Shown piece by piece: positions 1-64,000 of a DNA stretch of 64,000 bases. Within the stretch, counting starts at the first letter, position 1. The number at the start of each line of letters is the position of its first letter. The position numbers were made by a program, and so were the translations under genes. The notes beneath the pieces were generated by a model, which saw nothing but the letters and a program-made list of their open reading frames with translations, was not told the origin of the DNA and searched no databases. The stretch comes from Omnitrophica bacterium GWA2_41_15 (lineage in GTDB: Bacteria; Omnitrophota; Gorgyraeia; Gygaellales; UBA12090). The stretch spans positions 38,614-102,613 of the forward strand of contig CAKKRH010000010.1 in the NCBI GenBank assembly GCA_919902675.1. The letters are read 5' to 3'.

Positions 1-1782
1 GCGAAAGCCACCTCTCATTCATTTCTTTACCCAGGGCACACGTAACCAAGACAGTCGCAAAGGCAACAAAAACATTGAGCAGGCTTCTTTCTTCATCTCT
101 TAAACATTCATCAATGGCTTTACTCTTAGTCAATGCCCCTAACGCATAAAAACAGAGCGCGGCAAAAACAAATATCACGCTCACATGGTGTATCTCTATC
201 CCAAAGGCCGAATAGTGCCTATTACTGAAGAAATCAACCCAAAAAAGCCTTATACCTATCAGGATACTCAGTCCCCACGCCAGCACGCGATAGATAAATT
301 CACGGTAGTAGATACCGATGGCAAAAAGCAAGCACAGTTCCACCAGCCAGAAGAAACTTATGCTCAAACGCGGGAATTTTAGCATTATCGCCATCGCGAT
401 AAGAGAAAAACTAATGCTGGTATTGATTACCGTCAATCTTGATTTTTTAAGTATCGTGTAAAAATACCCAAACAGGAAGTAGATACAGCTTAACCCTATC
501 AGGAACCAAAAACACAAGTCTTTGCTTGCGATAAGGTGTATCTTAAGATGCGGGCTGATATATCCTATCTCATGTAAGCCTAAAATAACAAAGAATGCCG
601 CGTTACATAATGCCCCGGTAGTTACCGCGCGCACATGCTTTTCATCGGCTATTCTTAACAAAAACAGCGCTGCTGAAAAAAGAATCCAACTTACCGATAA
701 AATGCCGAAGCTTAAGAAAAAACGGTAGAGCGTTACGCTAAACTCTTGTGAAGCTAAAGGAGCGCTCTCTATCTGGGGATAAAGCCAGTACATATAAATA
801 AGGTAGACCCCTGCCATCCCGTAAAGCAAAAAAGTATGCCATTCCAGCTTATAGGAAAGATACACGATACTCCCCGTAAGAAACGCACAATAAATAACTG
901 TGGAGTATTCTATTCCGCCTAAACCCGCGGTGATAAAGGCAAGCAAATAGGTAATGGCGGTAACTACCCAGGAACGGTATTTTAAATTATAAATAACCGC
1001 GCAAAAGCTTACTATCCCTAAGAGCATTAATGCGAAAGCCTGACTTTCGATTATTCTCACCTGCTCTATATAATGCAAGGCATAGGTAGAAACATATAAA
1101 AGCGCCCAGGCGCCTCCTAAAATACCCCAGGCTATACGAAGATACTTTTCCCTTTTTTCTAAGGCGCTGCCCCAGACAAAAAATCCTAAAGAAGCTACAT
1201 ATCCCAGCCCTATTTTTGCCAGAGGGCTTAAGTATTTAAAACTATAGCTTATAAAAAAGACCACTCCAAGGACAAACAATATCACCCCCGCCCTTGAGAG
1301 CCAATATTTTCCAAAGGTAAACTCAAAACTCCATTCCTGCTCTTGTTTTTTCTGAAGCAAAGCAGTTACTTCCTCATACTCATGAGAAACCACCTCCTGA
1401 GAAATCACTTTTTCCTTCTCGCTTTGAGTCTCCGCCGCTTTCTCCTCAACGTATCCTGCGGGCTTTTCATGAACTTGTGAGCCTTGAGGGATTTCTTTTC
1501 CTAAAGATTTATTGAGATAAGCTTCTAACGCCGAAACCTTCACCTGAAGCCCAAAAAGCGTACTCTTTATATCTAATAACCGGCCTTCAGCATCATGCAA
1601 TGAGGCTATGCCATCGGAATGTTTTGAAATAGGGATATAAGGCGGGACCAACAACGCAATAAGAAGCGCTACCGGGCCAAGAAAAAGAGAAAGGAAGGTA
1701 AATCCTACGACACTAAGATTCTTTTTACTGGCAACAACCGCGCTGGCGATAATACAACCGATCCAGATCAAAAAAAACATTT
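1..1782 (-). CDS. Polytopic membrane protein (DUF2339-like architecture), partial: the C-terminal part lies beyond the window start
   Basis: Minus-strand ATG at 1780-1782 preceded by GGAGGAG. My hand translation stays open to position 1, which is why it is absent from the ORF track (no stop in window). It reads N-terminal TM helix, acidic coiled-coil stretch (EKEKVISQEVVSHEYEEV), then more than 10 hydrophobic helices. Confidence 0.45.
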
Positions 1783-1791
1783 TTCTCCTCC

Positions 1792-2541
1792 TTAATGACG
1801 GCGCAACGTCTGGATAAACCAGTCTTTTATTAATCCTATAACTTCTTGCGCGTTTTTTCGCATAAGATATTCAGCGTGAGTGCCGTTTTTTATAATTGCT
1901 ACCTTCTTCTTTGCGGCGGTTTTTTCATAAAGCTTTTTTGAGTGATTGCACCCTACCACCCAGTCTTTATCGCCGTGAATATATAAAACAGGAACGGTTA
2001 TCTTATCAACCGCCTCAATCGGTTTTTGCTTCTTAAGCCAGAATGGCCCGGGGCGGATTCCTTTGCCTTTTCCTCCTTCGCCAAGGTTATAAAATATATC
2101 TTCTTCCGGGTTAAGCTTCCAGAAATGATACTCTATCTTATCAAAATCACTAGGCGCGCTTACCGCGACAAAACTATCCACACCTTGAGTCACCGGCAGG
2201 ACATTAATACTGATTGCAGCACCCAATGAAAACCCAATCAAGCCTATTATTTCATATCGGGCCTTGGCATGCTCTATTACTGCTTTTAAATCATGCGACT
2301 CATAGGTAGTCCAGCTAAAAAGCCCTGAGCTCCTGCCGTGGCCGCGGAAATCAAACATAATTATATCATAGCTATCGCTTAAGCCATCTTTTAGTTTCTT
2401 TAATAACACGGATTCCTTGCTGGTAAAAAACCCATGAGCAATAATCACCACCGATTTATGGCCGTATTCATAATGGCCATAAGATATCTTTTGCTTATCC
2501 GATGTTAATAAGATGGCTGATAATATCGCCTGGGTCAACAC
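1792..2541 (-). CDS. Alpha/beta-fold hydrolase
   Basis: GFSLGAAIS nucleophile elbow (GxSxG), HGF and HGDKD motifs, about 250 aa. The 5' end overlaps the upstream gene by 47 nt, so the true start may be downstream or non-ATG. Confidence 0.7.
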   Translation of the reverse strand: MLTQAILSAILLTSDKQKISYGHYEYGHKSVVIIAHGFFTSKESVLLKKLKDGLSDSYDIIMFDFRGHGRSSGLFSWTTYESHDLKAVIEHAKARYEIIGLIGFSLGAAISINVLPVTQGVDSFVAVSAPSDFDKIEYHFWKLNPEEDIFYNLGEGGKGKGIRPGPFWLKKQKPIEAVDKITVPVLYIHGDKDWVVGCNHSKKLYEKTAAKKKVAIIKNGTHAEYLMRKNAQEVIGLIKDWFIQTLRRH

Positions 2542-4348
2542 GCAGATACCCCTCTCTTTCTAACTCCAATTTTATCTTGCCGATATCCTGCATCACTTCT
2601 TTTACCAATTCATCAGATACAGGATGCTCTTTAATTTCAACTGGTGCCCCAAACCTTACCTCTATGGGAAACCGCCGGGGATATTTCTTAGGCGCAGGCC
2701 ACGCCTCGTAGGCGCCTTCAATGGCAAAAGGGATAATATCCGCCTGCGCCAATTTCGCGATTAAGGCAACCCCCGCCTTGCCTTCGGTAAGCCTGCCGTC
2801 CTGGGTAATTTTCCCTTCCGGAAATATTCCTATAGAGTGGCCGGAGTGTATAATTTCCACTGCCTGACAGATAGACTCTTTGTTAAAACCCCCGCGCTTT
2901 ATCGGGATATACCCTAATTTCTTAGCGCACCGGCCTAAAAATGCTTCTTTAAACAATGAATCCGCGGCCAAAAAATAAACCCTGTGAGGATACGCGCACA
3001 TGAGCGCGATGCCGTCAATAAGGCTGGCATGGTTACCAGCAAAAACAATCTTCCTTTTAGCCCGGATATGTTCTAACCCTGAAACCTTAAAATTAAACAG
3101 AATCCGCATTACCAAACATAAAAACATGCGAAACAGTTGATACCCCCAGAGTTTATCGGAAAGAAAAATAACTAGCGCGCTCACAATTCCTGCGGTGCCG
3201 ATTAACCCAAAAAGAAAAATACTTGAAGTAACCTTAAGCAAGAAACCCACTAAAAGCAGGCAGGCTAGAAAAACCGCGTTAGAAACTATCCCGCTTGCCG
3301 AGAAAATCTTACCCTTTAATTCATCCGGTATTATCCTTTGTAAAACAGTATCCATGGCAATGGTAAGCATGCTCGCGCCAATACCTGCGCAAAATAGGAT
3401 TACCGCTACCGCGTAAAAATCAGGCTTACCAATAAAGGCAAGGCAAAAAACTCCCACAATAAGATATGAAAGATACAGCGCGCGTTTATATTTTATTTTA
3501 TCCTTTCTTTTTATCAAAATTAAAGATCCTGCCACCATCCCTAAGCCGGCTGACGATAAAAGCATGCCTGTGCCTAAAGAATTCTGCTTTAAAGTATTCG
3601 CGCTATAATTGAGAATCAGGATATAGGCAAAGCTGCTGATAAAGGCAAATACCGCGCTTAAGGCTATGAGCTGCTTTACAATGCTATGGCGCCAAATATA
3701 TTTCATGCCTATTTTAATATCCTTAATAAGCGCTTTATTGGTATTCTCTTCATTTTTACCCACGGGAGGCTTGTAATAGGAAATACTCAGGATAAAAAAT
3801 GCCGATAGAATGTAGGTAAGAGAATTGATATAGAAGCCTGCTTTTATCCCGCTTATTTTTATTACTATACCGGCAAGCAATGTCCCGATAAGGGTGGCAA
3901 CAGTGCCTGTCGTAACAATGAGCGAATTCGCCTCAAGGTAATCATCCTTAGCGGTGATATTGGCGATTATGCTCATCTTCGCCGGGGAAAATAGCGCGGA
4001 GAGCGTCCCTAAGACAAAAACCAATGTTATCATTAAAGCTATAGACTGCGCGTATCCCCAGGCAATAGGTATCAACACCACTATTCCCGCCCTCGCCATG
4101 TCAGCGAAAATCATAATCTTCTTTCGGTTATACCGGTCAGCCGCCGCGCCAAAGAGCGGGCCGAACAATAAAAACGGCAGGAGGCTAAAAAAGGTAATGA
4201 GCGCCATTTTACTTCCATCATCTTTAGAAAGCACCATCACAAAGGTCAGGATACCCATCTGAGTAAGCCTATCCCCTAATGCAGAGATAAGCTGGCCTGT
4301 CCAGAGCGCGCGGAAACTCCTGTTTCCCTTTAAAAGCCTGAATTTCAT
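2495..4348 (-). CDS. MFS transporter fused to a PlsC-type 1-acyl-glycerol-3-phosphate acyltransferase domain (LplT/Aas-like lysophospholipid transporter-acyltransferase)
   Basis: N-terminal 12-TM MFS-like region. C-terminal NHASLIDG (HX4D acyltransferase motif) and FPEGKITQDG (FPEG motif). Confidence 0.75.
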   Translation of the reverse strand: MKFRLLKGNRSFRALWTGQLISALGDRLTQMGILTFVMVLSKDDGSKMALITFFSLLPFLLFGPLFGAAADRYNRKKIMIFADMARAGIVVLIPIAWGYAQSIALMITLVFVLGTLSALFSPAKMSIIANITAKDDYLEANSLIVTTGTVATLIGTLLAGIVIKISGIKAGFYINSLTYILSAFFILSISYYKPPVGKNEENTNKALIKDIKIGMKYIWRHSIVKQLIALSAVFAFISSFAYILILNYSANTLKQNSLGTGMLLSSAGLGMVAGSLILIKRKDKIKYKRALYLSYLIVGVFCLAFIGKPDFYAVAVILFCAGIGASMLTIAMDTVLQRIIPDELKGKIFSASGIVSNAVFLACLLLVGFLLKVTSSIFLFGLIGTAGIVSALVIFLSDKLWGYQLFRMFLCLVMRILFNFKVSGLEHIRAKRKIVFAGNHASLIDGIALMCAYPHRVYFLAADSLFKEAFLGRCAKKLGYIPIKRGGFNKESICQAVEIIHSGHSIGIFPEGKITQDGRLTEGKAGVALIAKLAQADIIPFAIEGAYEAWPAPKKYPRRFPIEVRFGAPVEIKEHPVSDELVKEVMQDIGKIKLELEREGYLRVDPGDIISHLINIG

Positions 4349-4351
4349 ATT

Positions 4352-4831
4352 TTACCTGGAAGGTTTTTCTAAGCGCACAAACCAATTGATCAATAGATCT
4401 GATAGCCCGCGTAAATCCTCATGCGGTACGTGAGCGGCTATTTCGGCTAATTTTTTATGATATCCAGGCCAAACCCTATCCAAAATCCCTGAGCCTTTCT
4501 GGGTAATTTTTATCAAATTCACCCTTCTGTCGCCTTCCTGGGCAAAACGCTCAATCAGGCCTTCCTGATGCAGCCTGTCTAAAAGCCGGGTCATATTTGA
4601 AGCGGTAACAATTAAATGCCTTCCTATATCTGCCTGGCTTAGGCCTTTCTTTCCCCCCTTATGCTTGAGCACCATAAGGGCGTTAAACTTGGCGGGGCTC
4701 ATAGCAAAGGGGCGCAAATAATCAGAAATCAGCTTTTCAATAGTAAGATACACGGAAGCAACTCCATAAATTGCCCCCTCAGTTAAATTATCCTTTCCTA
4801 TCTCTATCCCAAAACGCTCAAATGGCTGCAT
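4352..4831 (-). CDS. MarR-family transcriptional regulator
   Basis: Winged-helix region LSQADIGRHLIVTASNMTRLLDRLHQEGLIER...DRRV typical of MarR, 159 aa. Confidence 0.8.
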   Translation of the reverse strand: MQPFERFGIEIGKDNLTEGAIYGVASVYLTIEKLISDYLRPFAMSPAKFNALMVLKHKGGKKGLSQADIGRHLIVTASNMTRLLDRLHQEGLIERFAQEGDRRVNLIKITQKGSGILDRVWPGYHKKLAEIAAHVPHEDLRGLSDLLINWFVRLEKPSR

Positions 4832-4876
4832 ACTTTTTCCTTTCTCTAATTATAGATATAGTTTACCATACAATAG

Positions 4877-4933
4877 TTGACTTGTCAAGTATATAGGTAA
4901 AAAAATTAATTAATCCTTAAAACGATTAATTAA
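4877..4933. promoter_or_regulatory. Two palindromes in the MarR upstream region: TTGACttGTCAA (4877-4888) and TTAATTAATC-N8-GATTAATTAA (4906-4933). Candidate MarR operator and promoter
   Basis: Inverted repeats read directly from the sequence, lying between the gspM stop (4948) and the marR start (4831). Confidence 0.35.
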
Positions 4934-4947
4934 CTCAAACGGTTAAA

Positions 4948-5487
4948 TTAAGGCAATATCTTGCGTATCTCTAAATATCCGTAGAGAAGCGGGGAATCCC
5001 CGGATTGAAGGCTTAGTTCAAATTTATCGATGGTCAAAAGCTCCTTTGACTCCTGAAGCCGATAGATAAAGTCAGCGGCTTCTTTTGCTTCAGCCTCAAG
5101 CCTCAATTCCACGGCAAATTCGCTGTAATGCTCCATTTGCTGGATAGCCCGGGGCTTGATGTCATTAATGTTAACGCCGGATTCGTTACCCAGGCGCTCA
5201 AGCATAGCAAGAACGCGGGAAACCTGCTGCTGTTTAGGCAAGCCCTCCTCATCTTTTAAAATCGGGGCCAGATCCTGGAAATTCTTTTCGATAGCACTCT
5301 TCCTTGTCGTTAAGAGCCTAGCCTTAATAAGCTTATTCTTTAAGCTGGTAACTTTCTTATCTAAGGCATCGATATTCCCGAAATAAGGGGTCAGGATTAT
5401 GTCAAAGAAAAGCTTCAGAACGACAATCAAGGCTGTAAAAACGAATATTGCCTTTTCTCTCTTATTTAAATTGCCTATATTAATCAT
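4948..5487 (-). CDS. gspM: GspM/PilO-like inner-membrane T2SS component
   Basis: Single N-terminal TM (AIFVFTALIVVLKLFF) followed by a coiled-coil periplasmic domain, about 180 aa. It is the last gene of the gsp operon, in the canonical M position. Confidence 0.5.
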   Translation of the reverse strand: MINIGNLNKREKAIFVFTALIVVLKLFFDIILTPYFGNIDALDKKVTSLKNKLIKARLLTTRKSAIEKNFQDLAPILKDEEGLPKQQQVSRVLAMLERLGNESGVNINDIKPRAIQQMEHYSEFAVELRLEAEAKEAADFIYRLQESKELLTIDKFELSLQSGDSPLLYGYLEIRKILP

Positions 5488-5489
5488 AT

Positions 5490-6911
5490 CTATCCTTCCG
5501 GCTGGCAGGTGATATCAAAATCCGCCAATGACTCTCCCTGAACCCTGCGCTCAAAAGAATGCCTTAGCTGGACATCTTTAAAAACCGGGGATTCCTCCAA
5601 AGCGCTTACGAAATTGAATACCCCGGAAAGGCTCTTGGCGCGCCCTTTCAAAATCAAGGATTTATTAAGGGTATAGCTGAATGAAATCAGGCTTATCTCT
5701 TCCTGGGCAACCCGGAAAACCTCGGTAAAAACATCCAGACAGGAACCGGAACGGTTATCCTGGCTTCTTACATACGTAATCTTTCTGGCCATCTTTTCAA
5801 TCCGTCCCACATCTTCGGATAAACGGCTCAGCTCTTCACCTAGCCTAATAGCCGAGCTCTGCCTAAGGCTGATATTCATAAACATAGCCGAGGCTATGGC
5901 AAAAATAATCAAAACGATAAAAACCGCGGTTTTTCTTATTTCAAGCTTATATGCCGCCTTACCCCTTTTGGCCAGTAAATCTTCCGGAAGGAGGTTAAAT
6001 AAAGGTTTTTTCTGCGAGCAGACAGCGCCGATAAGGCTAGTGAAAGAAATTCTCTTAAAATTCTCAAGCTTAATCTGGCTTGAATTTTTTAGTTGTATCG
6101 CTTTATCCTGGGGGTATTTTACGCTCTTAAAAGGCAGACTATTCAACAAATCGTCATCGATGCGCTCCAGGTATTCGCTTGAGCCGGTAAAAACCGCCTC
6201 AGCTGGCTTCACCATAGAGGTTTCATTCTGATAAGCAAAAAGGCTTCTGTTGATTTCTTCGCTTAGGCGCATCCTGTAATCGGGAGAACCCAGGCTCACC
6301 GGAAAGGCCCGGGAATAAATAAACATTCCCGACAATACTATGTCCAGCCTGGCGTGCTCTGTGTCCAGGTCAACCACGATAACCCCTGTGTCGGCTTTAA
6401 ATTCTTGTTGCAGTTGGAGCCAGCGGCATATGCCCTGAGAGTCAATAACCACTTCATCTGGCTCTATCTTATTCTTTTCCAGCGCCGCGATATACCTCCT
6501 GACAATATCCTGATGTATGATGATCAAAACAATATCGGAATACCCATCAGGATTAACCCTGACAACCTGATAGCCGAAAATGATTTCTTTGGAATCATAC
6601 GGAATCTGCTTGGGCGCCTGAAGACGAGCCATCTGAAAAAGTTCTTCAGGATTGGTGGAAGGAAACCTCGCGTAATGCATGGCAGCCATCTGCCTGGGGA
6701 TCATCAGAATAAGCCTGCCCGGATCTTTTTGCTTCAGAGAGCTAAATAATGATTTTATGCCTCGAGCCAGCTCTTCATCGCTTTTTCCTGCGAGAGACAG
6801 AGCCTGAACCGCGGAAATCTCCGGAACGAGGCGCCCAGGACAAGACTGGACCAGCTTAATCACCTTATCAGTAATGCTCAGGCAAGTTATTATCCTAGAT
6901 TTATTCTTCAT
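5490..6911 (-). CDS. gspL: GspL-like protein (PilM actin-like cytoplasmic domain, TM, PilN-like periplasmic domain)
   Basis: Actin/FtsA-like N-terminal half (VVDLDTEHARLDIV), TM segment AVFIVLIIFAIASAMFM, periplasmic C-terminal domain. Positioned between gspK and gspM. Confidence 0.6.
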   Translation of the reverse strand: MKNKSRIITCLSITDKVIKLVQSCPGRLVPEISAVQALSLAGKSDEELARGIKSLFSSLKQKDPGRLILMIPRQMAAMHYARFPSTNPEELFQMARLQAPKQIPYDSKEIIFGYQVVRVNPDGYSDIVLIIIHQDIVRRYIAALEKNKIEPDEVVIDSQGICRWLQLQQEFKADTGVIVVDLDTEHARLDIVLSGMFIYSRAFPVSLGSPDYRMRLSEEINRSLFAYQNETSMVKPAEAVFTGSSEYLERIDDDLLNSLPFKSVKYPQDKAIQLKNSSQIKLENFKRISFTSLIGAVCSQKKPLFNLLPEDLLAKRGKAAYKLEIRKTAVFIVLIIFAIASAMFMNISLRQSSAIRLGEELSRLSEDVGRIEKMARKITYVRSQDNRSGSCLDVFTEVFRVAQEEISLISFSYTLNKSLILKGRAKSLSGVFNFVSALEESPVFKDVQLRHSFERRVQGESLADFDITCQPEG

Positions 6912-7959
6912 ACCAATACTCGTATTTAACTGGCTCGTTCGGTTCTATCTTCACTACCGCCTGAATCCCGCTCTTTGCGTTATTTACCGTTCCAAAAGAA
7001 CTCACCCGGTAAAAATAACTCTTAACCGCGGCCCTAGTACTGATAAGGTTGGCTATAACATTCAAGTCATCGCTGGAAAGCATCCTATTTTTAAATATTT
7101 CGGCCTGCTTGGATTGCAAATCCTGCGCGTCCAGAATCACGGTATCATCACTCGTCGCCGCCTCCATATCATAGCCACAGCGGTAATCAATAATATCCTG
7201 AGCGGATTCTTCGCTTAAGCCCATGGCGGTTAAAACCTCATTAGGGGCGGTATTTATGTTAACCTTACCATCGCCGTAAATCGTGATGTAATTGGCCAGC
7301 TTATTGAAAATATCCGAATCGAATCCGTCAATCATCAACAACTCCTCGATCCTGTTCAAAGATTTATTTTTGGCCGTAGCGCCTTTGTCAGAATAGTCCT
7401 CCTTGCCGTATTCTCTCTTATCGTCGTCGTAATCCACCCAATCGATGAATCTATCGATTAATTCCTGAGCCTCCTGCTCATCGTAATCCAGGATATCCTC
7501 GACAATCCTAAGGAATTCTGAGCGCAAATCATCATTCACGCTACTTTCGGAAACAATCATATTTATATTTATCTTGGACTGCTCATCCTGCATCCCATAG
7601 AGCTCTTTCGGCTCTTTATCCTTAGACTCATAGTAAAGATATTGTATCTTAAATTCACCGTTTCCTAAAGCAAAATCCTTAAATTCAGGACTAAGATCCT
7701 CCTTAAGCTTGTTACTCCAGTCCTCATTAAGGCTGTCATATTCCTCATTCTCATCATCAGCCTTTAGCGCGCATACGCGCTCCAATCCGGACTTGGCGAT
7801 ATAAAAAGCCTGAGAGCGGTCCAGATGATAGCGCAAAATCCTGGCCTCAAGCGACGCGCGCCTCCCGATGCTCAGAGCCAAAAGCACCAGGATTATCACA
7901 ATCCATACGCAGACAACCAGAACTGAGCCCCTTACGCCTTCAATCTGTCTTCCAATCAT
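6901..7959 (-). CDS. gspK: GspK-like minor pseudopilin
   Basis: N-terminal hydrophobic segment (GSVLVVCVWIVIILVLLALSI), VNINTAPNEVLTAMGLSEE helix-hairpin-helix-like motif typical of GspK, about 350 aa. Confidence 0.6.
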   Translation of the reverse strand: MIGRQIEGVRGSVLVVCVWIVIILVLLALSIGRRASLEARILRYHLDRSQAFYIAKSGLERVCALKADDENEEYDSLNEDWSNKLKEDLSPEFKDFALGNGEFKIQYLYYESKDKEPKELYGMQDEQSKININMIVSESSVNDDLRSEFLRIVEDILDYDEQEAQELIDRFIDWVDYDDDKREYGKEDYSDKGATAKNKSLNRIEELLMIDGFDSDIFNKLANYITIYGDGKVNINTAPNEVLTAMGLSEESAQDIIDYRCGYDMEAATSDDTVILDAQDLQSKQAEIFKNRMLSSDDLNVIANLISTRAAVKSYFYRVSSFGTVNNAKSGIQAVVKIEPNEPVKYEYWYEE

Positions 7960-7995
7960 TGTCCCTCTCGGAAACGGCGGCGGATACTATAAAAA

Positions 7996-8730
7996 CTACT
8001 CCTCCGGTGGATAAGACCCATTCAAAACAACGCTCTTGGCGCAAACAATGTCTTTTGAGCCATCCACCTTCTGCGTCAGGCTCAGGCGCACCGCCTGAGG
8101 CAATGAGGAGACATCCTCAAAGCTGTCTTTCCAGCTCAGCTGGTCAGCCTGAGAAGATTTCTCAGGCTGAGCCGAATAGGAAAATCCGGCAACCGAGATA
8201 TTAGACAATAACACCTCATATTCCGGGCTCAATGATTGATTAAGTATATCCTCATCTTTTAGATAAGCCCTCAAAAGATTAGCGCCTTCTATCTTATAAA
8301 AAACCTTAGCCGGACAGACGTAGGCCTCCCCATCGTCATTCCTTAAAACAGTCAAAGAGGCAAAAGACATTTCCTTGGAACTTCCGCTGAAGGTGATAGA
8401 ATAATCATCCGAGGCGCCAAAAATAAACGAATTCCTTAAGTCCCTGGCAAAGGCGCTTAAACTGCCGCGCAAATCCTGATAAACCTGAGATTGGGAATTC
8501 AACCGGAGGTAGCTTAACCAGCCTACGCGCAAAGAAGAATAAGCTGAAATCAAAACAATCATCCCGACCCCTATCGCCAATAAGGCCTCTATCAGGGTAA
8601 ACCCCGTTAGAGGCGTCATATTGCTTACCGACCTTCCTGCTGCCTCTAACGGGGCAGGCCCCTGAATTGTGACTTGTGGTTTGTGATTTGTGATTTCAGA
8701 ATTAATGCTCATATGAAAAACTCGATTCAT
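7996..8730 (-). CDS. gspJ: GspJ-like pseudopilin (prepilin N-terminal methylation motif)
   Basis: LTGFTLIEALLAIGVGMIVL prepilin motif. The true start may be the internal ATG at 8617-8619 (MTPLTG|FTLIE, 6-aa leader); the long form would give a 44-aa leader. The 5' region carries degenerate TTGTGAN heptads. Confidence 0.6.
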   Translation of the reverse strand: MNRVFHMSINSEITNHKPQVTIQGPAPLEAAGRSVSNMTPLTGFTLIEALLAIGVGMIVLISAYSSLRVGWLSYLRLNSQSQVYQDLRGSLSAFARDLRNSFIFGASDDYSITFSGSSKEMSFASLTVLRNDDGEAYVCPAKVFYKIEGANLLRAYLKDEDILNQSLSPEYEVLLSNISVAGFSYSAQPEKSSQADQLSWKDSFEDVSSLPQAVRLSLTQKVDGSKDIVCAKSVVLNGSYPPEE

Positions 8731-8745
8731 CCCCTGCGCGATAGA

Positions 8746-9114
8746 TCATTTCTTAACCGCGAAATAGCCGGACATACTCACCACTCCCGACCTTCTACCG
8801 TCTTTCCATTGAACGTCTAAATCCGCCTGGTTTAGTTTTAAATCCGAAAGCCGATAAACATCCATGCGGTAAGAAAAATCCGTGTTCTCAGAGAATTTTC
8901 CTTCTTTAATTATATCACTTTCCTTGGCTATAGTTTCCAAATCAAAGAATTTCTCTTCGGCCAGGATTAAAGCCGCGGTGTAATTGGCGAACTGCTGCAT
9001 CGTGTTCAAGCAGTTCATAAACGCCCGGGAAAGGTAAACAACGCTAAAACCCAAAAGGATTACCGCGGTCAAAACCTCAATCAAAAGAAAGCCCTTGCTC
9101 TTCTTTTTCATCAT
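8746..9114 (-). CDS. gspI: GspI-like pseudopilin
   Basis: MMKKKSKG|FLLIEVLTAVILLGF prepilin motif, 122 aa. Confidence 0.6.
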   Translation of the reverse strand: MMKKKSKGFLLIEVLTAVILLGFSVVYLSRAFMNCLNTMQQFANYTAALILAEEKFFDLETIAKESDIIKEGKFSENTDFSYRMDVYRLSDLKLNQADLDVQWKDGRRSGVVSMSGYFAVKK

Positions 9115-9610
9115 CGATTATTTTAACCTTATTCCGCTTAACGGAAATAACCAGCTTTTTCTTATTCGGATTAATCATTGCGATTTCCGCGCTGCTAAAC
9201 GAACCGTCGGGGTAAAAATAAATAATATTGCCCTGGCTTTCTATTTCGACATCATCGCTTACGGAAGAACCACCGTATTTACCCTTGACTCGGGCATACT
9301 CGCCGCTTTCGACATCTTTTTTTTCCAGCCAATATTCTTTTTCTTTCGCGTCTAAGACGAACTTCATCGGCACGCCCTCGACAATGGAACGCTCGCGGAT
9401 ATAACGCATATAACCGGCTATGTCTTCGGCGCAAAGGTCAAGTTCAAGGCCGTAAAATGTCTTACGGAACAAAGGCGCGGACAAGCCTAAGGTAATGGAA
9501 ATAATGAGGACAACCAACAAAAGCTCAATCAGGGTAAAACCCGTCAGAGGCTTGCCTGCCGGTCTCCCCGCGGACCCTGACGAGGCAGACCAATTTCTGT
9601 CTGATACCAT
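9077..9610 (-). CDS. gspH: GspH-like pseudopilin
   Basis: KPLTG|FTLIELLLVVLIISITLG prepilin motif after a 24-aa leader, 177 aa. Confidence 0.6.
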   Translation of the reverse strand: MVSDRNWSASSGSAGRPAGKPLTGFTLIELLLVVLIISITLGLSAPLFRKTFYGLELDLCAEDIAGYMRYIRERSIVEGVPMKFVLDAKEKEYWLEKKDVESGEYARVKGKYGGSSVSDDVEIESQGNIIYFYPDGSFSSAEIAMINPNKKKLVISVKRNKVKIIDDEKEEQGLSFD

Positions 9611-9617
9611 ATATCAA

Positions 9618-10067
9618 TCACTTCCAGTTGGTGACATCATCCTCAGTTCCTTCTATACCGTCTTTGCTTTTAGAGGAAAGATCATAGCTGTCGGTATTAT
9701 GCTCTCCGGGAGATTTATACACATAGTAATTATCCCAGGGGTCCTTGGCCTCCTTTTTTATATACGGGCCGTTCCAGTTCTTCGGCACGGGGTCTCCCGT
9801 AGGTTTAGCGCGCAAGGCGGCCAAACCCTGCTCAGTGGTAGGGAATTTGCCGTTATCTATCTCATACATTTCAAGGGCTGAGGATATGTTGGCCTCAATA
9901 TCGGCCTGAGCAACTGATTTTTTTGCCTGCTCCGACTTTCCCACCAATTTCGGCATAACCATGCTGGCTAAGATGCCTATGATAACCACCACCAGCATCA
10001 GCTCAATCAAGGTAAAACCTTGCTCCGTTATTTGTGATTTGTGATTTGTGATTTGTGATACCGTCAT
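9618..10067 (-). CDS. gspG: Major pseudopilin GspG
   Basis: QG|FTLIELMLVVVIIGILA followed by DPWDNYYVYKSPGEHNTDSYDLSSKSKDG, which closely matches the GspG/PulG signature. GGAGGA RBS upstream of the ATG. Confidence 0.85.
   Translation of the reverse strand: MTVSQITNHKSQITEQGFTLIELMLVVVIIGILASMVMPKLVGKSEQAKKSVAQADIEANISSALEMYEIDNGKFPTTEQGLAALRAKPTGDPVPKNWNGPYIKKEAKDPWDNYYVYKSPGEHNTDSYDLSSKSKDGIEGTEDDVTNWK
10031..10058 (-). repeat. Perfect heptanucleotide tandem repeat (TTTGTGA)x4 on the plus strand (TCACAAA x4 on the coding strand) inside the gspG leader-peptide codons
   Basis: Read directly; encodes SQITNHKSQIT. A degenerate copy (TTGTGAC TTGTGGT TTGTGAT TTGTGAT) lies at 8667-8694 at the gspJ 5' end. 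Confidence 0.9.
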
Positions 10068-10152
10068 CCTATCCTCCTTCTGATATTACGCCTTTTCGCT
10101 TTTGTTTTTAAGTTGTCCTTTATCGTTACTACACTGTAAAATAAATTTTTGA

Positions 10153-10334
10153 TAATAGAACAATAGAAAATAGACCGCAATTGAGCTTTTTTCTTGTCTA
10201 TTGTTCTATTGTCGATTGCTCAATTGCTCTAGTACATTGTTACAAAAGTTTTTGAACAATTGAACAATAGAAAATAGACCGCAATTGAGCTTTTGTTTGT
10301 CTATTGTTCTATTACTCTATTGCTCAATTGCTCT
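10153..10334. repeat. Two tandem copies of an approximately 80-bp unit (10153-10230 and 10253-10334), each with internal dyad symmetry (GCAATTGAGC/GCTCAATTGC and GAACAATAGAAAATAGAC/GTCTATTGTTCTATTG)
   Basis: Read directly in the 300-bp gspF-gspG intergenic region, which should hold the gspG promoter. Confidence 0.8.
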
Positions 10335-10370
10335 GCGCGCTGTCTATTAAAAACTTTTCTGACAGCGCGC
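10335..10370 (-). terminator. GC-rich hairpin GCGCGCTGTC-N16-GACAGCGCGC abutting the gspF stop codon. No clear U-tract; possible attenuator or mRNA-stability element
   Basis: Perfect 10-bp inverted repeat read directly; overlaps the gspF TAG by 1 nt. Confidence 0.3.
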
Positions 10371-11578
10371 TACCTGGTTATCAGATTTATCTGAAAAATT
10401 GGAAGCAGCATCGCGGTTACGATAAAACCTACTACTAAACCCATCACCAATATAATCACCGGCTCAAGAAGGCTGGTTAAGGCGCGCGTAAGACGGCCCA
10501 ATTCCTCTTCGTAAGAAACCGCTATTCTCTTTAATGACTTCTCGAGCGTTCCGGCCTCCTCTCCCACATTTATGATGCTGACGACATATTCCGGGAAATA
10601 AACGGACTTTTTCGCCGACTGCGACAGGCTCGCGCCGTCCTTGATCTGGGAGGCGATGCCCTTGATTTCCGACTTTATGACGTTATTGACAATCGTATTA
10701 TTGACTACATCCAAGGCCACCATAATCGATACCCCTGATTCCATAAGCAAAGAAAGTATCCGCGCGAAATGCGCCATTTCTGATTTCAGGATTATCTTTC
10801 CGGCTAAAGGGATGCCCAACAAAAGCTTATCCCAGAAATATTTTTCACTCTGGCTCTTTTCCTGCTTGATTATAAAAAATACGGCTCCCGAAAAAAGCAG
10901 CAATAGCCACCAATAATTACGCAGGACCGAAGACAGGTTTATCAAAAGTTGGGTGGGAAGCGGCAGGGCCTCTCCGGCCTCCTCAAACATCGAGGTAAGC
11001 TGGGGAACCGCGTAGACAAGCAGCGCGTATATGGTAACAAACCCAACGCCGACGATTAAAGCCGGATAGGTAAGCGCCGAGAGGATATCTGAGCGCGTCC
11101 TTTCTTCCTGCTCGCTAAAATCTGCCAGGCGGGTCAGGACGGTTTCCAACGACCCGCTGATTTCTCCGGCCTTGACTACGGCGCAATAATACTGAGAGAA
11201 CTGTCCGGAATGCGCGCTTAAAGCATCGGAAAAGGTTGAGCCGTCTTTTATCCTTTCTCCGATATCAAAAAGAATATTCTTTAAAACCGGATTGCCGGCT
11301 TGCTTAATGATAATATTCAAGGCCTGGGCTATGGTCAATCCAGATTCAATTAAATTAGAAAATTGGCGGGTGAATATCGTCAAATCCTTAAGTCGCACCC
11401 GTTTCACGGAAAAAACTCCCATACCAGCGGATTTTTCGTCGCTTACCTCTTCGATGCTTATCGGAAAAAGCCCTTTTCCCTCAATAATAGCCGCTACCTG
11501 GGAGCGCCCCTTTGCATCTACGATTCCGAAAACTTTTTCCTGAGGCCCTTTCTTCGCGCTATACGTGAATTTTGGCAT
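10370..11578 (-). CDS. gspF: T2SS inner-membrane platform protein GspF
   Basis: 402 aa, two repeated GspF-type cytoplasmic domains plus 3 TM segments, typical GspF/PilC layout. Confidence 0.85.
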   Translation of the reverse strand: MPKFTYSAKKGPQEKVFGIVDAKGRSQVAAIIEGKGLFPISIEEVSDEKSAGMGVFSVKRVRLKDLTIFTRQFSNLIESGLTIAQALNIIIKQAGNPVLKNILFDIGERIKDGSTFSDALSAHSGQFSQYYCAVVKAGEISGSLETVLTRLADFSEQEERTRSDILSALTYPALIVGVGFVTIYALLVYAVPQLTSMFEEAGEALPLPTQLLINLSSVLRNYWWLLLLFSGAVFFIIKQEKSQSEKYFWDKLLLGIPLAGKIILKSEMAHFARILSLLMESGVSIMVALDVVNNTIVNNVIKSEIKGIASQIKDGASLSQSAKKSVYFPEYVVSIINVGEEAGTLEKSLKRIAVSYEEELGRLTRALTSLLEPVIILVMGLVVGFIVTAMLLPIFQINLITR

Positions 11579-11587
11579 ATACGTCTG

Positions 11588-13297
11588 TTATTCTACAAGC
11601 TCTTCCTGCTGGGTAACCCGCATCACTTCTTCTACGGTAGTTATGCCGTTTAAAATCTTTTCCCATCCGTCCTGGCGCAGGGTGCGCATGCCTAACTCTA
11701 TGGCTTTTTTCTTGATCTGCTGGCTGGAAGCCCGATCAATGACCATCTCCCTTAAAATATTATTCATCACAATAACCTCATGAATACCCGTCCTGCCCCT
11801 GTAGCCGCTGAATTTACAGGCCGGGCATCCTTTACCCTTAAAAACTTCTACACTATCTGAGGAATCGGGAATGTTAAAATTTTTCAGAACTTCTTTTGTT
11901 ACCCTGGCGGAAGTCTTACAACCGGGGCAGATCAAACGCACCAGCCTCTGGGCAATCAGGCATTCCAGGGAAGAAGAAACCAGAAACGGCTCAACCCCCA
12001 TATCCAAAAGACGGGTAATCGCCCCGGCGGCATCGTTGGTATGGAGGGTGGAAAGTACCAAATGTCCGGTTAAGCTGGCCCGTATGGCCACCTCCGCGGT
12101 CTCGTAATCTCGCACCTCTCCTACCATTATCACATCCGGGTCATGGCGCAGGATAGAGCGCAGGCCGGTGGCGAACGTTAGGCCTATCTTAGGAACAACC
12201 TGAATCTGCATAATGCCACGCAGCTGATACTCAACCGGGTCTTCCACGGTGATTATCTTTATACTCGTAGAATTAATCTGCGCTAAAGAGGCATAAAGCG
12301 TGGTAGATTTTCCCGCGCCGGTAGGCCCGGTAACAAAGATTATTCCGTGCGGTTTTTTAATTACCTGCTTTATCTTCTTTAAGTCATCATCGGCAAAACC
12401 CAGTTTTTCCAGCTCCAGAAAAAATACCGAGCTAAGCACCCGGATATGAACCGATTCGCCGAAAGATGTGGGGATGATCGAGACACGCAAATCAAGCTCA
12501 CTGTCCTGCAGTTTTACCTTCATCCTTCCGTCCTGGGGCAGACGGCGCTCGGCGATATTAAGATTTGACATAATCTTTACTCTGGACACGATAGCCTGAT
12601 GGAAATATTTTATAGTTGGAGGAATCGGAGTTTCATACATGATACCGTCAACCCTCATCCTCACCCTCAATTCATTCTCAAAAGGCTCGATGTGAATATC
12701 CGAGGCTCGTTCAGCCAGGGCCTGGGCCATCAGCTGGTTGACGAATTTTATGATCGAGGCATCCTCAGCCATGGTTTCCAGGTCTTCAGCTTTTTCAGCC
12801 TTTGCCGATAAGGCCGCCTGAGGATTTTTCTCGCTGACGATCTGCTCCAACGTATCCGCACCCACCCCGTAATACCTGCGTATAGCCTCTAAGATATCCT
12901 TTTCTCCTGCTAGGACCGGCTTAATATCAAAACCTAAAAGCAGCTTAAGATCGTCAAGGGTATGGACATCAAGGGGGTCGGTAACCGCCAGGGATATAGC
13001 GTTATCTTCCAGCAATATTGGTATGAGCTTATAGTGAGTGGCGAATTTCGCGGGAACCTTGGAAATCACCTTAGAATCTATATTCAACGCCTTTATTTTA
13101 ACAAACGGCATATTTAGGTGCCGTGCCAAAATCGGCAGGACTGCATCTTCCTGCAACAAGCCCATTTCAATCAATGTCGTGCATATAAATTTGCCTGATT
13201 TTTTCTGTTCTTTTAAGCCCTTTTCCAAATCTTCGGCACTTATAATCCCCGCGTCCATCAGTATCTGGCCTATCTGTAGATTGTTTTTGGTAGTCAT
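11588..13297 (-). CDS. gspE: T2SS ATPase GspE
   Basis: Walker A GPTGAGKST, N-terminal GSPII_E_N-like domain, tetracysteine CPGC...CPAC zinc motif, 569 aa. Confidence 0.9.
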   Translation of the reverse strand: MTTKNNLQIGQILMDAGIISAEDLEKGLKEQKKSGKFICTTLIEMGLLQEDAVLPILARHLNMPFVKIKALNIDSKVISKVPAKFATHYKLIPILLEDNAISLAVTDPLDVHTLDDLKLLLGFDIKPVLAGEKDILEAIRRYYGVGADTLEQIVSEKNPQAALSAKAEKAEDLETMAEDASIIKFVNQLMAQALAERASDIHIEPFENELRVRMRVDGIMYETPIPPTIKYFHQAIVSRVKIMSNLNIAERRLPQDGRMKVKLQDSELDLRVSIIPTSFGESVHIRVLSSVFFLELEKLGFADDDLKKIKQVIKKPHGIIFVTGPTGAGKSTTLYASLAQINSTSIKIITVEDPVEYQLRGIMQIQVVPKIGLTFATGLRSILRHDPDVIMVGEVRDYETAEVAIRASLTGHLVLSTLHTNDAAGAITRLLDMGVEPFLVSSSLECLIAQRLVRLICPGCKTSARVTKEVLKNFNIPDSSDSVEVFKGKGCPACKFSGYRGRTGIHEVIVMNNILREMVIDRASSQQIKKKAIELGMRTLRQDGWEKILNGITTVEEVMRVTQQEELVE

Positions 13298-13459
13298 AAA
13301 TTCAACTCCTTTTACACATAATCGCCGCTAATTCCCCGACCTTCCGCCTGAGCCGTCATTGGCGGGGATAAATAGAGAGACGCGCCGGGATTAAGCGATT
13401 CAACCCGGAATTTGCAATAGTAATGGCATTCGCCGCCAAACAAGGGCGCATCTTCGTCA

Positions 13460-13502
13460 GAAAAAAGCGCTTACATACTAAAAGTATGCGCGCACTTTTT
13501 TC
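13460..13502. terminator. Bidirectional rho-independent terminator-like hairpin (A6-GCGCTTACATACT-aaa-AGTATGCGCGC-T6)
   Basis: Inverted repeat flanked by A6 and T6 runs, read directly. It separates the GT2 gene from the gspE promoter region. Confidence 0.5.
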
Positions 13503-13562
13503 TGCCAAATCTACACCCTTCTTTGGCGTCTCGGTGCCGCATTCCTATTGCAAAATCCGGGT

Positions 13563-14276
13563 TTAACGGCAAAAACTGATATAAGGCAGGATAAATCTTA
13601 TAAATCTGAAAGCATCCAAGAGCGGATTTATCCTGCTAGAATGATTTTTATACACCGAGGCTATAGGGATGCTGATTACTCTGGCTCCGAAAGCGGCCGC
13701 CTTAATAATCACTTCGCTCTCTATCTCAAACTTATTGCTGGTTAATTCCAGTTTGCCCAACAGGCGAGCCCTGATTAAACGAAAGCCGTTTTGGGTATCG
13801 GGAATACTCTGCCCGCACATCCGGGAAATTAAGCCAGACATAATTATGTTGGTCAGGCGCCGAATCCGCGGCATCCCTATCGGATGTCTCATCCTGTTAC
13901 CGACTATGATATCCGCCTCAGGGCTAAGCGACTCTACTTTGAGAAAATTTTCGATATCCGGCGGCAAATGCTGTCCGTCACCGTCCATGGCGATAACCGT
14001 TTCATACCCATGGCTTAAGGCATAATCAAAACCTTTCCTTAAACTGGCGCCTTTACCGAGATTACGGTTATTTCTTATAACTTTTACTTTATATTTAAAG
14101 GCGGCCTCGCTGGTTGTGTCCGTTGAGCCGTCGTCGACCACTACCACATCCACAGGTTTAGATTTAAGCTGGATCAAAATGTCATCCAGGACATGCGCCA
14201 CATTATAACAAGGAATAACCACGCAAATCTTATTTACAGAGTTGCGATTGCTCATTTTTTTAGTTAATCCAGCCAA
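13563..14276 (-). CDS. Family-2 glycosyltransferase (polyprenol-phosphate sugar transferase / DPM1-like)
   Basis: VVIPCYN...VVVVDDGSTDTT...AMDGDGQH motifs of GT2_2, 237 aa. Confidence 0.75.
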   Translation of the reverse strand: MAGLTKKMSNRNSVNKICVVIPCYNVAHVLDDILIQLKSKPVDVVVVDDGSTDTTSEAAFKYKVKVIRNNRNLGKGASLRKGFDYALSHGYETVIAMDGDGQHLPPDIENFLKVESLSPEADIIVGNRMRHPIGMPRIRRLTNIIMSGLISRMCGQSIPDTQNGFRLIRARLLGKLELTSNKFEIESEVIIKAAAFGARVISIPIASVYKNHSSRINPLLDAFRFIRFILPYISFCR

Positions 14277-15121
14277 AACTTACGGAACATATACCATTGC
14301 TCGGGATATTTTCTGATACAATCTTCTATTTGCCTTAAGTAAATTCCGGTAACCGCGCGGATATCTTTTTCGTAATCGCCTGAGGGCTCAAATTCTAGCG
14401 GCGGGCTAAAAGAAAGACGGATTCTTCCGGAAGGCTCCCGCACGGTAAAACCGGGCACAATCGGGGTTTTATTCCTAAGGTAAAAAACTGCCGGCCCTTT
14501 AGGGATTAAACTCGGGCGGCCGAAAAAATCCACCACTATCCCCCCTTGAGTAAAATCACGGTCTCCTAAGATGCAGACTATCTCATTGCGGCTAAAGGCC
14601 TCCAGGCACTTCTTAACCGCCACCCCCAGAGGTATCACTTTTATATTCTTGGATTCCCTGTTACGGTTAAAAAAATCCTCCGCCTTTTTATGTTTGTGGG
14701 TCAGGGTAACCGCGTTCATCGGATAACCCAAGAGCCCCATAGCCATTCCCCCCAGTTCCCAGTTACCGACATGGGCGCTCAAGATAATCGCTCCCCTGCC
14801 CAAGGAAAGCGCCTTATCTATATTCTCTCTTCCTTCAACCGCGACATTTTTTCTAAAAAAACCGGGGCCTGACTTCCGGGATTTAAAAAAAACGGTTAAA
14901 TACCGGCCGAAATTTATGAATACGCCTCTGGTGTATCTTTCTAAAAGCCGTCTATCTATATCCGGAAATATCACCCTGAGGTTATTTCTCACTGAGGTTC
15001 TATCCGCGGATGAGAGAAGGTATTGAAAGGTTGAGATTATCCTGGCTAAAAAAAAATCAAGCTTAAACGGCAGATAGAGGGTTAAAAATTCTCCTACGCG
15101 GTAGAGGATGTAGTTAAACAT
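14264..15121 (-). CDS. Lipid A-type lysophospholipid/lauroyl acyltransferase (HtrB/LpxL family)
   Basis: HVGNWE motif (HxxxxE/D of the LPLAT family), about 285 aa. Confidence 0.7.
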   Translation of the reverse strand: MFNYILYRVGEFLTLYLPFKLDFFLARIISTFQYLLSSADRTSVRNNLRVIFPDIDRRLLERYTRGVFINFGRYLTVFFKSRKSGPGFFRKNVAVEGRENIDKALSLGRGAIILSAHVGNWELGGMAMGLLGYPMNAVTLTHKHKKAEDFFNRNRESKNIKVIPLGVAVKKCLEAFSRNEIVCILGDRDFTQGGIVVDFFGRPSLIPKGPAVFYLRNKTPIVPGFTVREPSGRIRLSFSPPLEFEPSGDYEKDIRAVTGIYLRQIEDCIRKYPEQWYMFRKFWLD

Positions 15122-16233
15122 AACTCCAGGATTAATTTTCCTATGTCTAAGCTGGCATAAGGCTTGCTGATTTTAAGCGCCGCTTCGCGCATCGCCTTAA
15201 GCATTGAAGGGTTAGAAAGCAGGTCCTGCAGGAATTGCAAAATAAGCTTATCATCGGTTATCTTAACTGCGGCCCCCTTATTCAGGAAGTAGGTAGTATT
15301 TATTTCCTCTTGCCCGGGCAGGGGCTTAATGATTACCATAGGTAAGCCCTTGCAAAAGGCCTCAGCCGTGGTCAGGCCGCCGGCCTTAGTGATAATAATA
15401 TTGGCTATCTCCATCAATTCATCAATATTATTAATGAATCCATAGAGGAATATCTTCTTGGAATAGGATTTGGCCTTGCGCTCTAATTTGCGGTATAGCT
15501 TTTTATTGCTTCCGGCTACTACCGCCAGCTGGGAATTTATCCTCATCTTCTTAAAGGCCGAGACTATCTTATTCAAAGGCCCTAAGCCCTGTCCGCCGCC
15601 CATAGCCAAAATAATCGGCCGGCTAGGGTTTAAACCGAATTTTTTGACTAACTCCTCCCTATTATGCTTTAGGGAGAATTTTGGACTGATAGGAATCCCG
15701 TAAACCCTGATTTTATCAGAAGGCACCCCTTTGCGGATAAACCTATCCTTAACCTCTTCGCTGGGGGCGATATAATAATCCACCGTATCGTATATCCAGT
15801 AAGAGTGCGGGGCGTAATCGGTCAAAACCCCGACCAGAGGAATAGAGCTATTATATCTTTTCTTAAAGTCCGCGGCCATTCCACAGGGAAAGGCCTGGGA
15901 GCAAACTACCGCGTCAGGCCTGAACTCATCAAAAAGCCTTTTAAATTTCGGTGAATTGTGCTTATGGATCGCATCTTTTATTTTTTGGGTGCTTTCTATT
16001 ACTGAGGGATTATCATACAAATAATCCCAGATGCCGGGGGTGCGCTTGATTACTCCCAGATAAAGGCGGTTGACTATCTTTTCGGTAAAGGGATTGGTAT
16101 AATTAAAGGCGTTGAGATTCAATATCTCAACATCGGGGCGCAGGATTCTAAGGGCGCTCTCAATGGCGATAGTGGCCTGATGATGGCCAGAGACCTCAGA
16201 GATGTAAAGCAGCAAGACCCGCAATTTTGCCAT
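15094..16233 (-). CDS. MGDG-synthase-like (GT28) glycosyltransferase, UgtP/diacylglycerol glycosyltransferase-like
   Basis: N-terminal VLLLYISEVSGHHQATIAIESAL (MGDG_synth N-terminal pattern) and a C-terminal GT-B half. Confidence 0.6.
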   Translation of the reverse strand: MAKLRVLLLYISEVSGHHQATIAIESALRILRPDVEILNLNAFNYTNPFTEKIVNRLYLGVIKRTPGIWDYLYDNPSVIESTQKIKDAIHKHNSPKFKRLFDEFRPDAVVCSQAFPCGMAADFKKRYNSSIPLVGVLTDYAPHSYWIYDTVDYYIAPSEEVKDRFIRKGVPSDKIRVYGIPISPKFSLKHNREELVKKFGLNPSRPIILAMGGGQGLGPLNKIVSAFKKMRINSQLAVVAGSNKKLYRKLERKAKSYSKKIFLYGFINNIDELMEIANIIITKAGGLTTAEAFCKGLPMVIIKPLPGQEEINTTYFLNKGAAVKITDDKLILQFLQDLLSNPSMLKAMREAALKISKPYASLDIGKLILELCLTTSSTA

Positions 16234-16287
16234 GCAGTAATAATAGCATAAATGTTATTTTGTGGCAAGCCAAAAGCGATTGACCGG

Positions 16288-17805
16288 CTAATTCGGTTTT
16301 TTCTTGGCCTTGCCTTCTATGCCGGTCAGAAGCTTCTTAAAAATGAAATGATGAAAAGGCAGGCAGGCATACCAATAAATCTTTCCCAGCAAAGACTGGG
16401 TATTGTAATAAGCGATTACCGAGAGCTTACTCTTCATTCCTTCTTCCTTAACATTAAACTCAAGCCAGGCCCGGCCGGGAATCTTCATTTCGGCCCTCAG
16501 AAGCAGGCGCTTATTCTCCTGAATTTCCTCCACCCGAAAAAAATCCACCACATCATTTGTTTTGAGATGGGAATAACTCTTCCTGCCCCTGATAATACCC
16601 ACTCCCAAAATGACCCGGTCAATAGTACCCCTTAGCCTCCATAGCCAATTATAGTAAAACCACCCTCTCCTGCCCCCAATCCTGCAAAAAGAGCGAAAGA
16701 GCTTGTCAGCCTCTTTTTCCGTAACTAAAGAATAACTAACGCTGTAAGTAACCGGTTTTTTGACTTCGTATAGCTTTAAGGCCAGATCGTAATAGGGATG
16801 ATAGGCGTCAGACCAGCGAGTAGAAACCCGGTCTTGCTCTTCGCGGGAAAGGGCGCGTACAATCTGCTCTTGGTAAGAAAGGGGTTCAAATCTTAGATAA
16901 TCTTTGATAGAGTTATCATAACAGATAACCTCGTTTTTTAACCCCTCCATAAGACAGCGGCTGATACTGTGGGGAACCGGGGTAAGCAGGCTGGCAAAAT
17001 AGGCGTAGACTTTAAGCGGAATAAAAGGAAAATCGAAAAAGACGGTCTTTTTTCTGAGCAGATGCGTAAAAACCCTAAGCATTTCTTCATAGGTTAAAAC
17101 ATCTTTACCTCCGATGTCAAAACTTCTCCCCAGGGTCTGGGGGGTTTCTAAAGCCCCTACCAGATATTTAATCACATCGCGCACCCCGATAGGCTGGCAT
17201 TTCTTTTTCGCCCAGGAGGGAATAAGGATAAGCGGAAGTTTTATTACCAGATGTTTAATGATCTCATAAGAGGCGCTTCCTGAGCCGATGATTACCGCCG
17301 CCCTGAGCGCCGTAACCGGGACATTGCCTTGCTTGAGTTCTCTGGCTACTTCCGCGCGGCTGCGCAGATGCGAGGAAAGCCGGCTGCGCACATCACCCAG
17401 GCCACCAAGATAGATGATTCTCTTAACCCCCTGCTCCTGGGCGGCCTCGCGAAAATTACTAGCGGCTAATATGTCCGCCTTTTTAAATTCTTTCGGCCCA
17501 AGATGCAGGGAGTGAATTAAATAATAAGCGGTGTCGATGCCGGAAAGGGCACAGCGCATCTCCTCTTTGCTTAAGGCATCGGAGCGGACTATCTGGGCCT
17601 GAGGCCAGATACTTTTATAGGTTAAGGGATCTCCCCTAACCATGGCCCTTACCTTATAGCCACGATGCAGAAGTTCAGGAACCAATCTCCCGCCGATATA
17701 ACCGGAAGCCCCGCCGACTAAGATTATTCCGGTATCAGGTAAAGGCGCTGAAGGCAAATCATCGCAGAACATATCACTAAGTTGCGCCTGTTCATCTATC
17801 CGCAT
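16288..17805 (-). CDS. NAD(P)-binding atypical SDR (NmrA-like) with C-terminal DUF2867-like domain
   Basis: ILVGGASGYIGGRLV Rossmann motif; C-terminal GWFYYNWLWRLRG region, 505 aa. Confidence 0.7.
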   Translation of the reverse strand: MRIDEQAQLSDMFCDDLPSAPLPDTGIILVGGASGYIGGRLVPELLHRGYKVRAMVRGDPLTYKSIWPQAQIVRSDALSKEEMRCALSGIDTAYYLIHSLHLGPKEFKKADILAASNFREAAQEQGVKRIIYLGGLGDVRSRLSSHLRSRAEVARELKQGNVPVTALRAAVIIGSGSASYEIIKHLVIKLPLILIPSWAKKKCQPIGVRDVIKYLVGALETPQTLGRSFDIGGKDVLTYEEMLRVFTHLLRKKTVFFDFPFIPLKVYAYFASLLTPVPHSISRCLMEGLKNEVICYDNSIKDYLRFEPLSYQEQIVRALSREEQDRVSTRWSDAYHPYYDLALKLYEVKKPVTYSVSYSLVTEKEADKLFRSFCRIGGRRGWFYYNWLWRLRGTIDRVILGVGIIRGRKSYSHLKTNDVVDFFRVEEIQENKRLLLRAEMKIPGRAWLEFNVKEEGMKSKLSVIAYYNTQSLLGKIYWYACLPFHHFIFKKLLTGIEGKAKKKPN

Positions 17806-17833
17806 AGCTATCTGCCTTATAATTTATCCCTAA

Positions 17834-18340
17834 CTATCCGCGTTGAATAACTATTTTATCCGAGGTAATCTTCGCGTTCGGGACTATGACGGTTTTTTTG
17901 TCCTTAGTCTCTATGATAGTGCTAAAGATTTGTATTTCTTTCACCACACCGCTTGCCCCGCCGGCGTCCACCTCGTCTCCGACCTTAAATGGTTGAAAAA
18001 AAATCAACATCACCCCAGCGGCAAAATTTGATAACGCGCCTTGCCAGGCCAGGCCCACGGCCAAACCGGCCGCTCCGATTATCGCCACAAACGAGGTAGT
18101 CTCAATACCGATTTTATTCAAAGCGGCTATAGCAACAAAGGTAAGCAGAGCGTAATACACAATATTTTTCATAAAAGATACCAGGGTTTCATTCATTTTT
18201 GCCCGGACCATAGCCGCGCCGGAAATCTTAGAAATCATCCGGGCGCACAATTTTCCCACAACAAAAATAAGAAGAGCATACACAAAAGACACCCCATACC
18301 GCGTTAAATACCCAATAACCGCATCCCATATATCCCCCAC
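17834..18340 (-). CDS. Small-conductance mechanosensitive channel (MscS family, short form)
   Basis: GLAWQGALSNFAAGVMLIFFQPFKVGDEV...VIVPN pattern of MscS TM3 and beta-domain. Confidence 0.7.
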   Translation of the reverse strand: MGDIWDAVIGYLTRYGVSFVYALLIFVVGKLCARMISKISGAAMVRAKMNETLVSFMKNIVYYALLTFVAIAALNKIGIETTSFVAIIGAAGLAVGLAWQGALSNFAAGVMLIFFQPFKVGDEVDAGGASGVVKEIQIFSTIIETKDKKTVIVPNAKITSDKIVIQRG

Positions 18341-18373
18341 CCAGCCCTCCTTTTTTTAATAAGCGCTACTTAT

Positions 18374-18664
18374 TCATTTTGAAAGAATATATAAAAGTTT
18401 CGCGAGATATAAACCAAGGGTGATTATTGCCGCGCCAATAATTCCCAACATAATTCTAGCCCCTTTATCCTTGGCTATTCTATACCCTAACGCGCACAAC
18501 ACTTTAATTATTAACGCGCGAGCTTCCGCGTCGCGTGCTTCTCTGAACATCCTAAGTTTGTTCTTATCAAAAAATAACGCCGCGAAAATAAACCAAATTC
18601 CTGAACCTATAAGTGAAAGTATAACCAGAAAAGATACAATCAGGCCTGTTGTTTTATTTTGCAT
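18374..18664 (-). CDS. Small hypothetical membrane protein (2-3 TM)
   Basis: ORF with hydrophobic segments only. Confidence 0.35.
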   Translation of the reverse strand: MQNKTTGLIVSFLVILSLIGSGIWFIFAALFFDKNKLRMFREARDAEARALIIKVLCALGYRIAKDKGARIMLGIIGAAIITLGLYLAKLLYILSK

Positions 18665-18669
18665 TTTTT

Positions 18670-19839
18670 TTATTCTACCAGCACTTCCTGGGCGGCTTTG
18701 ATTATTTCGGGGTCGAACTGGGCGCCGGAGCAGCGTTTAAGCTCGGATACGGCCTGTTCTTTACTTAAAGCCTTGCGGTAGGGGCGGTCGGTAGTCATGG
18801 CGTCAAAGGTATCAGCCACCGCGATGATGGAGGCAACTAAGGGAATTTCTTTTCCTTTTAAACCTTCGGGGTAGCCTTTACCGTCGTAGCGCTCGTGGTG
18901 GTATTTTATTCCAGGGATAGCTTCACTAAGCTCTTTAATAGACTGCAAAATTGTTACCCCGGTTAAGGGGTGCTCCTGGATAACCTTTCTTTCTCCGATA
19001 GTCAGCTCAGAGGATTTATTCAATATCCTCTCCGGGGTGCCGATTTTACCGATATCGTGTAAAAGGCTGGCAATGTGCAGATTTTCCATGAAATTATCGT
19101 CAATTCTTTTATATTTCTTTAGTTTTTGGGCAATGGCCAGGCTGTAGTTGGTAACCCGGGAGATATGGCCGTGGGTATAATGATCCTTGGCGTCAATTGC
19201 CGCGGCCATAGCGATAGTGGTATGAATAAACAGGCTCTTACGCTTGGCCAACTCCTCTTCCAGCTCGGCAAAAAGCTGGGCATTGCGGATAGCCATAGCC
19301 ACATCCGAGGCCAGGGCGGTAAAGAAGTTAAGCTCATCGTCTTTAAAACGGGACTTATCCTTCTTTTCCCCCAAAAGCAATATTCCCAAAAGATCATCCC
19401 GGAAAAAGCTGGGCACGCAAGCCACAGCCTCAAACATCTCTAATTGATAAGAGACCTTGTTTAATAAAGTGAGTATGGCCGGCTTATGTTTTTTGTTTTT
19501 CAGCTCTAAGCTGATTCTTTTGGCTTCCAAAACCCCTTCCGAGCCGAAAATCTTTTTATCATAGCGCTCGGTAAAAAAACGGATCAAGGGGTTGTCTGTG
19601 TCCATCCTGGCCAAACCCGCCGGCACCTTAAGGCCCACAGCCCCACGGGAAACGGTAAAAACATAGGTATTCTTTGCTTTGTTATAAAGCAAGATTCCGG
19701 TGTGCATCACCCCCACCTTCTGCACAATCATCCGCGCGATCATCTTGATTAAAATCTGCGGATCGTGGATAAGAATCATAGACTTGGCCGCGGACTCCAG
19801 CTCTTTTTTGTAATCTACCATCCGTGTTTTTTTATTCAT
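18670..19839 (-). CDS. GAF domain HD-GYP c-di-GMP phosphodiesterase
   Basis: HDIGKIGTPERIL and HHERYDGKGYP (HD and GYP motifs). Confidence 0.85.
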   Translation of the reverse strand: MNKKTRMVDYKKELESAAKSMILIHDPQILIKMIARMIVQKVGVMHTGILLYNKAKNTYVFTVSRGAVGLKVPAGLARMDTDNPLIRFFTERYDKKIFGSEGVLEAKRISLELKNKKHKPAILTLLNKVSYQLEMFEAVACVPSFFRDDLLGILLLGEKKDKSRFKDDELNFFTALASDVAMAIRNAQLFAELEEELAKRKSLFIHTTIAMAAAIDAKDHYTHGHISRVTNYSLAIAQKLKKYKRIDDNFMENLHIASLLHDIGKIGTPERILNKSSELTIGERKVIQEHPLTGVTILQSIKELSEAIPGIKYHHERYDGKGYPEGLKGKEIPLVASIIAVADTFDAMTTDRPYRKALSKEQAVSELKRCSGAQFDPEIIKAAQEVLVE

Positions 19840-19862
19840 CTAAAACTCCCAAGAAAATAACT

Positions 19863-20240
19863 TTATTTCGGAGGAAACAGTTTCATTACCAGCTTCTCCA
19901 CCTCATCCAACTCTATCGGCTTATGGATAAATCCGTAGGCCCCCAATCTTTTGGTCTCCTGCTTGGCCTCATCATCTTCCCGGCCGGTAACCATAATCAC
20001 CTTCACCTGTTTATCCAGCTCCTTGATCCTTCTCAAGGTCTCAATCCCATCCATCCCCTCTAACTTTATGTCTAAGAGTATGGCCTTGGGCCGCTGGCTG
20101 ACTACCATTTTAATTGCCTCCTCGGCGTTAGGGACAGCCAAAACCTCAATCTCTCTGCGGCCAAAGAAATTAGTAAAGAAATTCCTCACATCAATTTCAT
20201 CATCAACCACCAACAGTTTTTGCGTATTCTCCATTCTCAC
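19863..20240 (-). CDS. Single-domain response regulator (CheY-like receiver)
   Basis: LLVVDDE...ILLDIKLEGMDG...VIMVTG receiver motifs, 125 aa. Confidence 0.85.
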   Translation of the reverse strand: MRMENTQKLLVVDDEIDVRNFFTNFFGRREIEVLAVPNAEEAIKMVVSQRPKAILLDIKLEGMDGIETLRRIKELDKQVKVIMVTGREDDEAKQETKRLGAYGFIHKPIELDEVEKLVMKLFPPK

Positions 20241-20282
20241 CTCCTTAATAAACGTATTGTCAAAAGAATTTCCTCCCCTAAA

Positions 20283-20769
20283 GTGTCATTGCGAGCGCTT
20301 TTTGCGAAGCAATCTTTTAACCAACCTTATATCCTATCAGCCAAATCTTCCCATCCCGGGTTCGCTCTTATGATAAGTTCGTTTTTCTTTTGTCTCGATC
20401 CGGCTTTAAGTTGCTTTTCCCTTGAAATGGCTCCCTCTACTTCTTCACAAATCTCATAATAAACCAATTTATTCACGTTATATTTTCGCGTAAAACCTGG
20501 CATTAAGGCGTTTTTATGTTCATAGACCCTGCGCTTTAAATCATTAGTTATCCCGACATAAAGAACCTTGTTATTCCAATTCGTCAAGAAATATACGTAG
20601 TATTGCTTACGTAGCATATTTAAAAAGATTGCTTCGCTTTGCTCACAATCAGACTGTATCATAATAGTAAAATGCGTGTCATTGCGAGCGTAGCGAAGCA
20701 ATCTTTAATTCAGACATCGTCGCAAGTAAGATTGCCACGGTCGCCTTCGGCGACCTCGCAATGACACAA
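20283..20769. mobile_element. Putative small selfish GIY-YIG element: direct repeats GTGTCATTGCGAGCG...GCGAAGCAATCTTT at 20283-20318 and 20676-20707, and an inverted partial copy CTCGCAATGACAC at 20756-20768 next to a GTCGCCTTCGGCGAC hairpin
   Basis: Repeats read directly; the GIY-YIG ORF sits between them, in the intergenic gap of a histidine kinase / response regulator pair. Confidence 0.45.
20327..20617 (-). CDS. GIY-YIG nuclease-family protein (UPF0213-like)
   Basis: YYVYFLTNWNNKVLYVGITNDLKRRVYEH is a GIY-YIG motif. The ORF track extends to 20701, but the extra N-terminus (MLRYARNDTHFT...) is encoded by the flanking repeat, so I start at MLRKQ (20615-20617). Confidence 0.75.
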   Translation of the reverse strand: MLRKQYYVYFLTNWNNKVLYVGITNDLKRRVYEHKNALMPGFTRKYNVNKLVYYEICEEVEGAISREKQLKAGSRQKKNELIIRANPGWEDLADRI

Positions 20770-20862
20770 AAGGCTATTATGACACAGTCTAAATGACACA
20801 ATTCAAATACCCTTGCTATGCTTATTCTTCATAAAGTTTCTGTTGATATCTTAACGAACATT

Positions 20863-23145
20863 TCACTCCCCCCAAATCTCTATGTTCCCTTTGCTATGGG
20901 CGTTATTTGCGTGTTCGGCTGTATCCGCGGTAGCAAGCTCCAAGGAAAAGGTGGTGCCTTGCTTGTAGATAGAGCTCACCTGAATCCTGCCTTTGTGGTT
21001 TTCTGTGATTATCTTCTTGATTACATAGAGGCCTAAGCCGGTGCCTTTGCGATTAGATATTTTAGTGGTAAAGAAAGGGGTAAAAACCTTCTTTTGGTCT
21101 TCTTCTTTAATCCCCAAGCCGTTGTCGTGGACGATTATTTTGGTAACACGGTTTGCGGGATCGGGGATGGCGACTATCTTAACCTTGCCTCTATATCCGG
21201 GTTCTTTAAGAGCGGCTTTGCGTTCGTTCATCGCGTCGTAGGCATTATCAATCAGATTGAAAAAAACTTCCTGTAATTGGGTAAAGTTGGCCTTGAGGTT
21301 GGTTTCCTCTTTGGGGTAGTTTCTTTCAATATCTATCTCATTAAGCTTGATTTTAAACTGGAGCATTTCTAAGGCGGCGTTAAGCAGCTCATCTAAGTTC
21401 ACTCCCGCGAAACCTGTTTCGCCTTTACGGGTGTATTTAAGCATTCCCCGGACAATATCTCCTCCCTGTAAAGAGTTGGACTTTATCCTTTGAGCCGAGT
21501 GTTCTAAGTAGGAGAGCAGTTCTTTAATCTCAGAAGAGGAGTTTTTGCTATCGGAACTCTTGATACAGTCTAAGGCATCACTGGCAATCAGGGACATGGC
21601 GTGAAAGCGATTGTTCATCTGGTGTGATAATCCGTCAGCCATAGTCCCCAAGGTGGCCATCTTCTCGGCCTGAGAGATTTGCTCGTGGGTTTCCTTGGCG
21701 CTTTCAAAGAAGCGGGCATTTTCTATGGCTAAACCGGCCTGACTGGCCAAGACCGTGAATACCCTTAAGTCATCCTCGGTATAGATAGAGCCGGAGCGCT
21801 TTTCCCCTAAAACCATAAAACCCAACAGGTCATCCTCAATAAAGCTGGGAATGACTACCGAGGCTGAGAGCGTATAAAGCTGGGCCTTTAAGAGATTATC
21901 CAGATAATTCTTTTGATATCTGCCCTGCTCTAAGGCCTCATCAAGTATAGGCATATCATCCCGGCCGGAGGAATTATTGGCAAGCTCTTCCAATAAAAGA
22001 GGGCTTTTGGAACTTAGGAGGTACCGAATCAGAGGCGAATCCAGGCCTATGGTTTGGATTTGGTCCATGTTTAGGCTCCCCCGGCTTGAGCCTAAGATAT
22101 AGCCGTCAGCTTCTTTGTTTAGGATATAAACCGCGGCGTGGTTAAGGCGCACGGCCCTGGCTACGGTATAAACTATCATCTTCAGGAGCTTGTTTATGTC
22201 TCTAACCCGGGTCATCCCTAAAGAGGCCCGCTTTAGGGTATCCTGATAACGGCGCTGTTCTTTAAGGATCTCTTCCTCCGCTCTTTTATTCAGGTAGATA
22301 TAGATAAACGGGCCGGTGGTAGCAAAGATGGCCATTAAACCCAAAGGAACCATCCACCAGCTAACTCCCCACACGGCGGACAGCCAAGGCTTAAACCATA
22401 TCCCTAATGCGAAAGGTATCCCCAAAACAATGGTATAGACCGCAATAAAAATACTCGCCCGGGTAATGGCTAGCCGAATATCCATCAGACGATAGCGAAT
22501 AATGGAATATATCAAAACCAACATGCAGGCAACAACTAAAAAATCGTGCGGGAAAAACTCTGGAATATTAAAAGAGGTAGAAAAATGAAGTAACCCACTA
22601 ATAAAAGCAAGAAAAAACCCTAAAAAAACATACTTTAGTTGATTCCTCCTGAACCCTTTCGCTTCTTTATACGCGATAAAAAGTTTATGAAAGCAATATA
22701 AGCATACTATTCCAAAGAATGCGATAAATAATAAGTAGATTAAACCGCCTCTTATAGTAAAATATGGCTTAAATAAATTTACTTCTTTTATAAAAAATGA
22801 AGAGGTCAAAAACGGCAAAAAGAAAAATATGGAAATAGCAAATGATAGCCTAATCAGATTCTTCTCATGACTAATCTTCTCCAATTCCAAGATTGTCAAG
22901 CCGAAATTAAGAAAGAATGGCGCGGTAAATACAGCTGCAATATACACTAATCTAGTGAAGAAAAGAGAATTATTTATTCCGCCCACAGCCGCCATAAATG
23001 GAAAAGCGCACCATATCCCAGCGCAAATGATAATTGGTATTATTGCCCTGCGCGACTTATCATGCAAACCATTAAATAAAACAAATAAAGCCAAAATAAT
23101 TGAAATTACAAAAGCGCTCAAAGAAGATATGGTATAGATATTCAT
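20863..23145 (-). CDS. Sensor histidine kinase (N-terminal multi-TM sensor, GAF, HisKA, HATPase_c)
   Basis: About 9 N-terminal TM helices; H-box ADGLSHQMNN; HATPase motifs HDNGLGI and GTGLGLYVIKKI. 760 aa. Confidence 0.85.
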   Translation of the reverse strand: MNIYTISSLSAFVISIILALFVLFNGLHDKSRRAIIPIIICAGIWCAFPFMAAVGGINNSLFFTRLVYIAAVFTAPFFLNFGLTILELEKISHEKNLIRLSFAISIFFFLPFLTSSFFIKEVNLFKPYFTIRGGLIYLLFIAFFGIVCLYCFHKLFIAYKEAKGFRRNQLKYVFLGFFLAFISGLLHFSTSFNIPEFFPHDFLVVACMLVLIYSIIRYRLMDIRLAITRASIFIAVYTIVLGIPFALGIWFKPWLSAVWGVSWWMVPLGLMAIFATTGPFIYIYLNKRAEEEILKEQRRYQDTLKRASLGMTRVRDINKLLKMIVYTVARAVRLNHAAVYILNKEADGYILGSSRGSLNMDQIQTIGLDSPLIRYLLSSKSPLLLEELANNSSGRDDMPILDEALEQGRYQKNYLDNLLKAQLYTLSASVVIPSFIEDDLLGFMVLGEKRSGSIYTEDDLRVFTVLASQAGLAIENARFFESAKETHEQISQAEKMATLGTMADGLSHQMNNRFHAMSLIASDALDCIKSSDSKNSSSEIKELLSYLEHSAQRIKSNSLQGGDIVRGMLKYTRKGETGFAGVNLDELLNAALEMLQFKIKLNEIDIERNYPKEETNLKANFTQLQEVFFNLIDNAYDAMNERKAALKEPGYRGKVKIVAIPDPANRVTKIIVHDNGLGIKEEDQKKVFTPFFTTKISNRKGTGLGLYVIKKIITENHKGRIQVSSIYKQGTTFSLELATADTAEHANNAHSKGNIEIWGE

Positions 23146-23151
23146 TACTGT

Positions 23152-24765
23152 TTATTTCTTTTCCCTGGTTAAGCTAATACCTTGCAAATGAGAGGTCTTC
23201 TGCCAGACATAATTCATCTCTCCATAGGGCCCTCCGGACTTTCCTGTTCCCCCGTGAGTAGACAAGTAAGACGAAAAATCCACATGACGAGAGTTAATTC
23301 TCAGCAATCCGCTGTTATTGATATATCTCACAAATTTCCTGATATACAGATTCGACTTGGCCCAAACAGAAGTCCGCAGGCCGTATTCGTTGGAATTGGC
23401 AAAATGCATCATGGTCTCAAATATCGCATTATCTGAAGAACCTTTAATCCTGACAATGGGTAATAAAGGAAAAAAATTCTCCTCCTTTATACAAAACATA
23501 TCAAATGCGTTCTTATATTCTTCAATCACTATAACTGTAGGCTGCAGGTATGCGCCTTTTTCATCTTTAAATCCTTTATAATTTATTCTATTCCCTCCAA
23601 AAAGTTGCTTTGCGCCTTTAGTCAACGCATCATCAAGAAAGATAAAAAATGAATCCGCTAAAGCCACAGGAGAAAAACAAGTTTCCGGATCCGATGGAAG
23701 ACCCACCTTCATTTTCTTCACCTGCCTCACAAATTCATCTGTGAATTGTTCGTATATGTCACTATGCACTATTGCCGCCTTAGGCACCATACATATCTGA
23801 GTGGAGCCTAAGAAAGCATCCATGAGCGCACTGATGCTTCCTTTTAAATCCGCGTCTTTCCAGATAAACATCATATCATTTCCTGAGAGTTCTAATATCG
23901 GTTTTTTACCTGCCCGCACAATCTCTTCTGCCAGTAATAACCCTTTTTCACTCTTGCCGAAATAGAGTATATCATTCACATAAGGACTTTCCAGCCACTC
24001 CCGAGTTATTTTATCTGAATTACCAACCAGTATATTTAACGTTCCATCGGGGGCTCCATTATTTCTTAAAGCCTCCCCTACAACTTCTTTCCATAAAAAT
24101 ATAGCTGAAACCGGGGCACGCAAAGGAGGCTTAATAATTAGAGAATTTCCGCTTAACAAAGCAAATCCCGCGATTAAAGAACTACTTGCCGCCGCATTTT
24201 TAGGAGGGCTTACGCAAACTACCCCATCAGGCTTACGGGCCCAGTATACTGTTTCATCACCGATTTTACCCACTTCGCGCCACAACTCATCTTTAAAGAA
24301 ATCCAGAGACTCATCTCTATATGCCTTTTCCATTCCTGAAAATTCCCATTCGGCTAACTTCCTAGGATGGCCCTCAACTATAAGCATTTGAATAAATTCC
24401 TCTTTTTTTTCCAAAAGCTTCTTATGAACATCGCCTAATATCTTTCTTCGCATTGACAACGGCATATATCGGAATGTATTGCTTGCGTTATACGCGGACT
24501 CAATCGCCTTTAAATTTGTATCATCCTTTCCGACACAATATTTAGCATAAATATACTCTCGTGCCTCTTCGTTTTCTTCAGCCATCTGGCCGAGTTTTAG
24601 CTGAGTAATAATTCGGTAAGTGCCGCGGAAATCGGTTATCAGCTTGTCCGTATAAGGAAAATACTCATATATGCCGGTATCCAAATCTTTACCATTAACA
24701 AAAAGGGTGAATTTTCTCATAAACCATCCTCTCTTCCCATGGCAAAACAGCCTTGCGCCAGACAT
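23152..24765 (-). CDS. Aldehyde dehydrogenase-family protein
   Basis: ELSGND (ELGGKSP-like), GSTQICMVPK (catalytic Cys region), EENFFPLLPIV, NSNEYGL. The start may be the internal MRKFT at 24720. Confidence 0.6.
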   Translation of the reverse strand: MSGARLFCHGKRGWFMRKFTLFVNGKDLDTGIYEYFPYTDKLITDFRGTYRIITQLKLGQMAEENEEAREYIYAKYCVGKDDTNLKAIESAYNASNTFRYMPLSMRRKILGDVHKKLLEKKEEFIQMLIVEGHPRKLAEWEFSGMEKAYRDESLDFFKDELWREVGKIGDETVYWARKPDGVVCVSPPKNAAASSSLIAGFALLSGNSLIIKPPLRAPVSAIFLWKEVVGEALRNNGAPDGTLNILVGNSDKITREWLESPYVNDILYFGKSEKGLLLAEEIVRAGKKPILELSGNDMMFIWKDADLKGSISALMDAFLGSTQICMVPKAAIVHSDIYEQFTDEFVRQVKKMKVGLPSDPETCFSPVALADSFFIFLDDALTKGAKQLFGGNRINYKGFKDEKGAYLQPTVIVIEEYKNAFDMFCIKEENFFPLLPIVRIKGSSDNAIFETMMHFANSNEYGLRTSVWAKSNLYIRKFVRYINNSGLLRINSRHVDFSSYLSTHGGTGKSGGPYGEMNYVWQKTSHLQGISLTREKK

Positions 24766-24853
24766 TTCTGCTTTTTAATATTGTTTCTTGATTGGCTGAA
24801 GTTTATTTCTACGATATCATTATTCTCCATAATCAAACCTCGCGCAAATAAGA

Positions 24854-24882
24854 AGGCCTTGCGTTATATTCGCGCAAGGCCT
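24854..24882. terminator. Hairpin AAGGCCTTGCG-N7-CGCAAGGCCTT followed by a T-rich tract; terminator-like, after the HTH/HepT/MNT operon
   Basis: Read directly. Confidence 0.4.
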
Positions 24883-24940
24883 TGTTGTTTTATTGCTTTT
24901 GCCTATATTTGAGCTTCTTTTACAAGATTTATTTATTTTC

Positions 24941-25219
24941 TTATTTTGTATCTTCATTTTCCTTCTTTCCCGGCTTCTTTTCATCCCGGGCTTCCCGTTG
25001 GGGAGCCGGACTGGGCTTCCTTCTCTCCCTGCCCTGCTGCTGGTAAACTATCTTCTCATTTATCCAGCGCTCGATGTGCTTACGGTGGAATCTCCAGTCC
25101 GCGCCGATCTTAAAGGCCGGGATTTTTCCTTCCCTAGCCAGCTTATTCACCGTAAAAGGGTGCAGTTTGAGGAAATCACTGACTTCCTTGGTGTTCATTA
25201 TGTCTTTAGCCTTGTCCAT
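24941..25219 (-). CDS. Excisionase-family (HTH_17/MerR-like) DNA-binding protein, copy 1
   Basis: KDIMNTKEVSDFLKLHPFTVNKLAREGKIPAFKIGADWRFHRKHIERWI is an excisionase-type HTH. Start moved to MDKAKD (25217-25219), 3 nt after the HepT stop. Confidence 0.7.
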   Translation of the reverse strand: MDKAKDIMNTKEVSDFLKLHPFTVNKLAREGKIPAFKIGADWRFHRKHIERWINEKIVYQQQGRERRKPSPAPQREARDEKKPGKKENEDTK

Positions 25220-25221
25220 AC

Positions 25222-25641
25222 CTACAATTTCGCGTACGCGCAAATTTTCCGTAGAAATAAATATATATCTTCTATGTCCTTAGCTAGAACGCTATAGACC
25301 TTTTTAAAATCGATTGTTTCGTATTCATGGATAATAATGTTTCTAAAGCTGGCCATTTTACTTAATTTCTCCCCTAACTCCCGGCTGATTATCTTGTGCT
25401 CGGCCAAAACATCAAATAGTTCTGCCAAGGTCGCGGGAACTGCCCAGCCGGCATCAGAAATTATATGGCTGGACATATCAACGCATCCCTGAATAGCCAA
25501 CTGCAGATTATGCAGAACTATATCCTGCAAATCAATATTCTTTTTAAATTCATCAAAGCCGACCTTTTGCTTTTCCTTAAGGCGGCTGAGACTATTCTCA
25601 ATACGGGCTATTTTGGCTTTTATGATACTTATATTTACCAT
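25222..25641 (-). CDS. hepT: HepT-like (DUF86) RNase toxin
   Basis: FRNIIIHEYETID (Rx4HxY motif), 139 aa. Confidence 0.8.
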   Translation of the reverse strand: MVNISIIKAKIARIENSLSRLKEKQKVGFDEFKKNIDLQDIVLHNLQLAIQGCVDMSSHIISDAGWAVPATLAELFDVLAEHKIISRELGEKLSKMASFRNIIIHEYETIDFKKVYSVLAKDIEDIYLFLRKICAYAKL

Positions 25642-26069
25642 TACGCGGCTTTATTAATTTTTGATAATATACCTTCTTCGATTCTATTCTTTATGGGCAG
25701 AAAGTCAAAATACTCCACTATCGCCCTGGCCTCAAAACCGCGCTCGTTTCTATCCGCCCTCTCGTAAACCCTCAGGCCGTTTTTCAAAACATTGTATTTT
25801 AGAAAGGAACCTGCCCGGTTTAAAACTACCACATCCGCCTCCCGGCCCAGAAGCCGGCCTAAGTTGACAGCCAGGTCTATTTGCTTATCGGTATAATCTT
25901 CGGGATTCACCATCTTATCAAACAACACCGCTATATCTATATCGCTGTATTTATGAGGACTACCACCGACATATGAGCCAAAAAGGTAAGCCGCCAAAAT
26001 CGTGCTTTCCTTCTTAAAAACACTGCTTATTTTCTCTAATTCTGTTTCACCAAGCATAGATATCCCCAA
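25641..26069 (-). CDS. mntA: MNT-type minimal nucleotidyltransferase antitoxin
   Basis: LFGSYVGGSPHKYSDIDIAV (GSx9-13DxD), 142 aa. Overlaps hepT by 1 nt. Confidence 0.8.
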   Translation of the reverse strand: MGISMLGETELEKISSVFKKESTILAAYLFGSYVGGSPHKYSDIDIAVLFDKMVNPEDYTDKQIDLAVNLGRLLGREADVVVLNRAGSFLKYNVLKNGLRVYERADRNERGFEARAIVEYFDFLPIKNRIEEGILSKINKAA

Positions 26070-26118
26070 ATGCCTGCCGCCTCATCTTAAAAAACCAGGA
26101 AAACCGCGCCCTCAAACC

Positions 26119-26355
26119 TTAAAGTAGCGGCTTATCGAGTTGCTTACCAGGATTTCTTCTCTCCCTGCCCTGCTGTTGATAAACGATCTTCTCGTTTATC
26201 CAGCGCTCGATGTGCTTGCGGTGGAATCTCCAGTCCGCGCCAATCTTAAAAGCGGGAATCTTTCCTTCCCGGGCCAGCTTATTCACCGTAAAAGGGTGCA
26301 GTTTGAGGAAATCACTGACTTCCTTGGTATTCATTATGTCTTTACCCTTGTTCAT
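26119..26355 (-). CDS. Excisionase-family HTH DNA-binding protein, copy 2
   Basis: The protein core is identical to copy 1 (KDIMNTKEVSDFLK...QQQGRERR). DNA is about 90 percent identical over roughly 200 bp (26158-26356 versus 25021-25222). Confidence 0.7.
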   Translation of the reverse strand: MNKGKDIMNTKEVSDFLKLHPFTVNKLAREGKIPAFKIGADWRFHRKHIERWINEKIVYQQQGRERRNPGKQLDKPLL

Positions 26356-26444
26356 CCTTACCTCATTAGATAAAACCAAACACAATTATAAGTATACTAA
26401 ACAAGCAAATACTTGTCAAGAAAAATAAAGCACACCAAAGAAAA

Positions 26445-26473
26445 AGCCGAACCATTTTCCTGGTTCGGCAGAT
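26445..26473 (-). terminator. Rho-independent terminator (GCCGAACCA-loop-TGGTTCGGC followed by TTTTTCTTT on the minus strand) downstream of the FN3 surface protein gene
   Basis: Read directly. Confidence 0.5.
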
Positions 26474-26617
26474 AGTAAAGAGCTCAACCCGGTTATTTCA
26501 CATTCCACAGAGCAATCTTCCGCGTCCCGGCTCCTTATGCTCAACAAATAACCCCTATATTTATGCTCATTCTCCCCTGGAACTTCAAAGACAAAGAAAT
26601 CCTCACCCGTATGGGAA

Positions 26618-28894
26618 TCATTTTGTAGTAATGCTTGCTGTTTTGGAGAAATCCGATGCTGATGAGCCTTTATAGGCCCGGACCTTAAAATAATAGGTAG
26701 TTTTGCTTTTCAGGCCGTGCATATGCATAAAGGTTGTATTCTTTCTATACTTCGGCTTGCTAACTGAGTTCTCTGAGCCGCTTTTCCAGAAATACAGCTC
26801 AAACCCGTCTTCATTACTTGAGTTATCCTGCCAGCCTACCTTGAGTGAACTATCCCAGTTTGTGGACACCCTAAGATTTGAAGGAGCTTTTGGTTTTATC
26901 CCCGTATCCTTAGCCGGAGTGGTAATTGTGGCGGTGTTGGAATAGCTTGAATTCCTGGATTCGCTGGATTCCTTATAGGCTTTAACCCTGTAGTGGTATT
27001 TGGTATTGGCCTCTACGCTTGCATCGCTGTAGGTTTCCTTATTTCCTTCAGCAGAGGCAATCTGGGTAAATTGCTCTGTGCCTTCCTTCCTGCGTTCTAT
27101 CCTGAAGCCGGACTCATTAACAGAGTTATCCTCCCAGGTAAGCACAACAGAGCTTGAAGAAGCCGCCCTGGCCGAAAGATTGGTTGGCGCGCTTAATCTC
27201 TGATTGTAGGCATTACTCCCCGTGTTCACTGATACCGTATTTGAATATTCCGATTCTACCGAGCCTTTATAGGCCTTGACCCGGTAGTAATAGGTAGAAT
27301 TGGAATTAAGGATTACGGTATCATGGCTGGTGGTTCCTGCCTCTACGCTGGCCAGCGAGCTAAAGGATCCCGAAGAGCCTTGCCTGTATTCAATCTTAAA
27401 TCCATCTATCGTATCATCTGAATCATATTCCCAGCTCAAGGTAAGCCCGGATGAAGAGGTGAACTCCGCGCTTAAGCTTAAGGGAGCGCTAAGAGTAGAC
27501 ACGCTCAGTGTGGCGCTATCCTCGCTTGACCAGCGGCCGTTATTATCCTTGACCTTGAAATAAATAGTATGCTCACCCTTGGAAAGGGATGAGGTTGTAA
27601 ATGAGCTATCTGAACTTAGATCCCCATCAAGGCTTGAGCGCCAGGAATACGATTCTATACTGCCGCTGTTGATCTTCCCTGAGCCGCTAAATGATACCGA
27701 TTCTCCCTTATTCACGCTGCCTGAGCCTGCCGAATCAATAGAGGCGATAGGCGGATCAAGGCTTAGGGTGCCGTCACCTAAGAGGGTAATCCCATTAAGA
27801 TTACCGCGTGAGCTTGAGAGGTATTCTTTATTGAACCAAATTTTATACGCCTCTCCCAGAGTTTTCCTTTGATCTTTTCCTAAGGGGGGATAAAAATAGG
27901 AATACATTGTTATGCCGCCGGCATTAGTGGTCCCCAATGACGCCAATCCGTAGGTTTTTGAAAAAATGTAATGGCCGCCTAAGTAATTATCCGTATTATA
28001 CGCCGACGAGGTGCACGCAAAAAGAAGATAAAATAAGGATTTAGGGTCGGTATCGCGCACATCAGAATATTTTACCAGCCTGTTCCAATTATTTTCGAAT
28101 AAATGCTCATGCGCTGTTGAATGCGCCATTATATGTATCCATTCGTAATTATCTTTAAGCCTTTGCTTGTAGTCTGTATAGGAAGTGGCGCTTTTATCGC
28201 TAACAGTAGTAACATCCAAGTAGGCCTTGTCCAAATACGATTTTGAGGTATACCAATCATCATCTGGATAAAATAGGGCACGCTTTGTGATGGATAGTTC
28301 TCCCCTGCGGTATTTTTTATTTTTGTCGAAATAATTCTTTAGTATGCCGGCTTCATCCATATCGCTGCGTTCCACGGTTGAGGCGGTTAATCTTCCAAGC
28401 CATATCTCGGTTCCTATGTCTCCTGAGCCAGCGGTATGGGAATCATAGTATCCGTCGCCAAATATGTTATCCGACCACTGACCATCTAAATCCATATAAA
28501 ATATATCCGTAGGGAAGGGGTATTTCTTTTTGTATTCATCATAGTATTCTTGAGTTGTTTCGCAATAATAGGCGATGGGCAAATCACCGATAAACATTAC
28601 TCCTTCAATGCCGGAATTGTCATAACAGCTTTTGATATAGTTTTTTAATTCTTCTGCGGTACCGTCAATGAATTTTGCCGCGCTTACCTTATAGCTTTCA
28701 GCTTCTAAATCCGAGATGTATTGGCTTAAGGCCTTATTTACCGAGCTATAGATATCGGAATTAACCAATACAAGGATATTCTTACTCCCCGTCTGTGAGG
28801 CATATATCTCGTCATATTGGATTCCGGCTGATACCGAAGACGCGGCGCACAAAAGTACCGATAGGCTCATTATATAATATAATTTTGTTCTCAT
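26618..28894 (-). CDS. Secreted multidomain protein: N-terminal clan-CD (gingipain/C25-like) peptidase-like domain, Ig-like region, three FN3 repeats
   Basis: Signal peptide; His-then-Cys order (IMAHSTAHEH ... LLFACTSSAY); three repeats of the form LSAP..L....W.D.S..E.GF.IE.R; 758 aa. Confidence 0.55.
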   Translation of the reverse strand: MRTKLYYIMSLSVLLCAASSVSAGIQYDEIYASQTGSKNILVLVNSDIYSSVNKALSQYISDLEAESYKVSAAKFIDGTAEELKNYIKSCYDNSGIEGVMFIGDLPIAYYCETTQEYYDEYKKKYPFPTDIFYMDLDGQWSDNIFGDGYYDSHTAGSGDIGTEIWLGRLTASTVERSDMDEAGILKNYFDKNKKYRRGELSITKRALFYPDDDWYTSKSYLDKAYLDVTTVSDKSATSYTDYKQRLKDNYEWIHIMAHSTAHEHLFENNWNRLVKYSDVRDTDPKSLFYLLFACTSSAYNTDNYLGGHYIFSKTYGLASLGTTNAGGITMYSYFYPPLGKDQRKTLGEAYKIWFNKEYLSSSRGNLNGITLLGDGTLSLDPPIASIDSAGSGSVNKGESVSFSGSGKINSGSIESYSWRSSLDGDLSSDSSFTTSSLSKGEHTIYFKVKDNNGRWSSEDSATLSVSTLSAPLSLSAEFTSSSGLTLSWEYDSDDTIDGFKIEYRQGSSGSFSSLASVEAGTTSHDTVILNSNSTYYYRVKAYKGSVESEYSNTVSVNTGSNAYNQRLSAPTNLSARAASSSSVVLTWEDNSVNESGFRIERRKEGTEQFTQIASAEGNKETYSDASVEANTKYHYRVKAYKESSESRNSSYSNTATITTPAKDTGIKPKAPSNLRVSTNWDSSLKVGWQDNSSNEDGFELYFWKSGSENSVSKPKYRKNTTFMHMHGLKSKTTYYFKVRAYKGSSASDFSKTASITTK

Positions 28895-28913
28895 GGCAAT
28901 GCCTCCTTATAAA

Positions 28914-29864
28914 TTAGGGACTAGTCTGCATGATTATTATCGCGTTCTCGGCTATATTTATAGACTTTTCCCATTGCAGCATAAGCATGTTTTCGGCCGG
29001 TTTATCCTTCTTAAGCATATCTGTATATTCAACAATCTCGGGCAGGGCGCTGGTATCATTAATCTTAGTTAAAGAGTTTATCAACGCGTCCTTATACAAC
29101 TGGTCGCCGTAAGTTTTCAATTCATAAAGAAGTATCTTTACGGCTCGGTTATCCTTTAGTTTTCCTAGGGAATTTACAATCGCGGTCTTAACTCGCATTT
29201 CTTTTTCATCCTGTATTTTATCAAGCAGACTGCCTACTCCATAGGGGTGGTTTAACTCTCCCAGGGCCCAGGCTGCTTTCTGCCGCGCGCTTATATCTTT
29301 GTCAAAAAGCGTCAAGGAGAGTTCGAAAACCGCCTGCTCATCTTTAATCTTGCCCAGCGCCTCGGCAGAATTGCGCCGGATATAAGCGTTTTCATCTTTG
29401 ATAGCGGATAATAAAGCCGGGATTGCTTCTTTATCCCCGATCCTGCCTAAGATAAAGACAATCTGTCCTTTAAGCGGGATATCCGCGCTTTCCAGGCCTT
29501 GGCATAATAAAGGCACAGCCTCTTTGCCTAAGGCAGTGAGCTTATCCGCAGCCTCCTGACTTATCTCAAAGTCATCGTTCCCTAAATCGGCAATCAAGGA
29601 TTTGATTTTTTCTTCTGATTCTAAAGAAGTGATAGCATCTTTAAAGCCGCCATTCTTCTCTTGGGAAGACAGTAGATTTACCTGCCCTGCGGATTCTATT
29701 GCTTCTTCTTTCCGCTCTTCCTTAGGGGAATCTATTGCTATGGGTGAGAATGAGGTATCTTTTTTACCGGGATTGTTAGCTAAGGAATATATGTAATACA
29801 GAAATAGTATATTGATTATAATAATTAATCCTAAAGGAGCGATTATCTTCTTAAATATCTTCAT
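28914..29864 (-). CDS. HEAT/PBS-lyase-repeat protein with N-terminal TM anchor
   Basis: Repeats EAIPALLSAIKDENAYIRRNSAEALGKI and ARQKAAWALGELN. Confidence 0.7.
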   Translation of the reverse strand: MKIFKKIIAPLGLIIIINILFLYYIYSLANNPGKKDTSFSPIAIDSPKEERKEEAIESAGQVNLLSSQEKNGGFKDAITSLESEEKIKSLIADLGNDDFEISQEAADKLTALGKEAVPLLCQGLESADIPLKGQIVFILGRIGDKEAIPALLSAIKDENAYIRRNSAEALGKIKDEQAVFELSLTLFDKDISARQKAAWALGELNHPYGVGSLLDKIQDEKEMRVKTAIVNSLGKLKDNRAVKILLYELKTYGDQLYKDALINSLTKINDTSALPEIVEYTDMLKKDKPAENMLMLQWEKSINIAENAIIIMQTSP

Positions 29865-30041
29865 TATTAGTATTTTTAAAAGTGTTTAATAAGTTAGTAA
29901 CAAAATAAGCTTTGCTGCTTTCTAATGTTGCCTGCTTTGTTTGGATTTGTTTCCTCATTCTAAGAAAAAGTATAACATCAAAGCTTTATAAAAACAATGG
30001 CATTTCAGAGGTTTCAGGAAAACGCTTTCTTTAAACAACTT

Positions 30042-30659
30042 TTATTTTGCCGGATTATCGATGCCCGCGGCGCCATAAAATACTGAAATATGCCTATCAG
30101 GGCTAAATTTACTACCCCAAATAACCCTGCCATAAGTTCTAAAAAAATGTTCAACATGCGTTTTAAAGCTAAAAGACGCGCTTGAACGCGGGCTTTTTGC
30201 CAGCGCCTTACCCCACAACTTAGCCAACTTCAAGGCCGGCACGCGCTGTTTCCTGAAAACCCTTACCAAATCATCAACATCAGGGTCTAAATATCTGGCG
30301 ATTTTACCTATGGACCAATAGGCCGGCTCAAGAAGCATAACTATAACCCTTCCAAATCTTTTATAAGGTATCGCGTGGCGCTTATAATCTAAAAAAGTTA
30401 TTTGCGACCACCTATCTATATCTTCTGAGAAATTGACTGCGACACCGGAAACCGCTGATGTCCGTTCTATGGCATCCTGGGCGTCTGCGAAATATTTCTT
30501 ATCACAGCGGACGGCAAAATCTATATCCAAACTTGGCCGCGCTCCGCCTAAAAGATTCCCCGCGGCGCAACCGGTAAGAAAAATCTTCATACCGCCCTTA
30601 ACCTTATTAGAGTTTTGGCCCAGTTTAGAGAAAAAATCATCTATATTCTTTTTATTCAT
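30042..30659 (-). CDS. Putative minimal nucleotidyltransferase-fold protein (candidate toxin/Abi partner of the XRE protein)
   Basis: LTGCAAGNLLGGARPSLDIDFAV fits G[S/C]x13DxD. Overlaps the XRE gene by 8 nt. Confidence 0.35.
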   Translation of the reverse strand: MNKKNIDDFFSKLGQNSNKVKGGMKIFLTGCAAGNLLGGARPSLDIDFAVRCDKKYFADAQDAIERTSAVSGVAVNFSEDIDRWSQITFLDYKRHAIPYKRFGRVIVMLLEPAYWSIGKIARYLDPDVDDLVRVFRKQRVPALKLAKLWGKALAKSPRSSASFSFKTHVEHFFRTYGRVIWGSKFSPDRHISVFYGAAGIDNPAK

Positions 30660-31152
30660 TTATCTTTAGATTTAATAACTTATCCTGCCGAGACAACAAA
30701 TTATCGGCAACTTCTTTTCCAATTCTTGATTTTAACATAAGCCAACTATTTATACATGCCTTGCGCGTCTTAATGGTATTTTTATAAATCTTTTTTTGGG
30801 CATTGATTCTATTTTTAGTTATTTTTGAAAAAAGGCTGCCGATAGTCCTGTCCTTAGGGTTTAATTTATAAAAGGCCGCACCCAAGCTTACCTGTACGGT
30901 ATTTTCTAATACCTTGCGCGGCCAGCTGGCACTCTTATTAAGTTCAAGAGGCGCAATACCATCCACCAATACACCAGGCTTTATCCCCAAGGCAAAAGAA
31001 AGCGCCCTTAATGTGGCTACGGTAATATCCTGCCTGCCATGCTCTATAGCGCTAAGATTAGGCCTGGGAATACCGGCTCTCAGCGCCAATGATTCCTGGG
31101 ACAATCCTTTCGCCAAACGCCACAAACATATATTTTCCCCCAAACTAATCAT
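30652..31152 (-). CDS. XRE-family helix-turn-helix protein with C-terminal extension
   Basis: LAKGLSQESLALRAGIPRPNLSAIEHGRQDITVATLRALSFALGI is a Cro/C1-type HTH. An AATGTAG-N8-CTACATT palindrome lies upstream at 31161-31182. Confidence 0.7.
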   Translation of the reverse strand: MISLGENICLWRLAKGLSQESLALRAGIPRPNLSAIEHGRQDITVATLRALSFALGIKPGVLVDGIAPLELNKSASWPRKVLENTVQVSLGAAFYKLNPKDRTIGSLFSKITKNRINAQKKIYKNTIKTRKACINSWLMLKSRIGKEVADNLLSRQDKLLNLKINE

Positions 31153-31235
31153 GATTATAATGTAGCATATTTACTACATTATGTCAATATAGTTTCTATT
31201 TCGGTATGAAGCTTTGATTTATCAACAAAAAACCG

Positions 31236-31262
31236 AACAAGATGTTCGGTTGCGGATAAAGC
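31236..31262 (-). terminator. Rho-independent terminator (AACCGAACA-aga-TGTTCGGTT with a T-run on the minus strand) after vapC
   Basis: Read directly. Confidence 0.5.
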
Positions 31263-31288
31263 GGCCTTCCGGAAAAGACATATTATCG

Positions 31289-31657
31289 CTATCTTAAGAT
31301 AACCACATTATGAAGCCCAAGAAAATGTTTATCACTGGTAATTAATTTTGCCTTCTCCTGCTGGGCAGTAGCATAAATTATCGCGTCCGCCATAGCAAGA
31401 TTGTATCTAAGACTAACATCTGCCGCTGTCAAAGCCAAACTATCATCCAAGACCACAACCCTGGCCTTACCCATATGGGCGACGGCCAAAAGCGCGTCTT
31501 CCTCGCTTCTCTCCCTTTTAATCTTTTTATAGACCTCATAAATAATTAACGCTGGAACAACGATTTCCTCGATCTTTTCCAGATAGGAGAAATACTTTTG
31601 CGCGAGCGGTCCATCAGTAAAGAACTCCAGCCATCCCGATGAATCAACTAAATTCAT
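31289..31657 (-). CDS. vapC: PIN-domain toxin VapC
   Basis: MNLVDSSGWLEFF...LITSDKHF; PIN acidic residues present; 122 aa. Confidence 0.8.
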   Translation of the reverse strand: MNLVDSSGWLEFFTDGPLAQKYFSYLEKIEEIVVPALIIYEVYKKIKRERSEEDALLAVAHMGKARVVVLDDSLALTAADVSLRYNLAMADAIIYATAQQEKAKLITSDKHFLGLHNVVILR

Positions 31658-31863
31658 ATCCTCTGGCTATGGTCGCGCGGCGACTTAATGTTCATGCCTT
31701 TAATGTATCCGCGGAATTCCTTCAAAGGCTTTCCGGGAACCAATGTAATCAGCCCTTCCTTAACCAGCATCTCTATCTTCTGGCCGCTTTTTAAAGAAAG
31801 CGTCTTTCTTATTGCCTTAGGGATAACTACCTGATACTTCGGAGAAAGCGTTACTTCAAGCAT
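31654..31863 (-). CDS. vapB: AbrB/MazE-type antitoxin VapB
   Basis: 69 aa, SpoVT/AbrB-like swapped-hairpin N-terminus (KYQVVIPKAIRKTL). Overlaps vapC by 4 nt. Confidence 0.7.
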   Translation of the reverse strand: MLEVTLSPKYQVVIPKAIRKTLSLKSGQKIEMLVKEGLITLVPGKPLKEFRGYIKGMNIKSPRDHSQRI

Positions 31864-32044
31864 CGATACATACTCCTTCCAACGATTTGATTATCGTTAA
31901 ATAAAGTATACAACATTTTCACAAAAAAATCAACTTTTTTCCCGACAACAACTGACCCCTCTTTAATCTTTAACCCTCTGCAGGGTTAAAGATTAAAGAA
32001 CAGACTCATCAGTGGTATTTTCGAATAAGCGAATAAGCGAATAA

Positions 32045-32071
32045 GGGGTCAGCCCTTGAAATGTGAAATGA
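32045..32071 (+). repeat. 27-bp terminal-inverted-repeat-type sequence GGGGTCAGCCCTTGAAATGTGAAATGA. An exact inverted copy lies at 38697-38723
   Basis: Perfect 27/27 reverse-complement match read directly. Related to the MITE TIR GGGGTCAGGCCTTGAAACTTGAAAT. Confidence 0.85.
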
Positions 32072-32262
32072 GCTCCTCAACCTCGCGATTAACCTTCTTA
32101 TCCTCTTGTCTTAGACGCTCAATATCCCCGGCCGCTTTACTGACCGCGGAATAGGTTATCCCAAACCTGGTCCCGATTTCAACGTTACTTAAAGAGGTGA
32201 GTTTTTTAGCCAGGTAGATAGCGACCTTCCTGGCGAAAACCGGCTTTTTCTTGCTATTTTAC
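32050..32262 (-). pseudogene. Startless fragment encoding a DnaA-C-terminal-like HTH domain (KVAIYLAKKLTSLSNVEIGTRFG...), probable C-terminal remnant of an IS transposase
   Basis: My translation of the minus strand is open for 70 codons with no ATG and ends (ISHFKG*) inside the 27-bp TIR. Confidence 0.4.
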
Positions 32263-32263
32263 C

Positions 32264-32758
32264 TTACTTATATTTTTTCTCCTGGAAAGGATTATAATAT
32301 TTGCTCATTCCATCCATCAGCAAGGCCAACTCATAAAATTTTTCTTCCGGTATATCCTTAAACTCTTCAAGGCTCTGTATCTCCGTACTATATTTTTCTT
32401 TTATTTCCTTAAACCAAATTGAAAACTGTTCCTTCGCTCGTTCGCGCATATATGCATCCGGAGCGTCATCATAAAATGTCTGTATTACAAATCCTTGATA
32501 AGACTTCAGCAGTTTAACCTTATCTTTTGAGCTCCATTTAACAGTAACGCCAATAACCCAAGCACCCCCATGGTATACACCAAAATTAATATTTTTAATC
32601 GCCATGTTGCTCTCATGTCTTTTCCTGAACTGAGCATAAACAGCTCTGATTATCTCTAATCCATCATTATTATAAACATTCCACCCTGAAGATACTAAAG
32701 CCTTTTCTTCGTTTGATAAATTAAACCATTCTTGTGGTCTAGTATTTTTGCTTACCAT
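32264..32758 (-). CDS. Hypothetical protein, AT-rich orphan ORF embedded in IS/MITE debris
   Basis: 164-aa ORF with no recognisable motifs. Confidence 0.4.
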   Translation of the reverse strand: MVSKNTRPQEWFNLSNEEKALVSSGWNVYNNDGLEIIRAVYAQFRKRHESNMAIKNINFGVYHGGAWVIGVTVKWSSKDKVKLLKSYQGFVIQTFYDDAPDAYMRERAKEQFSIWFKEIKEKYSTEIQSLEEFKDIPEEKFYELALLMDGMSKYYNPFQEKKYK

Positions 32759-32800
32759 ATTGGGGCAAATTTTGGCTTATTACGATCTAATAATAATTAT

Positions 32801-32929
32801 GGGATCAGGCCTTGAAACTTGAAATTAGTCATCAACTTTGCAAACAGCCTCAAGAAACAAATAAAACATTTATTCTACACCAAATAACAAAGCTATTGGT
32901 TAAATTCAATATTCAAGGTCTGGCCCCTT
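32801..32929. mobile_element. MITE-like element copy A (about 129 bp) with TIRs GGGATCAGGCCTTGAA...TTCAAGGTCTGGCCCC
   Basis: Near-identical copy at 38522-38648; partial right-end copies at 33102-33132 and 33171-33199. Confidence 0.6.
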
Positions 32930-33095
32930 AATCCCTTTTGCAGTTTTAAGGTATTCAAGGAATTTTTGGTAGTCGGTTTTATCGAAGAAAATCTTTTTGC
33001 GGTCATCACCGCGGCTGGTTATGTGATAAAGGCAGCCTTCGCCTTGCAGTCTGTAAGGACGGGCCTTAGCTGTATTTTATACTGGACAACGAGAT
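32930..33095 (-). pseudogene. N-terminal fragment of a Y1/IS200-like (RAYT-type) transposase, truncated by the MITE at 32929
   Basis: My translation reads ARPYRLQGEGCLYHITSRGDDRKKIFFDKTDYQKFLEYL, matching the R.PR..GE..YH..RGN.R..IF.D..D...FL..L N-terminal pattern of IS200-like transposases. No ATG and no downstream HUH/Tyr part. Confidence 0.5.
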
Positions 33096-33287
33096 TATCA
33101 AGTTAAATTCAACATTCAAGGCCTGAGCCCTTAATATTTTTATTTGCTTTCGCACTTACAATTACAATCTTCTCATTCAAGGACTGACACCTTTATCCAT
33201 CAAACTATGGGTTAAGGAACGATGTTCTATATTTACTTTTACAAGGGGGGGGAACTTGACAGGGAGTACTCTTATGCCTTAAATAAG

Positions 33288-34889
33288 CTAAGGCAATAGC
33301 TCATTTTTAGCATGATTGATTGCCACTGCAAAATTGAGATTCTGTCCTTCATCAAAACTGGAAGATGTAATCCCAATCACTTCTCCATTCATATTAAAAA
33401 GTGCACCTCCACTGCTTCCAGGAGAAATCGGCGCGCTAATCTGAATAAGTTTGGTGCCGTTCATATCCCTCACCGCACTGACTAAGCCATCGGAAACTGT
33501 ATTTTCGAGCCCTTTAGGATTACCGATCGCTACAACCCGCTCCCCAACAGAAACTAGATCTGAATCTCCTAAAACCACCGGTATAAAATTACCGGCACCG
33601 TTAATTTTTAACAACGCCAAATCTCTAATCGTATTATCCTTAACAATTTGAACATTGGAATAGACGCGATTATCGGCAATAAATTTTATTGATATTGCTC
33701 CTCCTCCACTAATTACATGAGAATTAGTAATAATCAATCCGTCTGAGCTAACAACAAAACCGCTGCCAATCGTCCCTTGGGCCTGTACAAGAACAACTGA
33801 CTTACCGAAAGCGCCAACAATCTCTTCCGCTGAAGATATTGGTAAGCTCTTTTTTGCGAGCTTCCCTGAAGATTCAAGCGGGGATACGCTCTGCTTTTTT
33901 GAAGCATCACTTCCGAAAATCTCATTCCAGCGGTTTATTTCGTTCTCTTCTTGAAACTTGATCCGTTTTGCTGAGACAAGATCCCCTTCCTTAACGGCCT
34001 CCTTCATATCAAATGGCCGAGCTAAAGATAGATTCTTTTCCAATACCTCAGTAATCTTAATTTTAGCAATCTCCGTTTGCTTATATCCAAGGATACGACT
34101 CGTAGCTTGATCTTTAATCGGTTCATGTAAACGAACTACAGCGAAAACATCATTTTTTTCAATCTTATCGTTAAGACCCGCATTTATATATATACCTTTG
34201 TCATCTATGCGGACAACGCGACAAATCCAATAATCACCTTTAACATCATCCGATAGAATACTAACCGCATCTGCTAAGGCCTCTTGCAAATAATTTTTCT
34301 GCCCTGTTCCGGTTGCGATAATATCTCCTGTATTAACATCTACCAAGCGCAATGTCGCTGTATATTGACTATCTCCGAATCGTTCACCACTCTTATTAGG
34401 AAGAATATCTCCAAACAAAACATATTGTACCCCATAAATATTTCCTAATTGATTAGCGGGATCTTTTTTTACCCAATCGGATTTCTCGAATTGTATCTCA
34501 CGGATTAATTGATTCACTTCTTGTCGCTCTACGACATCAAACATACTGGTCTTTTTAAGAAGGTCAGATAACAATCCTACAACAAGGTTAACTTTTGGTT
34601 CGCTGGGTTTTTCCAAGTTTGGCGTGGCAATATTGATGTTATACGCATGCGAGCCGCTCGTTTCTGTCTTGTCGGTTTTGTTAAACGGACTACCGGAGAT
34701 ATTGATTGACTCACCAAAGCTACCAATAGCTACCTTATATTTTGTATTTTTCTCTTTAATCTGACTTAGTTTCTTATGAAGGTACTCAAATTCTTTCTTC
34801 ACTCCTTCTTCTGCCCGAACAATCCCTTGAGCGATAAAACCGAATACTAAAAATAAAATAAATAAATAGAAAACAAGATTTTTCTTCAC
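33288..34889 (-). CDS. Secreted fusion protein: CsgG-like (TolB-N-like fold) N-terminal domain plus C-terminal trypsin-like serine protease (S1)
   Basis: Signal peptide; CsgG-like pattern VAIGSF...DVVERQEVNQLIREIQ...GVQYVLFGDI...RLVDVNTGDII; protease triad context GSGFVVSSDGLIITNSHV (His), DLALLKI (Asp), GSSGGALFN (Ser). Confidence 0.6.
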   Translation of the reverse strand: MKKNLVFYLFILFLVFGFIAQGIVRAEEGVKKEFEYLHKKLSQIKEKNTKYKVAIGSFGESINISGSPFNKTDKTETSGSHAYNINIATPNLEKPSEPKVNLVVGLLSDLLKKTSMFDVVERQEVNQLIREIQFEKSDWVKKDPANQLGNIYGVQYVLFGDILPNKSGERFGDSQYTATLRLVDVNTGDIIATGTGQKNYLQEALADAVSILSDDVKGDYWICRVVRIDDKGIYINAGLNDKIEKNDVFAVVRLHEPIKDQATSRILGYKQTEIAKIKITEVLEKNLSLARPFDMKEAVKEGDLVSAKRIKFQEENEINRWNEIFGSDASKKQSVSPLESSGKLAKKSLPISSAEEIVGAFGKSVVLVQAQGTIGSGFVVSSDGLIITNSHVISGGGAISIKFIADNRVYSNVQIVKDNTIRDLALLKINGAGNFIPVVLGDSDLVSVGERVVAIGNPKGLENTVSDGLVSAVRDMNGTKLIQISAPISPGSSGGALFNMNGEVIGITSSSFDEGQNLNFAVAINHAKNELLP

Positions 34890-34916
34890 TGTTTACTCCT
34901 TTATTGTATTTCTTTA

Positions 34917-35345
34917 TTATTGCGCCTTACGAATGCGGATCGTATAATCCTTAGCTTTAGGATTAAAGGCAGTCGTTTTGTACGCATACGTAGAATATCG
35001 TGGTATCAAAACAAGTTCCCAATTAGTATCGTCTCCTATTTGAAAATCCTGTTCATCGCGGAAAACAGTTTGAACTTGCAATCTTAATAACTCATCTTTC
35101 ATATTTCGGATCTCGCAGTAGACTTTAAGCCGTTTATCCTCAGTCCAGTCCGTCTTTTGAGCTAAAATAACAACACGCTTTGAAGAAAACTGATTGTCCA
35201 GGTCCTTATCGAGGATAACTACTTTAAGATTTCTTTCCTTATCCTCATGAGCATTATATGGAATAGCATGATACGGTCCGGTAGCACAACCGTTTAAAAG
35301 AAAAATCCCGGTTACAAGATAAAAGATACGCGAAGGCTTCAACAT
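34917..35345 (-). CDS. Small lipoprotein (lipobox LLNGC), possibly DUF4810-like
   Basis: Lipobox after the signal peptide, 142 aa; assignment is from operon context only. Confidence 0.45.
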   Translation of the reverse strand: MLKPSRIFYLVTGIFLLNGCATGPYHAIPYNAHEDKERNLKVVILDKDLDNQFSSKRVVILAQKTDWTEDKRLKVYCEIRNMKDELLRLQVQTVFRDEQDFQIGDDTNWELVLIPRYSTYAYKTTAFNPKAKDYTIRIRKAQ

Positions 35346-35368
35346 ATTCAGCTCCTTATCGTTTAAGT

Positions 35369-35959
35369 TTATTGATAGGCAACCCCTGCTTCGCCTACTC
35401 GTTTAATTTCATAGGAATCTTCCCAAACAATATCGCTATTTTCTGCATCAATCAACTGAAAAGCCATCAAGACATAATCTGACCGGTTTCCGCTAGCTGC
35501 CTTTGATAACCCAGTCAATTCTCCGGTCAAGTATAAATCGACACCCAACAGATCATCTTCTTTGCTGGCTGTTACCAGATTCTTTCTTTTAGCTTCGCGT
35601 TCCTTAAGAACATCCTCTATCCGGTCACGGGCAAGAAAACGCACCTTACCAGTAGCATTCTTATTAAGTTCGATTCGAATCTTTTGAGTAAAAATATCTT
35701 TATTAATTATAAATCGCGTATTGTTCTTAACCGGCAAAATAGCGATTCGGGGAGTTCCTTTAGCGTTCATAACCTCAGGGATCTCTAAAATGGATAGAGC
35801 CATCTTCCGCGCAACCGTCATGATATCGGTAGATTCAATACCTGTTCCCCCTAGATTATCATCATCATCAGGAAGGATCACGGTTGAGTGCGAAATCGGA
35901 ACACTAGCACAAGACGATAATGTAAGTGTAAGTAGAAAAAACAATGTCCAATATCTCAT
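35369..35959 (-). CDS. Lipoprotein with TolB-N/LpoB/DUF799 (GNA1162)-like pattern
   Basis: Lipobox LSSC; RIAILPVKNNT...RIEDVLKERE...GVDLYLTGELTG...FQLIDAENSDIVWE resembles the CsgG/LpoB/DUF799 fold pattern. Confidence 0.5.
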   Translation of the reverse strand: MRYWTLFFLLTLTLSSCASVPISHSTVILPDDDDNLGGTGIESTDIMTVARKMALSILEIPEVMNAKGTPRIAILPVKNNTRFIINKDIFTQKIRIELNKNATGKVRFLARDRIEDVLKEREAKRKNLVTASKEDDLLGVDLYLTGELTGLSKAASGNRSDYVLMAFQLIDAENSDIVWEDSYEIKRVGEAGVAYQ

Positions 35960-35970
35960 ATTTTTCTCCT

Positions 35971-36543
35971 TTAGTATACTATATCTTTTATAATAGTTCG
36001 ATTTTGCAAAACAGGATAACCATTTTTGAAACGCACCTGATCTTCATCAATTCTGTCTTCTATTTTAATCTCGTGAGTCTGGCGACCTTCAAATACAAAG
36101 AAACCAATCTCCATTCTCCCCGCATAGCTGATTCGCCCCGGAGCGACATCGAATAGTCTATTGACACCCAAGAGAGACTGCATTCCGTTCAAAGATACCA
36201 GCTTATAAGTCCCTCTATGTAATTTTAAAGAAAACAAAAACAAATCATCCTGTTTAATATAATTTTCATTCGGAGAAGGAACGAAAAACCATTTTTTATT
36301 ACCGTATGCCTTGTATTGATTAACCTCTTGCAATGTTAAGCTTGCAACCCGAAAAACATCTTTTTGATCTGGTTTATCTTTATTGTTAAATTTACAAGAA
36401 AAAAGCACTATCCCCTCTTTTGGCTGCAGCTCTAGCGTAGTTTTACGCTTCATGAGCAAATAAGGACTAGCGCAACCTAATGTGGACAAGGATAAAATTA
36501 GTATAAGTGCCCAAAGTTGAAATTGTTTTCTCCTCGATTTCAT
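35971..36543 (-). CDS. Lipoprotein, hypothetical
   Basis: Lipobox TLGC, 190 aa. Start overlaps the upstream TPR gene stop by 4 nt (operon). Confidence 0.5.
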   Translation of the reverse strand: MKSRRKQFQLWALILILSLSTLGCASPYLLMKRKTTLELQPKEGIVLFSCKFNNKDKPDQKDVFRVASLTLQEVNQYKAYGNKKWFFVPSPNENYIKQDDLFLFSLKLHRGTYKLVSLNGMQSLLGVNRLFDVAPGRISYAGRMEIGFFVFEGRQTHEIKIEDRIDEDQVRFKNGYPVLQNRTIIKDIVY

Positions 36544-38201
36544 TCTGTAATCCTTTGTATAATAACGTTATCGCCTTCGTGAATATTTACATCAAATTCT
36601 TTGCTTAACCCTGCAATTAGATTATTGCTGGCATCTGAGACCTGAAGTTGAATATGGTGCTGACCGATAGAAAGCCTAGTAGGAATTACACGCACTTCAG
36701 CGGGCAACAGGCTCCAGTGCCGCACATCGGCTGCGGGATTAGCTATTGAGCTCCCAATAGCAAAGGCTAAGCTTATAAGAGCTATACCTACAGCAGCATA
36801 CGATGCTCCTGCTGCAGCAGCACCACCAGTTCCATAGAGACCAGCTTGTTGCTGTAATCTATTGGCTTGATCAGACATTTGCCGAGATACCTGCGATAAT
36901 TGATACGAAATTTGTGCTGTCGTCTCTTTAAACTCAGCCTTACCCTTAAGAATGCCATCCATCATTCGCCCGCCACGAGTTGATGCTTGGTAAATAGTGT
37001 CATTATAGAGCATCGTCTTATGCTCATCAAAACTATCTTTTTTATCTACCACGATCACAACATTATTTGCCTTAAACGGCTTAGATGTAAAGACGGCTAT
37101 TTGGCCATATTCACCAATCGGGTACTTGATTGGACCGCGTCCTAGTTCAACAATAAACAAAACATTATTGGTGGTATCGACGACTTGCTTAAGAATTTCT
37201 GTTGAAATTTGCTTGCAATTTTCGGTGCGGATTCCAGTCAATGTTGTAATAGCTGTTTCAAACGCTTGGATTTCTGCTTCGAGCGATAGGACTTCCTTTG
37301 GTTTCTTAGGAGAACTGGTTGTACTATCATCTTTTCCTTTTGAAGAAAAATTCTGAACTGGACCCTTTGAAGCCACCTGTCCTTTTTTCTTATCTTTCTC
37401 CTCTTTCTTTGGCTTCGAGGGAGCCTGTTTAGACATCAATTTCTCTAACTCTTTTTGTTTTTGACCCAAAAGATTAAGCTTGCTTTGCTCGTCTGAAACA
37501 ACATATCTATTAATAGGATAAGCCAAAAAGTATGCCTCTTGTGCTTTTTTAAAATATTCATCGCTCATTGACTGATTATTATGCAGTATTTCCAATCTAG
37601 CTGCCAATAAATATAGTAATGTTGCATCGCTCTTATAAAGTCCACCCTCTACATCTGAATCGCATAATATTCCGTTTTTCACAGCAGCAAGGGCATTGTC
37701 ATAATCATGTTCTTGTTCTAATAACAAGGCTACATAGAGTGAATTATAAACTCTTTCATAAGGATCACCTTTATACGCCTTCTCTCTTTCTTCCCCTGTT
37801 AATGAAACGGCGCGAGATTCCAGATGGCTAAAAGCAGACGTATCATTCATAAGGTAGTAAGCACCGAGAAATGCACTTAAAGCTTGCTTATAATCTCCTG
37901 CTGTAAGATAAATTGATCCTAGCTGATTATTCCAAAGAGCAAAATCCTTGTCTTTCGTTTTCGCGAAAGCAGCAAACAAAGAACCGGCTTTAGCAAAATC
38001 ACCTGAGTAGAAGGCAAACTCACCATCAATTGCCTGTTCACTTGGAATAGGCTTACTTTCGGCAGGTTTTGATTTGACAGATTCTGATTGAGATCCGCTA
38101 AAATTGGATGTCTGAGCTAAAGATGGGGTTAATTGGGCAGAAAGGAATGCCAAGATGAGAAGAAAACAAGCTAACTTCTTTAAAGCGCTTTTTTCCAACA
38201 T
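36540..38201 (-). CDS. Secreted TPR-repeat protein with lysine-rich low-complexity linker and C-terminal domain of unknown function
   Basis: Signal peptide; TPR-like helices over residues 60-230; a KKEEKDKKKG linker; C-terminal domain ending with a hydrophobic segment. Confidence 0.6.
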   Translation of the reverse strand: MLEKSALKKLACFLLILAFLSAQLTPSLAQTSNFSGSQSESVKSKPAESKPIPSEQAIDGEFAFYSGDFAKAGSLFAAFAKTKDKDFALWNNQLGSIYLTAGDYKQALSAFLGAYYLMNDTSAFSHLESRAVSLTGEEREKAYKGDPYERVYNSLYVALLLEQEHDYDNALAAVKNGILCDSDVEGGLYKSDATLLYLLAARLEILHNNQSMSDEYFKKAQEAYFLAYPINRYVVSDEQSKLNLLGQKQKELEKLMSKQAPSKPKKEEKDKKKGQVASKGPVQNFSSKGKDDSTTSSPKKPKEVLSLEAEIQAFETAITTLTGIRTENCKQISTEILKQVVDTTNNVLFIVELGRGPIKYPIGEYGQIAVFTSKPFKANNVVIVVDKKDSFDEHKTMLYNDTIYQASTRGGRMMDGILKGKAEFKETTAQISYQLSQVSRQMSDQANRLQQQAGLYGTGGAAAAGASYAAVGIALISLAFAIGSSIANPAADVRHWSLLPAEVRVIPTRLSIGQHHIQLQVSDASNNLIAGLSKEFDVNIHEGDNVIIQRITE

Positions 38202-38299
38202 CTTCTCCTCTCTACGAATGAGTAAACCACAAGAAGCAATTCATATTATATAAAAAATGCGGTATTTGTCAAAGCTTAACTTGCGTCATGTTAAATAAG

Positions 38300-38505
38300 A
38301 ATTAAAAGTCCCCAGTTCAATGAGGAAGTGCAACGATTTTATAGTTCGTGTGAGAAAATTGGCTTTATCGAAACCTCTTTTGCAACTCGTAGTCGGAATG
38401 CTTAAATCGACGGTGGAGAATTCAAAAATGGGATGTCTAAATAAGCCGCTCTCTCCGATTAAAAACTTATTTCTGACAACTAGGCGTTGCACTTCCTGGT
38501 TGAAT
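38300..38505. repeat. About 200-bp element bounded by 20-bp inverted repeats (TTCAATGAGGAAGTGCAACG ... CGTTGCACTTCCTGGTTGAATG); probably non-coding
   Basis: Read directly. The track ORFs 38286..38492 and 38320..38652 lie within it and look spurious. Confidence 0.4.
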
Positions 38506-38521
38506 GTAGTTCTTCAATTAT

Positions 38522-38648
38522 GGGGTCAGGCCTTGAAACTTGAAATTAGTCATCAACTTTGCAAACAGCCTCAAGAAACAAGTAAAACATTTACTCCGCA
38601 CCAAATAACAAAGCTATCAGTTAAATTCAACATTCAAGGCCTGACCCC
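38522..38648. mobile_element. MITE-like element copy B (TIRs GGGGTCAGGCCTTGAA...TTCAAGGCCTGACCCC)
   Basis: About 90 percent identical to copy A at 32801-32929. Confidence 0.6.
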
Positions 38649-38696
38649 CTAATCCGCATGTTTTAATTCTATCGGAAAGACTAAGAGATATCAAAT

Positions 38697-38723
38697 CATT
38701 TCACATTTCAAGGGCTGACCCCT
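38697..38723 (-). repeat. Inverted exact copy of the 27-bp TIR at 32045-32071
   Basis: TCATTTCACATTTCAAGGGCTGACCCC is the reverse complement of 32045-32071. Confidence 0.85.
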
Positions 38724-38762
38724 ATTTCTCTCCTCTGGAATTAGACTGGCCCTTATTTTCCC

Positions 38763-39191
38763 TCATTTCTTCCACTTATTGTATACTTTTTTATTATTGA
38801 TAATAATTGCATACAAACTATTCCAACTTATCCGCCAACTTGAATTTATTGATCCGGGCTTAGAATTCTTAAAAATAAACTCAGTTGCATTTTTCGTTGA
38901 CAACACCTCTTTACAATGTGGACACCTGGGTTTTGTCAACCGAGTGAATTTTCCTCCACATTCGCATTTCTCTAGAAACTGCTCTATGTCTCTATTGATT
39001 TTTTCGTACCTATCTTTAATCTTAAAAAAACAAAGACATGCTTGGGGAATTTGTTTATAATGTTCTTCCAAAAAGAGTGTTTTTCCACAACTATCACAGT
39101 AAGCATATGTGGTCTCATTAAAGCCATTATGGATTAATTCATATGAAAATTTGAAGCCACATTTATTACAATAGCCGATTTCTTTTTTCAT
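38763..39191 (-). CDS. Double zinc-ribbon small protein; candidate immunity protein for the RHS C-terminal toxin
   Basis: CNKCG...CDSCG and CECGG...CPHC; 142 aa; very AT-rich; immediately 3' of the RHS gene. Confidence 0.45.
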   Translation of the reverse strand: MKKEIGYCNKCGFKFSYELIHNGFNETTYAYCDSCGKTLFLEEHYKQIPQACLCFFKIKDRYEKINRDIEQFLEKCECGGKFTRLTKPRCPHCKEVLSTKNATEFIFKNSKPGSINSSWRISWNSLYAIIINNKKVYNKWKK

Positions 39192-39199
39192 GTTCTTGA

Positions 39200-42100
39200 T
39201 TATTCGATTTCATAGCCTCGGTTTAAACGCCTTTGCCAGATTTTCCCAGGAAGTGTATTCTCTCCACCATGTTTTACTCCAGGCACATATAGATCAGATT
39301 GCTTAACATTCAAGTCAAAATGATATTTCCCTTTTCCAGCACCTATGCCTAATTTTGATTCTATGGTAGTGGCTCGTGTTCCTTTTGGAAATGCATCTGC
39401 TTTCGTAACAAAGGCGTGCCTATTAAGTTTTCCAGCTTGTTCCATAGCTTCTTTCCCCGCTTTATTAGTATAATGCCGTACCCTGGTTAAGTCATCACCT
39501 TTATTTATCACTTTACTCGCTATCCCAGCCCCACCTGGTACTCCCGGAGCAAGTAAAGCAAGAGAATCTGCAATTAACCCTAGTCCATTCATAAAGCTGG
39601 GGGTATCATTGAATTGCTTTATGGATTGACAAAATGAAGTAATATCCCAAAAGGTTTCCCAAAACCCTCTTGGGGTTGGAGCTTCACTAAGGCTAGAGGC
39701 TTCGCCGTAGGTGAAGCCGCTGGAGATACCTGTGACCAAACCAGAGCCGAAGACTCCACCCCAGAAACCTTCCGCTCCATTCTGCTGATATGCGGTTATC
39801 CCAGAGGCGATCACCACTCCAGCATCAAATATCTGCCGGCCAACATTTTTAAAAATTCCGGCTACCCCCTCCCCTAGTATCCCTGTCCCTAAACCAAACG
39901 CTGCTCCCCATAGCGCACCATCACCAGCATTTTGGCCGCTTAATCCCGCGGTAGTGGCTCCTCCCGCGGCTCCGGCTATGGCTCCAGTCAACATCGGCCA
40001 GATAAACGGCGAAGCGATAACCGCTACCAAAGCCGCGACTACCCCGCCGGCAAAACTGTTCCAGAACTTTTTCCAGCTCCATTTATGACCACTCGGATCG
40101 GTGTAATTTATAGGATTGTTGTTACAATAGGAATAACGGTTTAGGTCCTGAGGGTTGTAGGGGTTGGGGACTATGGTATCAGGGGTTATGAAACGGCCTA
40201 TGTCGGGGTCGTAGTATCTGGCGCCGTAGAAGTATAGGGCGGTTGTGGGGTCTTCTTCTTTGCCGGTGTATTTGTAGTTGGTGGTTTTGGTGCCGTCGGA
40301 GAGATATGTCTTGCCGTAGGGGTAATACTCTATACGCTGTTCTTTCTTGCCGTCGGCATCGCTAATCACATTGCTTGAGCCTAGGTGGTCGGAGTGGTAG
40401 TAGTGCGGCTCCTGCAGTCCATTTACCGTAAGGACACGCTGGGAGCCGAGATAGATGTGCTTCTTGGCGCTGTCTTGAGAGTCTACCTCATAGAGGCTGC
40501 CCACATAGGTTGTGGTCAGGCCGGAACTAGAGACATACTTCTTCACCCTGCCTCCGTCTCCGTCATAGGTGAAGTTAGTGGTGGCGCTTGTGGCATCTTG
40601 GTCGTAAGAGAGCTTCCAGGAGGCGTCTTTCAGACAGTGGATAAAATAGGCCTGGCCCACGATCATATTCGCCTCTGTGCCCATTGCTATGTATTTCTTG
40701 CTATCGGTATAATATTCCTGGAGGCTGTCGTAATCGCTGTCACGCTCCAGGTTATTCAAGGCGCTTTTGACTGTGATGCTATTTTTAGAAGGACAGCCAA
40801 TCAGGTTCCAGCCTTTCTTCAGGGATTTGGTCATCTGATCCGAGGAGGTCTTACCGGAGACAGTCAGGCTGACGCTGCTTAGGCTTGAGATATACACCTG
40901 GTAGCCTCTGCCATATTCTAAGCTGGTGAATTGGTTAAAGTCTGAGTTTTTGACATAGTGCTCGAACTTCTCATCCTTAGGGTTATAGCGGGAGATTTGG
41001 TTGTATTTTGAGAAGATGCTTGAGAATACACTGCTTATCTCTAAGCTCTCCGGGATTAGCGGCAGGGCAAAGAAGTTCCAGCCCGGATTTAAGGTCAGAC
41101 TTACCGAGGCGGAAACAGACTCATCGGAACCCTCAGGCGAGGTCTTGGTCAGCCGGTTCTCATAGTCATAGGTATAGTTAATGGTCTTTGATTCTGAGGT
41201 AGTCTTCTCTTTAAGGTTGCCGTTTGAGTCGTATTCAAAGCTTGAGCCGTCGGAGAGGCCGCTTAAGGCGTGGGGCTTGTCCGAATTATAGCTGTAAGTA
41301 GTTGAGCCGTTTGAGAGCATATTGCCAATTGAATCATAGCTGTAATCTATTGAACCATAACTGCCGGAGGCAGAAGTCAGACGGTTCAGGTTATCATAAC
41401 TAAAACTCTGGTTAGAGCCGTATTGGGAATCAGTAATACCCTTGACATTACCGTTACTATAGAACTCATAGGAGAGATTCTGCAAGGTACCCTGGCTGCC
41501 TTCAGTTTTTAGGGTAGAGAGCCTCAAGGTCTTTTCATCGTAGGTGTAGTTAGTCTCTACATCGTTGCCGTATTTGATATAGGTTATCTGACCGCTGGCG
41601 TTGTAGTTTACCTCTTTGACATAGTCTTTATCCATATAGCCGTTTCGCACCTTAGTCGGGCCCTGGGCGGAATATGTGTATTCCAGGTAATTGCTATCCG
41701 GGTATTTGAGCTTAGTTAAGCGATCCAAGGTGTCGTATTCCTTTTCCACGCTGTAGCTGGTTGAGTCTATAGTCTTGGTAGACTTGGTCTCCCGGCCTAA
41801 GCTATCATACCAGAATTCGGTAGAGCCGCTCTGGTCGCTGATCTTGGATAATCTGCCCTTATAGTTCTCTTTAGAACTGTCATCATAAGTATAGCTGACC
41901 AGGGTCTTGGATTCGGGCGAGGTTACCTTCTTTTTGGTTAAACGGTTTAACTCGTCATACTCAAATTCTAAAACCTGCTCTTTGGCATCGGTCTGCTTAG
42001 TAAGGTTACCCAGGTCGTCGTATTCATAACTCCAGACCCCCATATCCGGATCGTCCATCTTGACCTTGCGGCCTAAGGAGTCATAGTAGATAGAACTGGT

Positions 42101-45100
42101 ATTGCCTTTGGCGTCTTTGACCTTGGTTAGGTTGCCCTGGATGTCGTAGGTATAGGTAGTGGTGTAAACTTGGGAGTCGTTGTGCTCTTCCACCTTGGTC
42201 AGGCGACCGTAGGCGTCGTTATAATAAGTATGGTAATTGCCGTTCTCATCAGTCTTGGTAGTGGTCCAGTCAGAGTAGCTGGTTGAGCTATAGCTGCCAT
42301 CCGGGTTAGTGTTCTGGGTCAGACGGCCTACCGGGTCATAGTCAAAGCTGAAATAATAACCGGAATAACTAGGCGAGCTAAAGGAGCTATCGTTACTTAC
42401 CAGATAGGGCAGATACTGCTTATTAACCTGGCCTTTTGAGTCATAGGTTACTATCCCGGAAACCACCTGGTAGCTCTCATCCTGGGCCGGGGATTTAGTT
42501 TCTATCATGCGGCCCAAACCGTCAGAGAACTGGTAGGTGGCCAGGTAATTACCGGAGTAATCGCTTTTGACCTTTTTGGTAACTTTTATGGGCTGACTGG
42601 ATAAGTTATATTCATAGCTTATCCCGGGCAGGCTTTCGCTGTCTTTGGGGCCAATGGCTGAGGTCAACCGGCCCAAGCTGTCGTAGCGGTATTCAGTTGC
42701 CTGGCTGTTGGAGTCGGTAGACTTGGTAACCTGGCCGGTCTGGTAATCGTATTCGTTGTTTAAGGTATGGCCTTTGGAATTGGTGATCTTGGTAGGATAA
42801 CTGTGCAGGGTGGAATCGTATTCGGTTGTAGTAGCGTAGCCTTTAGAGTTGGTGGCCTTGGTGAGATTACCATAAGAGTCATAACTGTATTGGCTGGAGA
42901 GCTTCTTCTCGCTTGCGTCCTGGGAGTTATACAGCCAGGCCTCCTCTTTAGTCAATAAGCCATGGCTGGCTGAGGCATCATAAGAGTCAGCTCCATCATA
43001 ATAAAACCACCTCTGGGTTACTCTTTCTCCGCTTGCGTCCGCAAGTTTGACAGACTTAGGCAGACCGACTATCCAGTCTGAGGTATTATAGCTATACTCC
43101 GTGGTTAGGGTTCTTTCATCGCCGCTTTCGGAGACATTGCCTTGGCTCTGAACCTTGGCGGGGTTGCCGTAGTCATCGTATTCGTAGGTTAGGCGGGTCT
43201 GCTTATAGCTGGAGTCACCGTCATAGATATAGCTGTCGGCCTGGCTCACATAGGCGAAGTTGACCCCGGAATAAAGCTCCTTTTTGCTCCAGGTGTTTTC
43301 AGCTTTGGCATAGAGATTGCCGCCGGAGTCTCTGGTCTCCTGCTTGTAAGGCTTGCCCTTGTAGACCGAGTCCTGCTTAAAATAGCTCTCGCTGTAATTG
43401 CCGTCGCTATCGGTTACTTTGCAATAGCCAAAGCCCCTAAACTCCCGCTCGCTAAAATCAAATACTCCGTCCTTATAGCTGTAGTTAGTGCTGTAGCTAT
43501 TGCCCCGGCCGTCGCTTAGCTGGCTCTGGCTGACCGCGTATATCGGGAAGCTCAAGTCTGACTGAGTATCAGATCCGCTGTTAGAATACTGGCTAGAGGA
43601 TTTATAGGTTATCTCGATGCTGCCGCCTATGCCGCTATCTATCTGTTTTAATAATTCGGGGTATGGGCTGGGATTAATATAGCTAGAGGTCTCGCTATCA
43701 GTGGGATGATGGATAAAATCCAGCTGGCCGTCGGAATTCACATCCAGGACCCTGGTGCCATCGGTAAAATCTCCGGTAGTCATCTTCCAGCTAGAGTCCT
43801 CTTTCCAGCCTAAGCCGGTGTTGATGTAGGTCTTTCGCAAAGAACTGCCTTTATTGATCAGGATATCGGCTAAGCCGTCGTTATTCACATCGGCAAACTG
43901 AGTGGAGTTATCGTTGATGTTGGCATCTGAGGGCGGATCAAGGCTCGACTCCCTGGCCCAGCCGCCTCCGGTATTAAGATAGGTCTTTCTCCCAAGACTA
44001 GAGGTATCGCTGGCTATCACCAAATCCAATAGGCCGTCGGCGTTTAGGTCAACCAATTGCGTGCCGTCCCGTAAGTCACCGTCAGGAAGGGCCCAGGAGC
44101 TGTTTTCGCTCCAGCCGCTAGACTTATTATTCAGATAGGTTATCCGGCTGTCGGAGCGGCAGTAAACATAATCCGCGTAACCGTCACTATTGAGATCAGC
44201 TAAAATCACCCCTTGAGATTCATGCCAGTCATGATACTCATCATACCTGGCTACGGCTATGTATTTACCGCTGGGAAAACTCCAGCCGGAGCTACTCTCC
44301 CAGCCGCTTTGCTTATTGTTTAAATTTATACTATTAATCACACCCCCTTCTTTGGTTTGGAAATTCTGCACCAAGTCCACCCAGCCGTCTCCGTTTATAT
44401 CCGCGAAACGCACCCCCTGGTCCCCGGTGTATGACCAGATATGCGGGCTAATCTGCCAGTTGGTGGTTTCCTTCCAGGCGGAGACGGAAGAATCAAACAA
44501 AAAGCTGTGGTTTTCGGTATAATTATCTCCGTAATACCGCTTTCTGATTATATCCGGATAGGTATCGTTATTCACATCCACAATCACGCATCCGGAATCA
44601 AAGTTGGCGTAAGGGGGGATGCTGTAACTGGTGCCGGAGGCCTGCCAGCCCTGAGACTGCTGTTGATATTCAAAGCTGATTTCCGGAAGGCTTATATTAT
44701 TATCCTGGCCGTAAGTCTTGACCGAGCTAAGCAAACTGCGGCTGTTCTGGGAGGTGGCATAGCTTAAAACATACCGGCGCACCTGCTCATCCTGGTATTT
44801 TACTTTAATCTCGCTTAGCCTCTTGGCCATAGTTGCCTTAAATCCCGGCCGGTAATTAATAATGCTGTCAGAGCGGCTCTCGTAGCTAAATTGGACGCTG
44901 TAAGCCGGCTCAAGTGAATTACCGCTGTTACCGGTATAACTTATCCGGCTGGGATAGAGCTGGTTGTCTTCTTTTGTATAACTTATAGTCAAATAGTTAT
45001 TATAAAGGTCTTCCACCCTGTTCAAAGACCATCTAAATACCTTGGAGCCGTAGTCCTGGCGGCTGGAGCTGGTCTGGCCAAAGTAGTATTTAATCCCGGA

Positions 45101-51626: not shown

Positions 51627-54600
51627 TCAGGCTTTCACTAATTTAACATACGTATCATAGAAAGCAACCGACGCCCCCACTAAATCTTCTAAACAGGTAT
51701 TCTTTAAATAAGGGTCTATGCGCATCACGGCATTGGCGTTGATCCCAGCGCCTCGGCGCTTATCCGCCTTGACAATCTTACCGTCAACCAGAATATCTCG
51801 CGCGCCGTAAGCCCAATGGCCGTGGCCTAAAGAAAAAGCAATCACCCCTGGCCTTATCCCCTCAATAACCTTAAGCCGGCCTGTCATCGGCTGGACTTGA
51901 CCCGCCTTTAAATCCAAAATACCACGGGGATTACTCTGGGAAACTATCCTTGCCAAATCTCCATTATTAAACCCCAAGCGCAGGGCATCCCGAGAATTTA
52001 AAAGGATAAAATTTTCCGGCAGCAGGCTTAAGAGCCAATAATTGGAAATAGTCCGGCTCTTACACTGAGCAATCTCCCGATAAGTAATCAGATTCAAATC
52101 AAAACCCTCCGCCTCATCCTCTATAGCCTTACCCTGGGAATCAGCAATGGGTAAATACGCGGCCGTTGAAAGGAAGCCTTTTCCGGTAATGGAATTTTTT
52201 ATCTTTACTAATTTTTCAATGTATATATTAATCTGCTTGCCGTATTTATTCTTTAACTGCTCTCCATCAAAGGCCTTCTCAAAATCCTCAAACCTGCCTC
52301 CCCGGTTCAAGAGATATACCACCTTCTTCCATAATTCCGGAGTCAGGGCTTTGCGCCATTTATCGGCATCGAAAACGCTTCGCGGCAGGTTCCTCCTGGC
52401 CTTCAAGAAAATATCTATTTCTTTATTGTCAGCCTCCGGCACTGCCTTGGAGCCGTCTTTCTCATCGCCAAAGGCGACATTAGCAGCCATCTTTAAATAA
52501 TAATCCTCCGGCCGCAGTAAATCCAGGCCTTCCTTAAATCCGCCCCTGCCAAAACCCGGCATATTCATTATCTGCGCGGCTTTTAAGAAAAAAGCCTCCA
52601 GGGAAATGGGCATTTTTTCTCCAAACACCTCCACCTCTTCCGGGATAGGCGCGACCGCGGGCTGGCGCAAGGGCTGGACCTTCCAGATTACCGAAGGATG
52701 CGAACCCTGAAACTCCCAGCGCTCTAAATAAGAAAGATCCGGAATGATATAATCCGCGTATAACGAGGACTCTCCCACCGTTATATCCGAGGCGATAAAT
52801 AGGGGTATCTTATTACTATCCGCCAGGACATCGGCCTGGGTCTGGCCCGCGGGCAGGGAATAAACAGGAGACCCCATATACATAATCAAGGCCTTTACCG
52901 GATAAGGATAGCCGTCTTGCGCGGAAGGTAATATCTCCTGATAAATATCCGAGGCCATGGGAAACCAGGGGCGCTTAGCCGGATAACCGGAAAACAGGGT
53001 CGTCTCTTCGTATTTTACATCATGGCGAATAATACTGATGCCAAAAGGAGAGATTTTCTTAGGATGCAGCTTCCCCATATCATAAGGCTTACCTTCCTTT
53101 TCTCCGGTATTATCATAAGTGGATGCCTGGGACAGTCCTCCCTGCCAATCAAAATTACCAATCAAAAGATTGAGGGTATACCAGGCCAAAACATTGTAAA
53201 AACCATTGGTATGCTGGGACACCCCCCGGTGAATATCCGCGACCGCTCTCCTTCCGTGGCTGGTAAATTCCTGAGAAATTTCAATAATATCTTTAACCTC
53301 CAAGCCGCAAAGATTAGCCCACTCATCCAGACTAAACCTAAAAGCCTCATCTCTGATTATCACTAAAACTGATTTTACCTTGATTCCGTTAATTTCAGTA
53401 TCAACCAACAAATCCCCCTTAGCCGGATTGTCCGGGTCGTTAGGGTCAAAGGTAACCGCTTGAGATCCGGAATAACAGACAAAATTATCAAATTCGTATT
53501 CCACTAAACTGCCGTCTTTTAAGGTCTTGTTCTTAAGAGGCTTCTCCAATCCCAAATCCGAAGCCCGTAGAAATTCCCCGGGCTTGCCCTCCTTGATCTT
53601 AACCAACCAACAAGCATTACTCCAGTTAGGCTCATTATCCGCCTTGGCCGAAGCCTTATTCGCGTTAGCGAGATATTTAAGATTGTATTTTTCGTTCTCA
53701 ATAATCCAACGGGTAATGGCCAAGGCCAGGGCCGCCTCTGTCCCGGGTTTAACCGGAAGCCACTTCCAGGCCTTAGCCGCGGTTTTAGAAAGGCGAGGGT
53801 CAACTACCACATATTTCAGCTTTCCGGAAACCATGCCCTGGGTAAGCTTATTACTGCGAAAAGGCGGCCCGTAATTAGCCTCAAAGACCGACGCGCCCAC
53901 AAAAATCACAAACTCCGCTCCCGAAAGGTCCGCCTGCCAATAAAACTTTTTGCCCCCTGCCCACTTGGCCTTTTTATCTTTCTCGTCAAAGTCAAATTGG
54001 TCGGACATCGCCTTTCCGGTAAAATAGAGCGAACCCTGGCAGACCGTGGTGTGGCCGTGAAAATTCGTTGAACCAAAAGAATCCTGAATAAAGCGCTTAA
54101 AAAACTCCGAGCGGCCGCTTTTAAGCCGGCCATGAATCCAAAGCAACTGGTTATTCTTCGGGCCGAAATCCGGATGAGCCGGGTCAATCAACTTATCAAT
54201 ATGTTCTTTATATTTTTCTTGAAAATCCTTAACCTTTTTCTCTTTCTCTTCCTTTTCTTTGGTATGCCAGATTTCCTTAATATCAGCGGCCATTGCCTTA
54301 AAAACCTTGGGATCCTGTAATACCCAAATATCTTTTAGCCCCTCAATAACCCTATTCTCTTCACCCGGCACATTACTAAAAAGCTTTCCGCCGTTAACAA
54401 TCTCATTTACCGCCTGATCAAAGGAAATACTCACCCACTTATTTTCACCGCGTTTGCCCGCGCGCTTAAGCACCCGACGGATACGATACGGGTCATAAAG
54501 CGTCTGAATCCCGGATTGCCCTTTGGGACAAATATGCCCGTCAATTGCCGCGGACTCACTCAGAGAAGTTTTATACGGTATATGCGGCCACATTGTCCAG

Positions 54601-54866
54601 GGGCTGTAGGGATTGCCGTCAATCTTAACTACCAAGCCGTCAAGGTGTTTTACTTTTATGGAGCAACCGGTATTGCATTGCAGGCAGACGCTGTTGATGA
54701 TATTCTCAGCCTTATTCAAATCATAAGATGCCTCTTTCATATTATCGGCTAACGCGTCGCGACTTTCCATAAGGGCCGCGCCTAATAATGCTCCGGTCGC
54801 GCTTGAAAGCTGGAGGAATTTCTTCCGGGATAAAGGCTTTTCTAAAAAAGTATTTGTCTTTTCCAT
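51627..54866 (-). CDS. Molybdopterin (MopB-superfamily) oxidoreductase catalytic subunit, Psr/Phs/Ttr-like, Tat-exported
   Basis: Tat-like signal SRKKFLQLSSATGALLGAALM; N-terminal CLQCNTGC...CPKG FeS motif; about 1080 aa. Start moved to MEKTNTF (54864-54866) to remove a 94-nt overlap with the NrfD gene. Confidence 0.8.
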   Translation of the reverse strand: MEKTNTFLEKPLSRKKFLQLSSATGALLGAALMESRDALADNMKEASYDLNKAENIINSVCLQCNTGCSIKVKHLDGLVVKIDGNPYSPWTMWPHIPYKTSLSESAAIDGHICPKGQSGIQTLYDPYRIRRVLKRAGKRGENKWVSISFDQAVNEIVNGGKLFSNVPGEENRVIEGLKDIWVLQDPKVFKAMAADIKEIWHTKEKEEKEKKVKDFQEKYKEHIDKLIDPAHPDFGPKNNQLLWIHGRLKSGRSEFFKRFIQDSFGSTNFHGHTTVCQGSLYFTGKAMSDQFDFDEKDKKAKWAGGKKFYWQADLSGAEFVIFVGASVFEANYGPPFRSNKLTQGMVSGKLKYVVVDPRLSKTAAKAWKWLPVKPGTEAALALAITRWIIENEKYNLKYLANANKASAKADNEPNWSNACWLVKIKEGKPGEFLRASDLGLEKPLKNKTLKDGSLVEYEFDNFVCYSGSQAVTFDPNDPDNPAKGDLLVDTEINGIKVKSVLVIIRDEAFRFSLDEWANLCGLEVKDIIEISQEFTSHGRRAVADIHRGVSQHTNGFYNVLAWYTLNLLIGNFDWQGGLSQASTYDNTGEKEGKPYDMGKLHPKKISPFGISIIRHDVKYEETTLFSGYPAKRPWFPMASDIYQEILPSAQDGYPYPVKALIMYMGSPVYSLPAGQTQADVLADSNKIPLFIASDITVGESSLYADYIIPDLSYLERWEFQGSHPSVIWKVQPLRQPAVAPIPEEVEVFGEKMPISLEAFFLKAAQIMNMPGFGRGGFKEGLDLLRPEDYYLKMAANVAFGDEKDGSKAVPEADNKEIDIFLKARRNLPRSVFDADKWRKALTPELWKKVVYLLNRGGRFEDFEKAFDGEQLKNKYGKQINIYIEKLVKIKNSITGKGFLSTAAYLPIADSQGKAIEDEAEGFDLNLITYREIAQCKSRTISNYWLLSLLPENFILLNSRDALRLGFNNGDLARIVSQSNPRGILDLKAGQVQPMTGRLKVIEGIRPGVIAFSLGHGHWAYGARDILVDGKIVKADKRRGAGINANAVMRIDPYLKNTCLEDLVGASVAFYDTYVKLVKA

Positions 54867-55975
54867 CAGGCTTTTCTCCTTTCTAAGGAAGGAAGCAGCT
54901 TCAATCCCGCGTAAAATAAACCAACAGCCAAAGCAACAATAAATAAACTCACCTGCCACTCATGCAGGCTTGGCACGTAAGAAAACATAAGGCGTTTCTC
55001 AATAAAAGCGCTCTCTAAACCCTTTAATTCCGGAATTGCCAGAGCCGGAATTACGATATTAAGCCGCACGCTCATAAAGGTAATAGCAATTAATCCTGAA
55101 GCAACCGCCGCCTTAATGATATTGGTTTTACTCAACAATAAAAGTAAAGGAATAAGACAGCCCAAGCCGATATGCGCGATCCAAAACACCCACCAAAATT
55201 CACCGAACAAAACCAGCTTCACCGCGTCTATATGATAGGCAATCTGCCCCCAAAGAGGTACTGCCATAACGCTAGCCTCTAAGACGATATTTGCCGCTAA
55301 TAACCCTAAAAGTATCTTGGGAAGAATAATAAATATCTCCTCTTTATCATCTTTGGCAAGGCCAAAAACGATCCCCAGGAAAGTAATAAGCGCTACTCCG
55401 GAAAGAAGCGCCTCAAAGAAAAATAGGACCGGGAATATTGCCGAATGCCAATAGGGCCGGGCACCAATTACCCCAAAGAGTGATCCCCCGCAGACAGGAA
55501 TAGCGATGGCTAAAGGAAACCCTATCAAAAACAAAAAGCGCGCTTTTTCAGCCTTAGCGGAAAAAACAAAAAACACTTGCGTTACAAGCAATAAAAGGTA
55601 AAGGCTATAGAGCCAGACCATCCAACTCATCATTGAAGATGGAGTAGGATAAATAAGGACATACCAAAATCTCTCCCAATGCCCCAGATCCAGAACAATC
55701 GCGACAAGCGCCGCGAGCAAGGTTACCAAACTGGTTAACAAAGAGATTCTTCGTAACTTAGCAAAGCGCTCTAATTTAAAAACTGAAGCCAGAGAAGTAA
55801 AAATGTAGGCGCCGCTGGATAATCCCACCAAATAAATATAAAGCGAAACCCACAACCCCCAGGTTACATAGCTGCCCAAATTAAGCAATTTCTTACCTAT
55901 GACTAAACGCTCTCCTACTGCCATAGCCCCCACGGCAAAACATATTCCCCAGAATATCTTATAGAGCAATCTCAT
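54866..55975 (-). CDS. NrfD/PsrC-family integral membrane quinol-interacting subunit
   Basis: 369 aa, 8-10 TM helices, in the canonical position next to the FeS subunit. Confidence 0.75.
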   Translation of the reverse strand: MRLLYKIFWGICFAVGAMAVGERLVIGKKLLNLGSYVTWGLWVSLYIYLVGLSSGAYIFTSLASVFKLERFAKLRRISLLTSLVTLLAALVAIVLDLGHWERFWYVLIYPTPSSMMSWMVWLYSLYLLLLVTQVFFVFSAKAEKARFLFLIGFPLAIAIPVCGGSLFGVIGARPYWHSAIFPVLFFFEALLSGVALITFLGIVFGLAKDDKEEIFIILPKILLGLLAANIVLEASVMAVPLWGQIAYHIDAVKLVLFGEFWWVFWIAHIGLGCLIPLLLLLSKTNIIKAAVASGLIAITFMSVRLNIVIPALAIPELKGLESAFIEKRLMFSYVPSLHEWQVSLFIVALAVGLFYAGLKLLPSLERRKA

Positions 55976-55978
55976 TTT

Positions 55979-56866
55979 TTACCCCCATATGTAATAGACT
56001 TTTGGCTTGGTGCCTAATTCGCTTTTTAGGGTAGTGATATTTGGCCTGGAAATTAACTCAGAAACCAGGCTATCCGTATCATTATTATCGCCAAAATAGG
56101 TTGCCCCGCCGATACAGGTGGTTACGCAGGCGGGAAGCAATCCTTCCTCTATTCGGTGGATGCAGAAATGGCATTTGCGCGCGTTACCTATCGGAGATAC
56201 GCCATGCTTACGCGGCCACTTCTTTTTATATTCAAAACTCGGACGCGATTCATACTCCTCTACCTTAGGGGTGCCTTCGGTATACTCCTCGCCAAAATCA
56301 GCGGTGCGGGCATTATAAGGGCAGGCAGTAATGCAATAGCGGCAGCCGATACAGCGCTCATAATCTACAACTACAACGCCGTCTTCGCGTTTATGGGTTG
56401 CCTTTACCGGGCAAACAGGGGTGCAGGGAGGATTCTCGCATTGCATACAGGGCCGGGGAGTAAAACGGCGGGTTACCTTAGGAAAAACACCTATCTCTTC
56501 ATCCATCACCGGCCTATACACCACTCCCGGAGGCAGAACATTCTCGGCCTTACATCCGATAGTGCAGGCAGAGCAGCCGATACACTTACGCAAATCCAAA
56601 ACCATTGCCCACTTTCTTTCTTTAAGCGGTTTCTTAAGGGCACGCAGCAAATCTTCCTGCATCCGCAAGAGTTCATTCTTTTGCACTATATCCTGAGGCA
56701 GCTTAGACAAATCAACATCCACCGCCTGCGTTGGCTGCTCTTCCCTGGCCAGGCCCTTCTTTAAACCTAACAAACTGCCCGCGCCGCCGGCTACCGTAGC
56801 AACGCCGGCTAACTTCAGAAAATCTTTACGGCTGAGTTTTTTCTTCTCTTGAGTATCGGTTTTCAC
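55979..56866 (-). CDS. 4Fe-4S ferredoxin-type iron-sulfur subunit (PsrB/NrfC-like), Tat signal
   Basis: [20 protein letters not shown] Tat-like signal; four CxxCxxCxxxCP-type clusters ([40 protein letters not shown]...C). Confidence 0.8.
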
Positions 56867-56998
56867 GGCTTCACCTCATATAGAATAATTTCCTCTAACC
56901 CCGCGCCTCTTAGATATGTTTTTTATTGATTATGAAAAGGTGCGGGGTTAATTCAGCCAACGGCTTGCGTTCACTACGCTCCGTAAGCCGTGGCTTCA

Positions 56999-58306
56999 TT
57001 AAAACTGTGTAGCTACAAGCGCGGAAAGCAGGTTATCATCCGCGTCATTCACGCTTGGGCCTGAGTTCTTATTCCAATCGTAACCGAGCTTTAGGATTAC
57101 GTTATCGCTCCAGTGATACCCTCCACCCAGAGAAAAGCGGTCGTATCTGTTAGCGGTAACGCTGTTTAATGTCGCGGTAACATCACCATTCATATCAATA
57201 AAGCTATATCTGCCGGCGGCGTAAAACTTTTTATTCAGATTGTAGATTCCATCCACGAACCCGAAATTACCACTGCGGGTTCTATTGCCGTCATCTTTAA
57301 ATTCGCCGTATGAGAGCCGGACAATTGCCTTGCTATCGCTAAAGACTATGGGCTCAAGCGGTTTTTTGCCTTTACCAAAATCATAGCGGGCATCTAATTC
57401 CCACACGCTCCTTCTCCAGGCCATACCGCTTTGAATCGCGCTGGTTACACCGGCAATAGACATCTCAGAGCTTGAGCTATCCAACTCACCTGAGTTATAA
57501 TAACTGCCGGACACATACAACGGCTCGATAGGGTTATGATATAGTTTTCCCATAAAGGCCTTGCTGGCAGTTGAGTCTGAACCAACTCCTGAATTTCCGT
57601 CAGAAACCGATACCACCCAGCCTAAAGGTTTCAGGCCAATATCCTCCAACTTCACCTTTCCGGCAAATTCCAATCCTTCATCAACCACGGTAGCCCTGGC
57701 CGCGGAATTTGACGGCACTATGCCTTCAACCAGGTTATCGGTCCAGGTTTCCTCGCCGAATCCCAGCTTGAATTTTCCTAAACGGCTGGACAAGCTAAAC
57801 GGTGAATCTTTTAATGCCGGGATAAAATCCTTGGATTGAAGGTAAAAGTAATCCAGGAGCGGGCTTTGGGCGGTGGCATTATTCAGATTAAAGCGCAGAA
57901 CTAAGGTATTTATTTCATCCGGCTGAAATCCGAACTGGAGTTTGGCATCAGGCATTTCAAAAGAGCCGGCGGGATATGATCCGGCTTTACCTGAGTCAAA
58001 AAATCCTAAGGCTGCCCGGCCTTTAATCTTTAGTTTTGATAAGGTATTCGCCAAATCCACCCTCCCCGCCTGCTGCGCCTGAGAAGTTTCCTTTAATTTC
58101 GTCACCTCTTCTTTTGCCTTTTTGCTCTCTTCCTTGCTCACTACCTGCTCTACCTCTAATTTCTCAATCCTCTTTAATAGCTCCTGAACCTGGGATTTTA
58201 AAACTGTCAACTCCTCTTCATTTGAACCTTCGGCAAAAACATTGACCACCGCTATATTAAATAAAAACAAGACTAACACCGCCAACTTAAAAAATCTATT
58301 CCACAT
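56999..58306 (-). CDS. Outer-membrane beta-barrel protein with N-terminal coiled coil (phosphate-selective porin O/P-like)
   Basis: Signal peptide; coiled coil LKSQVQELLKRIEKLE; alternating beta-strand pattern; C-terminal ...LVATQF (terminal Phe). Confidence 0.5.
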   Translation of the reverse strand: MWNRFFKLAVLVLFLFNIAVVNVFAEGSNEEELTVLKSQVQELLKRIEKLEVEQVVSKEESKKAKEEVTKLKETSQAQQAGRVDLANTLSKLKIKGRAALGFFDSGKAGSYPAGSFEMPDAKLQFGFQPDEINTLVLRFNLNNATAQSPLLDYFYLQSKDFIPALKDSPFSLSSRLGKFKLGFGEETWTDNLVEGIVPSNSAARATVVDEGLEFAGKVKLEDIGLKPLGWVVSVSDGNSGVGSDSTASKAFMGKLYHNPIEPLYVSGSYYNSGELDSSSSEMSIAGVTSAIQSGMAWRRSVWELDARYDFGKGKKPLEPIVFSDSKAIVRLSYGEFKDDGNRTRSGNFGFVDGIYNLNKKFYAAGRYSFIDMNGDVTATLNSVTANRYDRFSLGGGYHWSDNVILKLGYDWNKNSGPSVNDADDNLLSALVATQF

Positions 58307-58487
58307 TTTTATCTCCTTTCCTTTTCAATCATCAGCTCTATCTTCTTAGGATCTTTAATTCCGTCAAGATTAAAGACCATACTCAAAATAATCTGTTTGA
58401 TGAAATTTTTTAAAAATGGCTTTAACGTGACATTTTTACCATTAATAAATAATTTCAGCTTAAATTCTTTTCCTATATCCAGCATAT

Positions 58488-59729
58488 CTACTCCAGATAG
58501 GTTACCTCCGCGCTTTCGCCGGCGCGGATAGCCTCCATATCTTCGGGCAATTCCGCGATCCCGTTAGCCAAAACCATTGATCTTAATATGCCCGACCCTT
58601 GAGGCCCGGTAAGAGAGGCATACATCCGGCCGTCCTTATTGGTCAAAATCACCCGCAGAAAATACCTCAATCCCTTTTTCTTCTCAAAATTCCCGCTAAA
58701 AACCGCCGGAAGACGAAGCCTAAAGATATCCTTAGCCCCGGACATCTTTAGAAGCGCCGGGCGCACAAACTGCTCAAAACTAACCATACCGGAGACCGGA
58801 TTTCCCGGCAGACCAAATACCGGAACTTTTCTCATTAAGCCAAAGGCCAGAGGCTTTCCCGGCTTCATAGCCACCCGCCAGAATTTCATTTCCGTGCCCA
58901 CATCCTTCAAAACATCCTTGACAAAATCGTAATCCCCCACCGAAACCCCTCCGCAGACAATTAACACATCCGCGCTTAGGCCCTGGCGAATCTTATCCTC
59001 TATGGCTTTCTTATTATCCCGGGCAATTCCTAACAATATAGGAAGGGCTCCCGCTTTAAGCACCTGCGCGTATAACGAATAGCTGTTGGAATTACGGATT
59101 TTCCCCGGGGCCAGCTTTTGCTTGATTTGTACCAATTCATCGCCGGTTGCCAATATTGCTACTTTTGCTTTTCTAAAAACCTTAATCCGGTTAAACCCCA
59201 AAGACGCCAGCATCCCGATATGACCGGATTTTAGGATTGAGCCCTTAGGAATCACAACCTCGCCCTTCTTAACATCCTCTCCCGAATAGCGGACGTTCTC
59301 CCCCTTCTCAATCTCTTTGAATATCTCAACCAATTCTTTCCTTTTACTGTGGACTGTGGACTGTGGACTGTGGACTACTCTTGTATCCTCCACCATCACC
59401 ACGCTGTCGGCCCCATTAGGCAAGGGCGCTCCGGTCATAATTCTAATTGCCTCACCCCGCCGGATTATTTTGCCAGCGGTATATCCTGCCGCCAAACTCC
59501 CCACCACCTCTAAAATTTTCGGATTCTTTCCTGTCGAGCCTTTTACATCTTCGGCTCGCGCCGCGAAGCCGTCCATGGCGCTGTTATCAAAAGGAGGAAT
59601 GTTTTCTTTGGATTTTATATCCAAGGCGCACACCCTCCCCAAAGCCGATTCAATCTTAATCGGCTCACTCTCTTTTACGCGGAAGATGTTCTTCAGGATA
59701 ATTTCTCTGGCTTGATCTACGCTTATCAT
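58488..59729 (-). CDS. moeA: Molybdopterin molybdotransferase MoeA
   Basis: MTGAPLPNGADSVVMVE and VLIVCGGVSVGDYDFVKDVL motifs, 413 aa. Confidence 0.85.
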   Translation of the reverse strand: MISVDQAREIILKNIFRVKESEPIKIESALGRVCALDIKSKENIPPFDNSAMDGFAARAEDVKGSTGKNPKILEVVGSLAAGYTAGKIIRRGEAIRIMTGAPLPNGADSVVMVEDTRVVHSPQSTVHSKRKELVEIFKEIEKGENVRYSGEDVKKGEVVIPKGSILKSGHIGMLASLGFNRIKVFRKAKVAILATGDELVQIKQKLAPGKIRNSNSYSLYAQVLKAGALPILLGIARDNKKAIEDKIRQGLSADVLIVCGGVSVGDYDFVKDVLKDVGTEMKFWRVAMKPGKPLAFGLMRKVPVFGLPGNPVSGMVSFEQFVRPALLKMSGAKDIFRLRLPAVFSGNFEKKKGLRYFLRVILTNKDGRMYASLTGPQGSGILRSMVLANGIAELPEDMEAIRAGESAEVTYLE

Positions 59730-59736
59730 TTTATCT

Positions 59737-59752
59737 TGTGAAATTTTTCACA
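59737..59752. promoter_or_regulatory. Perfect CRP-consensus-like palindrome TGTGA-N6-TCACA, 8 nt upstream of the moeA start codon
   Basis: TGTGAAATTTTTCACA read directly. Confidence 0.3.
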
Positions 59753-59875
59753 TTACTAAGAAAATAAAAAAGGTCTACGGGTCCACTGCTTACCGCCATC
59801 TCCCGCAGACTTCTTTACTATTAAAAGTATATCACTCAAAAATATCTTGTCAATAAGTTTTTTCCTTAACTGGTC

Positions 59876-60655
59876 TTAACTGGTCAAATCAAACTTCATT
59901 CCGTCGTAGGCGGCGAGGACTTCTGTCCCTAACTCTAGCGATAACTGCTTGGCCAGGGTGTGCGGCTTATGCTGGAGCATAGTCATTCCGAAATGGGTTA
60001 AGATAGCGGTTTTGGGTTTTATGCCTTGGATAATCTTTCGCGCATCGGGAAGGCTTAAGTGGTCTACACCAGGCCTTTCCTCATAAAAAACTACATTGAT
60101 GATAAGCACATCGGCTTTATATAACTGCTCCAGGGCCGGAAAATATTTGGTGTCCGAAATAAGGGCAAGCGAAAAACCAAAATCAAAAATCAGGCCGTAA
60201 GTGGCCACCGGATGAGCCTGCTTAGAAGGCACGCTAAACTTAATTCCACCTATCTGGTAATGCTTTTTTTCTGCTAAGATTTCTATACTGCCCACCACCG
60301 GACGCAGATGCTTTAAGATTACCGGCTCCTCATCCATGGCATCCGCGGGCAGAAACACCGTGCCCCGTTTTTTAAAACCGCCCTCGGTCATCGCCTCAAT
60401 CATCACATTCAGATCATTAGAATGGTCTAAGTGGCGATGAGTAAGGATAATGCCATCTAATTCGGTAGGATCAATTTTAGGCTTGGAAAGAGCGCAGCGG
60501 GTAATACTTCCCGGACCCGGGTCAATAATCAAATTGGTGCCTTGATAAGAAATCCAAATGCCTCCGGAGGAGCGTAGCTGCTTAATCATTACAAAGCGCG
60601 CCCCGGCAGTACCTAAGAATTTAAGGTAATTTTCTTTTTTTAGCAAATTTGCCAA
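59876..60655 (-). CDS. MBL-fold metallo-hydrolase
   Basis: THRHLDHSNDL (HxHxDH motif), 259 aa. Confidence 0.75.
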   Translation of the reverse strand: MANLLKKENYLKFLGTAGARFVMIKQLRSSGGIWISYQGTNLIIDPGPGSITRCALSKPKIDPTELDGIILTHRHLDHSNDLNVMIEAMTEGGFKKRGTVFLPADAMDEEPVILKHLRPVVGSIEILAEKKHYQIGGIKFSVPSKQAHPVATYGLIFDFGFSLALISDTKYFPALEQLYKADVLIINVVFYEERPGVDHLSLPDARKIIQGIKPKTAILTHFGMTMLQHKPHTLAKQLSLELGTEVLAAYDGMKFDLTS

Positions 60656-60685
60656 TCCGTGTAAAAAAATCCCTGTTTATCCTGC

Positions 60686-61213
60686 CTAAAGCCAGAGCTT
60701 CTTCATCTCCTCGGTAATCCTCAGCGCGGATTCTGGCGATAACTTGGGCCTGTTTTCCGGGCCGGGACCTGGCGGTTGTGCCTTAAATATATTCGTAAAT
60801 TCCTGGACAGTTTTTATCCGCGCCTGTAAACGCCTGACACAGCTCTGGATATCCCGGTCATTGGTAACTACTACTATATTTTTAGGGTTAGCCGCAGACT
60901 CAACCAATTCCTTTATCTTCTCATCCGCGCTCATCCCTTGAGAAAAGATAACTCTTGTTCCCGAATCCTGATAAGCCGGCCAGCTTATGGAGGCATTGGC
61001 TTGACCACCTGTGGTGAGCGCGGTCGAACCATCAAAGACCACCGTAACCCGGTTATTTTGACTGCCCTGGGGGCGGCTGATTTTAATAAATTGGATAAGG
61101 CTGGCGCGAGAAAGCTCCAAGCTGGATTTATTCAGCCCGGGCGTCTGTTTGATTAGGTTGTAGCCGTCGATAATGAAGTGTAGAGACATAAAATATGCCT
61201 CCGATAAGGCCAA
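60686..61213 (-). CDS. YacP-like NYN-domain protein (predicted RNase)
   Basis: IIDGYNLI...VVFDG...IVVVTNDRDIQ pattern. Confidence 0.6.
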   Translation of the reverse strand: MALSEAYFMSLHFIIDGYNLIKQTPGLNKSSLELSRASLIQFIKISRPQGSQNNRVTVVFDGSTALTTGGQANASISWPAYQDSGTRVIFSQGMSADEKIKELVESAANPKNIVVVTNDRDIQSCVRRLQARIKTVQEFTNIFKAQPPGPGPENRPKLSPESALRITEEMKKLWL

Positions 61214-62147
61214 GAACGGCGATAACCGCGAAGCTCAGCAGAGATTGAGCCAGGGCGATATCCTTAGACACCCCGGCTTTAGAATAAAAAAAGATGCTTG
61301 AGGCGTCCCTTAAGCCCAGGCCGCTTATGGAAATAGGAATAGTGGTTATAACGGTGATAACCGGATTAAAAACCAGAGGATAAAGCATGTTAATCCTGGT
61401 ATTTAATGAGCGCAGGATAAGATAAGAAAAAAGCGAAGCCCCGGTTTGAATTACTATCGAAAAGAGGAAATTAGCGCAGAGAATACCCCGATGCTGACGG
61501 AAAAAATATATCTCCGAATGCAGTTTCTTGAAATTATCCAAAAATTTACCTCTCTTAGCCCTTCGACTCTGCTCAGGGCTAATCCCGAGCGAAGTCGAGG
61601 GATTAGAAATAGAACGGTTGAGCCGGTTATATATCCCTTGATTGAATAAAATTAAAAATACGCCGGTCAATACGCACGCCAAGAGAGACACCGTGGCGTA
61701 AACTGAAAAATCATCAATCAGCCGATGCCCGAAAATAAGCGAAACTATGGCCACACTTACCAGCCCGGCAAATCCGCTCAAGCGGTCTAAAAGCACGGTA
61801 GCGGCAATAACCCCGTAGCGCTTAGTATGCGCGCCAAGATCAATACTCCGGGATAAATCCCCGCCTATGGTTGAAGGCGTAAACAGATTCAAAAAAAGCC
61901 CGCCGGAGAAAGAATTAAGCGCCCTGATTAAAGGCACATCCACCTTATGAGCATCCAGAAGCATCTTCCAGCGGAAAAAAACCATAATCGTAAGGATAAA
62001 AAATATGACCAGCGCCAGCATAAAATAATACAGGTTTAAGTGGGCTATAACCTTAAAGGTGCCTCTAAAATCTATCTTTCTAAATAAAACAAAAAGTAAA
62101 GCCAAGCTGATAAAAATCCGCAGAGAAGTAGAAATGGTTTTTTTCAC
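61128..62147 (-). CDS. UPF0104 / lysylphosphatidylglycerol-synthase-TM-like flippase-like membrane protein
   Basis: N-terminal KTISTSLRIFISLALLFVLFRKIDF pattern; 8 TM; 339 aa. Confidence 0.6.
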   Translation of the reverse strand: MKKTISTSLRIFISLALLFVLFRKIDFRGTFKVIAHLNLYYFMLALVIFFILTIMVFFRWKMLLDAHKVDVPLIRALNSFSGGLFLNLFTPSTIGGDLSRSIDLGAHTKRYGVIAATVLLDRLSGFAGLVSVAIVSLIFGHRLIDDFSVYATVSLLACVLTGVFLILFNQGIYNRLNRSISNPSTSLGISPEQSRRAKRGKFLDNFKKLHSEIYFFRQHRGILCANFLFSIVIQTGASLFSYLILRSLNTRINMLYPLVFNPVITVITTIPISISGLGLRDASSIFFYSKAGVSKDIALAQSLLSFAVIAVLGLIGGIFYVSTLHYRRLQPNQTDARAE

Positions 62148-63046
62148 TTAAGAATGCCTTTTTTTCCGGTAAGCATAGCATAGGCCTCTAAATATTTTTC
62201 GCTGGTTCTCTGAACTATCTCCGGCGGCAAATCAGGCGCCGGAGGGTTTTTATCCCAGCCAAGACCCTCAAGATAATCCCGGACAAACTGCTTATCAAAA
62301 CTGGCTTGTCCTCTGCCCTTAACGTAAGAATCTACCGGCCAAAAACGCGAAGAGTCCGGAGTCAAAACCTCATCAATAAGGATAAGCCTGTCTTCAAAAA
62401 TACCAAACTCAAACTTGGTGTCAGCAATGATTATGCCCCGTTTAAGCGCGTATTCCGAGGCCTCGCGGTATATGGCTAAGGCCCGCGATTTTGCCTGTTC
62501 ATACACATCCCGGCCTGTGATTTTTATTGCCGCCTGGTCATCTATATTCAGGTCGTGGCCCACATCGGCCTTGGTAGAAGGGGTAAATATCGGCTGAGGC
62601 AGTTTCTCGGACTCCTTCAGGCCTTGAGGAAGCTTTTGGCCTGAGACCGAGCCTTTTTGCTGATATTCATTCCATCCGGAGCCGGAAAGATAACCCCGGA
62701 CAATGCACTCAATAGCCAAAGGCCTGCTCTTTTTAACTAACATCGAGCGGTCTTTTAAAATATCCGTATATTTTTTTAAAGACTCCGGATAATTTTGGAC
62801 ATCCGCTCCAAGCAGATGATTTTCTATGATATCCCTGGTAAAGGAAAACCAGAATTGAGAAATCCGGTTCAGGACTATTCCTTTATAAGGAATCGGCGTA
62901 GGTAAAACCACGTCAAAACAGGAAATCCTGTCGCTAGAGATAATCAAAAGCTTATCACCTAAATCATAGACATCCCGGACCTTACCCCGCCTAAACAACT
63001 TAAGGTCTTTTAAATTAGTAGAAATAATATACTCCATATATTCCAT
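62144..63046 (-). CDS. purC: Phosphoribosylaminoimidazole-succinocarboxamide (SAICAR) synthase PurC, long form
   Basis: GKVRDVYDLGDKLLIISSDRISCFDVVL and downstream SAICAR-synthetase motifs, 300 aa. Confidence 0.9.
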   Translation of the reverse strand: MEYMEYIISTNLKDLKLFRRGKVRDVYDLGDKLLIISSDRISCFDVVLPTPIPYKGIVLNRISQFWFSFTRDIIENHLLGADVQNYPESLKKYTDILKDRSMLVKKSRPLAIECIVRGYLSGSGWNEYQQKGSVSGQKLPQGLKESEKLPQPIFTPSTKADVGHDLNIDDQAAIKITGRDVYEQAKSRALAIYREASEYALKRGIIIADTKFEFGIFEDRLILIDEVLTPDSSRFWPVDSYVKGRGQASFDKQFVRDYLEGLGWDKNPPAPDLPPEIVQRTSEKYLEAYAMLTGKKGILK

Positions 63047-63052
63047 TCCGCG

Positions 63053-63180
63053 AAAACCCTAAACTCTAAACCCTAAACTCTAAACAAACTCAAAACCTAA
63101 AACACAAAATTCAAAGATTTTGTTTTGGACATTCGGGTTTTGAGTTTTAGATTTGTTTATGATTTAGAGTTTTATGCTGT
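63053..63180. terminator. Long imperfect palindrome (CTAAAC/CTCAAAACC-rich arms) between the pckG stop and the purC start; probable pckG terminator or structured spacer
   Basis: Read directly: arms of about 45 nt centred near 63115. Confidence 0.3.
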
Positions 63181-63210
63181 TACCACTTTTTAACTACATA
63201 AGCTTAAATT

Positions 63211-64000
63211 CTATTCCAACCGCTTCCGTAATGCCTCATACTCCTGCCAGAGCTCCTTAGGCAGGTCTTTTTTGAATTGGCCGAAAAATTCCTTAATTAA
63301 ATCCAGTTCCTTAAGCCACTCCTTATTATCAATCGCCAATAGCTGTTCTAAGGCATTTTCAGAGAGCTTCAATCCGGTCATATCTATATCGTGAGGCCTG
63401 GGCAAATATCCGATGGGGGTTTTTATAGCTTCGGCTTTATTGTTACAGCGGTCAAGTATCCACTCTAAAACCCGTAAATTTTCTCCGTAACCCGGCCACA
63501 GGAATTCTCCCTGGTTAGATGTCCTGAACCAGTTGACATGAAATATCCTGGGCGGCTTAGACATCCCCTTGCCCATATTTAACCAATGGCGGAAATATTC
63601 GGCCATATTGTAGCCGCAGAAAGGAAGCATGGCCATTGGGTCACGCCTGACCTGGCCGACTTTACCGGCCTGGGCCGCGGTAGTTTCCGAGGCCATCGCC
63701 GCTCCCACAAACACCCCATGCTGCCAATTAAAGGCCTCATACACTAAAGGCGCCAGATGCGCTCTGCGCCCGCCAAAGACAATCGCCGAGATAGGCACCC
63801 CATGGTGCTGTTCTATGCGAAACGAGGCCGAAGGACAATTAACAATCGGGGTGGTGAAACGGCTGTTGGGATGAGCCCCTTTAATCACATTACCCTGTTC
63901 ATCTTTCATTCCCGGATTCCAAAGCCTGCCCTGCCAGTCAATCCCGCTTTTGGGAACCTCACCGTCAGCGCCCTCCCACCAGACGGTCCTATCCGGCCTT
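63211..64000 (-). CDS. pckG: GTP-dependent phosphoenolpyruvate carboxykinase, C-terminal part (gene continues beyond the window end)
   Basis: AHPNSRFTTP, FGGRRA and PEPCK-GTP C-terminal motifs. My translation stays open upstream of the first in-window Met through position 64000. Confidence 0.9.
   Translation of the reverse strand, partial: RPDRTVWWEGADGEVPKSGIDWQGRLWNPGMKDEQGNVIKGAHPNSRFTTPIVNCPSASFRIEQHHGVPISAIVFGGRRAHLAPLVYEAFNWQHGVFVGAAMASETTAAQAGKVGQVRRDPMAMLPFCGYNMAEYFRHWLNMGKGMSKPPRIFHVNWFRTSNQGEFLWPGYGENLRVLEWILDRCNNKAEAIKTPIGYLPRPHDIDMTGLKLSENALEQLLAIDNKEWLKELDLIKEFFGQFKKDLPKELWQEYEALRKRLE

Follow-up and report, generated by a model that had tools for sequence, protein, structure and literature searches.

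Heptanucleotides are the most abundant long simple sequence repeats (long SSRs) in most genomes (PMC4679880, PMC4692102). The prokaryotic heptanucleotide long SSRs (Mrazek and co-workers 2007) include the cyanobacterial STRR heptamers, TAACTGA of the Beggiatoaceae and GGGAATC of Xanthomonas, and the known families are mostly intergenic (PMC4679880, PMC4692102). At hmw1/hmw2 of H. influenzae, tracts of ATCTTTC drive phase variation; they lie in the 5′UTR, number 11-63 repeats, vary between and within strains and require a G-rich arm and RNase III (PMC12721329). A different kind of precedent is offered by the long leaders of type IVb pilins and class III signal peptides, in which G(-1), F(+1) and E(+5) follow a leader that exceeds the usual 5-8 residues. 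Rickettsia palindromic elements (RPE), REP, Correia and MITE-like elements are small palindromic repeats that insert in frame into genes.

The locus described here was analysed within a stretch of 64,000 nucleotides (the window), in which the following features surround the start of gspG; a slash marks the predicted prepilin peptidase cleavage site.

9618-10067, minus strand: gspG, major pseudopilin gene, 149 aa (Pfam T2SSG, 2.1e-32, and N_methyl)
10017-10067, minus strand: leader codons of GspG, 17 aa, MTVSQITNHKSQITEQG, before the G/FTLIE cleavage motif (sequence and translation)
10030-10059, minus strand: perfect heptanucleotide array (TCACAAA)x4.3 (TRF, period 7, 100% matches)
10073-10080, minus strand: strong Shine-Dalgarno sequence GAAGGAGG, 5 nt 5′ of ATG 10067 (sequence reading)
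10146-10334, minus strand: 104-nt unit, 1.8 copies, in the gspF-gspG spacer (TRF)

The gene opens with ATG (10067) ACG GTA, followed by (TCACAAA)x4, TAACGGAGCAAGGT and TTT ACC TTG ATT GAG, which reads MTVSQITNHKSQITEQG/FTLIE. Sequence, translation and TRF thus agree with the preliminary description, which had placed (TCACAAA)x4 inside the GspG leader peptide. The product has G(-1), F(+1) and E(+5), a hydrophobic N-terminal helix, a T2SSG domain and a gspE-F-G-H-I-J-K context, and its homologues at E<=1e-10 (n=2139) include several source-named Omnitrophota GspG. No in-frame start other than ATG 10067 lies between that codon and the G/F site, and the Shine-Dalgarno sequence and ATG are aligned and conserved in the related L001, L002 and L008. 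TCACAAA is free of stops in every sense frame, and the array can therefore be translated within the open reading frame. Compared with short-leader relatives, it is part of a 30-nt in-frame insertion, GTA plus the array, encoding VSQITNHKSQ. The leader of 17 residues is unusually long, as first noted, when set against typical pseudopilins, but not within the clade, whose called leaders have 4 to ~60 residues. It is also nearly uncharged. The spacer upstream is enlarged as well (~300 nt in the window vs ~53 nt in the sister clade); its 104-nt unit is present in one copy in strain L009 vs two in the window and includes a 17-nt complement of the gspH N-terminal codons, as found by repeat search.

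A second copy of the heptads lies 5′ of gspJ, and a different type of element occupies the start regions of gspJ and gspH.

7996-8712, minus strand: gspJ-like gene (Pfam T2SSJ/N_methyl, weak; open reading frame 7996-8730)
8602-8654, minus strand: palindromic module at the gspJ 5′ end (repeat search, RNA fold and compensatory changes among 15 copies)
8660-8700, minus strand: degenerate heptad array TCTGAAA TCACAAA TCACAAA CCACAAG TCACAAT TCAGGGG, 5′ of gspJ (TRF and homology)
9077-9610, minus strand: gspH-like gene with a 24-aa leader (translation and Pfam search)
9585-9575 and 9550-9540 (arms), minus strand: degenerate copy of the palindromic module in the gspH leader codons (sequence comparison)

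TRF delimits the gspJ array at 8663-8696 (period 7, 4.9 copies, 85% matches), and the upstream open reading frame that contains it translates as SEITNHKPQVTIQG. The two arrays are 86% identical over 35 nt (8660-8694 vs 10025-10059) and align without gaps from the array through the G-F-T codons. The leader modules of gspG and gspJ are thus homologous, as the claim that they are paralogous implied. These are the only two sites of the TCACAAA motif in 64 kb, both in one operon. When up to 2 mismatches were allowed, the 14-mer TCACAAATCACAAA gave 8 matches in the window vs 0.51 expected, a number equalled in 0 of 100 shuffles. The gspJ array is kept in L008, whereas L135 has ~2 units there vs ~5 in the window (21 nt fewer, ungapped); growth by whole units, by which long SSRs are recognised, is thus seen at gspJ.

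Three starts were considered for gspJ, the position of which the preliminary description had treated as undecided. ATG 8730 was rejected because the equivalent open reading frame of L008 is closed by a TGA. ATG 8712 and ATG 8619 both stay candidates: the former gives a leader of 36 aa, in which the heptad-encoded peptide lies, and has no Shine-Dalgarno sequence, and the latter, which is proximal, gives a canonical 6-aa leader, MTPLTG. The window, L008 and L002 have the proximal ATG, which L136/L137 lack. In L002, L136 and L138 the start is an ATGA that overlaps the stop of gspI; in the window this ATGA is out of frame.

The palindromic modules have the form GGGTTTACC...CCGTTAGAG, in which GGGTTTACC is a flanking direct repeat. 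At gspJ the arms, CCCCGTTAGAGGC (8654-8642) and GCCTCTAACGGGG (8614-8602), pair perfectly over 13 bp, and the loop contains GGAAGG and ATG 8619. In the 5′ arm of the gspH module, three transitions distinguish the window from L008, all of which preserve pairing (G-U or restored C-G). The modules are in frame and translated (GFTPLE...LTGFTLIE). They are concentrated at pseudopilin G-F-T codons, and their arm resembles the N-terminal codons of pilins. It is these hairpin modules, not the heptads, that resemble RPE and similar elements, being short, present in many copies, subject to compensatory arm changes, in frame and translated. Unlike those elements they cluster at the pseudopilin G-F-T codons.

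Heptads also occur in other parts of the window.

48748-48777, minus strand: intergenic heptad array, CUAACCU-like in the sense strand, 4.3 copies, 73% matches, directly 5′ of ATG 48730 (TRF)
59346-59376, minus strand: perfect array (CCACAGT)x4.4 in the moeA sense strand (TRF)
63053-63190, no strand assigned: intergenic heptad arrays AAACCCT/AAACTCT that form a long imperfect hairpin together with an inverted partner (TRF and sequence reading)

Perfect arrays of at least 3 copies with units of 5-12 nt amount to two heptads and one octamer in the window, where heptad doublets number 16 vs 4.2 expected. Among long simple sequences, heptads predominate in these 64 kb. The moeA heptads are in frame and encode VHSPQSTVHS within an 11-aa loop insertion relative to E. 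coli MoeA; in the second strain this array has the same length but is degenerate. Pairing of the gspG heptads with (ACTGTGG)n at 59346 was considered and rejected, that array being moeA coding sequence with the same strand as sense. Scanning of a genome collection found at least 120 stretches of (TCACAAA)x3 or longer in unrelated bacterial genomes, and no prepilin motif adjoins the stretches among the matches listed. The scan covered this heptamer alone, and a crude tally of its open reading frame contexts is confounded, since the antisense orientation contains stops and the sense orientation does not. Across the whole window, Rfam at gathering thresholds gave 0 matches and no tRNAs were found.

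The gspG and gspJ heptads belong to an already known class, the heptanucleotide long SSRs. As in the known families, the 7-nt units stand head to tail in a few to several copies, and heptads are over-represented, here in the 64-kb window. They lie near gene 5′ ends and occur as inverted pairs (63053-63190 in the window, and many loci of the genome-collection scan), and their length and sequence vary between related lineages. Unlike in the mostly intergenic families, heptads are here translated, in a type III (prepilin) signal peptide and in MoeA.

Comparison with relatives was used to follow the history of the gspG array. It has exactly 4.3 units in the window, L008-L014 and P0027, and is the same in all of at least 10 independent assemblies that represent two strains, different wells and different filters; unit numbers were taken from consensus assemblies, where minority length variants would not appear. 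The two strains are 96-97.7% identical in coding sequence and 87% in the 5′UTR. The array is perfect in both, beside 4 substitutions in the adjoining 15 nt 3′ and a 5′UTR that is 13% diverged. At the divergence rate of the coding sequence, the chance of 30 unchanged bases is ~0.3, and this is therefore a weak signal of selection or homogenisation. In L001, a more distant orthologue, the array is of equal length but has decayed by substitution to ISQIKNYRPQILSRG, and its leader shares 7 of 15 residues with that of the window vs ~93% identity in the mature parts.

L002-L007 and L135 lack the array. In the closest sister clade the leader has the normal 5 residues, MRKQG/FTLIE, and cluster-mates more than 90% identical in mature GspG have the leaders MRKQG, MRKRG or MSKRG, without the array. 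More distant homologues of both GspG and GspJ also have short leaders. No intermediates of array length were found at gspG in the relatives. Among JGI metagenome contigs, a variable-gap scan for leader versions of 2-6 units returned only the one known 4-unit contig, and 10 predicted length variants or truncated fall-back products were all absent from a collection of 15 billion proteins in an exact look-up. Codon changes between the window and L008 are all non-synonymous upstream of gspJ (7/7) and in the gspH leader (5/5), which gives these stretches the look of unconstrained peptide. The preliminary description had set conservation of the peptide against conservation of the DNA; neither alternative held. 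Both drift, with almost no synonymous-only change.

Taken together, we consider the gspG tract to be probably a stable, nearly neutral heptanucleotide simple-sequence insertion that is tolerated in a cleaved leader. It would have arisen via slippage or duplication and then been fixed in frame within the leader codons. Prepilin peptidase would remove everything before G/FTLIE, including the ten extra residues VSQITNHKSQ; these would then cost little, and the insertion would therefore persist. It would do so as a length polymorphism among lineages with little or no effect on fitness, not as a switch. The gspJ copy shares its origin with the gspG copy and would be the older of the two; it may either have grown locally from a proto-repeat of ~2 units or have been exchanged by recombination between similar pseudopilin 5′ ends. 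This long leader differs from those of type IVb pilins, which it resembles in the G(-1)/F(+1)/E(+5) residues, in that its extra length is recent, repeat-derived, nearly uncharged and lineage-specific and is no conserved family trait. Both 7/14-nt repeats and palindromic elements, the latter in frame, have accumulated at the 5′ ends of the pseudopilin genes. Two observations argue against strict neutrality. The perfect array beside diverged flanks could reflect selection or homogenisation. Moreover, repeats of 7 or 14 nt recur directly 5′ of the G/FT codons in the related operons L135, L139 and L140, which may point to more than relaxed constraint.

The preliminary description had offered a shared regulator-binding or translational-control motif as its alternative, on which the evidence points neither way. 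A role at the RNA level is one that we regard as possible but rather unlikely. The G-free, CA-rich array would keep the first ~40 nt of the gspG coding region single-stranded, and would serve as a translation-favouring spacer, a ribosome standby site or a docking site for a protein that binds single-stranded RNA (S1, or one of cold-shock type that recognises heptamer units). The same would apply to the region 5′ of the gspJ hairpin, and the outcome would be an excess of the major pseudopilin over the minor ones. The predicted probability of being unpaired over positions +4 to +40 is 0.83 with the array vs 0.47 after its deletion in silico and 0.54 in L002, and the gspG start region is predicted to be the most open among the five pseudopilin genes (0.64 vs 0.29-0.55). 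The array has stayed perfect in both strains while its flanks changed, and another G-poor heptad array lies directly 5′ of ATG 48730. For Beggiatoaceae, a role in translational regulation has been suggested for heptads 5′ of start codons, and heptamer units are bound by CspB (PMC4679880). However, the predicted accessibility of the Shine-Dalgarno sequence and AUG (-15 to +15) is not altered by the array (0.62 vs 0.64), and folding of the gspG 5′ region equals that of shuffles (z = 0.0). The sister clade works with a 5-residue leader and without the array, and the L001 array has decayed.

A broader version of this idea, to which we give a low probability, is that the bases just 5′ of the G/FTLIE codons in every pseudopilin gene of this Omnitrophota clade form a dedicated, fast-evolving RNA control region. 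Unstructured heptads in gspG and GGGTTTACC-flanked palindromes in gspH and gspJ would have been recruited to it and translated as disposable leader. The recruited elements would set the relative translation or stability of the major and minor pseudopilin messages, and the 3′ hairpin arm would have two possible pairing partners, the upstream arm and the FTLIE codons.

The preliminary description had proposed contingency-locus behaviour, in which slippage by one unit would switch GspG off and on in the population, together with the downstream pseudopilins via polarity or coupling. Part of this stands: the tract is perfect and within the open reading frame, and a gain or loss of one or two units does shift the frame, with stops after 10-23 codons. 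It also resembles hmw1/hmw2, where heptanucleotide tracts drive phase variation (PMC12721329), in that its 7-nt units lie towards the 5′ end of a gene connected with the surface or with secretion, where unit changes could in principle alter expression. However, length variation was zero across the at least 10 assemblies (wells, filters and strains) and in the look-ups of predicted variants, length is conserved even in the decayed L001 copy, and the sister clade is without the tract. The similar array in the housekeeping gene moeA is also length-stable. The caution already voiced that four units are few for high-frequency slippage is borne out, as 4 units (28 nt) compare with the 11-63 that occur naturally at hmw, the one well-studied heptanucleotide switch (PMC12721329). 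The gspG units are invariant and have no complementary partner, unlike those of hmw. To judge from the sample names, the organism is moreover no host-adapted pathogen but a bacterium that lives in groundwater, either free or as an epibiont. A contingency locus is therefore very improbable.

It is equally hard to credit a functional pro-peptide module, SQITNHK(S/P)QI, common to GspG and GspJ and acting in targeting, chaperoning or delayed cleavage. The reading frame is open in all copies, and the difference between L135 and the window at gspJ is exactly 21 nt; some replacements among the window, L001 and the gspJ copy are conservative (H/Y, K/R, I/V), and long leaders are clearly translated in relatives (L136, and gspH in all clades). 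But the codon changes are non-synonymous, without a purifying signature, and the leaders of the window and L001 have diverged far beyond the mature parts (7/15 residues shared vs ~93%). The nearest sister clade lacks the module, and gspJ has the canonical proximal start MTPLTG, while ATG 8712 lacks a Shine-Dalgarno sequence. Finally, transcription-factor binding to the heptads as operators of the operon is extremely improbable: both occurrences of the motif in 64 kb do fall within one operon, but its 7-bp spacing is unphased with the helix, one site lies in the coding region 3′ of the start codon, a promoter/terminator consensus scan around the operon gave no signal above shuffles, so that no promoter-like signal stands out nearby, and sister operons with equal gene order lack the motif.

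A tolerated insertion in a cleaved leader is thus the reading that we favour. Alone, the gspG repeat matters little, but it shows that a repeat can be perfect and lie within an open reading frame without acting as a switch, and that signal peptides which are cleaved off have room for junk DNA. In secretion pilins the leader codons tolerate the arrival of simple repeats and of palindromic elements that keep the frame, and these produce leaders of 4 to ~60 residues among near-identical strains. This is relevant to the annotation of gene starts in uncultivated phyla, to the leader length that prepilin peptidase tolerates, and to a possible effect of such insertions on the proportion of major to minor pilins.

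The source organism is a groundwater member of the Omnitrophota, the name carried by the best GspG matches; samples of Hainich groundwater yielded the related contigs. The window has a G+C content of 44%, and its minus strand encodes a type II secretion/type IV pilus-like operon, whose genes were assigned with Pfam:

13297-11588, minus strand, gspE
11578-10370, minus strand, gspF
10067-9618, minus strand, gspG
9610-9077, minus strand, gspH-like
9114-8746, minus strand, gspI-like
8730-7996, minus strand, gspJ-like ORF
7959-6901, minus strand, gspK
same operon, minus strand, pilM-N fusion and pilO

The gspG gene starts at ATG 10067, 5 nt past GAAGGAGG. Its first codons are ATG ACG GTA, (TCACAAA)x4 and TAACGGAGCAAGGT, then TTT ACC TTG ATT GAG, which translate to MTVSQITNHKSQITEQG followed by FTLIE. 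No further start codon lies between ATG 10067 and the cleavage motif, and the repeat is therefore translated. It is tolerated inside an ORF because TCACAAA is free of stop codons in every sense frame. TRF places the gspG array at 10030-10059 (period 7, 4.3 copies, 100% matches) and the gspJ copy at 8663-8696 (period 7, 4.9 copies, 85% matches); the double-unit heptad pattern occurs 8 times in the window against 0.5 expected. The heptads are thus correctly described, in every detail, in the preliminary description made from the sequence alone. Its view that the gspG and gspJ leader modules are paralogous is also borne out, as the array and its copy share 86% identity across 35 nt and align without gaps from the array through the G-F-T codons.

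The 90%-identity protein cluster holding the window GspG has 21 members. The majority are 137 aa long, with the canonical leaders MRKQG, MRKRG or MSKRG ahead of FTLIE, and a long leader occurs in only three forms: that of the window, that of the second strain (MTVSQITNHKSQIMERG; loci L008-L010) and a more distant one (MISQIKNYRPQILSRG). Compared with the window, the second strain is 96-97.7% identical in coding sequence and 87% in the 5'UTR, with four substitutions within the 15 nt directly 3' of the gspG array; the array itself is perfect and matches exactly over 30 nt. At the related locus L001, whose mature gspG is 91% identical, the array has equal length and is decayed by point substitution (TCTCAAA TCAAGAA TTACAGG CCACAAA TCCTAAG). 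In the sister clade (L002-L007, 86% identity), the aligned SD-ATG is followed immediately by AGG AAA CAA GGA TTT ACC. The comparison of orthologous gspG 5' ends envisaged in the preliminary description therefore finds the repeat present in the second strain, decayed at the same length in L001 and absent from the sister clade. These DNA comparisons show the array to be part of a lineage-specific in-frame insertion of 30-36 nt, which has drifted in sequence and kept a fixed length.

Perfect arrays of at least three copies with units of 5-12 nt are limited, over the whole window, to two heptads and one octamer, and heptad doublets are 3.8-fold enriched relative to shuffles. Heptad arrays outside the pseudopilin genes are the following:

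59346-59376, minus strand, perfect (CCACAGT)x4.4, in frame in moeA (58488-59729)
48748-48777, minus strand, degenerate array, sense CUAACCU-like and G-free, filling the spacer of 52 nt that immediately precedes ATG 48730
63053-63190, intergenic, inverted arrays AAACCCT/AAACTCT and complement, a long A+U-rich imperfect hairpin

The moeA array encodes VHSPQSTVHS, part of an insertion of 11 residues compared with MoeA of E. coli, and the second strain has a degenerate segment of the same length (VHSSQFIVHS). As at gspG, this array drifts yet remains stable in length. The inverted arrays lie between a PEP-carboxykinase-like gene and purC, and their architecture resembles that of inverted heptad arrays at many Acidobacteriota loci with TCACAAA. 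A genome-contig scan for the TCACAAA unit alone found, among the matches listed (L015-L134), more than 120 stretches of (TCACAAA)x3 or longer, in Acidobacteriota, Bacteroidota, Planctomycetota, Cyanobacteria, CPR and others. They are usually mixed with TCNCAAA variant units and often face an inverted TTTGTGA array; none of these listed stretches adjoins a prepilin motif. The heptad excess of the window agrees with published surveys, in which heptanucleotides outnumber all other long SSRs in most prokaryotic genomes, a pattern that may have polymerase-related causes (PMC4679880, PMC4692102). The gspG heptad belongs to a genome-wide habit of heptad repeats.

In the best-supported reading, which we consider rather probable, a near-neutral heptanucleotide SSR would have become fixed within a disposable GspG leader. 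The main rival is a role of the array at the RNA level. Positions +4 to +40 of gspG are predicted to be almost fully unpaired with the array (0.83, compared to 0.47 on in-silico deletion), and the predicted start region is the most open among the five pseudopilin genes. However, the array is predicted to leave the SD/AUG region unaffected (0.62 versus 0.64), the sister clade does without it, and L001 has allowed it to decay.

The readings of the array as a switch, a pro-peptide or an operator are each very improbable. The preliminary description had proposed a contingency locus, and rightly held that a one-unit change breaks the gspG frame: a change of one or two units in either direction is predicted to truncate the product after 10-23 codons. 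The switch itself is unsupported. No length variant of the gspG array was found in any assembly compared, assemblies being blind to rare variants; the exact GspG protein of the window is present on seven contigs, that of the second strain on three, and the same leader on one 2.155-Mb contig. In the metagenome collection, a variable-gap pattern allowing 2-6 units matched nothing except a 4-unit contig that was already known. Exact look-up of ten predicted GspG products (±3 units in frame and three alternative starts to which gene callers would fall back following a frameshift, each on both strain backgrounds) found none among ~15 billion proteins. In H. influenzae hmw, the single heptanucleotide switch studied in depth, the ATCTTTC tract has 11-63 units naturally and never fewer than 11 (PMC12721329). 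Finally, the decayed but length-conserved copies in L001 gspG and second-strain moeA argue against a switch. On the 2.155-Mb ENA contig, the same gspG is called as 102 aa (entry P0027), being truncated by a frameshift near codon 100 (NWNARI in place of NWNGPYI) that is probably a long-read consensus error unrelated to the heptads.

The gspJ ORF reads MSINSEITNHKPQVTIQGPAPLEAAGRSVSNMTPLTG ahead of FTLIE, and its array is kept, slightly more regular, in the second strain. The related locus L135, whose GspJ is 67% identical, has AATTCCAAAATCACAAATCGC at this site, with some two units and a length reduced by exactly 21 nt, suggesting that the gspJ array grew from a proto-repeat; it appears to be older than the perfect gspG array. 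Several states of the L001 gspG leader recur in the gspJ copies: TCT (unit 1), CCACAA (unit 4) and the terminal CCGGGG. The leader is as similar to these copies (67-75%) as to its own orthologue (65-69%), and the two sites therefore share an origin. Adjacent pseudopilin genes, whose 5' ends are near-identical, probably exchanged sequence there, and the window gspG was later re-homogenised.

The true gspJ start, a point raised in the preliminary description, is narrowed to two candidates. ATG 8730 was rejected, as a stop codon closes the equivalent ORF of L008; an ATGA overlapping the gspI stop serves as the start in L002, L136 and L138 but falls out of frame in the window. A start at ATG 8619 yields a canonical leader of 6 residues, and this codon sits in a hairpin loop of 27 nt, containing GGAAGG, whose sequence is 100% conserved between the two strains. 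The other candidate, ATG 8712, has no Shine-Dalgarno sequence. Since gspJ of L136 and L137 has no proximal in-frame start, and gspH of all clades is necessarily translated through the equivalent hairpin, a long GspJ leader is possible. In the stretch upstream of gspJ, 7 of 7 codon changes between the strains are non-synonymous, and the peptide, if made, would be unconstrained.

The few dozen bases upstream of the pseudopilin G-F-T codons appear to form a junk-tolerant zone that collects repeats. Tandem repeats of 7 or 14 nt adjoin G-FT of gspG, gspH or gspJ in related operons (L135 5014-5066; L139 ~1590-1650 and ~1080-1105; L140 3170-3195 and ~4520-4598), where they yield long leaders of the PLSAK or RRKTHDA type. 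The same codons also host in-frame insertions of a palindromic module, which is composed of [GGGTTTACC]CCGTTAGAG, a 17-, 23- or 35-nt loop and CTCTAACG[GGGTTTACC] and is translated as GFTPLE...LTGFTLIE. It is additionally found within L140 gspI and in one non-pilin spacer of L135. Repeats and modules are located as follows:

L135 and L139, before gspH, CCGCTAT/AAGCTAT-family arrays
L139 and L140, before gspG, CCGCTATCCGCTAA, source of the PLSAK leaders
L140, before gspJ, AAGACGCACGACGC x2.9
8602-8654, window gspJ, perfect palindromic module
9540-9585, window gspH leader, degenerate palindromic module
L002 4076-4191 and 5051-5172; L139 1111-1160 and 1683-1745; L140 4262-4314; L135 12550-12650, palindromic modules of relatives

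Over 15 distinct copies of the module, pairing holds in 86% of cells, and in six pairs both partners have changed; 0 of 500 shuffles reached the covariation score (0.241 versus 0.140). In the degenerate gspH module, three transitions separate the window from L008, and each of them keeps pairing. The 3' arm can alternatively pair 10/11 with the FTLIE codons. Copy number changes in 69-nt steps between near-identical strains, and among the 142 loci compared no module was found outside these Omnitrophota loci. From general knowledge, it resembles in-frame palindromic elements such as the RPEs of Rickettsia. A change from TAACGG to TAATGG separates the window from L008 twice, at 10024-10029 in the gspG leader and at 8605-8610 in the 3' arm of the gspJ hairpin; a concerted change, a CpG-type hotspot or coincidence may account for it.

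The gspF-gspG spacer is also enlarged, to ~300 nt compared to ~53 nt in the sister clade. Elements in this region are the following:

10146-10334, 104-nt unit x1.8 with internal 8-nt repeats and inverted repeats
10335-10370, 10-bp G+C-rich hairpin GCGCGCTGTC / GACAGCGCGC, overlapping the gspF stop codon, no U-tract

The 104-nt unit is the extra spacer DNA, with two copies in the window and one in the second strain (L009). Each unit holds AAAAGCTCAAT(..), the complement (17 nt, 94%) of the gspH IELLLV codons at 9513-9529. In L009 the hairpin survives through a single compensating pair of substitutions (C>T with G>A).

The gspG feature is a further instance of an already known type of heptanucleotide SSR, and the heptads themselves are of little interest; the pile-up of repeats and palindromes in the leader regions is a modestly interesting side finding.

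Follow-up and report, generated by a model that had tools for sequence, protein, structure and literature searches.

[quoted passage not shown] MNT-HEPN modules inserted within host operons are also known, e.g., in the lysine operon of Thermus thermophilus HB8 (Makarova et al. 2009, PMC2701414). Here we describe a pair from a 64,000-nt stretch of contig CAKKRH010000010.1 of Omnitrophica bacterium GWA2_41_15 (the window), which differs from the described type VII pairs in lying within a host operon, with a copy of the operon's DNA-binding gene on either side (HTH1 and HTH2). It resembles the modules in host operons in its co-oriented insertion inside a host transcription unit and in that some close relatives have the TA pair and others lack it while the locus is otherwise syntenic, but the insertion is accompanied by a duplication of the upstream host gene, and the slot directly behind the HTH gene holds three MNT/HEPN families in different lineages. 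No description of this locus was found in the literature on Omnitrophota and HEPN or TA genes. We consider it likely that this is an ordinary TA pair inside a lineage-specific duplication of a phylum core HTH gene, dependent on the host promoter and unstable.

ORF calls on the minus strand gave the order HTH2 (26119..26355; 78 aa from an ATG start, with a short tail ending PLL), mntA (25641..26057; MNT adenylyltransferase antitoxin of 138 aa, with an alternative TTG start at 26069), hepT (25222..25641; HEPN RNase toxin of 139 aa) and HTH1 (24941..25219; 92 aa, with a long charged tail). This order, and the 1-nt overlap between the mntA stop and the hepT start (TAATG at 25641), agree with an earlier sequence-only reading of this DNA. 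Two nucleotides separate the hepT stop codon, TAG (25224-25222), from the HTH1 ATG. The HTH2 start had been placed at 26385, which corresponds to a TTG-extended ORF and is corrected here to the ATG at 26355; the start of 25243 given for the HTH1 ORF is also TTG-extended, the ATG being at 25219. The 61-nt spacer between HTH2 and mntA (26058..26118, minus strand) contains a weak hairpin followed by a U-run, with a fold of -25.6 kcal/mol that is not significant (z-score -1.78), and this element may act as an attenuator. Downstream of HTH1 lies the remnant of an SRPBCC/shikimate-DH-like gene consisting of its N-terminal 37 codons (24717..24830, minus strand). This gene is the normal follower of the HTH gene in relatives, and its product starts with MENNDIVEIN here and MENNDAVEIN in the related locus L008. 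Alignments with relatives end inside the remnant at 24801, after which comes an aldehyde dehydrogenase gene. No SRPBCC or C1 homologue was found within the window, and an Rfam scan of the whole window returned no family at threshold.

By profile and motif, mntA and hepT form an ordinary class I type VII HepT/MntA pair. The hepT product scored 131.7 bits with NCBIfam HepT_toxin (NF047751; cut-off 60) and 112 bits with Pfam HepT-like (PF01934; cut-off 23.5), and the mntA product scored 87.8 bits with NCBIfam MntA_antitoxin (NF047752; cut-off 60) and 77 and 53.8 bits with Pfam Polbeta/NTP_transf_2 (PF01909/PF18765), above the curated cut-offs. Both signature motifs defined in PMC7641770 are present, RX4HXY in HepT as RNIIIHEY (residues 100-107) and GSX10DXD in MntA as GSYVGGSPHKYSDID. 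The pair therefore shares with the described systems the gene arrangement, the domain families, the NCBIfam equivalogs and the two motifs, here from sequence alone, and its earlier assignment to type VII is borne out by the equivalogs and motifs. By homology, MntA would AMPylate the tyrosine of the RX4HXY motif in the HepT RNase. PADLOC reported PDC-S09 matches for MntA and a weak mad1 match for the HTH protein, with no system-level call.

Both flanking genes encode HTH_17 proteins, with Pfam scores of 52.6 bits for HTH2 and 51.9 bits for HTH1, both above the curated cut-off, and HTH2 also scored 36.2 bits with TIGR01764 (cut-off 28.8). An AF2 model of HTH2 (pLDDT 80.6) predicted a MerR/excisionase/BldC-like winged helix, and in a fold search its best matches were RdfS, BldC and Xis, at 1.7-1.8 Å over 48-54 residues. 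The model has the winged helix and long C-terminal helix of the RdfS excisionase (8dgl), BldC (6ama) and mycobacteriophage Pukovnik Xis (4j2n). Despite the similar fold, the score with the BldC family NF033787 was 18 bits, below the cut-off of 77, and the score with NCBIfam MAD1 was also under the curated cut-off. Searching the PDB sequences with an HTH profile was less informative than the fold search and gave weak matches only (E of 0.2 or worse), and a scan of IMG/VR with the same kind of profile gave distant relatives only (38-57% identity), with no sign of a viral gene. In contrast to excisionase/Xis-type proteins, the window HTH is not next to an integrase (none within ±10 kb) and not on a recognisable mobile element, and it differs from RdfS, BldC and Xis in being a syntenic core gene of one phylum. 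The gene was recovered at 80 loci in 80 different genomes, once each, and almost all of these are Omnitrophota; judged by this survey, it is a core gene of Candidatus Omnitrophota, present normally once per genome in nearly all members. Its conserved synteny runs Lpd, LipB, lipoyl protein, HTH and then shikimate-DH-like/PlsC/KAS/HK-RR-HD genes, so that a near-consensus promoter and the HTH gene are set between lipoate-metabolism genes on one side and a lipid-type/histidine-kinase cluster on the other. In P0021, the gene next to HTH has no Pfam match. The HTH protein is an uncharacterised small regulator that is strongly conserved across the phylum and has a very well conserved promoter.

The two HTH genes form a direct repeat (family D1) of 212 nt, with the right arm in the HTH1 core (25014..25225) and the left arm in the HTH2 core (26150..26361). 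The arms are 91% identical with 19 mismatches and are spaced 1136 nt apart, in line with the roughly 200 bp at about 90% noted earlier, and their longest identical run is 56 nt (25137-25192). Similarity begins no more than about 3 nt from the start codon and stops at codon 69-70, and the C-terminal tails of the two proteins are unrelated. Across the 63 codons 5-67 the proteins are identical, all 14 differences being synonymous (0 non-synonymous; dS about 0.53); over codons 5-70 there are 15 synonymous and 2 non-synonymous differences (Fisher p ~2e-10). When HTH1 and HTH2 of the window and the HTH of L008 were compared, 14-20 synonymous differences were found, with no non-synonymous ones. The sequence-only reading was therefore right that all core differences are synonymous and that both copies are under purifying selection. 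On these codon comparisons, the HTH family is under extreme constraint, with dN close to 0 at dS of 0.5-1.0, which explains the identity of the two protein cores. Synonymous distances do not fit a tree, since the HTH1 core of L103 shows a dS of 0.35 to window HTH2 and 1.15 to window HTH1. This pattern points to gene conversion as the probable cause, which blurs any dating of the duplication, and dating from dS was dropped.

A sigma-70-type promoter (TTGACA-17 nt-TATACT; 26391..26419, minus strand) was predicted ahead of HTH2, fitting the consensus at 11 of 12 positions. No other strong promoter-like site precedes the four-gene unit, and HTH1 has no promoter of its own. Promoter scores of at least 10/12 were found at 76 of 83 Omnitrophota HTH loci, and in 65 of these 76 the site reads TTGACA-17-TATAyw and lies 60-80 nt 5' of the HTH start. 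The ancestral promoter and 5'UTR stand upstream of HTH2 only and not of HTH1, whereas the ancestral tail type, shared with the single-copy relatives P0020/L104 and P0019/L112, and the ancestral downstream flank belong to HTH1. A palindrome, ACAAG-N6-CTTGT, had been placed at 26421-26436 in the earlier reading; read from the sequence, it lies at 26401..26416 and shares bases with the -35 hexamer and spacer of the predicted promoter. Its 5-bp arms are kept only in the closest relatives, somewhat more distant loci have it shortened to ACAA...TTGT, and both forms are missing from most of the phylum. The palindrome was rejected as specific evidence for an operator, because the short arms overlap the -35 hexamer and conservation is limited to the close clade. 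Two hairpins lie near the ends of the unit. A terminator-like hairpin with a T-run (26446..26469, minus strand, terminator scan) ends the upstream FN3-repeat gene and marks the left edge of the unit common to relatives, homology with L008, L009 and L102 beginning at ~26474-26505. At the other end, a GC-rich hairpin 3' of HTH1 (24846..24890, inverted repeat I6), inside a segment conserved with L008, L009 and L103, is the probable end of the transcription unit, although its orientation is ambiguous and the terminator scan flags the plus strand.

The related loci present a series of states. In L103, mntA-hepT is followed after 2 nt by a full HTH1 with 7 core amino-acid changes. In L008 and L009, whose HTH2 orthologues are 90-95% identical, the segment corresponding to window 25222..25071 is missing, and what is left of HTH1 is codons ~50-51 to 92. 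L102, which is ~96% identical to L008, has no TA pair and a single chimeric HTH, whose 5' part matches the HTH2 side of L008 and whose 3' part matches the remnant side of L008, each at 96% identity, with the crossover within the last ~15 nt of the repeat. L103 keeps a full HTH1 and yet is nearer to L008 than to the window. The ancestral state is therefore the full duplication, and an L008-like truncated HTH1 as the ancestor was rejected on the same ground. We read the series as a lineage-specific HTH duplication that is decaying or deleted in related strains. Loss of the TA pair by recombination between the HTH repeats is well supported by these alignments, because L102 has exactly the single chimeric HTH predicted for such an event. 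The locus is comparable to Campbell-type integrations or tandem duplications with RecA-dependent deletion in that cargo lies between direct repeats of a homologous segment and a close relative is the precise deletion product, its gene chimeric but intact. It differs in that the window repeats have diverged (dS ~0.5) and persisted across speciation with both copies intact in the window lineage, and in that no vector or circular intermediate is known for it. Intact duplication, decaying copy, truncated copy and precise deletion together make a natural series of a TA module lodging in, persisting in and leaving the operon of a constrained host gene.

In the scenario we favor, of an ordinary pair within a duplicated core gene, a block comprising a second HTH allele and mntA-hepT would have come to sit, in an ancestor of the clade, behind the promoter/5'UTR and ahead of the HTH ORF already there. 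The event could equally be described as one crossover, inside the resident HTH gene, with a fragment carrying HTH-mntA-hepT, and either route would give the order promoter, HTH2, mntA, hepT, HTH1, hairpin. The block may have been imported with HTH2, or the HTH gene may have been duplicated first and the TA pair inserted later. The HTH promoter probably drives transcription of all four genes, with the hairpin and U-run between HTH2 and mntA possibly reducing read-through, and translation of HTH1 is probably coupled to hepT because the two are only 2 nt apart. As MntA carries no DNA-binding domain, the TA pair in all likelihood relies on the promoter of its host gene. The duplicated state is unstable: the 212-nt repeats make a scarless loss of the TA pair possible, one of two redundant copies is free to decay, and both outcomes are present among the relatives. 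Post-segregational HepT toxicity would select against deletion and could explain why the bracket has persisted.

One could ask whether the bracket is real or mobile. A false duplication, produced by collapsing two strains with and without the TA pair, would fit the short-read contigs from several samples that break inside the HTH repeats (L003-L007) and the L103 contig, which begins immediately past the site of the HTH2 stop. However, the whole structure is spanned both by the 110-kb contig L001 and by L002, an independent assembly from a different sample that is colinear with window 24000-27500 at 99.66%; the same hepT-HTH1 junction occurs in other assemblies, related MAGs share the layout with a decayed second copy, and the HTH copies differ at 19 positions and carry different tails, which makes an artefact extremely improbable. 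The sequence-only reading had also suggested that the cassette is mobile through recombination between the HTH repeats. Loss in this way is supported by the chimeric HTH of L102; movement is not, with no gain, circular form, second insertion site or nearby recombinase in evidence. In its full form, this idea has a 1136-bp HTH-mntA-hepT unit excising as a circle via the HTH repeats and re-integrating into other Omnitrophota HTH genes by homologous recombination. The structure is indeed what a Campbell-type single crossover would produce, L102 matches the predicted excision product, the repeats include the 56-nt identical run and any crossover between them leaves an intact gene (a recombinant would encode an intact 92-aa HTH), and the gene to be targeted is strongly conserved throughout the phylum. 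Yet genes for a recombinase or transposase are absent from the neighbourhood, neither terminal inverted repeats nor att-like sites were found there, the 212-nt HTH copies being the sole flanking repeats, and deletion between direct repeats needs no dedicated mobility. The duplication is confined to one clade, seemingly as a single ancestral event, and only one genomic site is occupied, which sets the locus apart from autonomous or site-specific cassettes (IS, integron cassette, MITE). MNT/HEPN genes of two other families occupy the slot behind HTH with no HTH remnant behind them (none was found in L013, L106, L109 and L115), so TA insertion here is not generally marked by a duplication. We regard such a mobile cassette as very unlikely.

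The recurrent use of this slot bears on another proposal, namely a genuine three-component type VII system in which the HTH_17 protein is the DNA-binding regulator that MntA lacks (PMC7641770), autoregulates the operon, its duplication at this locus being incidental. That MNT-HEPN has a third, DNA-binding partner is an old proposal (PMC2701414), and the conserved HTH promoter region could hold an operator. Three unrelated MNT/HEPN families are found at 0-62 nt past the HTH stop in separate lineages, in the orientation of HTH in every case: family A in the window, L008, L009, L103 and L013; family B in L013, L106-108 and L115; and family C, a fused MNT-HepT, in L109, L110 and L010. Five of the ~7 MNT/HEPN modules detected in 687 kb of HTH-centred loci occupy the slot. 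Against this, the HTH gene and the TA pair do not co-occur across genomes. In 76 of the 80 genomes with HTH, no MNT gene lies directly behind it, with the same synteny and promoter; HepT/MntA relatives at 40-63% identity (L088-L101) have no adjacent HTH; and at L017 and L091 a homologous TA pair lies 3.5 kb from HTH, split from it by two unrelated genes. A single HTH beside unrelated genes, with the TA pair elsewhere, is what the sequence-only reading had said would count against its own suggestion of a three-component locus with a duplicated regulator, and single HTH genes beside unrelated genes are found in L011, L012, L104, L112 and most of the 80 genomes. Moreover, the HTH core shows no TA-specific changes, and same-strand insertion would also be expected from selection against disrupting the downstream operon. 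A three-component system is therefore unlikely in our estimate. The slot could be either a hotspot or a place where TA modules borrow the HTH promoter, and three co-oriented unrelated families are not predicted by pure accident, which leaves room for a functional link between HTH and the modules. The boldest version of such a link, to which we give similarly little credence, takes HTH_17 as the long-postulated partner behind which at least three promoter-less type VII TA families have docked, the bracket being the footprint of cassette exchange. The TA pairs would then have docked independently, would be transcribed and autoregulated through the near-consensus HTH promoter, and would be exchanged by homologous recombination within the HTH gene. 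If the recurrence at the slot reflects use of the HTH promoter or protein, it bears on the transcriptional control of type VII TA systems whose antitoxins lack a DNA-binding domain.

The locus lies in a Candidatus Omnitrophota genome from Hainich groundwater and comprises four genes on the minus strand: HTH2, the upstream copy (26355..26119, ATG start, 78 aa), mntA (26057..25641, 138 aa), hepT (25641..25222, 139 aa) and HTH1, the downstream copy (25219..24941, 92 aa). Both HTH proteins were assigned to Pfam HTH_17, MntA to Polbeta/NTP_transf_2 and HepT to HepT-like, all four with scores exceeding the curated cut-offs. The stop codon of mntA overlaps the hepT start codon by one base, and 2 nt separate the hepT stop from the HTH1 start. 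A 212-nt direct repeat with 91% identity is present in both HTH genes (25014-25225 and 26150-26361, 1136 nt apart), and the longest stretch noted in it is a 56-nt identical run. The similarity of the two genes sets in no more than about 3 nt from the start codon and reaches codon 69-70, and their tails are unrelated. Over codons 5-67 the proteins are identical, with 14 synonymous and no non-synonymous differences (dS about 0.53). An assembly artefact was ruled out as the source of this layout because a contig from a different sample (L002), assembled independently, is colinear with the window at 99.66% over 3.5 kb.

The type VII HepT/MntA identity proposed in the sequence-only reading was confirmed. 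Against the NCBIfam equivalogs (cut-off 60 in both cases), HepT scored 131.7 bits (HepT_toxin) and MntA 87.8 bits (MntA_antitoxin). The RX4HXY motif of HepT is present as RNIIIHEY and the GSX10DXD motif of MntA as GSYVGGSPHKYSDID; class I HepT/MntA pairs are defined by these two motifs (Yao et al. 2020, PMC7641770). Judged by sequence, the pair is a regular member of the known family, in which MntA has no DNA-binding domain (PMC7641770).

A scan with one genome per species found the HTH gene at 80 loci in 80 different genomes, nearly all Omnitrophota. The family is tightly conserved, and AREGKIPAFKIGxDWRF is invariant across the aligned sample. Clustering of neighbours showed conserved synteny, with dihydrolipoamide dehydrogenase, LipB and a lipoyl-domain protein 5' of the gene, and a shikimate-DH-like/SRPBCC protein, PlsC and KAS genes, a 7TM-GAF histidine kinase, a response regulator and an HD protein 3' of it. 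A promoter close to the consensus (TTGACA, 17 nt, TATAyw) matched at 10/12 positions or more in 76 of 83 loci, mostly 60-80 nt before the start codon; in the window it is predicted upstream of HTH2 only (26419..26391, minus strand). The palindrome reported upstream of HTH2 exists, at 26401-26416 rather than where it was first placed, inside the -35 hexamer and spacer of this promoter. Promoter and 5'UTR are conserved across the phylum (window 26370-26420; 5' of the HTH gene in loci L008-L087 and L102-L115), and the 5'UTR carries TATGATTATCGTAAATATGCTAAAA in most lineages and ATTGTGTTTGATTT instead in the clade of the window, which suggests an operator or leader element. The predicted structure (pLDDT 80.6, core above 90) shows a winged-helix fold extended by a long C-terminal helix, best matched by RdfS excisionase, BldC and mycobacteriophage Xis. 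The protein scores above the cut-off of the generic TIGR01764 domain and below those of the BldC and MAD1 families. Given the conserved synteny over 80 genomes, the promoter and these family scores, the HTH gene is therefore a chromosomal core gene and candidate regulator, and not a component dedicated to TA systems or an excisionase carried by a mobile element. Family members (P0004, P0005, P0011, P0013-P0020) close with a short hydrophobic C-terminal motif such as ELW, PLL, TLI or GLF. HTH2 retains PLL. The tail of HTH1 (24941-25020) reads REARDE where orthologues have RELWDE, so this copy appears to have lost the motif with its DNA-binding core intact.

These results do not support a three-component TA locus with a duplicated regulator, since 76 of the 80 genomes carry the HTH gene without an MNT gene directly behind it. 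HepT/MntA relatives at 40-63% identity occur in unrelated contexts with no adjoining HTH gene, and in two loci (L017, L091) the TA pair follows the HTH gene at a distance of 3.5 kb, past two other genes; a single HTH gene next to unrelated genes, with the pair elsewhere, is the arrangement that the sequence-only reading had named as speaking against it. In the HTH clade nearest the window, three unrelated MNT/HEPN families occupy the slot directly behind the HTH gene: MntA with HepT (family A), a 104-118-aa MNT with a PF05168 HEPN (family B; L013 5266-6435 for the whole slot region, L106 5287-5860, L107, L108, L115 2312-3056), and a fused 282-aa MNT-HepT (family C; L109 5298-6146, L110, L010 3727-3869). 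These modules are always co-oriented with the HTH gene and start 0-62 nt past its stop, and 5 of about 7 MNT/HEPN modules detected in 687 kb of HTH-centred loci lie in the slot. No second HTH copy was found behind family B and C modules. In L013, an orphan family-A MntA homologue without HepT (5266-5682, about 50-54% identical to that of the window) directly precedes the family-B pair and could be a leftover antitoxin working as an anti-addiction gene. The pattern fits a hotspot between conserved genes, where same-strand insertion would be favoured because the downstream operon stays unbroken, and it fits modules that draw on the HTH promoter and perhaps on the HTH protein too. MNT-HEPN insertions within host operons have been noted and a DNA-binding third partner speculated upon (Makarova et al. 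2009, PMC2701414); the recurrent occupancy behind a phylum-conserved HTH gene is the one aspect that merits more work.

The bracket itself is a lineage-specific duplication of the core gene around the TA pair. Single-copy relatives with the HTH1 tail type (P0020 in L104/L105, P0019 in L112-L114) have no TA pair, and the 50 nt that precede the L104 gene can be aligned with the sequence 5' of HTH2. The ancestral gene is therefore split, its promoter and 5'UTR on HTH2 and its tail and downstream flank on HTH1, with a segment of HTH2 tail, mntA, hepT and second core between the halves. This bracket may go back to recombination with an HTH-mntA-hepT fragment from outside, or to a duplication that was followed by insertion. 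Related strains carry the locus in several states. In L103 (Hainich H51), mntA-hepT is followed after 2 nt by a complete 92-aa HTH1, whose otherwise invariant core shows 7 amino-acid changes. L008 and L009 keep HTH2-mntA-hepT and lack the equivalent of window 25222..25071; their HTH1 remnant, codons ~50-51 to 92, is accumulating non-synonymous changes. At the TA genes L103, with its full HTH1, is nearer to L008 (dS 0.22-0.43) than to the window (0.62-0.64), which makes the full duplication the ancestral state of the clade, from which the others derive. L102, about 96% identical to L008, is a precise deletion product: it has no TA pair and one chimeric HTH gene, which joins the 5' flank and core of the HTH2 side to the tail and 3' flank of the HTH1 side, with the crossover within the final ~15 nt that the two sides share. 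The idea of a cassette moving by recombination between the HTH repeats is thus supported for loss and not beyond it. As judged from the window repeats, a crossover anywhere inside them would leave an intact 92-aa gene; HepT toxicity may slow such loss. A single transcript would run from the HTH promoter across all four genes to a hairpin at 24846-24890, and HTH1 translation may be coupled to hepT.

The 63-aa cores of both window copies and the L008 HTH protein are identical despite dS of 0.47-0.97, which bears out the purifying selection proposed for the two copies and indicates that the family is under very strong constraint. HTH1 of the window lineage has been subject to this constraint since before that lineage parted from L008 and L103. 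Synonymous distances do not follow a tree: for the core of the L103 HTH1 (L103 898-1176), dS is 0.35 to window HTH2 and 1.15 to window HTH1. This suggests some gene conversion between HTH copies within genomes, and dating of the duplication from dS was therefore dropped.

Several flanking features were also noted. At 24717-24830 (minus) lie 37 codons (MENNDIVEIN...) left over from the SRPBCC/shikimate-DH-like gene, the usual next neighbour of the HTH gene, and homology to L008, L009 and L103 ends at about 24801. An aldehyde dehydrogenase gene (23152-24720, minus) stands in the place of the SRPBCC/shikimate-DH-like gene, and no SRPBCC/C1 homologue was found in the window. The regions 5' of HTH2 differ, with FN3-repeat and HEAT genes in the window and, in L008, an AbrB-like gene with a 92-aa ORF after it, which together resemble another, unannotated TA pair. 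A few kb upstream (30042-31900, minus) are further TA-like genes: a MazE-PIN pair, and an Xre-type HTH gene that overlaps a gene of 205 aa without a Pfam match. A 124-aa GIY-YIG domain gene (20327-20701, minus) separates the histidine kinase and response regulator, which are directly adjacent in L011, L106 and L112, and has the look of a further small insertion. One 2178-aa ORF occupies 39200-45736 (minus).

What the first reader, a model, noticed from the sequence alone, without database searches (positions are those of the whole stretch)
32045..38723. Perfect 27-bp inverted repeats 6.7 kb apart bracket the lipoprotein cluster and IS/MITE debris
Seen: GGGGTCAGCCCTTGAAATGTGAAATGA at 32045-32071 and its exact reverse complement at 38697-38723. 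The sequence is closely related to the terminal inverted repeats of the 130-bp MITE-like elements at 32801-32929 and 38522-38648. Inference: the segment in between (decayed transposase, orphan ORF, MITEs, the five-gene secreted cluster) could be a composite transposon-like cargo island or the product of recombination between IS ends. The perfect 27/27 identity suggests recent activity.
Basis: partly seen in the sequence, partly recalled or inferred. Interest (0 to 1): 0.55.

Follow-up and report, generated by a model that had tools for sequence, protein, structure and literature searches.

The report
TIRYT transposon ends flank native operon
The two identical 27-base inverted repeats are real, but they are the standard left and right ends of a known small mobile element (a "TIRtron", which encodes a tyrosine transposase), here broken up and scattered around an ordinary cell-envelope operon, so the finding is fairly ordinary.

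Summary
None is expected by chance.

The 27-mer is the terminal inverted repeat (TIR) of a 1.0-kb IS-like element. That element encodes a Y1/HUH tyrosine transposase fused to a DnaA-C-like HTH domain. This is the known TIRYT/"TIRtron" family (Di Nocera 2013), also called TnpA_REP subclass 2.1 and reported as RAYT group 1. Its TIR motif is GGGGWSAS.

Intact copies from metagenomes carry exactly this 27-mer at both ends. Mapped onto one of them, the window's right copy is the 5' end (TIR, 36-nt leader, ATG). The left copy is the 3' end (last 68 codons, with the stop codon inside the TIR). The two 130-bp MITEs are internal-deletion derivatives of a sister subtype.

The five-gene lipoprotein operon is native. 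Relative contigs from six metagenome sources (77-93% nt identity) carry it without any TIR. It has its own consensus promoter, and the homology stops at the operon's edges.

There are no target-site duplications and no empty site. The exact 27-mer recurs across species, so 27/27 identity does not indicate recent activity. Movement of the whole segment as a unit is not shown. The best reading is a mosaic of TIRtron debris.

The parts
32045..32071 (-). The transposase stop codon TGA lies inside it at 32049-32051.
   Evidence: It equals positions 989-1015 of the intact 1015-bp element L139 4227-5241.
32052..32255 (-). C-terminal fragment (68 codons, no start codon) of the TIRYT transposase: the DnaA-C-like helix-turn-helix domain.
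   Evidence: Pfam Bac_DnaA_C, E=7.5e-9. It is 90-96% identical to fragments P0002-P0007. Window 32253-32045 matches element positions 807-1015 at 89.5%.
32264..32758 (-). Orphan 164-aa ORF lying between the transposase C-terminal fragment and MITE 1. It occupies the place of the missing middle of the transposase gene.
   Evidence: No convincing Pfam, NCBIfam or PADLOC family. No homologue in any fetched locus.
32796..32933 (-). MITE 1: an internal-deletion derivative of a type-B TIRtron. The 5' TIR, leader, ATG and a few codons are fused to the last ~10 codons and the 3' TIR.
   Evidence: (D3, I3/I4), alignment. Folds as a long hairpin, z=-3.35.
32936..33064 (-). N-terminal fragment (~43-47 codons) of a type-B TIRYT transposase. 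Its start codon is mutated (AAG) and it is cut off by MITE 1.
   Evidence: Translation. It is 72-79% identical to the N-termini of PF01797 (Y1_Tnp) proteins that sources name RayT.
33065..33135 (-). Type-B leader with a promoter-like site (33101->33074), plus the solo type-B 5' TIR (33104-33135).
   Evidence: (I3, I5).
33165..33191 (-). Degenerate solo TIR (GGTGTCAGTCCTTGAATGAGAAG).
33288..38201 (-). Native five-gene envelope operon: a 553-aa TPR-like protein, a 190-aa lipoprotein, an LpoB-like protein, a DUF1425/YcfL-like protein, and a CsgG/LpoB-like N-terminal domain fused to a trypsin/HtrA-like protease. The block conserved in relatives is 33266-38288.
   Evidence: Relatives L125 and L127-L133 are 77-93% nt identical over exactly this block and carry no TIR.
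38245..38272 (-). The operon's own sigma-70 promoter, TTGACA-16-TATAAT (12/12 match), inside the conserved block.
38517..38653 (-). MITE 2 (type B), 92% identical to MITE 1. It sits directly after the ATG of the type-A stub.
   Evidence: (D3, I2). Hairpin fold z=-6.2.
38657..38695 (-). Type-A 36-nt leader, with a promoter-like TTGATA-17-TAGAAT at 38694->38666, plus the transposase start codon (38657-38659). The gene body is missing.
   Evidence: Alignment to intact 5' ends. Window 38722-38664 matches element positions 1-59. Promoter scan.
38696..38722 (-).
31941..31959 (-). Internally deleted type-B-like TIR remnant just outside the interval, back-to-back with the left 27-mer. It is orthologous to an intact TIR in the related contig L001 (12036+).
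   Evidence: Alignment.

Best explanation
The two 27-mers are the 5' and 3' terminal inverted repeats of one subtype ("type A") of a TIRtron.

What a TIRtron is: a ~1.0-kb IS-like element. Its single gene encodes a TIRYT, which is a RAYT-like Y1/HUH tyrosine transposase with a C-terminal DnaA-C-like helix-turn-helix domain. In intact copies the 5' TIR is followed by a 36-nt leader carrying the gene's promoter. The 3' TIR overlaps the stop codon. The two TIRs are identical over 27 bp.

What the window holds: wreckage only.
- A 66-bp type-A 5' stub at 38657-38722.
- A 209-bp type-A 3' piece at 32045-32253.
- A type-B 5' end with about 45 codons.
- Two type-B MITEs and several degenerate solo TIRs.

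All of these pile up on both sides of a native five-gene envelope-lipoprotein/protease operon that has its own promoter.

Most likely history (inferred): TIRtrons and their MITEs repeatedly inserted next to or into one another in a variable region. That region lies between an RHS toxin/immunity cassette and a vapBC module. Deletions and recombination among the copies then produced the present mosaic.

The 27/27 identity reflects strong family-wide conservation of the TIR, not a recent event and not a partnership between these two copies. That conservation is presumably because the TIR is the transposase's recognition site. Its tandem heptamers (TGAAATG TGAAATG) are good candidates for HTH binding, but this is inferred.

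No intact transposase is present in the window. Any mobility would need one supplied in trans.
For: Identity of the gene fragments:
- The C-terminal fragment matches Bac_DnaA_C.
- The N-terminal fragment matches PF01797 proteins named RayT, and P0001 carries both parts.
- Full-length relatives of 315-316 aa have Y1_Tnp plus Bac_DnaA_C. Their REP_Tyr_transpos score is 69.7 bits, below the cutoff of 80.

Intact elements bounded by the motif:
- L021 4213-5224 and L056 682-1693.
- L139 4227-5241 is 1015 bp with exactly this 27-mer at both ends and an open 316-aa ORF. L158 has the same 27-mer at both ends and its tblastn match to that protein is unbroken. L153 likewise gives an unbroken full-length protein match.
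- Window 38722-38664 maps to element positions 1-59. Window 32253-32045 maps to positions 807-1015.

MITEs: they are 5'-end/3'-end fusions.

Literature match:
- TIRYT/TIRtron, with TIR consensus GGGGWSAS, the 3' TIR overlapping the gene, and TIRs occurring as singles, dimers and groups (PMC3733652).
- Subclass 2.1.2 with Bac_DnaA_C (PMC6006769).
- Equated with RAYT group 1 by a preprint, and that group is described as IS-like.

The operon is native:
- L125 and L127-L133 carry it without TIRs, and the homology is limited to 33266-38288.
- It has its own 12/12 promoter.

The 27-mer is widespread:
- Exact copies in other species' genomes and in 38 metagenome stretches.
- 24 of 43 of those copies are in contexts that are neither gene end.

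Other points:
- The related contig L001 has a type-A 3' TIR back-to-back with the orthologous B-type TIR next to vapBC, but no operon.
- No TSDs anywhere in the family.
Against: - The two 27-mers are of complementary type (5' and 3') and in the correct mutual orientation to define a single element. That is only about a 1-in-8 chance for two independent solo ends (my estimate).
- In the window both flanks of the operon differ from every relative examined. The novelty begins exactly where the TIR debris begins. Relocation of the block mediated by these elements therefore cannot be excluded.
- Only 64 kb of a ~2.15-Mb genome is visible. Genome-wide copy number and the presence of an intact TIRYT gene are unknown.
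- The papers read here report no transposition assay or biochemistry for TIRYT. All mechanistic steps are inferred from IS200/IS605 and RAYT.
Confidence: 0.8

Rival explanations
1. Cargo transposon. The 6.7-kb segment is (or recently was) a single mobilisable unit. A type-A TIRtron has lost its interior and now carries the operon between two intact TIRs. It could be excised and pasted as a unit by a type-A TIRYT supplied in trans.
For: - Both TIRs are intact, of 5' and 3' type, and correctly oriented on the same strand.
- The operon's flanks differ from all relatives, starting at the debris.
- Intact type-A TIRYT genes with the same TIRs exist in groundwater metagenomes of the same sample series (L139, L158).
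- L001 shows another TIR-bounded 2.8-kb unit: a transposase gene plus four small ORFs between a 5' TIR and a second 3' TIR.
Against: - No second location of the unit and no empty site were found.
- The cargo is a lineage-wide native operon with its own promoter.
- Among 53 neighbouring motif pairs from other genomes, 28 are dimers with a gap of 150 nt or less and 2 are intact 1-kb elements. The only kb-scale outward-facing pair is L001.
- The interior also holds type-B debris and an unrelated ORF, which implies many separate events.
- L001 already has a type-A 3' TIR at the vapBC junction without the operon.
Confidence: 0.1
2. One split element. Both 27-mers come from a single ancestral type-A TIRtron at this site. 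Its interior (element positions ~66-806) was replaced by recombination with other TIRtron/MITE copies that flanked the operon elsewhere in the genome.
For: - The two pieces are complementary and non-overlapping: positions 1-66 and 807-1015 of the 1015-bp element.
- Type-B ends also bracket the operon inside the type-A ends, at 38649 and 32801.
- L001 has a type-A element at the equivalent vapBC-proximal place.
Against: - The type-A gene sequence is not continuous across the type-B-bounded block. 547 bp of unrelated DNA (the 164-aa ORF) intervenes, so extra events are needed anyway.
- The stubs are too short to tell whether they share a parent: 83-90% versus 89-94% identity to the reference copies.
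- The spacer between the A and B TIRs differs completely from L001.
Confidence: 0.2
3. Domesticated REP/REPIN-like system. The TIR copies are host-serving structural or regulatory repeats (such as terminators or mRNA stabilisers) maintained by a single-copy RAYT, rather than selfish IS debris.
For: - The protein is RAYT-like.
- Most motif copies across genomes are gene-less singles or short inverted dimers.
- The TIR core is conserved far more strongly than the protein across phyla.
Against: - A single TIR is not self-complementary: fold z is only -1.7 and -0.9.
- There is no GTAG tag.
- Several decayed gene copies occur per contig (L003 and the window), and insertions disrupt other copies and a host gene (L010), which is IS-like behaviour.
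- RAYT group 1, to which a preprint assigns this subclass, is described as the most IS-like of the main RAYT groups.
Confidence: 0.08
4. Chance similarity or an assembly artefact.
For: None.
Against: - 0 of 100 shuffles gave any match.
- The arrangement is identical in two further assemblies from different samples.
Confidence: 0.01

Closest known systems
TIRtron / TIRYT (Di Nocera, De Gregorio & Rocco 2013, BMC Genomics 14:522). Also TnpA_REP subclass 2.1.2 (Quentin et al. 2018, BMC Genomics 19:475), which a preprint equates with RAYT group 1 (Bertels et al. 2017).
   Same: - A RAYT-like Y1/HUH transposase with a C-terminal Bac_DnaA_C-like HTH.
- Flanked by terminal inverted repeats that begin with GGGGWSAS (here GGGGTCAG).
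- The 3' TIR overlaps the gene end and the 5' TIR sits at a fixed short distance upstream.
- TIRs also occur as gene-less singles, dimers and groups.
- Wide and patchy taxonomic spread.
   Different: - The window has no intact gene, only fragments of two subtypes.
- The TIR similarity seen here runs over ~23 nt (GGGTCAGSCCTTGAAWNKTGAAW) across many phyla, not just the published 8-nt motif.
- The 130-bp MITEs keep the leader, the ATG and the gene tail.
- The host is Candidatus Omnitrophota, which is not named in the passages of those surveys that I read.
REPIN-RAYT systems (Bertels & Rainey 2011; Nunvar et al. 2010; Ton-Hoang et al. 2012)
   Same: - A related Y1 transposase.
- Short non-autonomous inverted doublets that fold into a long hairpin.
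- No target-site duplications.
   Different: - REPs are individually palindromic and tagged with GTAG, and the RAYT gene is usually single-copy and vertically inherited.
- Here a single TIR does not fold, there is no GTAG, and several decayed gene copies and nested insertions are seen.
IS200/IS605 family (IS608, ISDra2)
   Same: - A Y1 HUH transposase of the same Pfam family (PF01797).
- No target-site duplication.
- A compact element.
   Different: - IS200/IS605 elements have no terminal inverted repeats. They use different subterminal hairpins at the left and right ends.
- They have no DnaA-like HTH domain.
Composite transposons made of two DDE-type IS copies (Tn5/Tn10 type)
   Same: Inverted, identical outer ends bracket several kilobases of genes.
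   Different: - There are no two IS copies here, only one 5' stub and one 3' fragment.
- No TSD, no transposase, and the cargo is a native operon.
- There is no evidence that the unit ever moved.

Membership tests
TIRtron / TIRYT | Encodes a RAYT-like Y1/HUH tyrosine transposase (PF01797). | tested here: met
   The window's N-terminal fragment is 72-79% identical to PF01797 proteins. Intact relatives with the same TIRs hit Y1_Tnp at 2e-11 to 8e-14 and show HYH and YIHLNP in L139. The window's own copies are truncated before the HUH motif, so they are non-functional members.
TIRtron / TIRYT | C-terminal HTH domain (Bac_DnaA_C, HTH_23 or HTH_28) typical of subclass 2.1. | tested here: met
   Window 32052-32255 matches Bac_DnaA_C at E=7.5e-9, 35.9 bits, above the cutoff of 31.5.
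TIRtron / TIRYT | Gene flanked by terminal inverted repeats carrying GGGGWSAS rather than by REP palindromes. | tested here: met
   GGGGTCAG fits GGGGWSAS. Intact elements L139, L158, L021 and L056 are bounded by the motif. A single TIR does not fold.
TIRtron / TIRYT | Fixed geometry: the 5' TIR lies a short distance upstream and the 3' TIR overlaps the gene end. | tested here: met
   The leader is 36 nt in both L139 and the window stub. The stop codon at 32049-32051 lies inside the TIR.
TIRtron / TIRYT | TIRs form a repeated family of singles, dimers and groups. | tested here: met
   There are 8-9 TIR copies within 6.8 kb of the window. 28 of 53 neighbouring pairs in other genomes are short inverted dimers.
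Composite transposon | Two IS copies, or at least two functional outer ends plus a cognate transposase. | tested here: inconclusive
   Both outer TIRs are intact, but only a 66-bp stub and a 209-bp fragment remain and there is no transposase in the 64-kb window. The rest of the genome was not visible.
Composite transposon | Target-site duplication flanking the whole unit. | tested here: not met
   The flanks are ...GCGAATAA | and | TATTTCTC..., with no direct repeat. TSDs are also absent from intact elements and dimers of this family, so the test has little power here.
Composite transposon | The unit is found at another site, or an empty site exists in relatives. | tested here: not met
   - All contigs with the identical protein share the same neighbours.
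- Relatives of the right flank end their homology at 38766 and have no TIR.
- L001 shares the left flank but has different content.
- The joined-flank pattern is absent from metagenome contigs.
Composite transposon | The cargo is foreign to the lineage. | tested here: not met
   The operon is present in many Omnitrophota (127 homologues). In relative contigs from six metagenome sources at 77-93% nt identity it has no TIR.
REPIN-RAYT | The repeat unit is itself an imperfect palindrome with a GTAG (or similar) tag. | tested here: not met
   Single TIRs fold at -3.9 and -2.6 kcal/mol, with z of -1.7 and -0.9. Outside the GGGG only weak A/T preferences are seen.
REPIN-RAYT | The protein reaches the NCBIfam REP-associated tyrosine transposase equivalog. 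| tested here: not met
   NF047646 scores 69.5-69.7 bits against a cutoff of 80 for the intact relatives.

The most novel reading that the evidence does not exclude
The intact, correctly oriented 5' and 3' TIRs make the 6.7-kb block a cargo-carrying derivative of a Y1 (TIRYT) element that can be mobilised in trans. A tyrosine-transposase TIRtron would then have captured and relocated a five-gene envelope operon. In the literature read here, this family is not reported to carry passenger genes.
Probability: 0.08. Interest if true: 0.55.

Novelty: new member of a known kind. Interest (0 to 1): 0.25.

Why it matters
The significance is modest.

- It assigns an unannotated repeat family in Candidatus Omnitrophota to the little-studied TIRYT/TIRtron class.
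- It gives a clean reference anatomy for that class: 1015 bp, 27-bp perfect TIRs, a 36-nt leader with a promoter, the stop codon inside the 3' TIR, and 130-bp MITE derivatives.
- It shows that a perfect long inverted repeat need not mean a recent or paired event when the repeat is a strongly conserved transposase-recognition site.

The very strong cross-phylum conservation of the ~23-nt TIR core, with its tandem heptamers, gives a concrete DNA substrate. With it one could test how the DnaA-like HTH and the Y1 domain recognise element ends. Among the papers read here, none reports such an experiment.

Tried and rejected
- **Rfam scan of 31000-40000 at E<=1.** It returned only a meaningless miRNA hit. 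No known RNA family is involved.
- **REP-like hairpin hypothesis for the single 27-mer.** Rejected: folding is no better than in shuffles.
- **Other core matches in the window (9870, 11316, 62617).** Each matches only the 12-nt core. The two I read (9870, 11316) show no TIR-like sequence beyond that core and appear to lie within coding sequence, so I treated them as chance. 62617 was not read.
- **TSD search.** No direct repeats around the 27-mers or around 36 motif pairs from other genomes. Instead the inverted repeat often extends 2-5 nt beyond GGGG.
- **Empty-site search.** The joined-flank pattern found nothing in metagenome contigs. Relatives of the right-flank gene and of the left flank do not share the opposite flank.
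- **Function of the orphan ORFs.** The 164-aa ORF, the L001 cargo ORFs and the L003 ORFs gave no Pfam or PADLOC family.
- **A type-B composite (38649..32801) inserted into a type-A gene.** Rejected as a sufficient explanation, because the type-A gene is not continuous across it.
- **DnaA-box resemblance of the TIR.** The literature states there is none, and I did not pursue it.

Full report
**1. The observation**

The 27-mer GGGGTCAGCCCTTGAAATGTGAAATGA occurs at 32045-32071 on the + strand. Within three mismatches these are the only copies in the window, and none of 100 shuffles produced a match. The inverted repeat continues imperfectly to 36 nt (I1).

A looser core (TCAGNCCTTGAA, one mismatch allowed) finds 11 sites against 1.45 expected. 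Eight of them fall between 32049 and 38718. They include:
- the four ends of two 130-140-bp elements that are 92% identical to each other (D3);
- a solo end at 33104-33135;
- a degenerate copy near 33190.

The arrangement is identical in a 110.8-kb contig (L122) and in a 2.15-Mb contig from another sample (L126). It is not an assembly artefact.

**2. What the repeats belong to**

Translating the minus strand between 32040 and 33140 shows two gene fragments.

- The one ending at the left 27-mer reads ...KKKPVFARKVAIYLAKKLTSLSNVEIGTRFGITYSAVSKAAGDIERLRQEDKKVNREVEELISHFKG*. It matches Pfam Bac_DnaA_C (E=7.5e-9). Its stop codon (32049-32051) lies inside the 27-mer.
- The other (33064->32936) reads ARPYRLQGEGCLYHITSRGDDRKKIFFDKTDYQKFLEYLKTAK.

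A search with both pieces joined hit PF08299 proteins with the C-terminal piece. It hit PF01797 (Y1_Tnp) proteins with the N-terminal piece. Sources name those proteins "REP element-mobilizing transposase RayT", and they come from Candidatus Omnitrophota. P0001 carries both parts.

By my arithmetic, about one match is expected by chance. In 30 of the 122 sequences searched with tblastn (121 fetched loci plus the window), a Y1+HTH gene or gene fragment is present.

Intact elements bounded by the motif:
- L021 4213-5224 and L056 682-1693. Each encodes 315 aa with Y1_Tnp plus Bac_DnaA_C and scores below cutoff for the RAYT equivalog.
- L139 4227-5241 and L158 1108-2119, found by searching metagenome contigs for the exact 27-mer. 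These are ~1.0-kb elements with exactly this 27-mer at both ends.

L139 is 1015 bp. It has a 36-nt leader, an open 316-aa reading frame with HYH and YIHLNP motifs, and its stop codon inside the 3' TIR.

**3. Mapping the window onto the intact element**

Window 38722-38664 matches element positions 1-59, and window 32253-32045 matches positions 807-1015. The right 27-mer is therefore a 5' end: TIR, leader and ATG at 38657-38659, after which the gene is replaced by MITE 2. The left 27-mer is a 3' end with the last 68 codons. Both lie on the minus strand.

A sister subtype ("type B") has 3' end GGGGTCAGGCCTTGAAACTTGAAATTA and 5' end GGGGTCAGGCCTTGAATGTTGAATTTAAC. It accounts for:
- the solo 5' end plus N-terminal fragment at 32936-33135;
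- the two MITEs, which are fusions of a 5' end (TIR, leader, ATG, a few codons) to a 3' end (about ten codons plus TIR).

The leaders carry promoter-like sites directly inside the TIR. Single TIRs do not fold better than shuffles. The MITEs fold into long hairpins.

**4. Comparison with the literature**

This is the family described as TIRtrons encoding TIRYTs. In that description, RAYT-like genes are flanked by TIRs sharing GGGGWSAS, often with the 3' TIR overlapping the gene, and the TIRs also occur as singles, dimers and groups (PMC3733652).

Quentin et al. place these in TnpA_REP subclass 2.1, with Bac_DnaA_C in subgroup 2.1.2. They found no REPs near those genes (PMC6006769). A preprint equates the subclass with RAYT group 1. 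Bertels et al. describe group 1 as the most widespread RAYT group and among the most IS-like (PMC5581495). GGGGTCAG fits GGGGWSAS.

**5. Is the 6.7-kb interval a unit?**

*The operon.*
- The 553-aa protein has 127 homologues, mostly from Omnitrophota.
- Relative contigs from six metagenome sources were fetched (L125, L127, L128, L129-L132, L133).
- They align to the window at 77-93% nt identity only over 33266/33296 to 38273/38288.
- They carry no TIR-like sequence even at three mismatches.
- They have differing flanks: miaA-hflX, RadC/HNH, an ion channel, and an HSDR_N-like gene.
- The conserved block includes a perfect TTGACA-16-TATAAT promoter at 38272->38245.

*The left flank.* Contig L001 is 89% identical over the vapBC side (window 30037-31948). 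It has a type-A 3' TIR back-to-back with the orthologous type-B TIR. Beyond that it has four small ORFs and a decayed full TIRtron, not the operon.

*The right flank.* Relatives of the DUF8255 gene (96% nt) lose homology at 38766 and show no TIR downstream.

*Target-site duplications.* None flank the interval, nor any intact element or dimer in other genomes. This is as expected for Y1/HUH enzymes.

*Empty site.* A joined-flank pattern found nothing in metagenome contigs.

*Spacing in other genomes.* Among 53 neighbouring motif pairs, 28 are inverted dimers with gaps of 150 nt or less and two are intact elements. The only kb-scale outward-facing pair is in L001.

**6. The "recent activity" inference**

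- The exact 27-mer occurs in at least three other species-representative Omnitrophota genomes (L013/L036/L068, L018, L050).
- It occurs in 38 metagenome stretches. In 24 of those 43 copies it is followed by neither the leader nor the gene end.
- In the related contigs, 6 of 12 type-A ends are perfect and the rest differ by one base. The adjacent gene sequence is only 90-94% identical.

Identity over 27 bp is therefore the norm for this family and says nothing about age or partnership.

**7. Most likely mechanism**

*Shown:*
- the element anatomy;
- the identity of the fragments;
- the derivation of the MITEs;
- the native status of the operon;
- the lack of TSDs.

*Inferred from IS200/IS605 and RAYT biochemistry:*
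- the Y1 domain cuts and rejoins single strands at the element boundaries without duplicating the target;
- the DnaA-like HTH binds the TIR.

The TIR's tandem heptamers (TGAAATG TGAAATG, or TTGAAAC TTGAAAT in type B) are candidate HTH sites. In the type-C element of L010, both heptamers change together.

*Inferred history:* repeated nested insertions, followed by deletions and recombination among copies in a variable region. That region lies between an RHS toxin/immunity cassette and vapBC, and these events produced the mosaic.

*What cannot be excluded:* the two type-A pieces are complementary and correctly oriented. A single split element, or a block that can be mobilised in trans, therefore remains possible, but nothing shows that it has moved.

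**8. Verdict**

The cargo-island and recency readings are not supported. This is a new member of a known kind, and interest is low to moderate.

Noticed in passing
Genome loci L005-L121 (e.g. L033 Legionella 6645-7346; L035 Rheinheimera 1065-1114; L073 Nitrospirae 3058-4029; L069 Aminicenantia 3558-4552): The ~23-nt TIR core GGGTCAGSCCTTGAAWNKTGAAW is present in many phyla: Omnitrophota, Legionella, Rheinheimera, Verrucomicrobiota, Kiritimatiellia, Nitrospirota, Geobacter, Planctomycetota and others. The adjacent TIRYT proteins are only 31-59% identical to the Omnitrophota ones. This conservation is far longer than the published 8-nt GGGGWSAS motif.
   Followed up: partly
L010 1295-2308 versus window 18670-19839: A related Omnitrophota genome (92% nt identical to window 13572-17783) has an intact third TIR subtype (GGGGTCAGACCTCAAAACTCCAAAAT). 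It abuts the last ~50 bp of an HD-domain gene that is intact in the window, so this is a presence/absence polymorphism with gene truncation. Both tandem heptamers of the TIR change together in this subtype.
   Followed up: partly
window 31960-31999 and 32022-32045: A perfect 18-bp-stem palindrome (DNA fold -16.7 kcal/mol, z=-9.4) and a tandem CGAATAAG x3 directly abut the left 27-mer. This 84-bp spacer is absent from the orthologous place in L001.
   Followed up: partly
window 38316-38335 / 38485-38504: A 20-nt inverted-repeat pair (90% complementary) encloses 149 nt between the operon promoter and MITE 2. It may be another small MITE. No copy was found in the fetched loci.
   Followed up: partly
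window 38763-39191 and 39200-45736 (minus strand); L136-L138: A 2178-aa RHS/YD-repeat protein is followed by a 142-aa DUF8255 zinc-ribbon protein. Relatives at 96% nt share only the last ~270-385 bp of the RHS gene plus the DUF8255 gene, in other contexts. This looks like a swappable toxin-tip/immunity cassette.
   Followed up: partly
L125 9046-10647, L129 9642-11354, L133 9326-11092: In three more distant relatives the operon has a sixth gene, a TPR paralogue of the 553-aa first gene. It is missing in the window and in the closest relative, L128.
   Followed up: partly
L001 10305-10844; L003 3543-4055; L010 782-1046: Homologues of a pair of small ORFs (88 and 89 aa in L001, no family hit) recur next to TIRtron debris on three different contigs: both in L003, only the 89-aa one in L010.
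   Followed up: partly
window 25014-25225 / 26150-26361 and 46121-47310: There are other internal duplications. One is a 212-nt repeat at 91% identity, which aligns to L001 14028-14858, where two HTH_17 genes are called. The other is 300-nt and 84-nt repeats with ~600-nt spacing inside what L122 calls an fn3-like 537-aa gene.
   Followed up: no
window 8660-8694 and 10025-10059: Runs of the heptamer GTGATTT/TGTGATT (about 4-5 copies). The run at 10025-10059 lies next to what look like pseudopilin-type genes.
   Followed up: no

Follow-up and report, generated by a model that had tools for sequence, protein, structure and literature searches.

A five-gene operon of exported envelope proteins in an Omnitrophota genome, with an HtrA-type protease fused to a predicted FlgT-like module

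The window, i.e. the whole stretch of 64,000 nucleotides analysed here, carries a real five-gene chromosomal operon of exported cell-envelope proteins, named A to E, which is conserved throughout Omnitrophota, an uncultured phylum. At its core is a widespread, functionally obscure trio: A is a TPR protein, C an LpoB-family lipoprotein and D a lipoprotein of the DUF1425/YcfL family. The other two members are additions made in Omnitrophota, B being an orphan lipoprotein and E a soluble protein of the periplasm. In E, a half that appears to be built like FlgT precedes an HtrA-type protease devoid of PDZ domains. No paper on this arrangement was found in the literature, in agreement with a preliminary description of the same DNA, which had supposed it to be undescribed. 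We propose, as a reading that we hold evenly balanced, that A to E assemble into a periplasmic complex which is tethered to the outer membrane, serves envelope maintenance and brings its own protease.

Gene organisation and export signals

Exactly five consecutive minus-strand ORFs were found by an ORF scan of positions 33288-38201. Genes A and B share 4 nt, and the next gaps (B-C, C-D and D-E) are 11, 23 and 27 nt. They are real genes, because their order is conserved in about 20 other genomes.

38245..38272, minus strand: candidate sigma-70-type promoter, TTGACA-16 nt-TATAAT, 12/12 consensus positions (consensus match only)
36540..38201, minus strand: gene A, 553 aa, with signal peptide, TPR-like N-domain, linker and conserved C-terminal domain
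35971..36543, minus strand: gene B, 190-aa orphan lipoprotein (Cys24), G23-C24 invariant in 10 homologues
35369..35959, minus strand: gene C, 196-aa LpoB-family lipoprotein (Cys17), Pfam LpoB
34917..35345, minus strand: gene D, 142-aa DUF1425/YcfL-family lipoprotein (Cys20), Pfam DUF1425
33288..34889, minus strand: gene E, 533 aa, GTG start, exported fusion with signal peptide at residues 1-26 and no lipobox

All five products carry export signals. B, C and D have lipoboxes, in which a Cys invariant among homologues follows a hydrophobic stretch (G23-C24, C17 and G19-C20, respectively). A and E start with ordinary hydrophobic signal peptides, and their homologue alignments contain no lipobox Cys that is conserved. 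The ORF scan, the invariant Cys and the signal peptides thus bear out the initial picture of five tightly packed minus-strand genes, all exported, three of them encoding lipoproteins. The candidate promoter sits 44 nt upstream of the gene A start; the region shows no enrichment in promoter-like sites taken together.

The TPR-like N-domain of A spans residues 60-230 approximately, with a KGDPYER motif at 144, and is followed by a low-complexity linker (about 235-330) rich in Lys, Ser and Glu. The C-terminal domain contains conserved motifs (GRGP at 354, STRGGR at 407, and ADVRHW at 491 with NPA just before it) and one internal hydrophobic segment, 460-491. No Pfam model covers this C-terminal half, and the PDB search returned no solved relative of the domain. 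As to the earlier designation of A as a TPR protein, its N-region does resemble TPR/PPR proteins in the PDB search, but all matches to TPR profiles are sub-threshold. The A family counts 4295 representatives (50% identity level, E-value ≤ 1e-3). A-like and LpoB-like genes adjoin in Magnetospirillum, on a Sphingomonas plasmid and on one metagenome contig; in one of these three cases, a weak DUF1425 gene lies beside the pair.

Among the lipoproteins, C matches the Pfam LpoB profile over its full length (71.8 bits, 7.2e-20), and its own profile matches the LpoB structures 4q6l and 4q6z and, weakly, the dodecamer PelC. Alignment with E. coli LpoB (hhalign, probability 94.8%, E-value 5e-8) indicates homology over the full length. 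The window copy of D scores 26.5 bits with Pfam DUF1425, below the 28.3 cutoff; all 13 of the 13 D family members match this model at E-value < 0.01, and hhalign with E. coli YcfL gives a probability of 76% (E-value 2.2e-5). Through this homology, C and D correspond to two genes that are neighbours in E. coli, lpoB and ycfL. Neither the single sequence of B nor its profile has a Pfam, NCBIfam or PDB match, and by synteny B is confined to the A-B-C-D-E layout.

C could accordingly be a genuine LpoB-type activator of a PBP1B-like synthase, with A, D and E in an accessory role, regulating how peptidoglycan is made or hydrolysed. Besides the full-length homology and the conserved YcfL-LpoB pairing, such a role would suit a proposed link to peptidoglycan of HP0018, to which A is likened below, and which co-precipitates MltD and AmiA (PMC11394524). 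However, C scores 61.9 bits with the LpoB equivalog model TIGR02722, under its 110.55 cutoff, and in the alignment to E. coli LpoB it is devoid of most of the long disordered linker by which LpoB spans the periplasm. Furthermore, the LpoB-PBP1B (UB2H) partnership is not known outside enterobacteria and close relatives. We consider a role of this kind distinctly improbable.

The fusion protein E

From its N-terminus, E consists of a signal peptide, an alpha/beta domain, a beta-barrel, a linker and the protease.

34242..34748, minus strand: E residues 48-216 (approximately), TolB-N/LpoB/CsgG-superfamily alpha/beta domain, FlgT-M equivalent (Pfam, Foldseek)
33960..34229, minus strand: E residues 221-310 (approximately), FlgT_C/TsaP-like beta-barrel (weak Pfam FlgT_C, TsaP profile match)
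33291..33830, minus strand: E residues 354-533 (approximately), HtrA-type (S1C) serine protease without PDZ (Trypsin_2, triad H391/D423/S493)

Residues 106-205 match Pfam CsgG above the gathering score (40.6 bits, 2.3e-10) and Pfam LpoB (32.7 bits, 8e-8), while C gives a sub-threshold match to Pfam CsgG. Since a profile-profile comparison of the E N-half with the C family also gave an E-value of 4.9e-4, the two share a real TolB-N-like pattern, and the superfamily kinship between them that was first noticed by eye is upheld. DUF799, which had been counted as part of that pattern, has to be removed from it: in the Pfam search, neither DUF799 nor DUF4810 matched any of A-E, even at E-value ≤ 1. 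Past strand 1, the alpha/beta domain of E has a 40-residue low-confidence insert holding the invariant S67, F69 and N70.

The cluster had been tentatively assigned to the CsgG-like/DUF4810/DUF799 (GNA1162) outer-membrane transport system, as a variant in which a nonameric channel of the CsgG type is fused to a protease. The Pfam CsgG match is in line with this assignment, as are the match of the N-half profile to CsgG structures (3e-4) and the occurrence of CsgG and GNA1162 among its Foldseek matches, which also include FlgT, PelC, PelBC, TolB and LpoB. Yet FlgT is the best of these, at 3e-10 versus 2e-5 for CsgG, a difference of five orders of magnitude with a two-fold higher TM-score, and the FlgT matches (8z5n, FlgT in the LPHT ring, and 3w1e, a FlgT crystal structure) cover both domains of the N-half. 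The CsgG match is made of just two short core stretches, with 61 residues of CsgG facing 41 profile positions of E. The membrane hairpins of CsgG are missing from E, where short loops (11 and 5 residues) connect the strands. With no lipobox Cys in E, no DUF799 or DUF4810 partner, and lipoproteins that are LpoB-family and below the CsgG threshold (C), DUF1425/YcfL (D) and orphan (B), both the assignment and the channel are contradicted, and we give them hardly any credence.

On its predicted structure, the N-half of E instead has the build of FlgT domains M and C. The query-normalised TM-score of the FlgT match is 0.46 with 11-13% identity, and the model is only moderately confident (mean pLDDT 62, pTM 0.51), the beta-barrel being its best part (pLDDT 80-90). 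The barrel profile matches TsaP (6ve2) at 9e-4, and PF16538 is recorded for the E homologues P0017 and P0035. E itself scores far under threshold with Pfam FlgT_M and FlgT_C, and the FlgT-N domain is absent.

The C-terminal half, described from the start as a complete S1 protease, proved to be one. It matches Trypsin_2 (114.9 bits, 6.5e-33) and HtrA in the PDB (phmmer, 4.6e-26), and its target-normalised TM-score to DegS-deltaPDZ and to the HtrA1 catalytic domain is about 0.8 (Foldseek). It scores far under every HtrA-family equivalog cutoff (140.6 bits for degP_htrA_DO, cutoff 416). H391 (TNSHV), D423 (RDLALL) and S493 (GSSGG) are kept in 24/24 aligned full-length homologues of E; with its triad intact, the protease is active-looking as judged from sequence.

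Conservation and genomic surroundings

A synteny search, as had been suggested, recovered all five genes in the same order in about 20 other Omnitrophota and related PVC genomes, at 28-93% identity. In a second layout, A' variants share just part of A. Forms of E without the protease (332 aa) make up one nested clade, except for a 329-aa outlier (P0051) that lies beside it, and they stop cleanly past the helix of conserved W321. The protease fusion is thus ancestral, with a single loss of the protease, in a nested subclade. By this pattern, the FlgT-like module is what stays constant, and the protease is accessory to it. Two points count against the complex that we propose: the protease is dispensable in one subclade, and the A' variants resemble A only in part.

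Repeats lie on both sides of the operon:

32795..32934, no strand: 140-nt MITE-like element, downstream flank, 32-nt terminal inverted repeats
38516..38655, no strand: second 140-nt MITE-like element, upstream flank, same orientation, 32-nt terminal inverted repeats
32036-32071, 33104-33135 and 38696-38731: solo terminal-repeat copies (repeat scan)
33175-33190: weaker solo terminal-repeat copy, 3 mismatches to the core

The two 140-nt repeats are 92% identical, and the window contains 8 copies of the inverted-repeat core, versus 0.63 expected. GC is 0.37-0.41 in the operon region, lower than the 0.42-0.50 around it. Neighbours in the window include an RHS/Tc-like giant protein and PIN/MazE and HepT/MNT modules, and the flanking genes differ in each genome examined, even where identity is 84-91%. 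The operon possibly resides in a variable region.

These surroundings, with the direct repeats, the lower GC, the toxin and toxin-antitoxin neighbours, the unlike flanks in all relatives and matches of PADLOC protease models to E, could mean that a mobile or defence/offence island carries the cluster as cargo. But the repeats are short and MITE-like, also occur as solo ends and are absent from the relatives; no mobility gene of any kind lies between them, and no integrase, transposase or tRNA at the borders. The PADLOC matches extend over the generic trypsin fold only, no PADLOC model matches the other four proteins, and the export of all five products fits intracellular defence poorly. Gene order is kept across deep divergence, and the internal phylogeny of the cluster looks vertical. 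An island cargo is therefore very unlikely. Of the probably mobile, repeat-bounded segment evoked initially, the flanking repeats stand, and the mobility finds no support, in a unit that is phylum-wide.

A possible envelope complex and its relatives

In the complex that we propose, A would be held at the inner membrane, its TPR repeats and long, flexible, Lys-rich linker projecting into the periplasm, and B, C and D would be suspended from the outer membrane. Through its FlgT-like module, E may dock on these lipoproteins or their linkers, as FlgT clamps FlgH and FlgP, and this module would so take over the targeting role of PDZ domains. Docking would give the complex an HtrA-type protease with which to control the quality of envelope proteins or cell-wall-remodelling factors, or to process them.

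Alternatively, A-E may form a peripheral periplasmic ring around a trans-envelope machine (pilus secretin, flagellar bushing or polysaccharide exporter), the protease acting on the machine or its substrate, by analogy with FlgT in the H ring, TsaP with PilQ, or PelC with the TPR-bearing PelB. The best fold match (FlgT), the match of the beta-barrel to TsaP, the weak match of C to PelC, the PelC and PelBC matches of E and the presence of a TPR protein would all suit a ring. However, secretin, porin, flagellar, pilus or glycosyltransferase genes are neither in the cluster nor conserved neighbours at any locus, and both the missing FlgT-N and the Pfam FlgT_M and FlgT_C scores argue against it. 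We regard a ring as unlikely, while according it some weight.

Several known systems resemble parts of the operon. CsgG, the curli channel, and the CsgG-like/DUF4810/DUF799 cluster have an alpha/beta superfamily core in common with E, but differ by the lipid anchor, transmembrane hairpins and partner genes listed above. In E. coli ycfL-lpoB, a DUF1425 lipoprotein gene directly adjoins an LpoB-family gene as in C/D, in the reverse order and without TPR partner or protease. C. jejuni cj0089-cj0090-cj0091 and HP0018-HP1457 of H. pylori and enterohepatic Helicobacter come close to the trio: like A-E, they encode together a TPR protein (about 450-550 aa), an LpoB-family lipoprotein (~200 aa) and a small lipoprotein (~120-140 aa). 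From its architecture and its adjacency to an LpoB-family gene, A is a putative counterpart of Cj0089/HP0018, and D, from its size and operon partners, may be one of Cj0090. In cell fractionation, Cj0089 goes with the inner membrane and Cj0091 with the outer one (PMC3100323), and loss of HP0018 is reported to cause a phenotype of envelope maintenance, with hypervesiculation and altered cell shape (PMC11394524). The gene order is unlike, A has a signal peptide where its putative counterpart has a lipobox, and B and the E fusion are extra in Omnitrophota. FlgT of the Vibrio flagellar H-ring serves as a scaffold of the ring and clamps two lipoprotein segments, the FlgP tail and the lipidated N-terminal loop of FlgH (bioRxiv 10.64898/2025.12.04.692373). 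Its TolB-N-like M domain precedes a beta-barrel C domain, as in the N-half of E, and both proteins are soluble and periplasmic, exported by a signal peptide but not lipid-anchored; a C-terminal protease is never found in FlgT, and E has no flagellar context. Finally, HtrA, DegP and DegS (S1C) share with the E protease fold, catalytic triad and 30-37% identity, their PDZ domains being replaced in E by the N-terminal FlgT-like module of about 330 residues.

Five exported proteins from one transcription unit

The ORF scan gives exactly the five consecutive minus-strand genes from which the preliminary description had started, named here A to E:

36540-38201, minus strand: gene A, 553 aa
35971-36543, minus strand: gene B, 190 aa
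35369-35959, minus strand: gene C, 196 aa
34917-35345, minus strand: gene D, 142 aa
33288-34889, minus strand: gene E, 533 aa, GTG start

There is a 4-nt overlap between A and B, and the remaining intergenic gaps are 11, 23 and 27 nt. A perfect match to the promoter consensus (TTGACA-16-TATAAT) lies 44 nt upstream of A. Products B, C and D are lipoproteins, in which a Cys following the hydrophobic N-terminus is invariant among homologues, and the signal peptides of A and E are of the ordinary type, with no conserved Cys. The region is one transcription unit encoding five exported proteins, and no paralogue of any of them was found elsewhere in the window.

The named homologues come nearly all from Candidatus Omnitrophota MAGs, and a profile-based search with A returned a near-identical set plus a few Alphaproteobacteria. 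A 2.15-Mb ENA contig, ERZ1286166 contig_28, is 99.92% identical to the window. Compared with window 30001-42000, it has 8 indels over 12 kb that fragment A and E, and its gene calls give A as 363 + 157 aa and E as 147 + 246 + 149 aa. These indels look like uncorrected frameshift errors. Since the ORFs of the window are intact and agree with full-length homologues, we trust the reading in the window, and because of the frameshifts both A and E are under-represented in the gene calls of this public assembly of the same organism.

Protein A is of the TPR type and probably has a membrane segment. Its own TPR matches are sub-threshold, clear ones being found in relatives. A profile built on its N-region picks up TPR/PPR proteins in the PDB; the same comparison matched no solved structure to the C-terminal half. 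One further hydrophobic stretch covers residues 460-491. Conserved motifs are KGDPYER and, in a C-terminal domain (window 36540-37220; alignment A2, of the A family) that also holds a Gly/Ala-rich hydrophobic segment, GRGP, STRGGR and NPxADxRxWxxLP. This domain appears to be a large uncurated family: an exhaustive profile search for A collected 4295 representatives at 50% identity (E <= 1e-3), 769 of them below 1e-30, and the Pfam matches on record for the family are to TPR models only, no Pfam model existing for the C-terminal domain itself.

Lipoprotein C matches the whole Pfam LpoB profile (PF13036, 71.8 bits, 7.2e-20) and has an invariant Cys17, its profile matches LpoB structures and, weakly, PelC, and hhalign pairs it with E. 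coli LpoB at a probability of 94.8%, most of the long linker of the latter being missing from C. Against Pfam CsgG it scores 19.4 bits, below the cutoff of 20.8. The LpoB domain and the lipobox would suit true LpoB-type PBP activation, but C reaches only 61.9 bits against the NCBIfam LpoB equivalog TIGR02722, for which the cutoff is 110.55, and we rank this explanation second among four alternatives. Protein D belongs to family DUF1425 (13 of 13 members match), and hhalign relates it to E. coli YcfL with a probability of 76%. No solved structure was found in the PDB with the D profile; that of Cj0090, which we take to be solved, was absent from the matches. As ycfL and lpoB adjoin in E. coli K-12, and C and D are homologous to their products, the C-D pair represents an ancient pairing. 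In Candidatus Zapsychrus exili (locus L008, 4903-7493), three tandem LpoB-family genes (216, 282 and 321 aa) replace B and C; the C family has expanded locally there.

The cluster had been described as a variant of the tri-lipoprotein system of CsgG-like, DUF4810 and DUF799 (GNA1162) proteins. This assignment fell to the refuting condition set for it beforehand and was abandoned: neither DUF799 nor DUF4810 is matched at E <= 1 by any of the five proteins, so that both partners are missing, and single-sequence and profile searches placed B in no family.

The two halves of protein E

A Foldseek search with full-length E was dominated by HtrA matches, and the N-terminal half (residues 24-330) was therefore modelled separately, with an 85-sequence alignment. 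The model (mean pLDDT 62, pTM 0.51, the beta-barrel domain reaching 80-90) shows a beta-alpha-beta-alpha-alpha-beta-beta-beta-alpha domain, then the beta-barrel, then a conserved helix with an invariant W321. With this query of moderate confidence, the best match in the PDB was FlgT, both in the Vibrio LPHT ring (8z5n_0, 3.3e-10) and in 3w1e (1.3e-9), with query-normalised TM-scores of 0.46-0.47 over 260-311 columns that include both domains. CsgG came next (2e-5, TM-score 0.24), followed by TolB, PelC, CT253, LpoB and, weakly, GNA1162 (3.7e-3). The Pfam scores of E for FlgT_M (12.9 bits, gathering threshold 31.2) and FlgT_C (14.2, threshold 27) are weak; together with PF16538 matches on record for two E homologues and a match of the beta-barrel profile to TsaP (9e-4), they agree with a ranking that puts FlgT first. 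By this comparison E has the two-domain fold of FlgT-M and FlgT-C. No equivalent of FlgT-N precedes its alpha/beta domain, and no flagellar genes lie within or adjoin the cluster in any locus examined.

The preliminary description had read this half as a CsgG-like channel module. Kinship with CsgG stood up: residues 106-205 match Pfam CsgG (2.3e-10) and LpoB (8e-8), the score against CsgG PF03783 is 40.6 bits for a cutoff of 20.8, with only positions 43-157 of 210 covered, and a comparison of profiles relates this half to the C family (E = 4.9e-4). The channel did not. CsgG was aligned to E only in two short core stretches, and in the HMMER alignment a 61-residue stretch of CsgG corresponds to 41 profile positions in E. 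In the models, which are of moderate confidence here, strands 156-164, 176-184 and 190-198 have loops of 11 and 5 residues between them, and the two long transmembrane beta-hairpins of each CsgG subunit appear to be absent. Whereas CsgG is an outer-membrane lipoprotein with an N-terminal lipobox Cys, the signal peptide of E ends in ...GIVRA/EEG, and no Cys is conserved across 29 aligned homologues. Because FlgT leads the fold ranking and both hairpins and lipid anchor are lacking, we conclude that E, though of the CsgG superfamily, is a soluble FlgT-like scaffold rather than a channel, and the CsgG-channel model is the least likely of the alternatives.

Three residues of this half, S67, F69 and N70 (window 34680-34691), are invariant in alignments A1 and A3, which cover E. 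They lie within a long insert behind strand 1 of the alpha/beta domain that is of low confidence and variable at its other positions. This corresponds to about the position of the CsgG constriction loop and of the conserved Asn of the LpoB family.

An HtrA-type protease makes up the last 180 residues (Trypsin_2, 114.9 bits, 6.5e-33), matching HtrA in the PDB at 4.6e-26 and, by Foldseek, DegS-deltaPDZ and HtrA1 with target-normalised TM-scores of about 0.8; the DegP fold matches as well. The intact S1 triad noticed from the sequence alone was found again, since H391, D423 and S493 are kept in all 24 full-length homologues. E shares the Trypsin_2 domain and the His-Asp-Ser triad with HtrA/S1C proteases but is without their one or two C-terminal PDZ domains: no PDZ match was obtained, the protein ends 40 residues past Ser493, and it scores 140.6 bits against TIGR02037 (cutoff 416.2). 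A role in anti-phage defence was rejected, only the generic trypsin fold matching PADLOC models.

Distribution and genomic neighbourhood

Scanning the genome collection with the E alignment yielded 21 loci, all in Omnitrophota- or PVC-labelled MAGs except for a 1.5-kb fragment in a Gammaproteobacteria-labelled MAG and one MAG labelled 'bacterium'. ORF-by-ORF phmmer comparison distinguished two layouts, A-B-C-D-E and C-D-E-A' without B. E itself occurs in two forms, one of about 530-570 aa with the protease and one of 332 aa that stops just past the W321 helix and has no protease remnant. In a neighbour-joining tree of the N-terminal half, the short forms are one clade nested among full-length ones, with the 329-aa homologue P0051 as a single short outlier beside it. 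This nesting indicates that the protease fusion is ancestral and the loss of the protease secondary, and the protease-less clade argues for the scaffold as core function with the protease as an accessory. Close lineages with and without the protease offer a natural experiment.

In relatives (loci L001 11627-13529, L005 6988-8896, L030 9046-10647), the gene after E encodes a YajG-like lipoprotein (Lipoprotein_16), a further paralogue of A, or both are present. The window has neither, and downstream of E it contains only MITE fragments. A tblastn search for pseudogene remnants there returned only gene A itself, so these fragments do not mask pseudogenes.

The cluster had also been placed within a repeat-bounded, probably mobile segment. 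The repeats are real, and the neighbourhood is indeed variable. Two 140-nt copies (32795-32934 and 38516-38655), 92% identical and in the same orientation, each have 32-nt terminal inverted repeats, and further ends occur singly at 32036, 33104, 38696 and, more weakly, 33175. The elements resemble MITEs. The two copies enclose only the operon with its promoter, and no integrase, transposase or tRNA; the 140-nt element is absent from all other loci. The flanking genes are shared with no relative, even at 84-91% identity, and the surroundings are rich in toxin-antitoxin modules and include an RHS/Tc-like giant gene. The explanation of the operon as island cargo, which would draw on these surroundings, takes third place among the four alternatives: the operon is a conserved resident of a neighbourhood that varies, and its own mobility is unproven and unlikely.

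Directly upstream of the cluster, a 2178-aa RHS/Tc-toxin-like protein is encoded (39200-45736, minus strand), with SpvB, FG-GAP, TcdB_toxin_midN and RHS-repeat Pfam matches in the near-identical public contig. Its gene is followed by a 142-aa Cys-rich ORF (38763-39191, minus strand) that has several CxxC pairs, belongs to no Pfam family and may encode an immunity or accessory protein. Just downstream of the cluster are a PIN-domain toxin (31289-31657), a MazE/AbrB-type antitoxin (31654-31863) and an HTH_3 protein (30652-31152). The 20-39 kb stretch is variable, toxin-antitoxin-rich and low in GC. It contains a second small repeat-bounded module, a HepT-like RNase/nucleotidyltransferase (MNT) toxin-antitoxin pair (25222-26069) between 212-nt direct repeats that are 91% identical (25014-25225 and 26150-26361). 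An inverted repeat at 20624-20706 (31 nt, 84% complementarity, 21-nt spacer) includes ...CATTGCGAGCGTAGCGAAGCAATC... and resembles a short repeat that is common in genomes of uncultured bacteria. Two genes for fn3/PKD-domain surface proteins (558 and 758 aa) are internally repetitive, in direct orientation and with a period near 600 nt (46121-47310 and 26640-27311), one repeat pair being 300 nt long at 83% identity; these look like recent domain duplications.

A putative periplasmic complex and its relatives

The cluster joins an ancient LpoB-like/YcfL-like pair with a FlgT-like scaffold that is covalently linked to an intact HtrA-type protease. In HtrA proteases, PDZ domains normally serve substrate recognition and activation. 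The FlgT-like module of E may substitute for them, as an alternative means of targeting, and would bring the protease to its docking partners, the lipoproteins B, C and D or else A. The outcome would be a periplasmic complex tethered to the outer membrane and engaged in envelope maintenance or processing. The association of a FlgT-type scaffold with an HtrA-type protease in Omnitrophota suggests that the module is assembled into a complex in the periplasm, with envelope proteins or the cell wall as its targets.

FlgT forms a periplasmic ring of 26 subunits; the lipoprotein FlgH is clamped by its lipidated N-terminal loop in the FlgT M domain, and the tail of a second lipoprotein, FlgP, is seated in grooves of the ring (bioRxiv 10.64898/2025.12.04.692373). 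A peripheral ring of some trans-envelope machine is the likeliest of the four alternatives. The bolder proposal, that FlgT-like E and LpoB/PelC-like C build a multimeric ring beneath the outer membrane, a new phylum-specific structure with a crown of HtrA-type protease, is a long shot. Were it true, the ring could work as a gate or a processing station based on proteolysis, possibly tied to the proposed host-dependent or predatory lifestyle of ultrasmall Omnitrophota. An envelope operon conserved throughout the phylum gives a handle for cryo-ET and proteomics in a group almost without cultured members. A search of the accessible literature found no paper linking Omnitrophota to these families, in keeping with the earlier view of an undescribed arrangement, and public annotations of E read only 'trypsin-like peptidase domain-containing protein' or 'CsgG/V8-like endopeptidase'.

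The module of LpoB-like, YcfL/DUF1425 and TPR proteins is very widespread, function being known only for enterobacterial LpoB. An A-like gene adjoins an LpoB-family gene in a Magnetospirillum MAG, on a metagenome contig where the next gene is a weak DUF1425 match, and on a Sphingomonas hankookensis plasmid, where the LpoB-family product is annotated 'CsgG/HfaB family protein'. The fourth gene of the proteobacterial clusters (about 280-300 aa) was found to be unrelated to the N-terminal half of E. Profile searches with A reached Rhodospirillaceae, Magnetospirillum, Sphingomonas and Victivallales, with no named Campylobacterota among the matches; of ten family representatives checked for their origin, a single one, from a Victivallales MAG, had an organism name.

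In C. jejuni, Cj0089 is located at the inner membrane and Cj0091 at the outer membrane, the latter being required for adherence and early colonisation (PMC3100323). Deletion of Helicobacter HP0018 leads to hypervesiculation and loss of helical shape, and MltD and AmiA co-precipitate with the protein (PMC11394524). By analogy of gene content, we infer that A may be homologous to Cj0089 and HP0018. Like C, D and A, the cj0089-cj0091 genes together encode an LpoB-family lipoprotein, a small lipoprotein and a TPR protein, and the composition of Helicobacter HP0018/HP1457 is likewise a TPR protein with a small and an LpoB-like lipoprotein. Judged from its sequence, the Omnitrophota cluster is a lineage-specific elaboration of this known, poorly understood module, with an unusual combination of domains.
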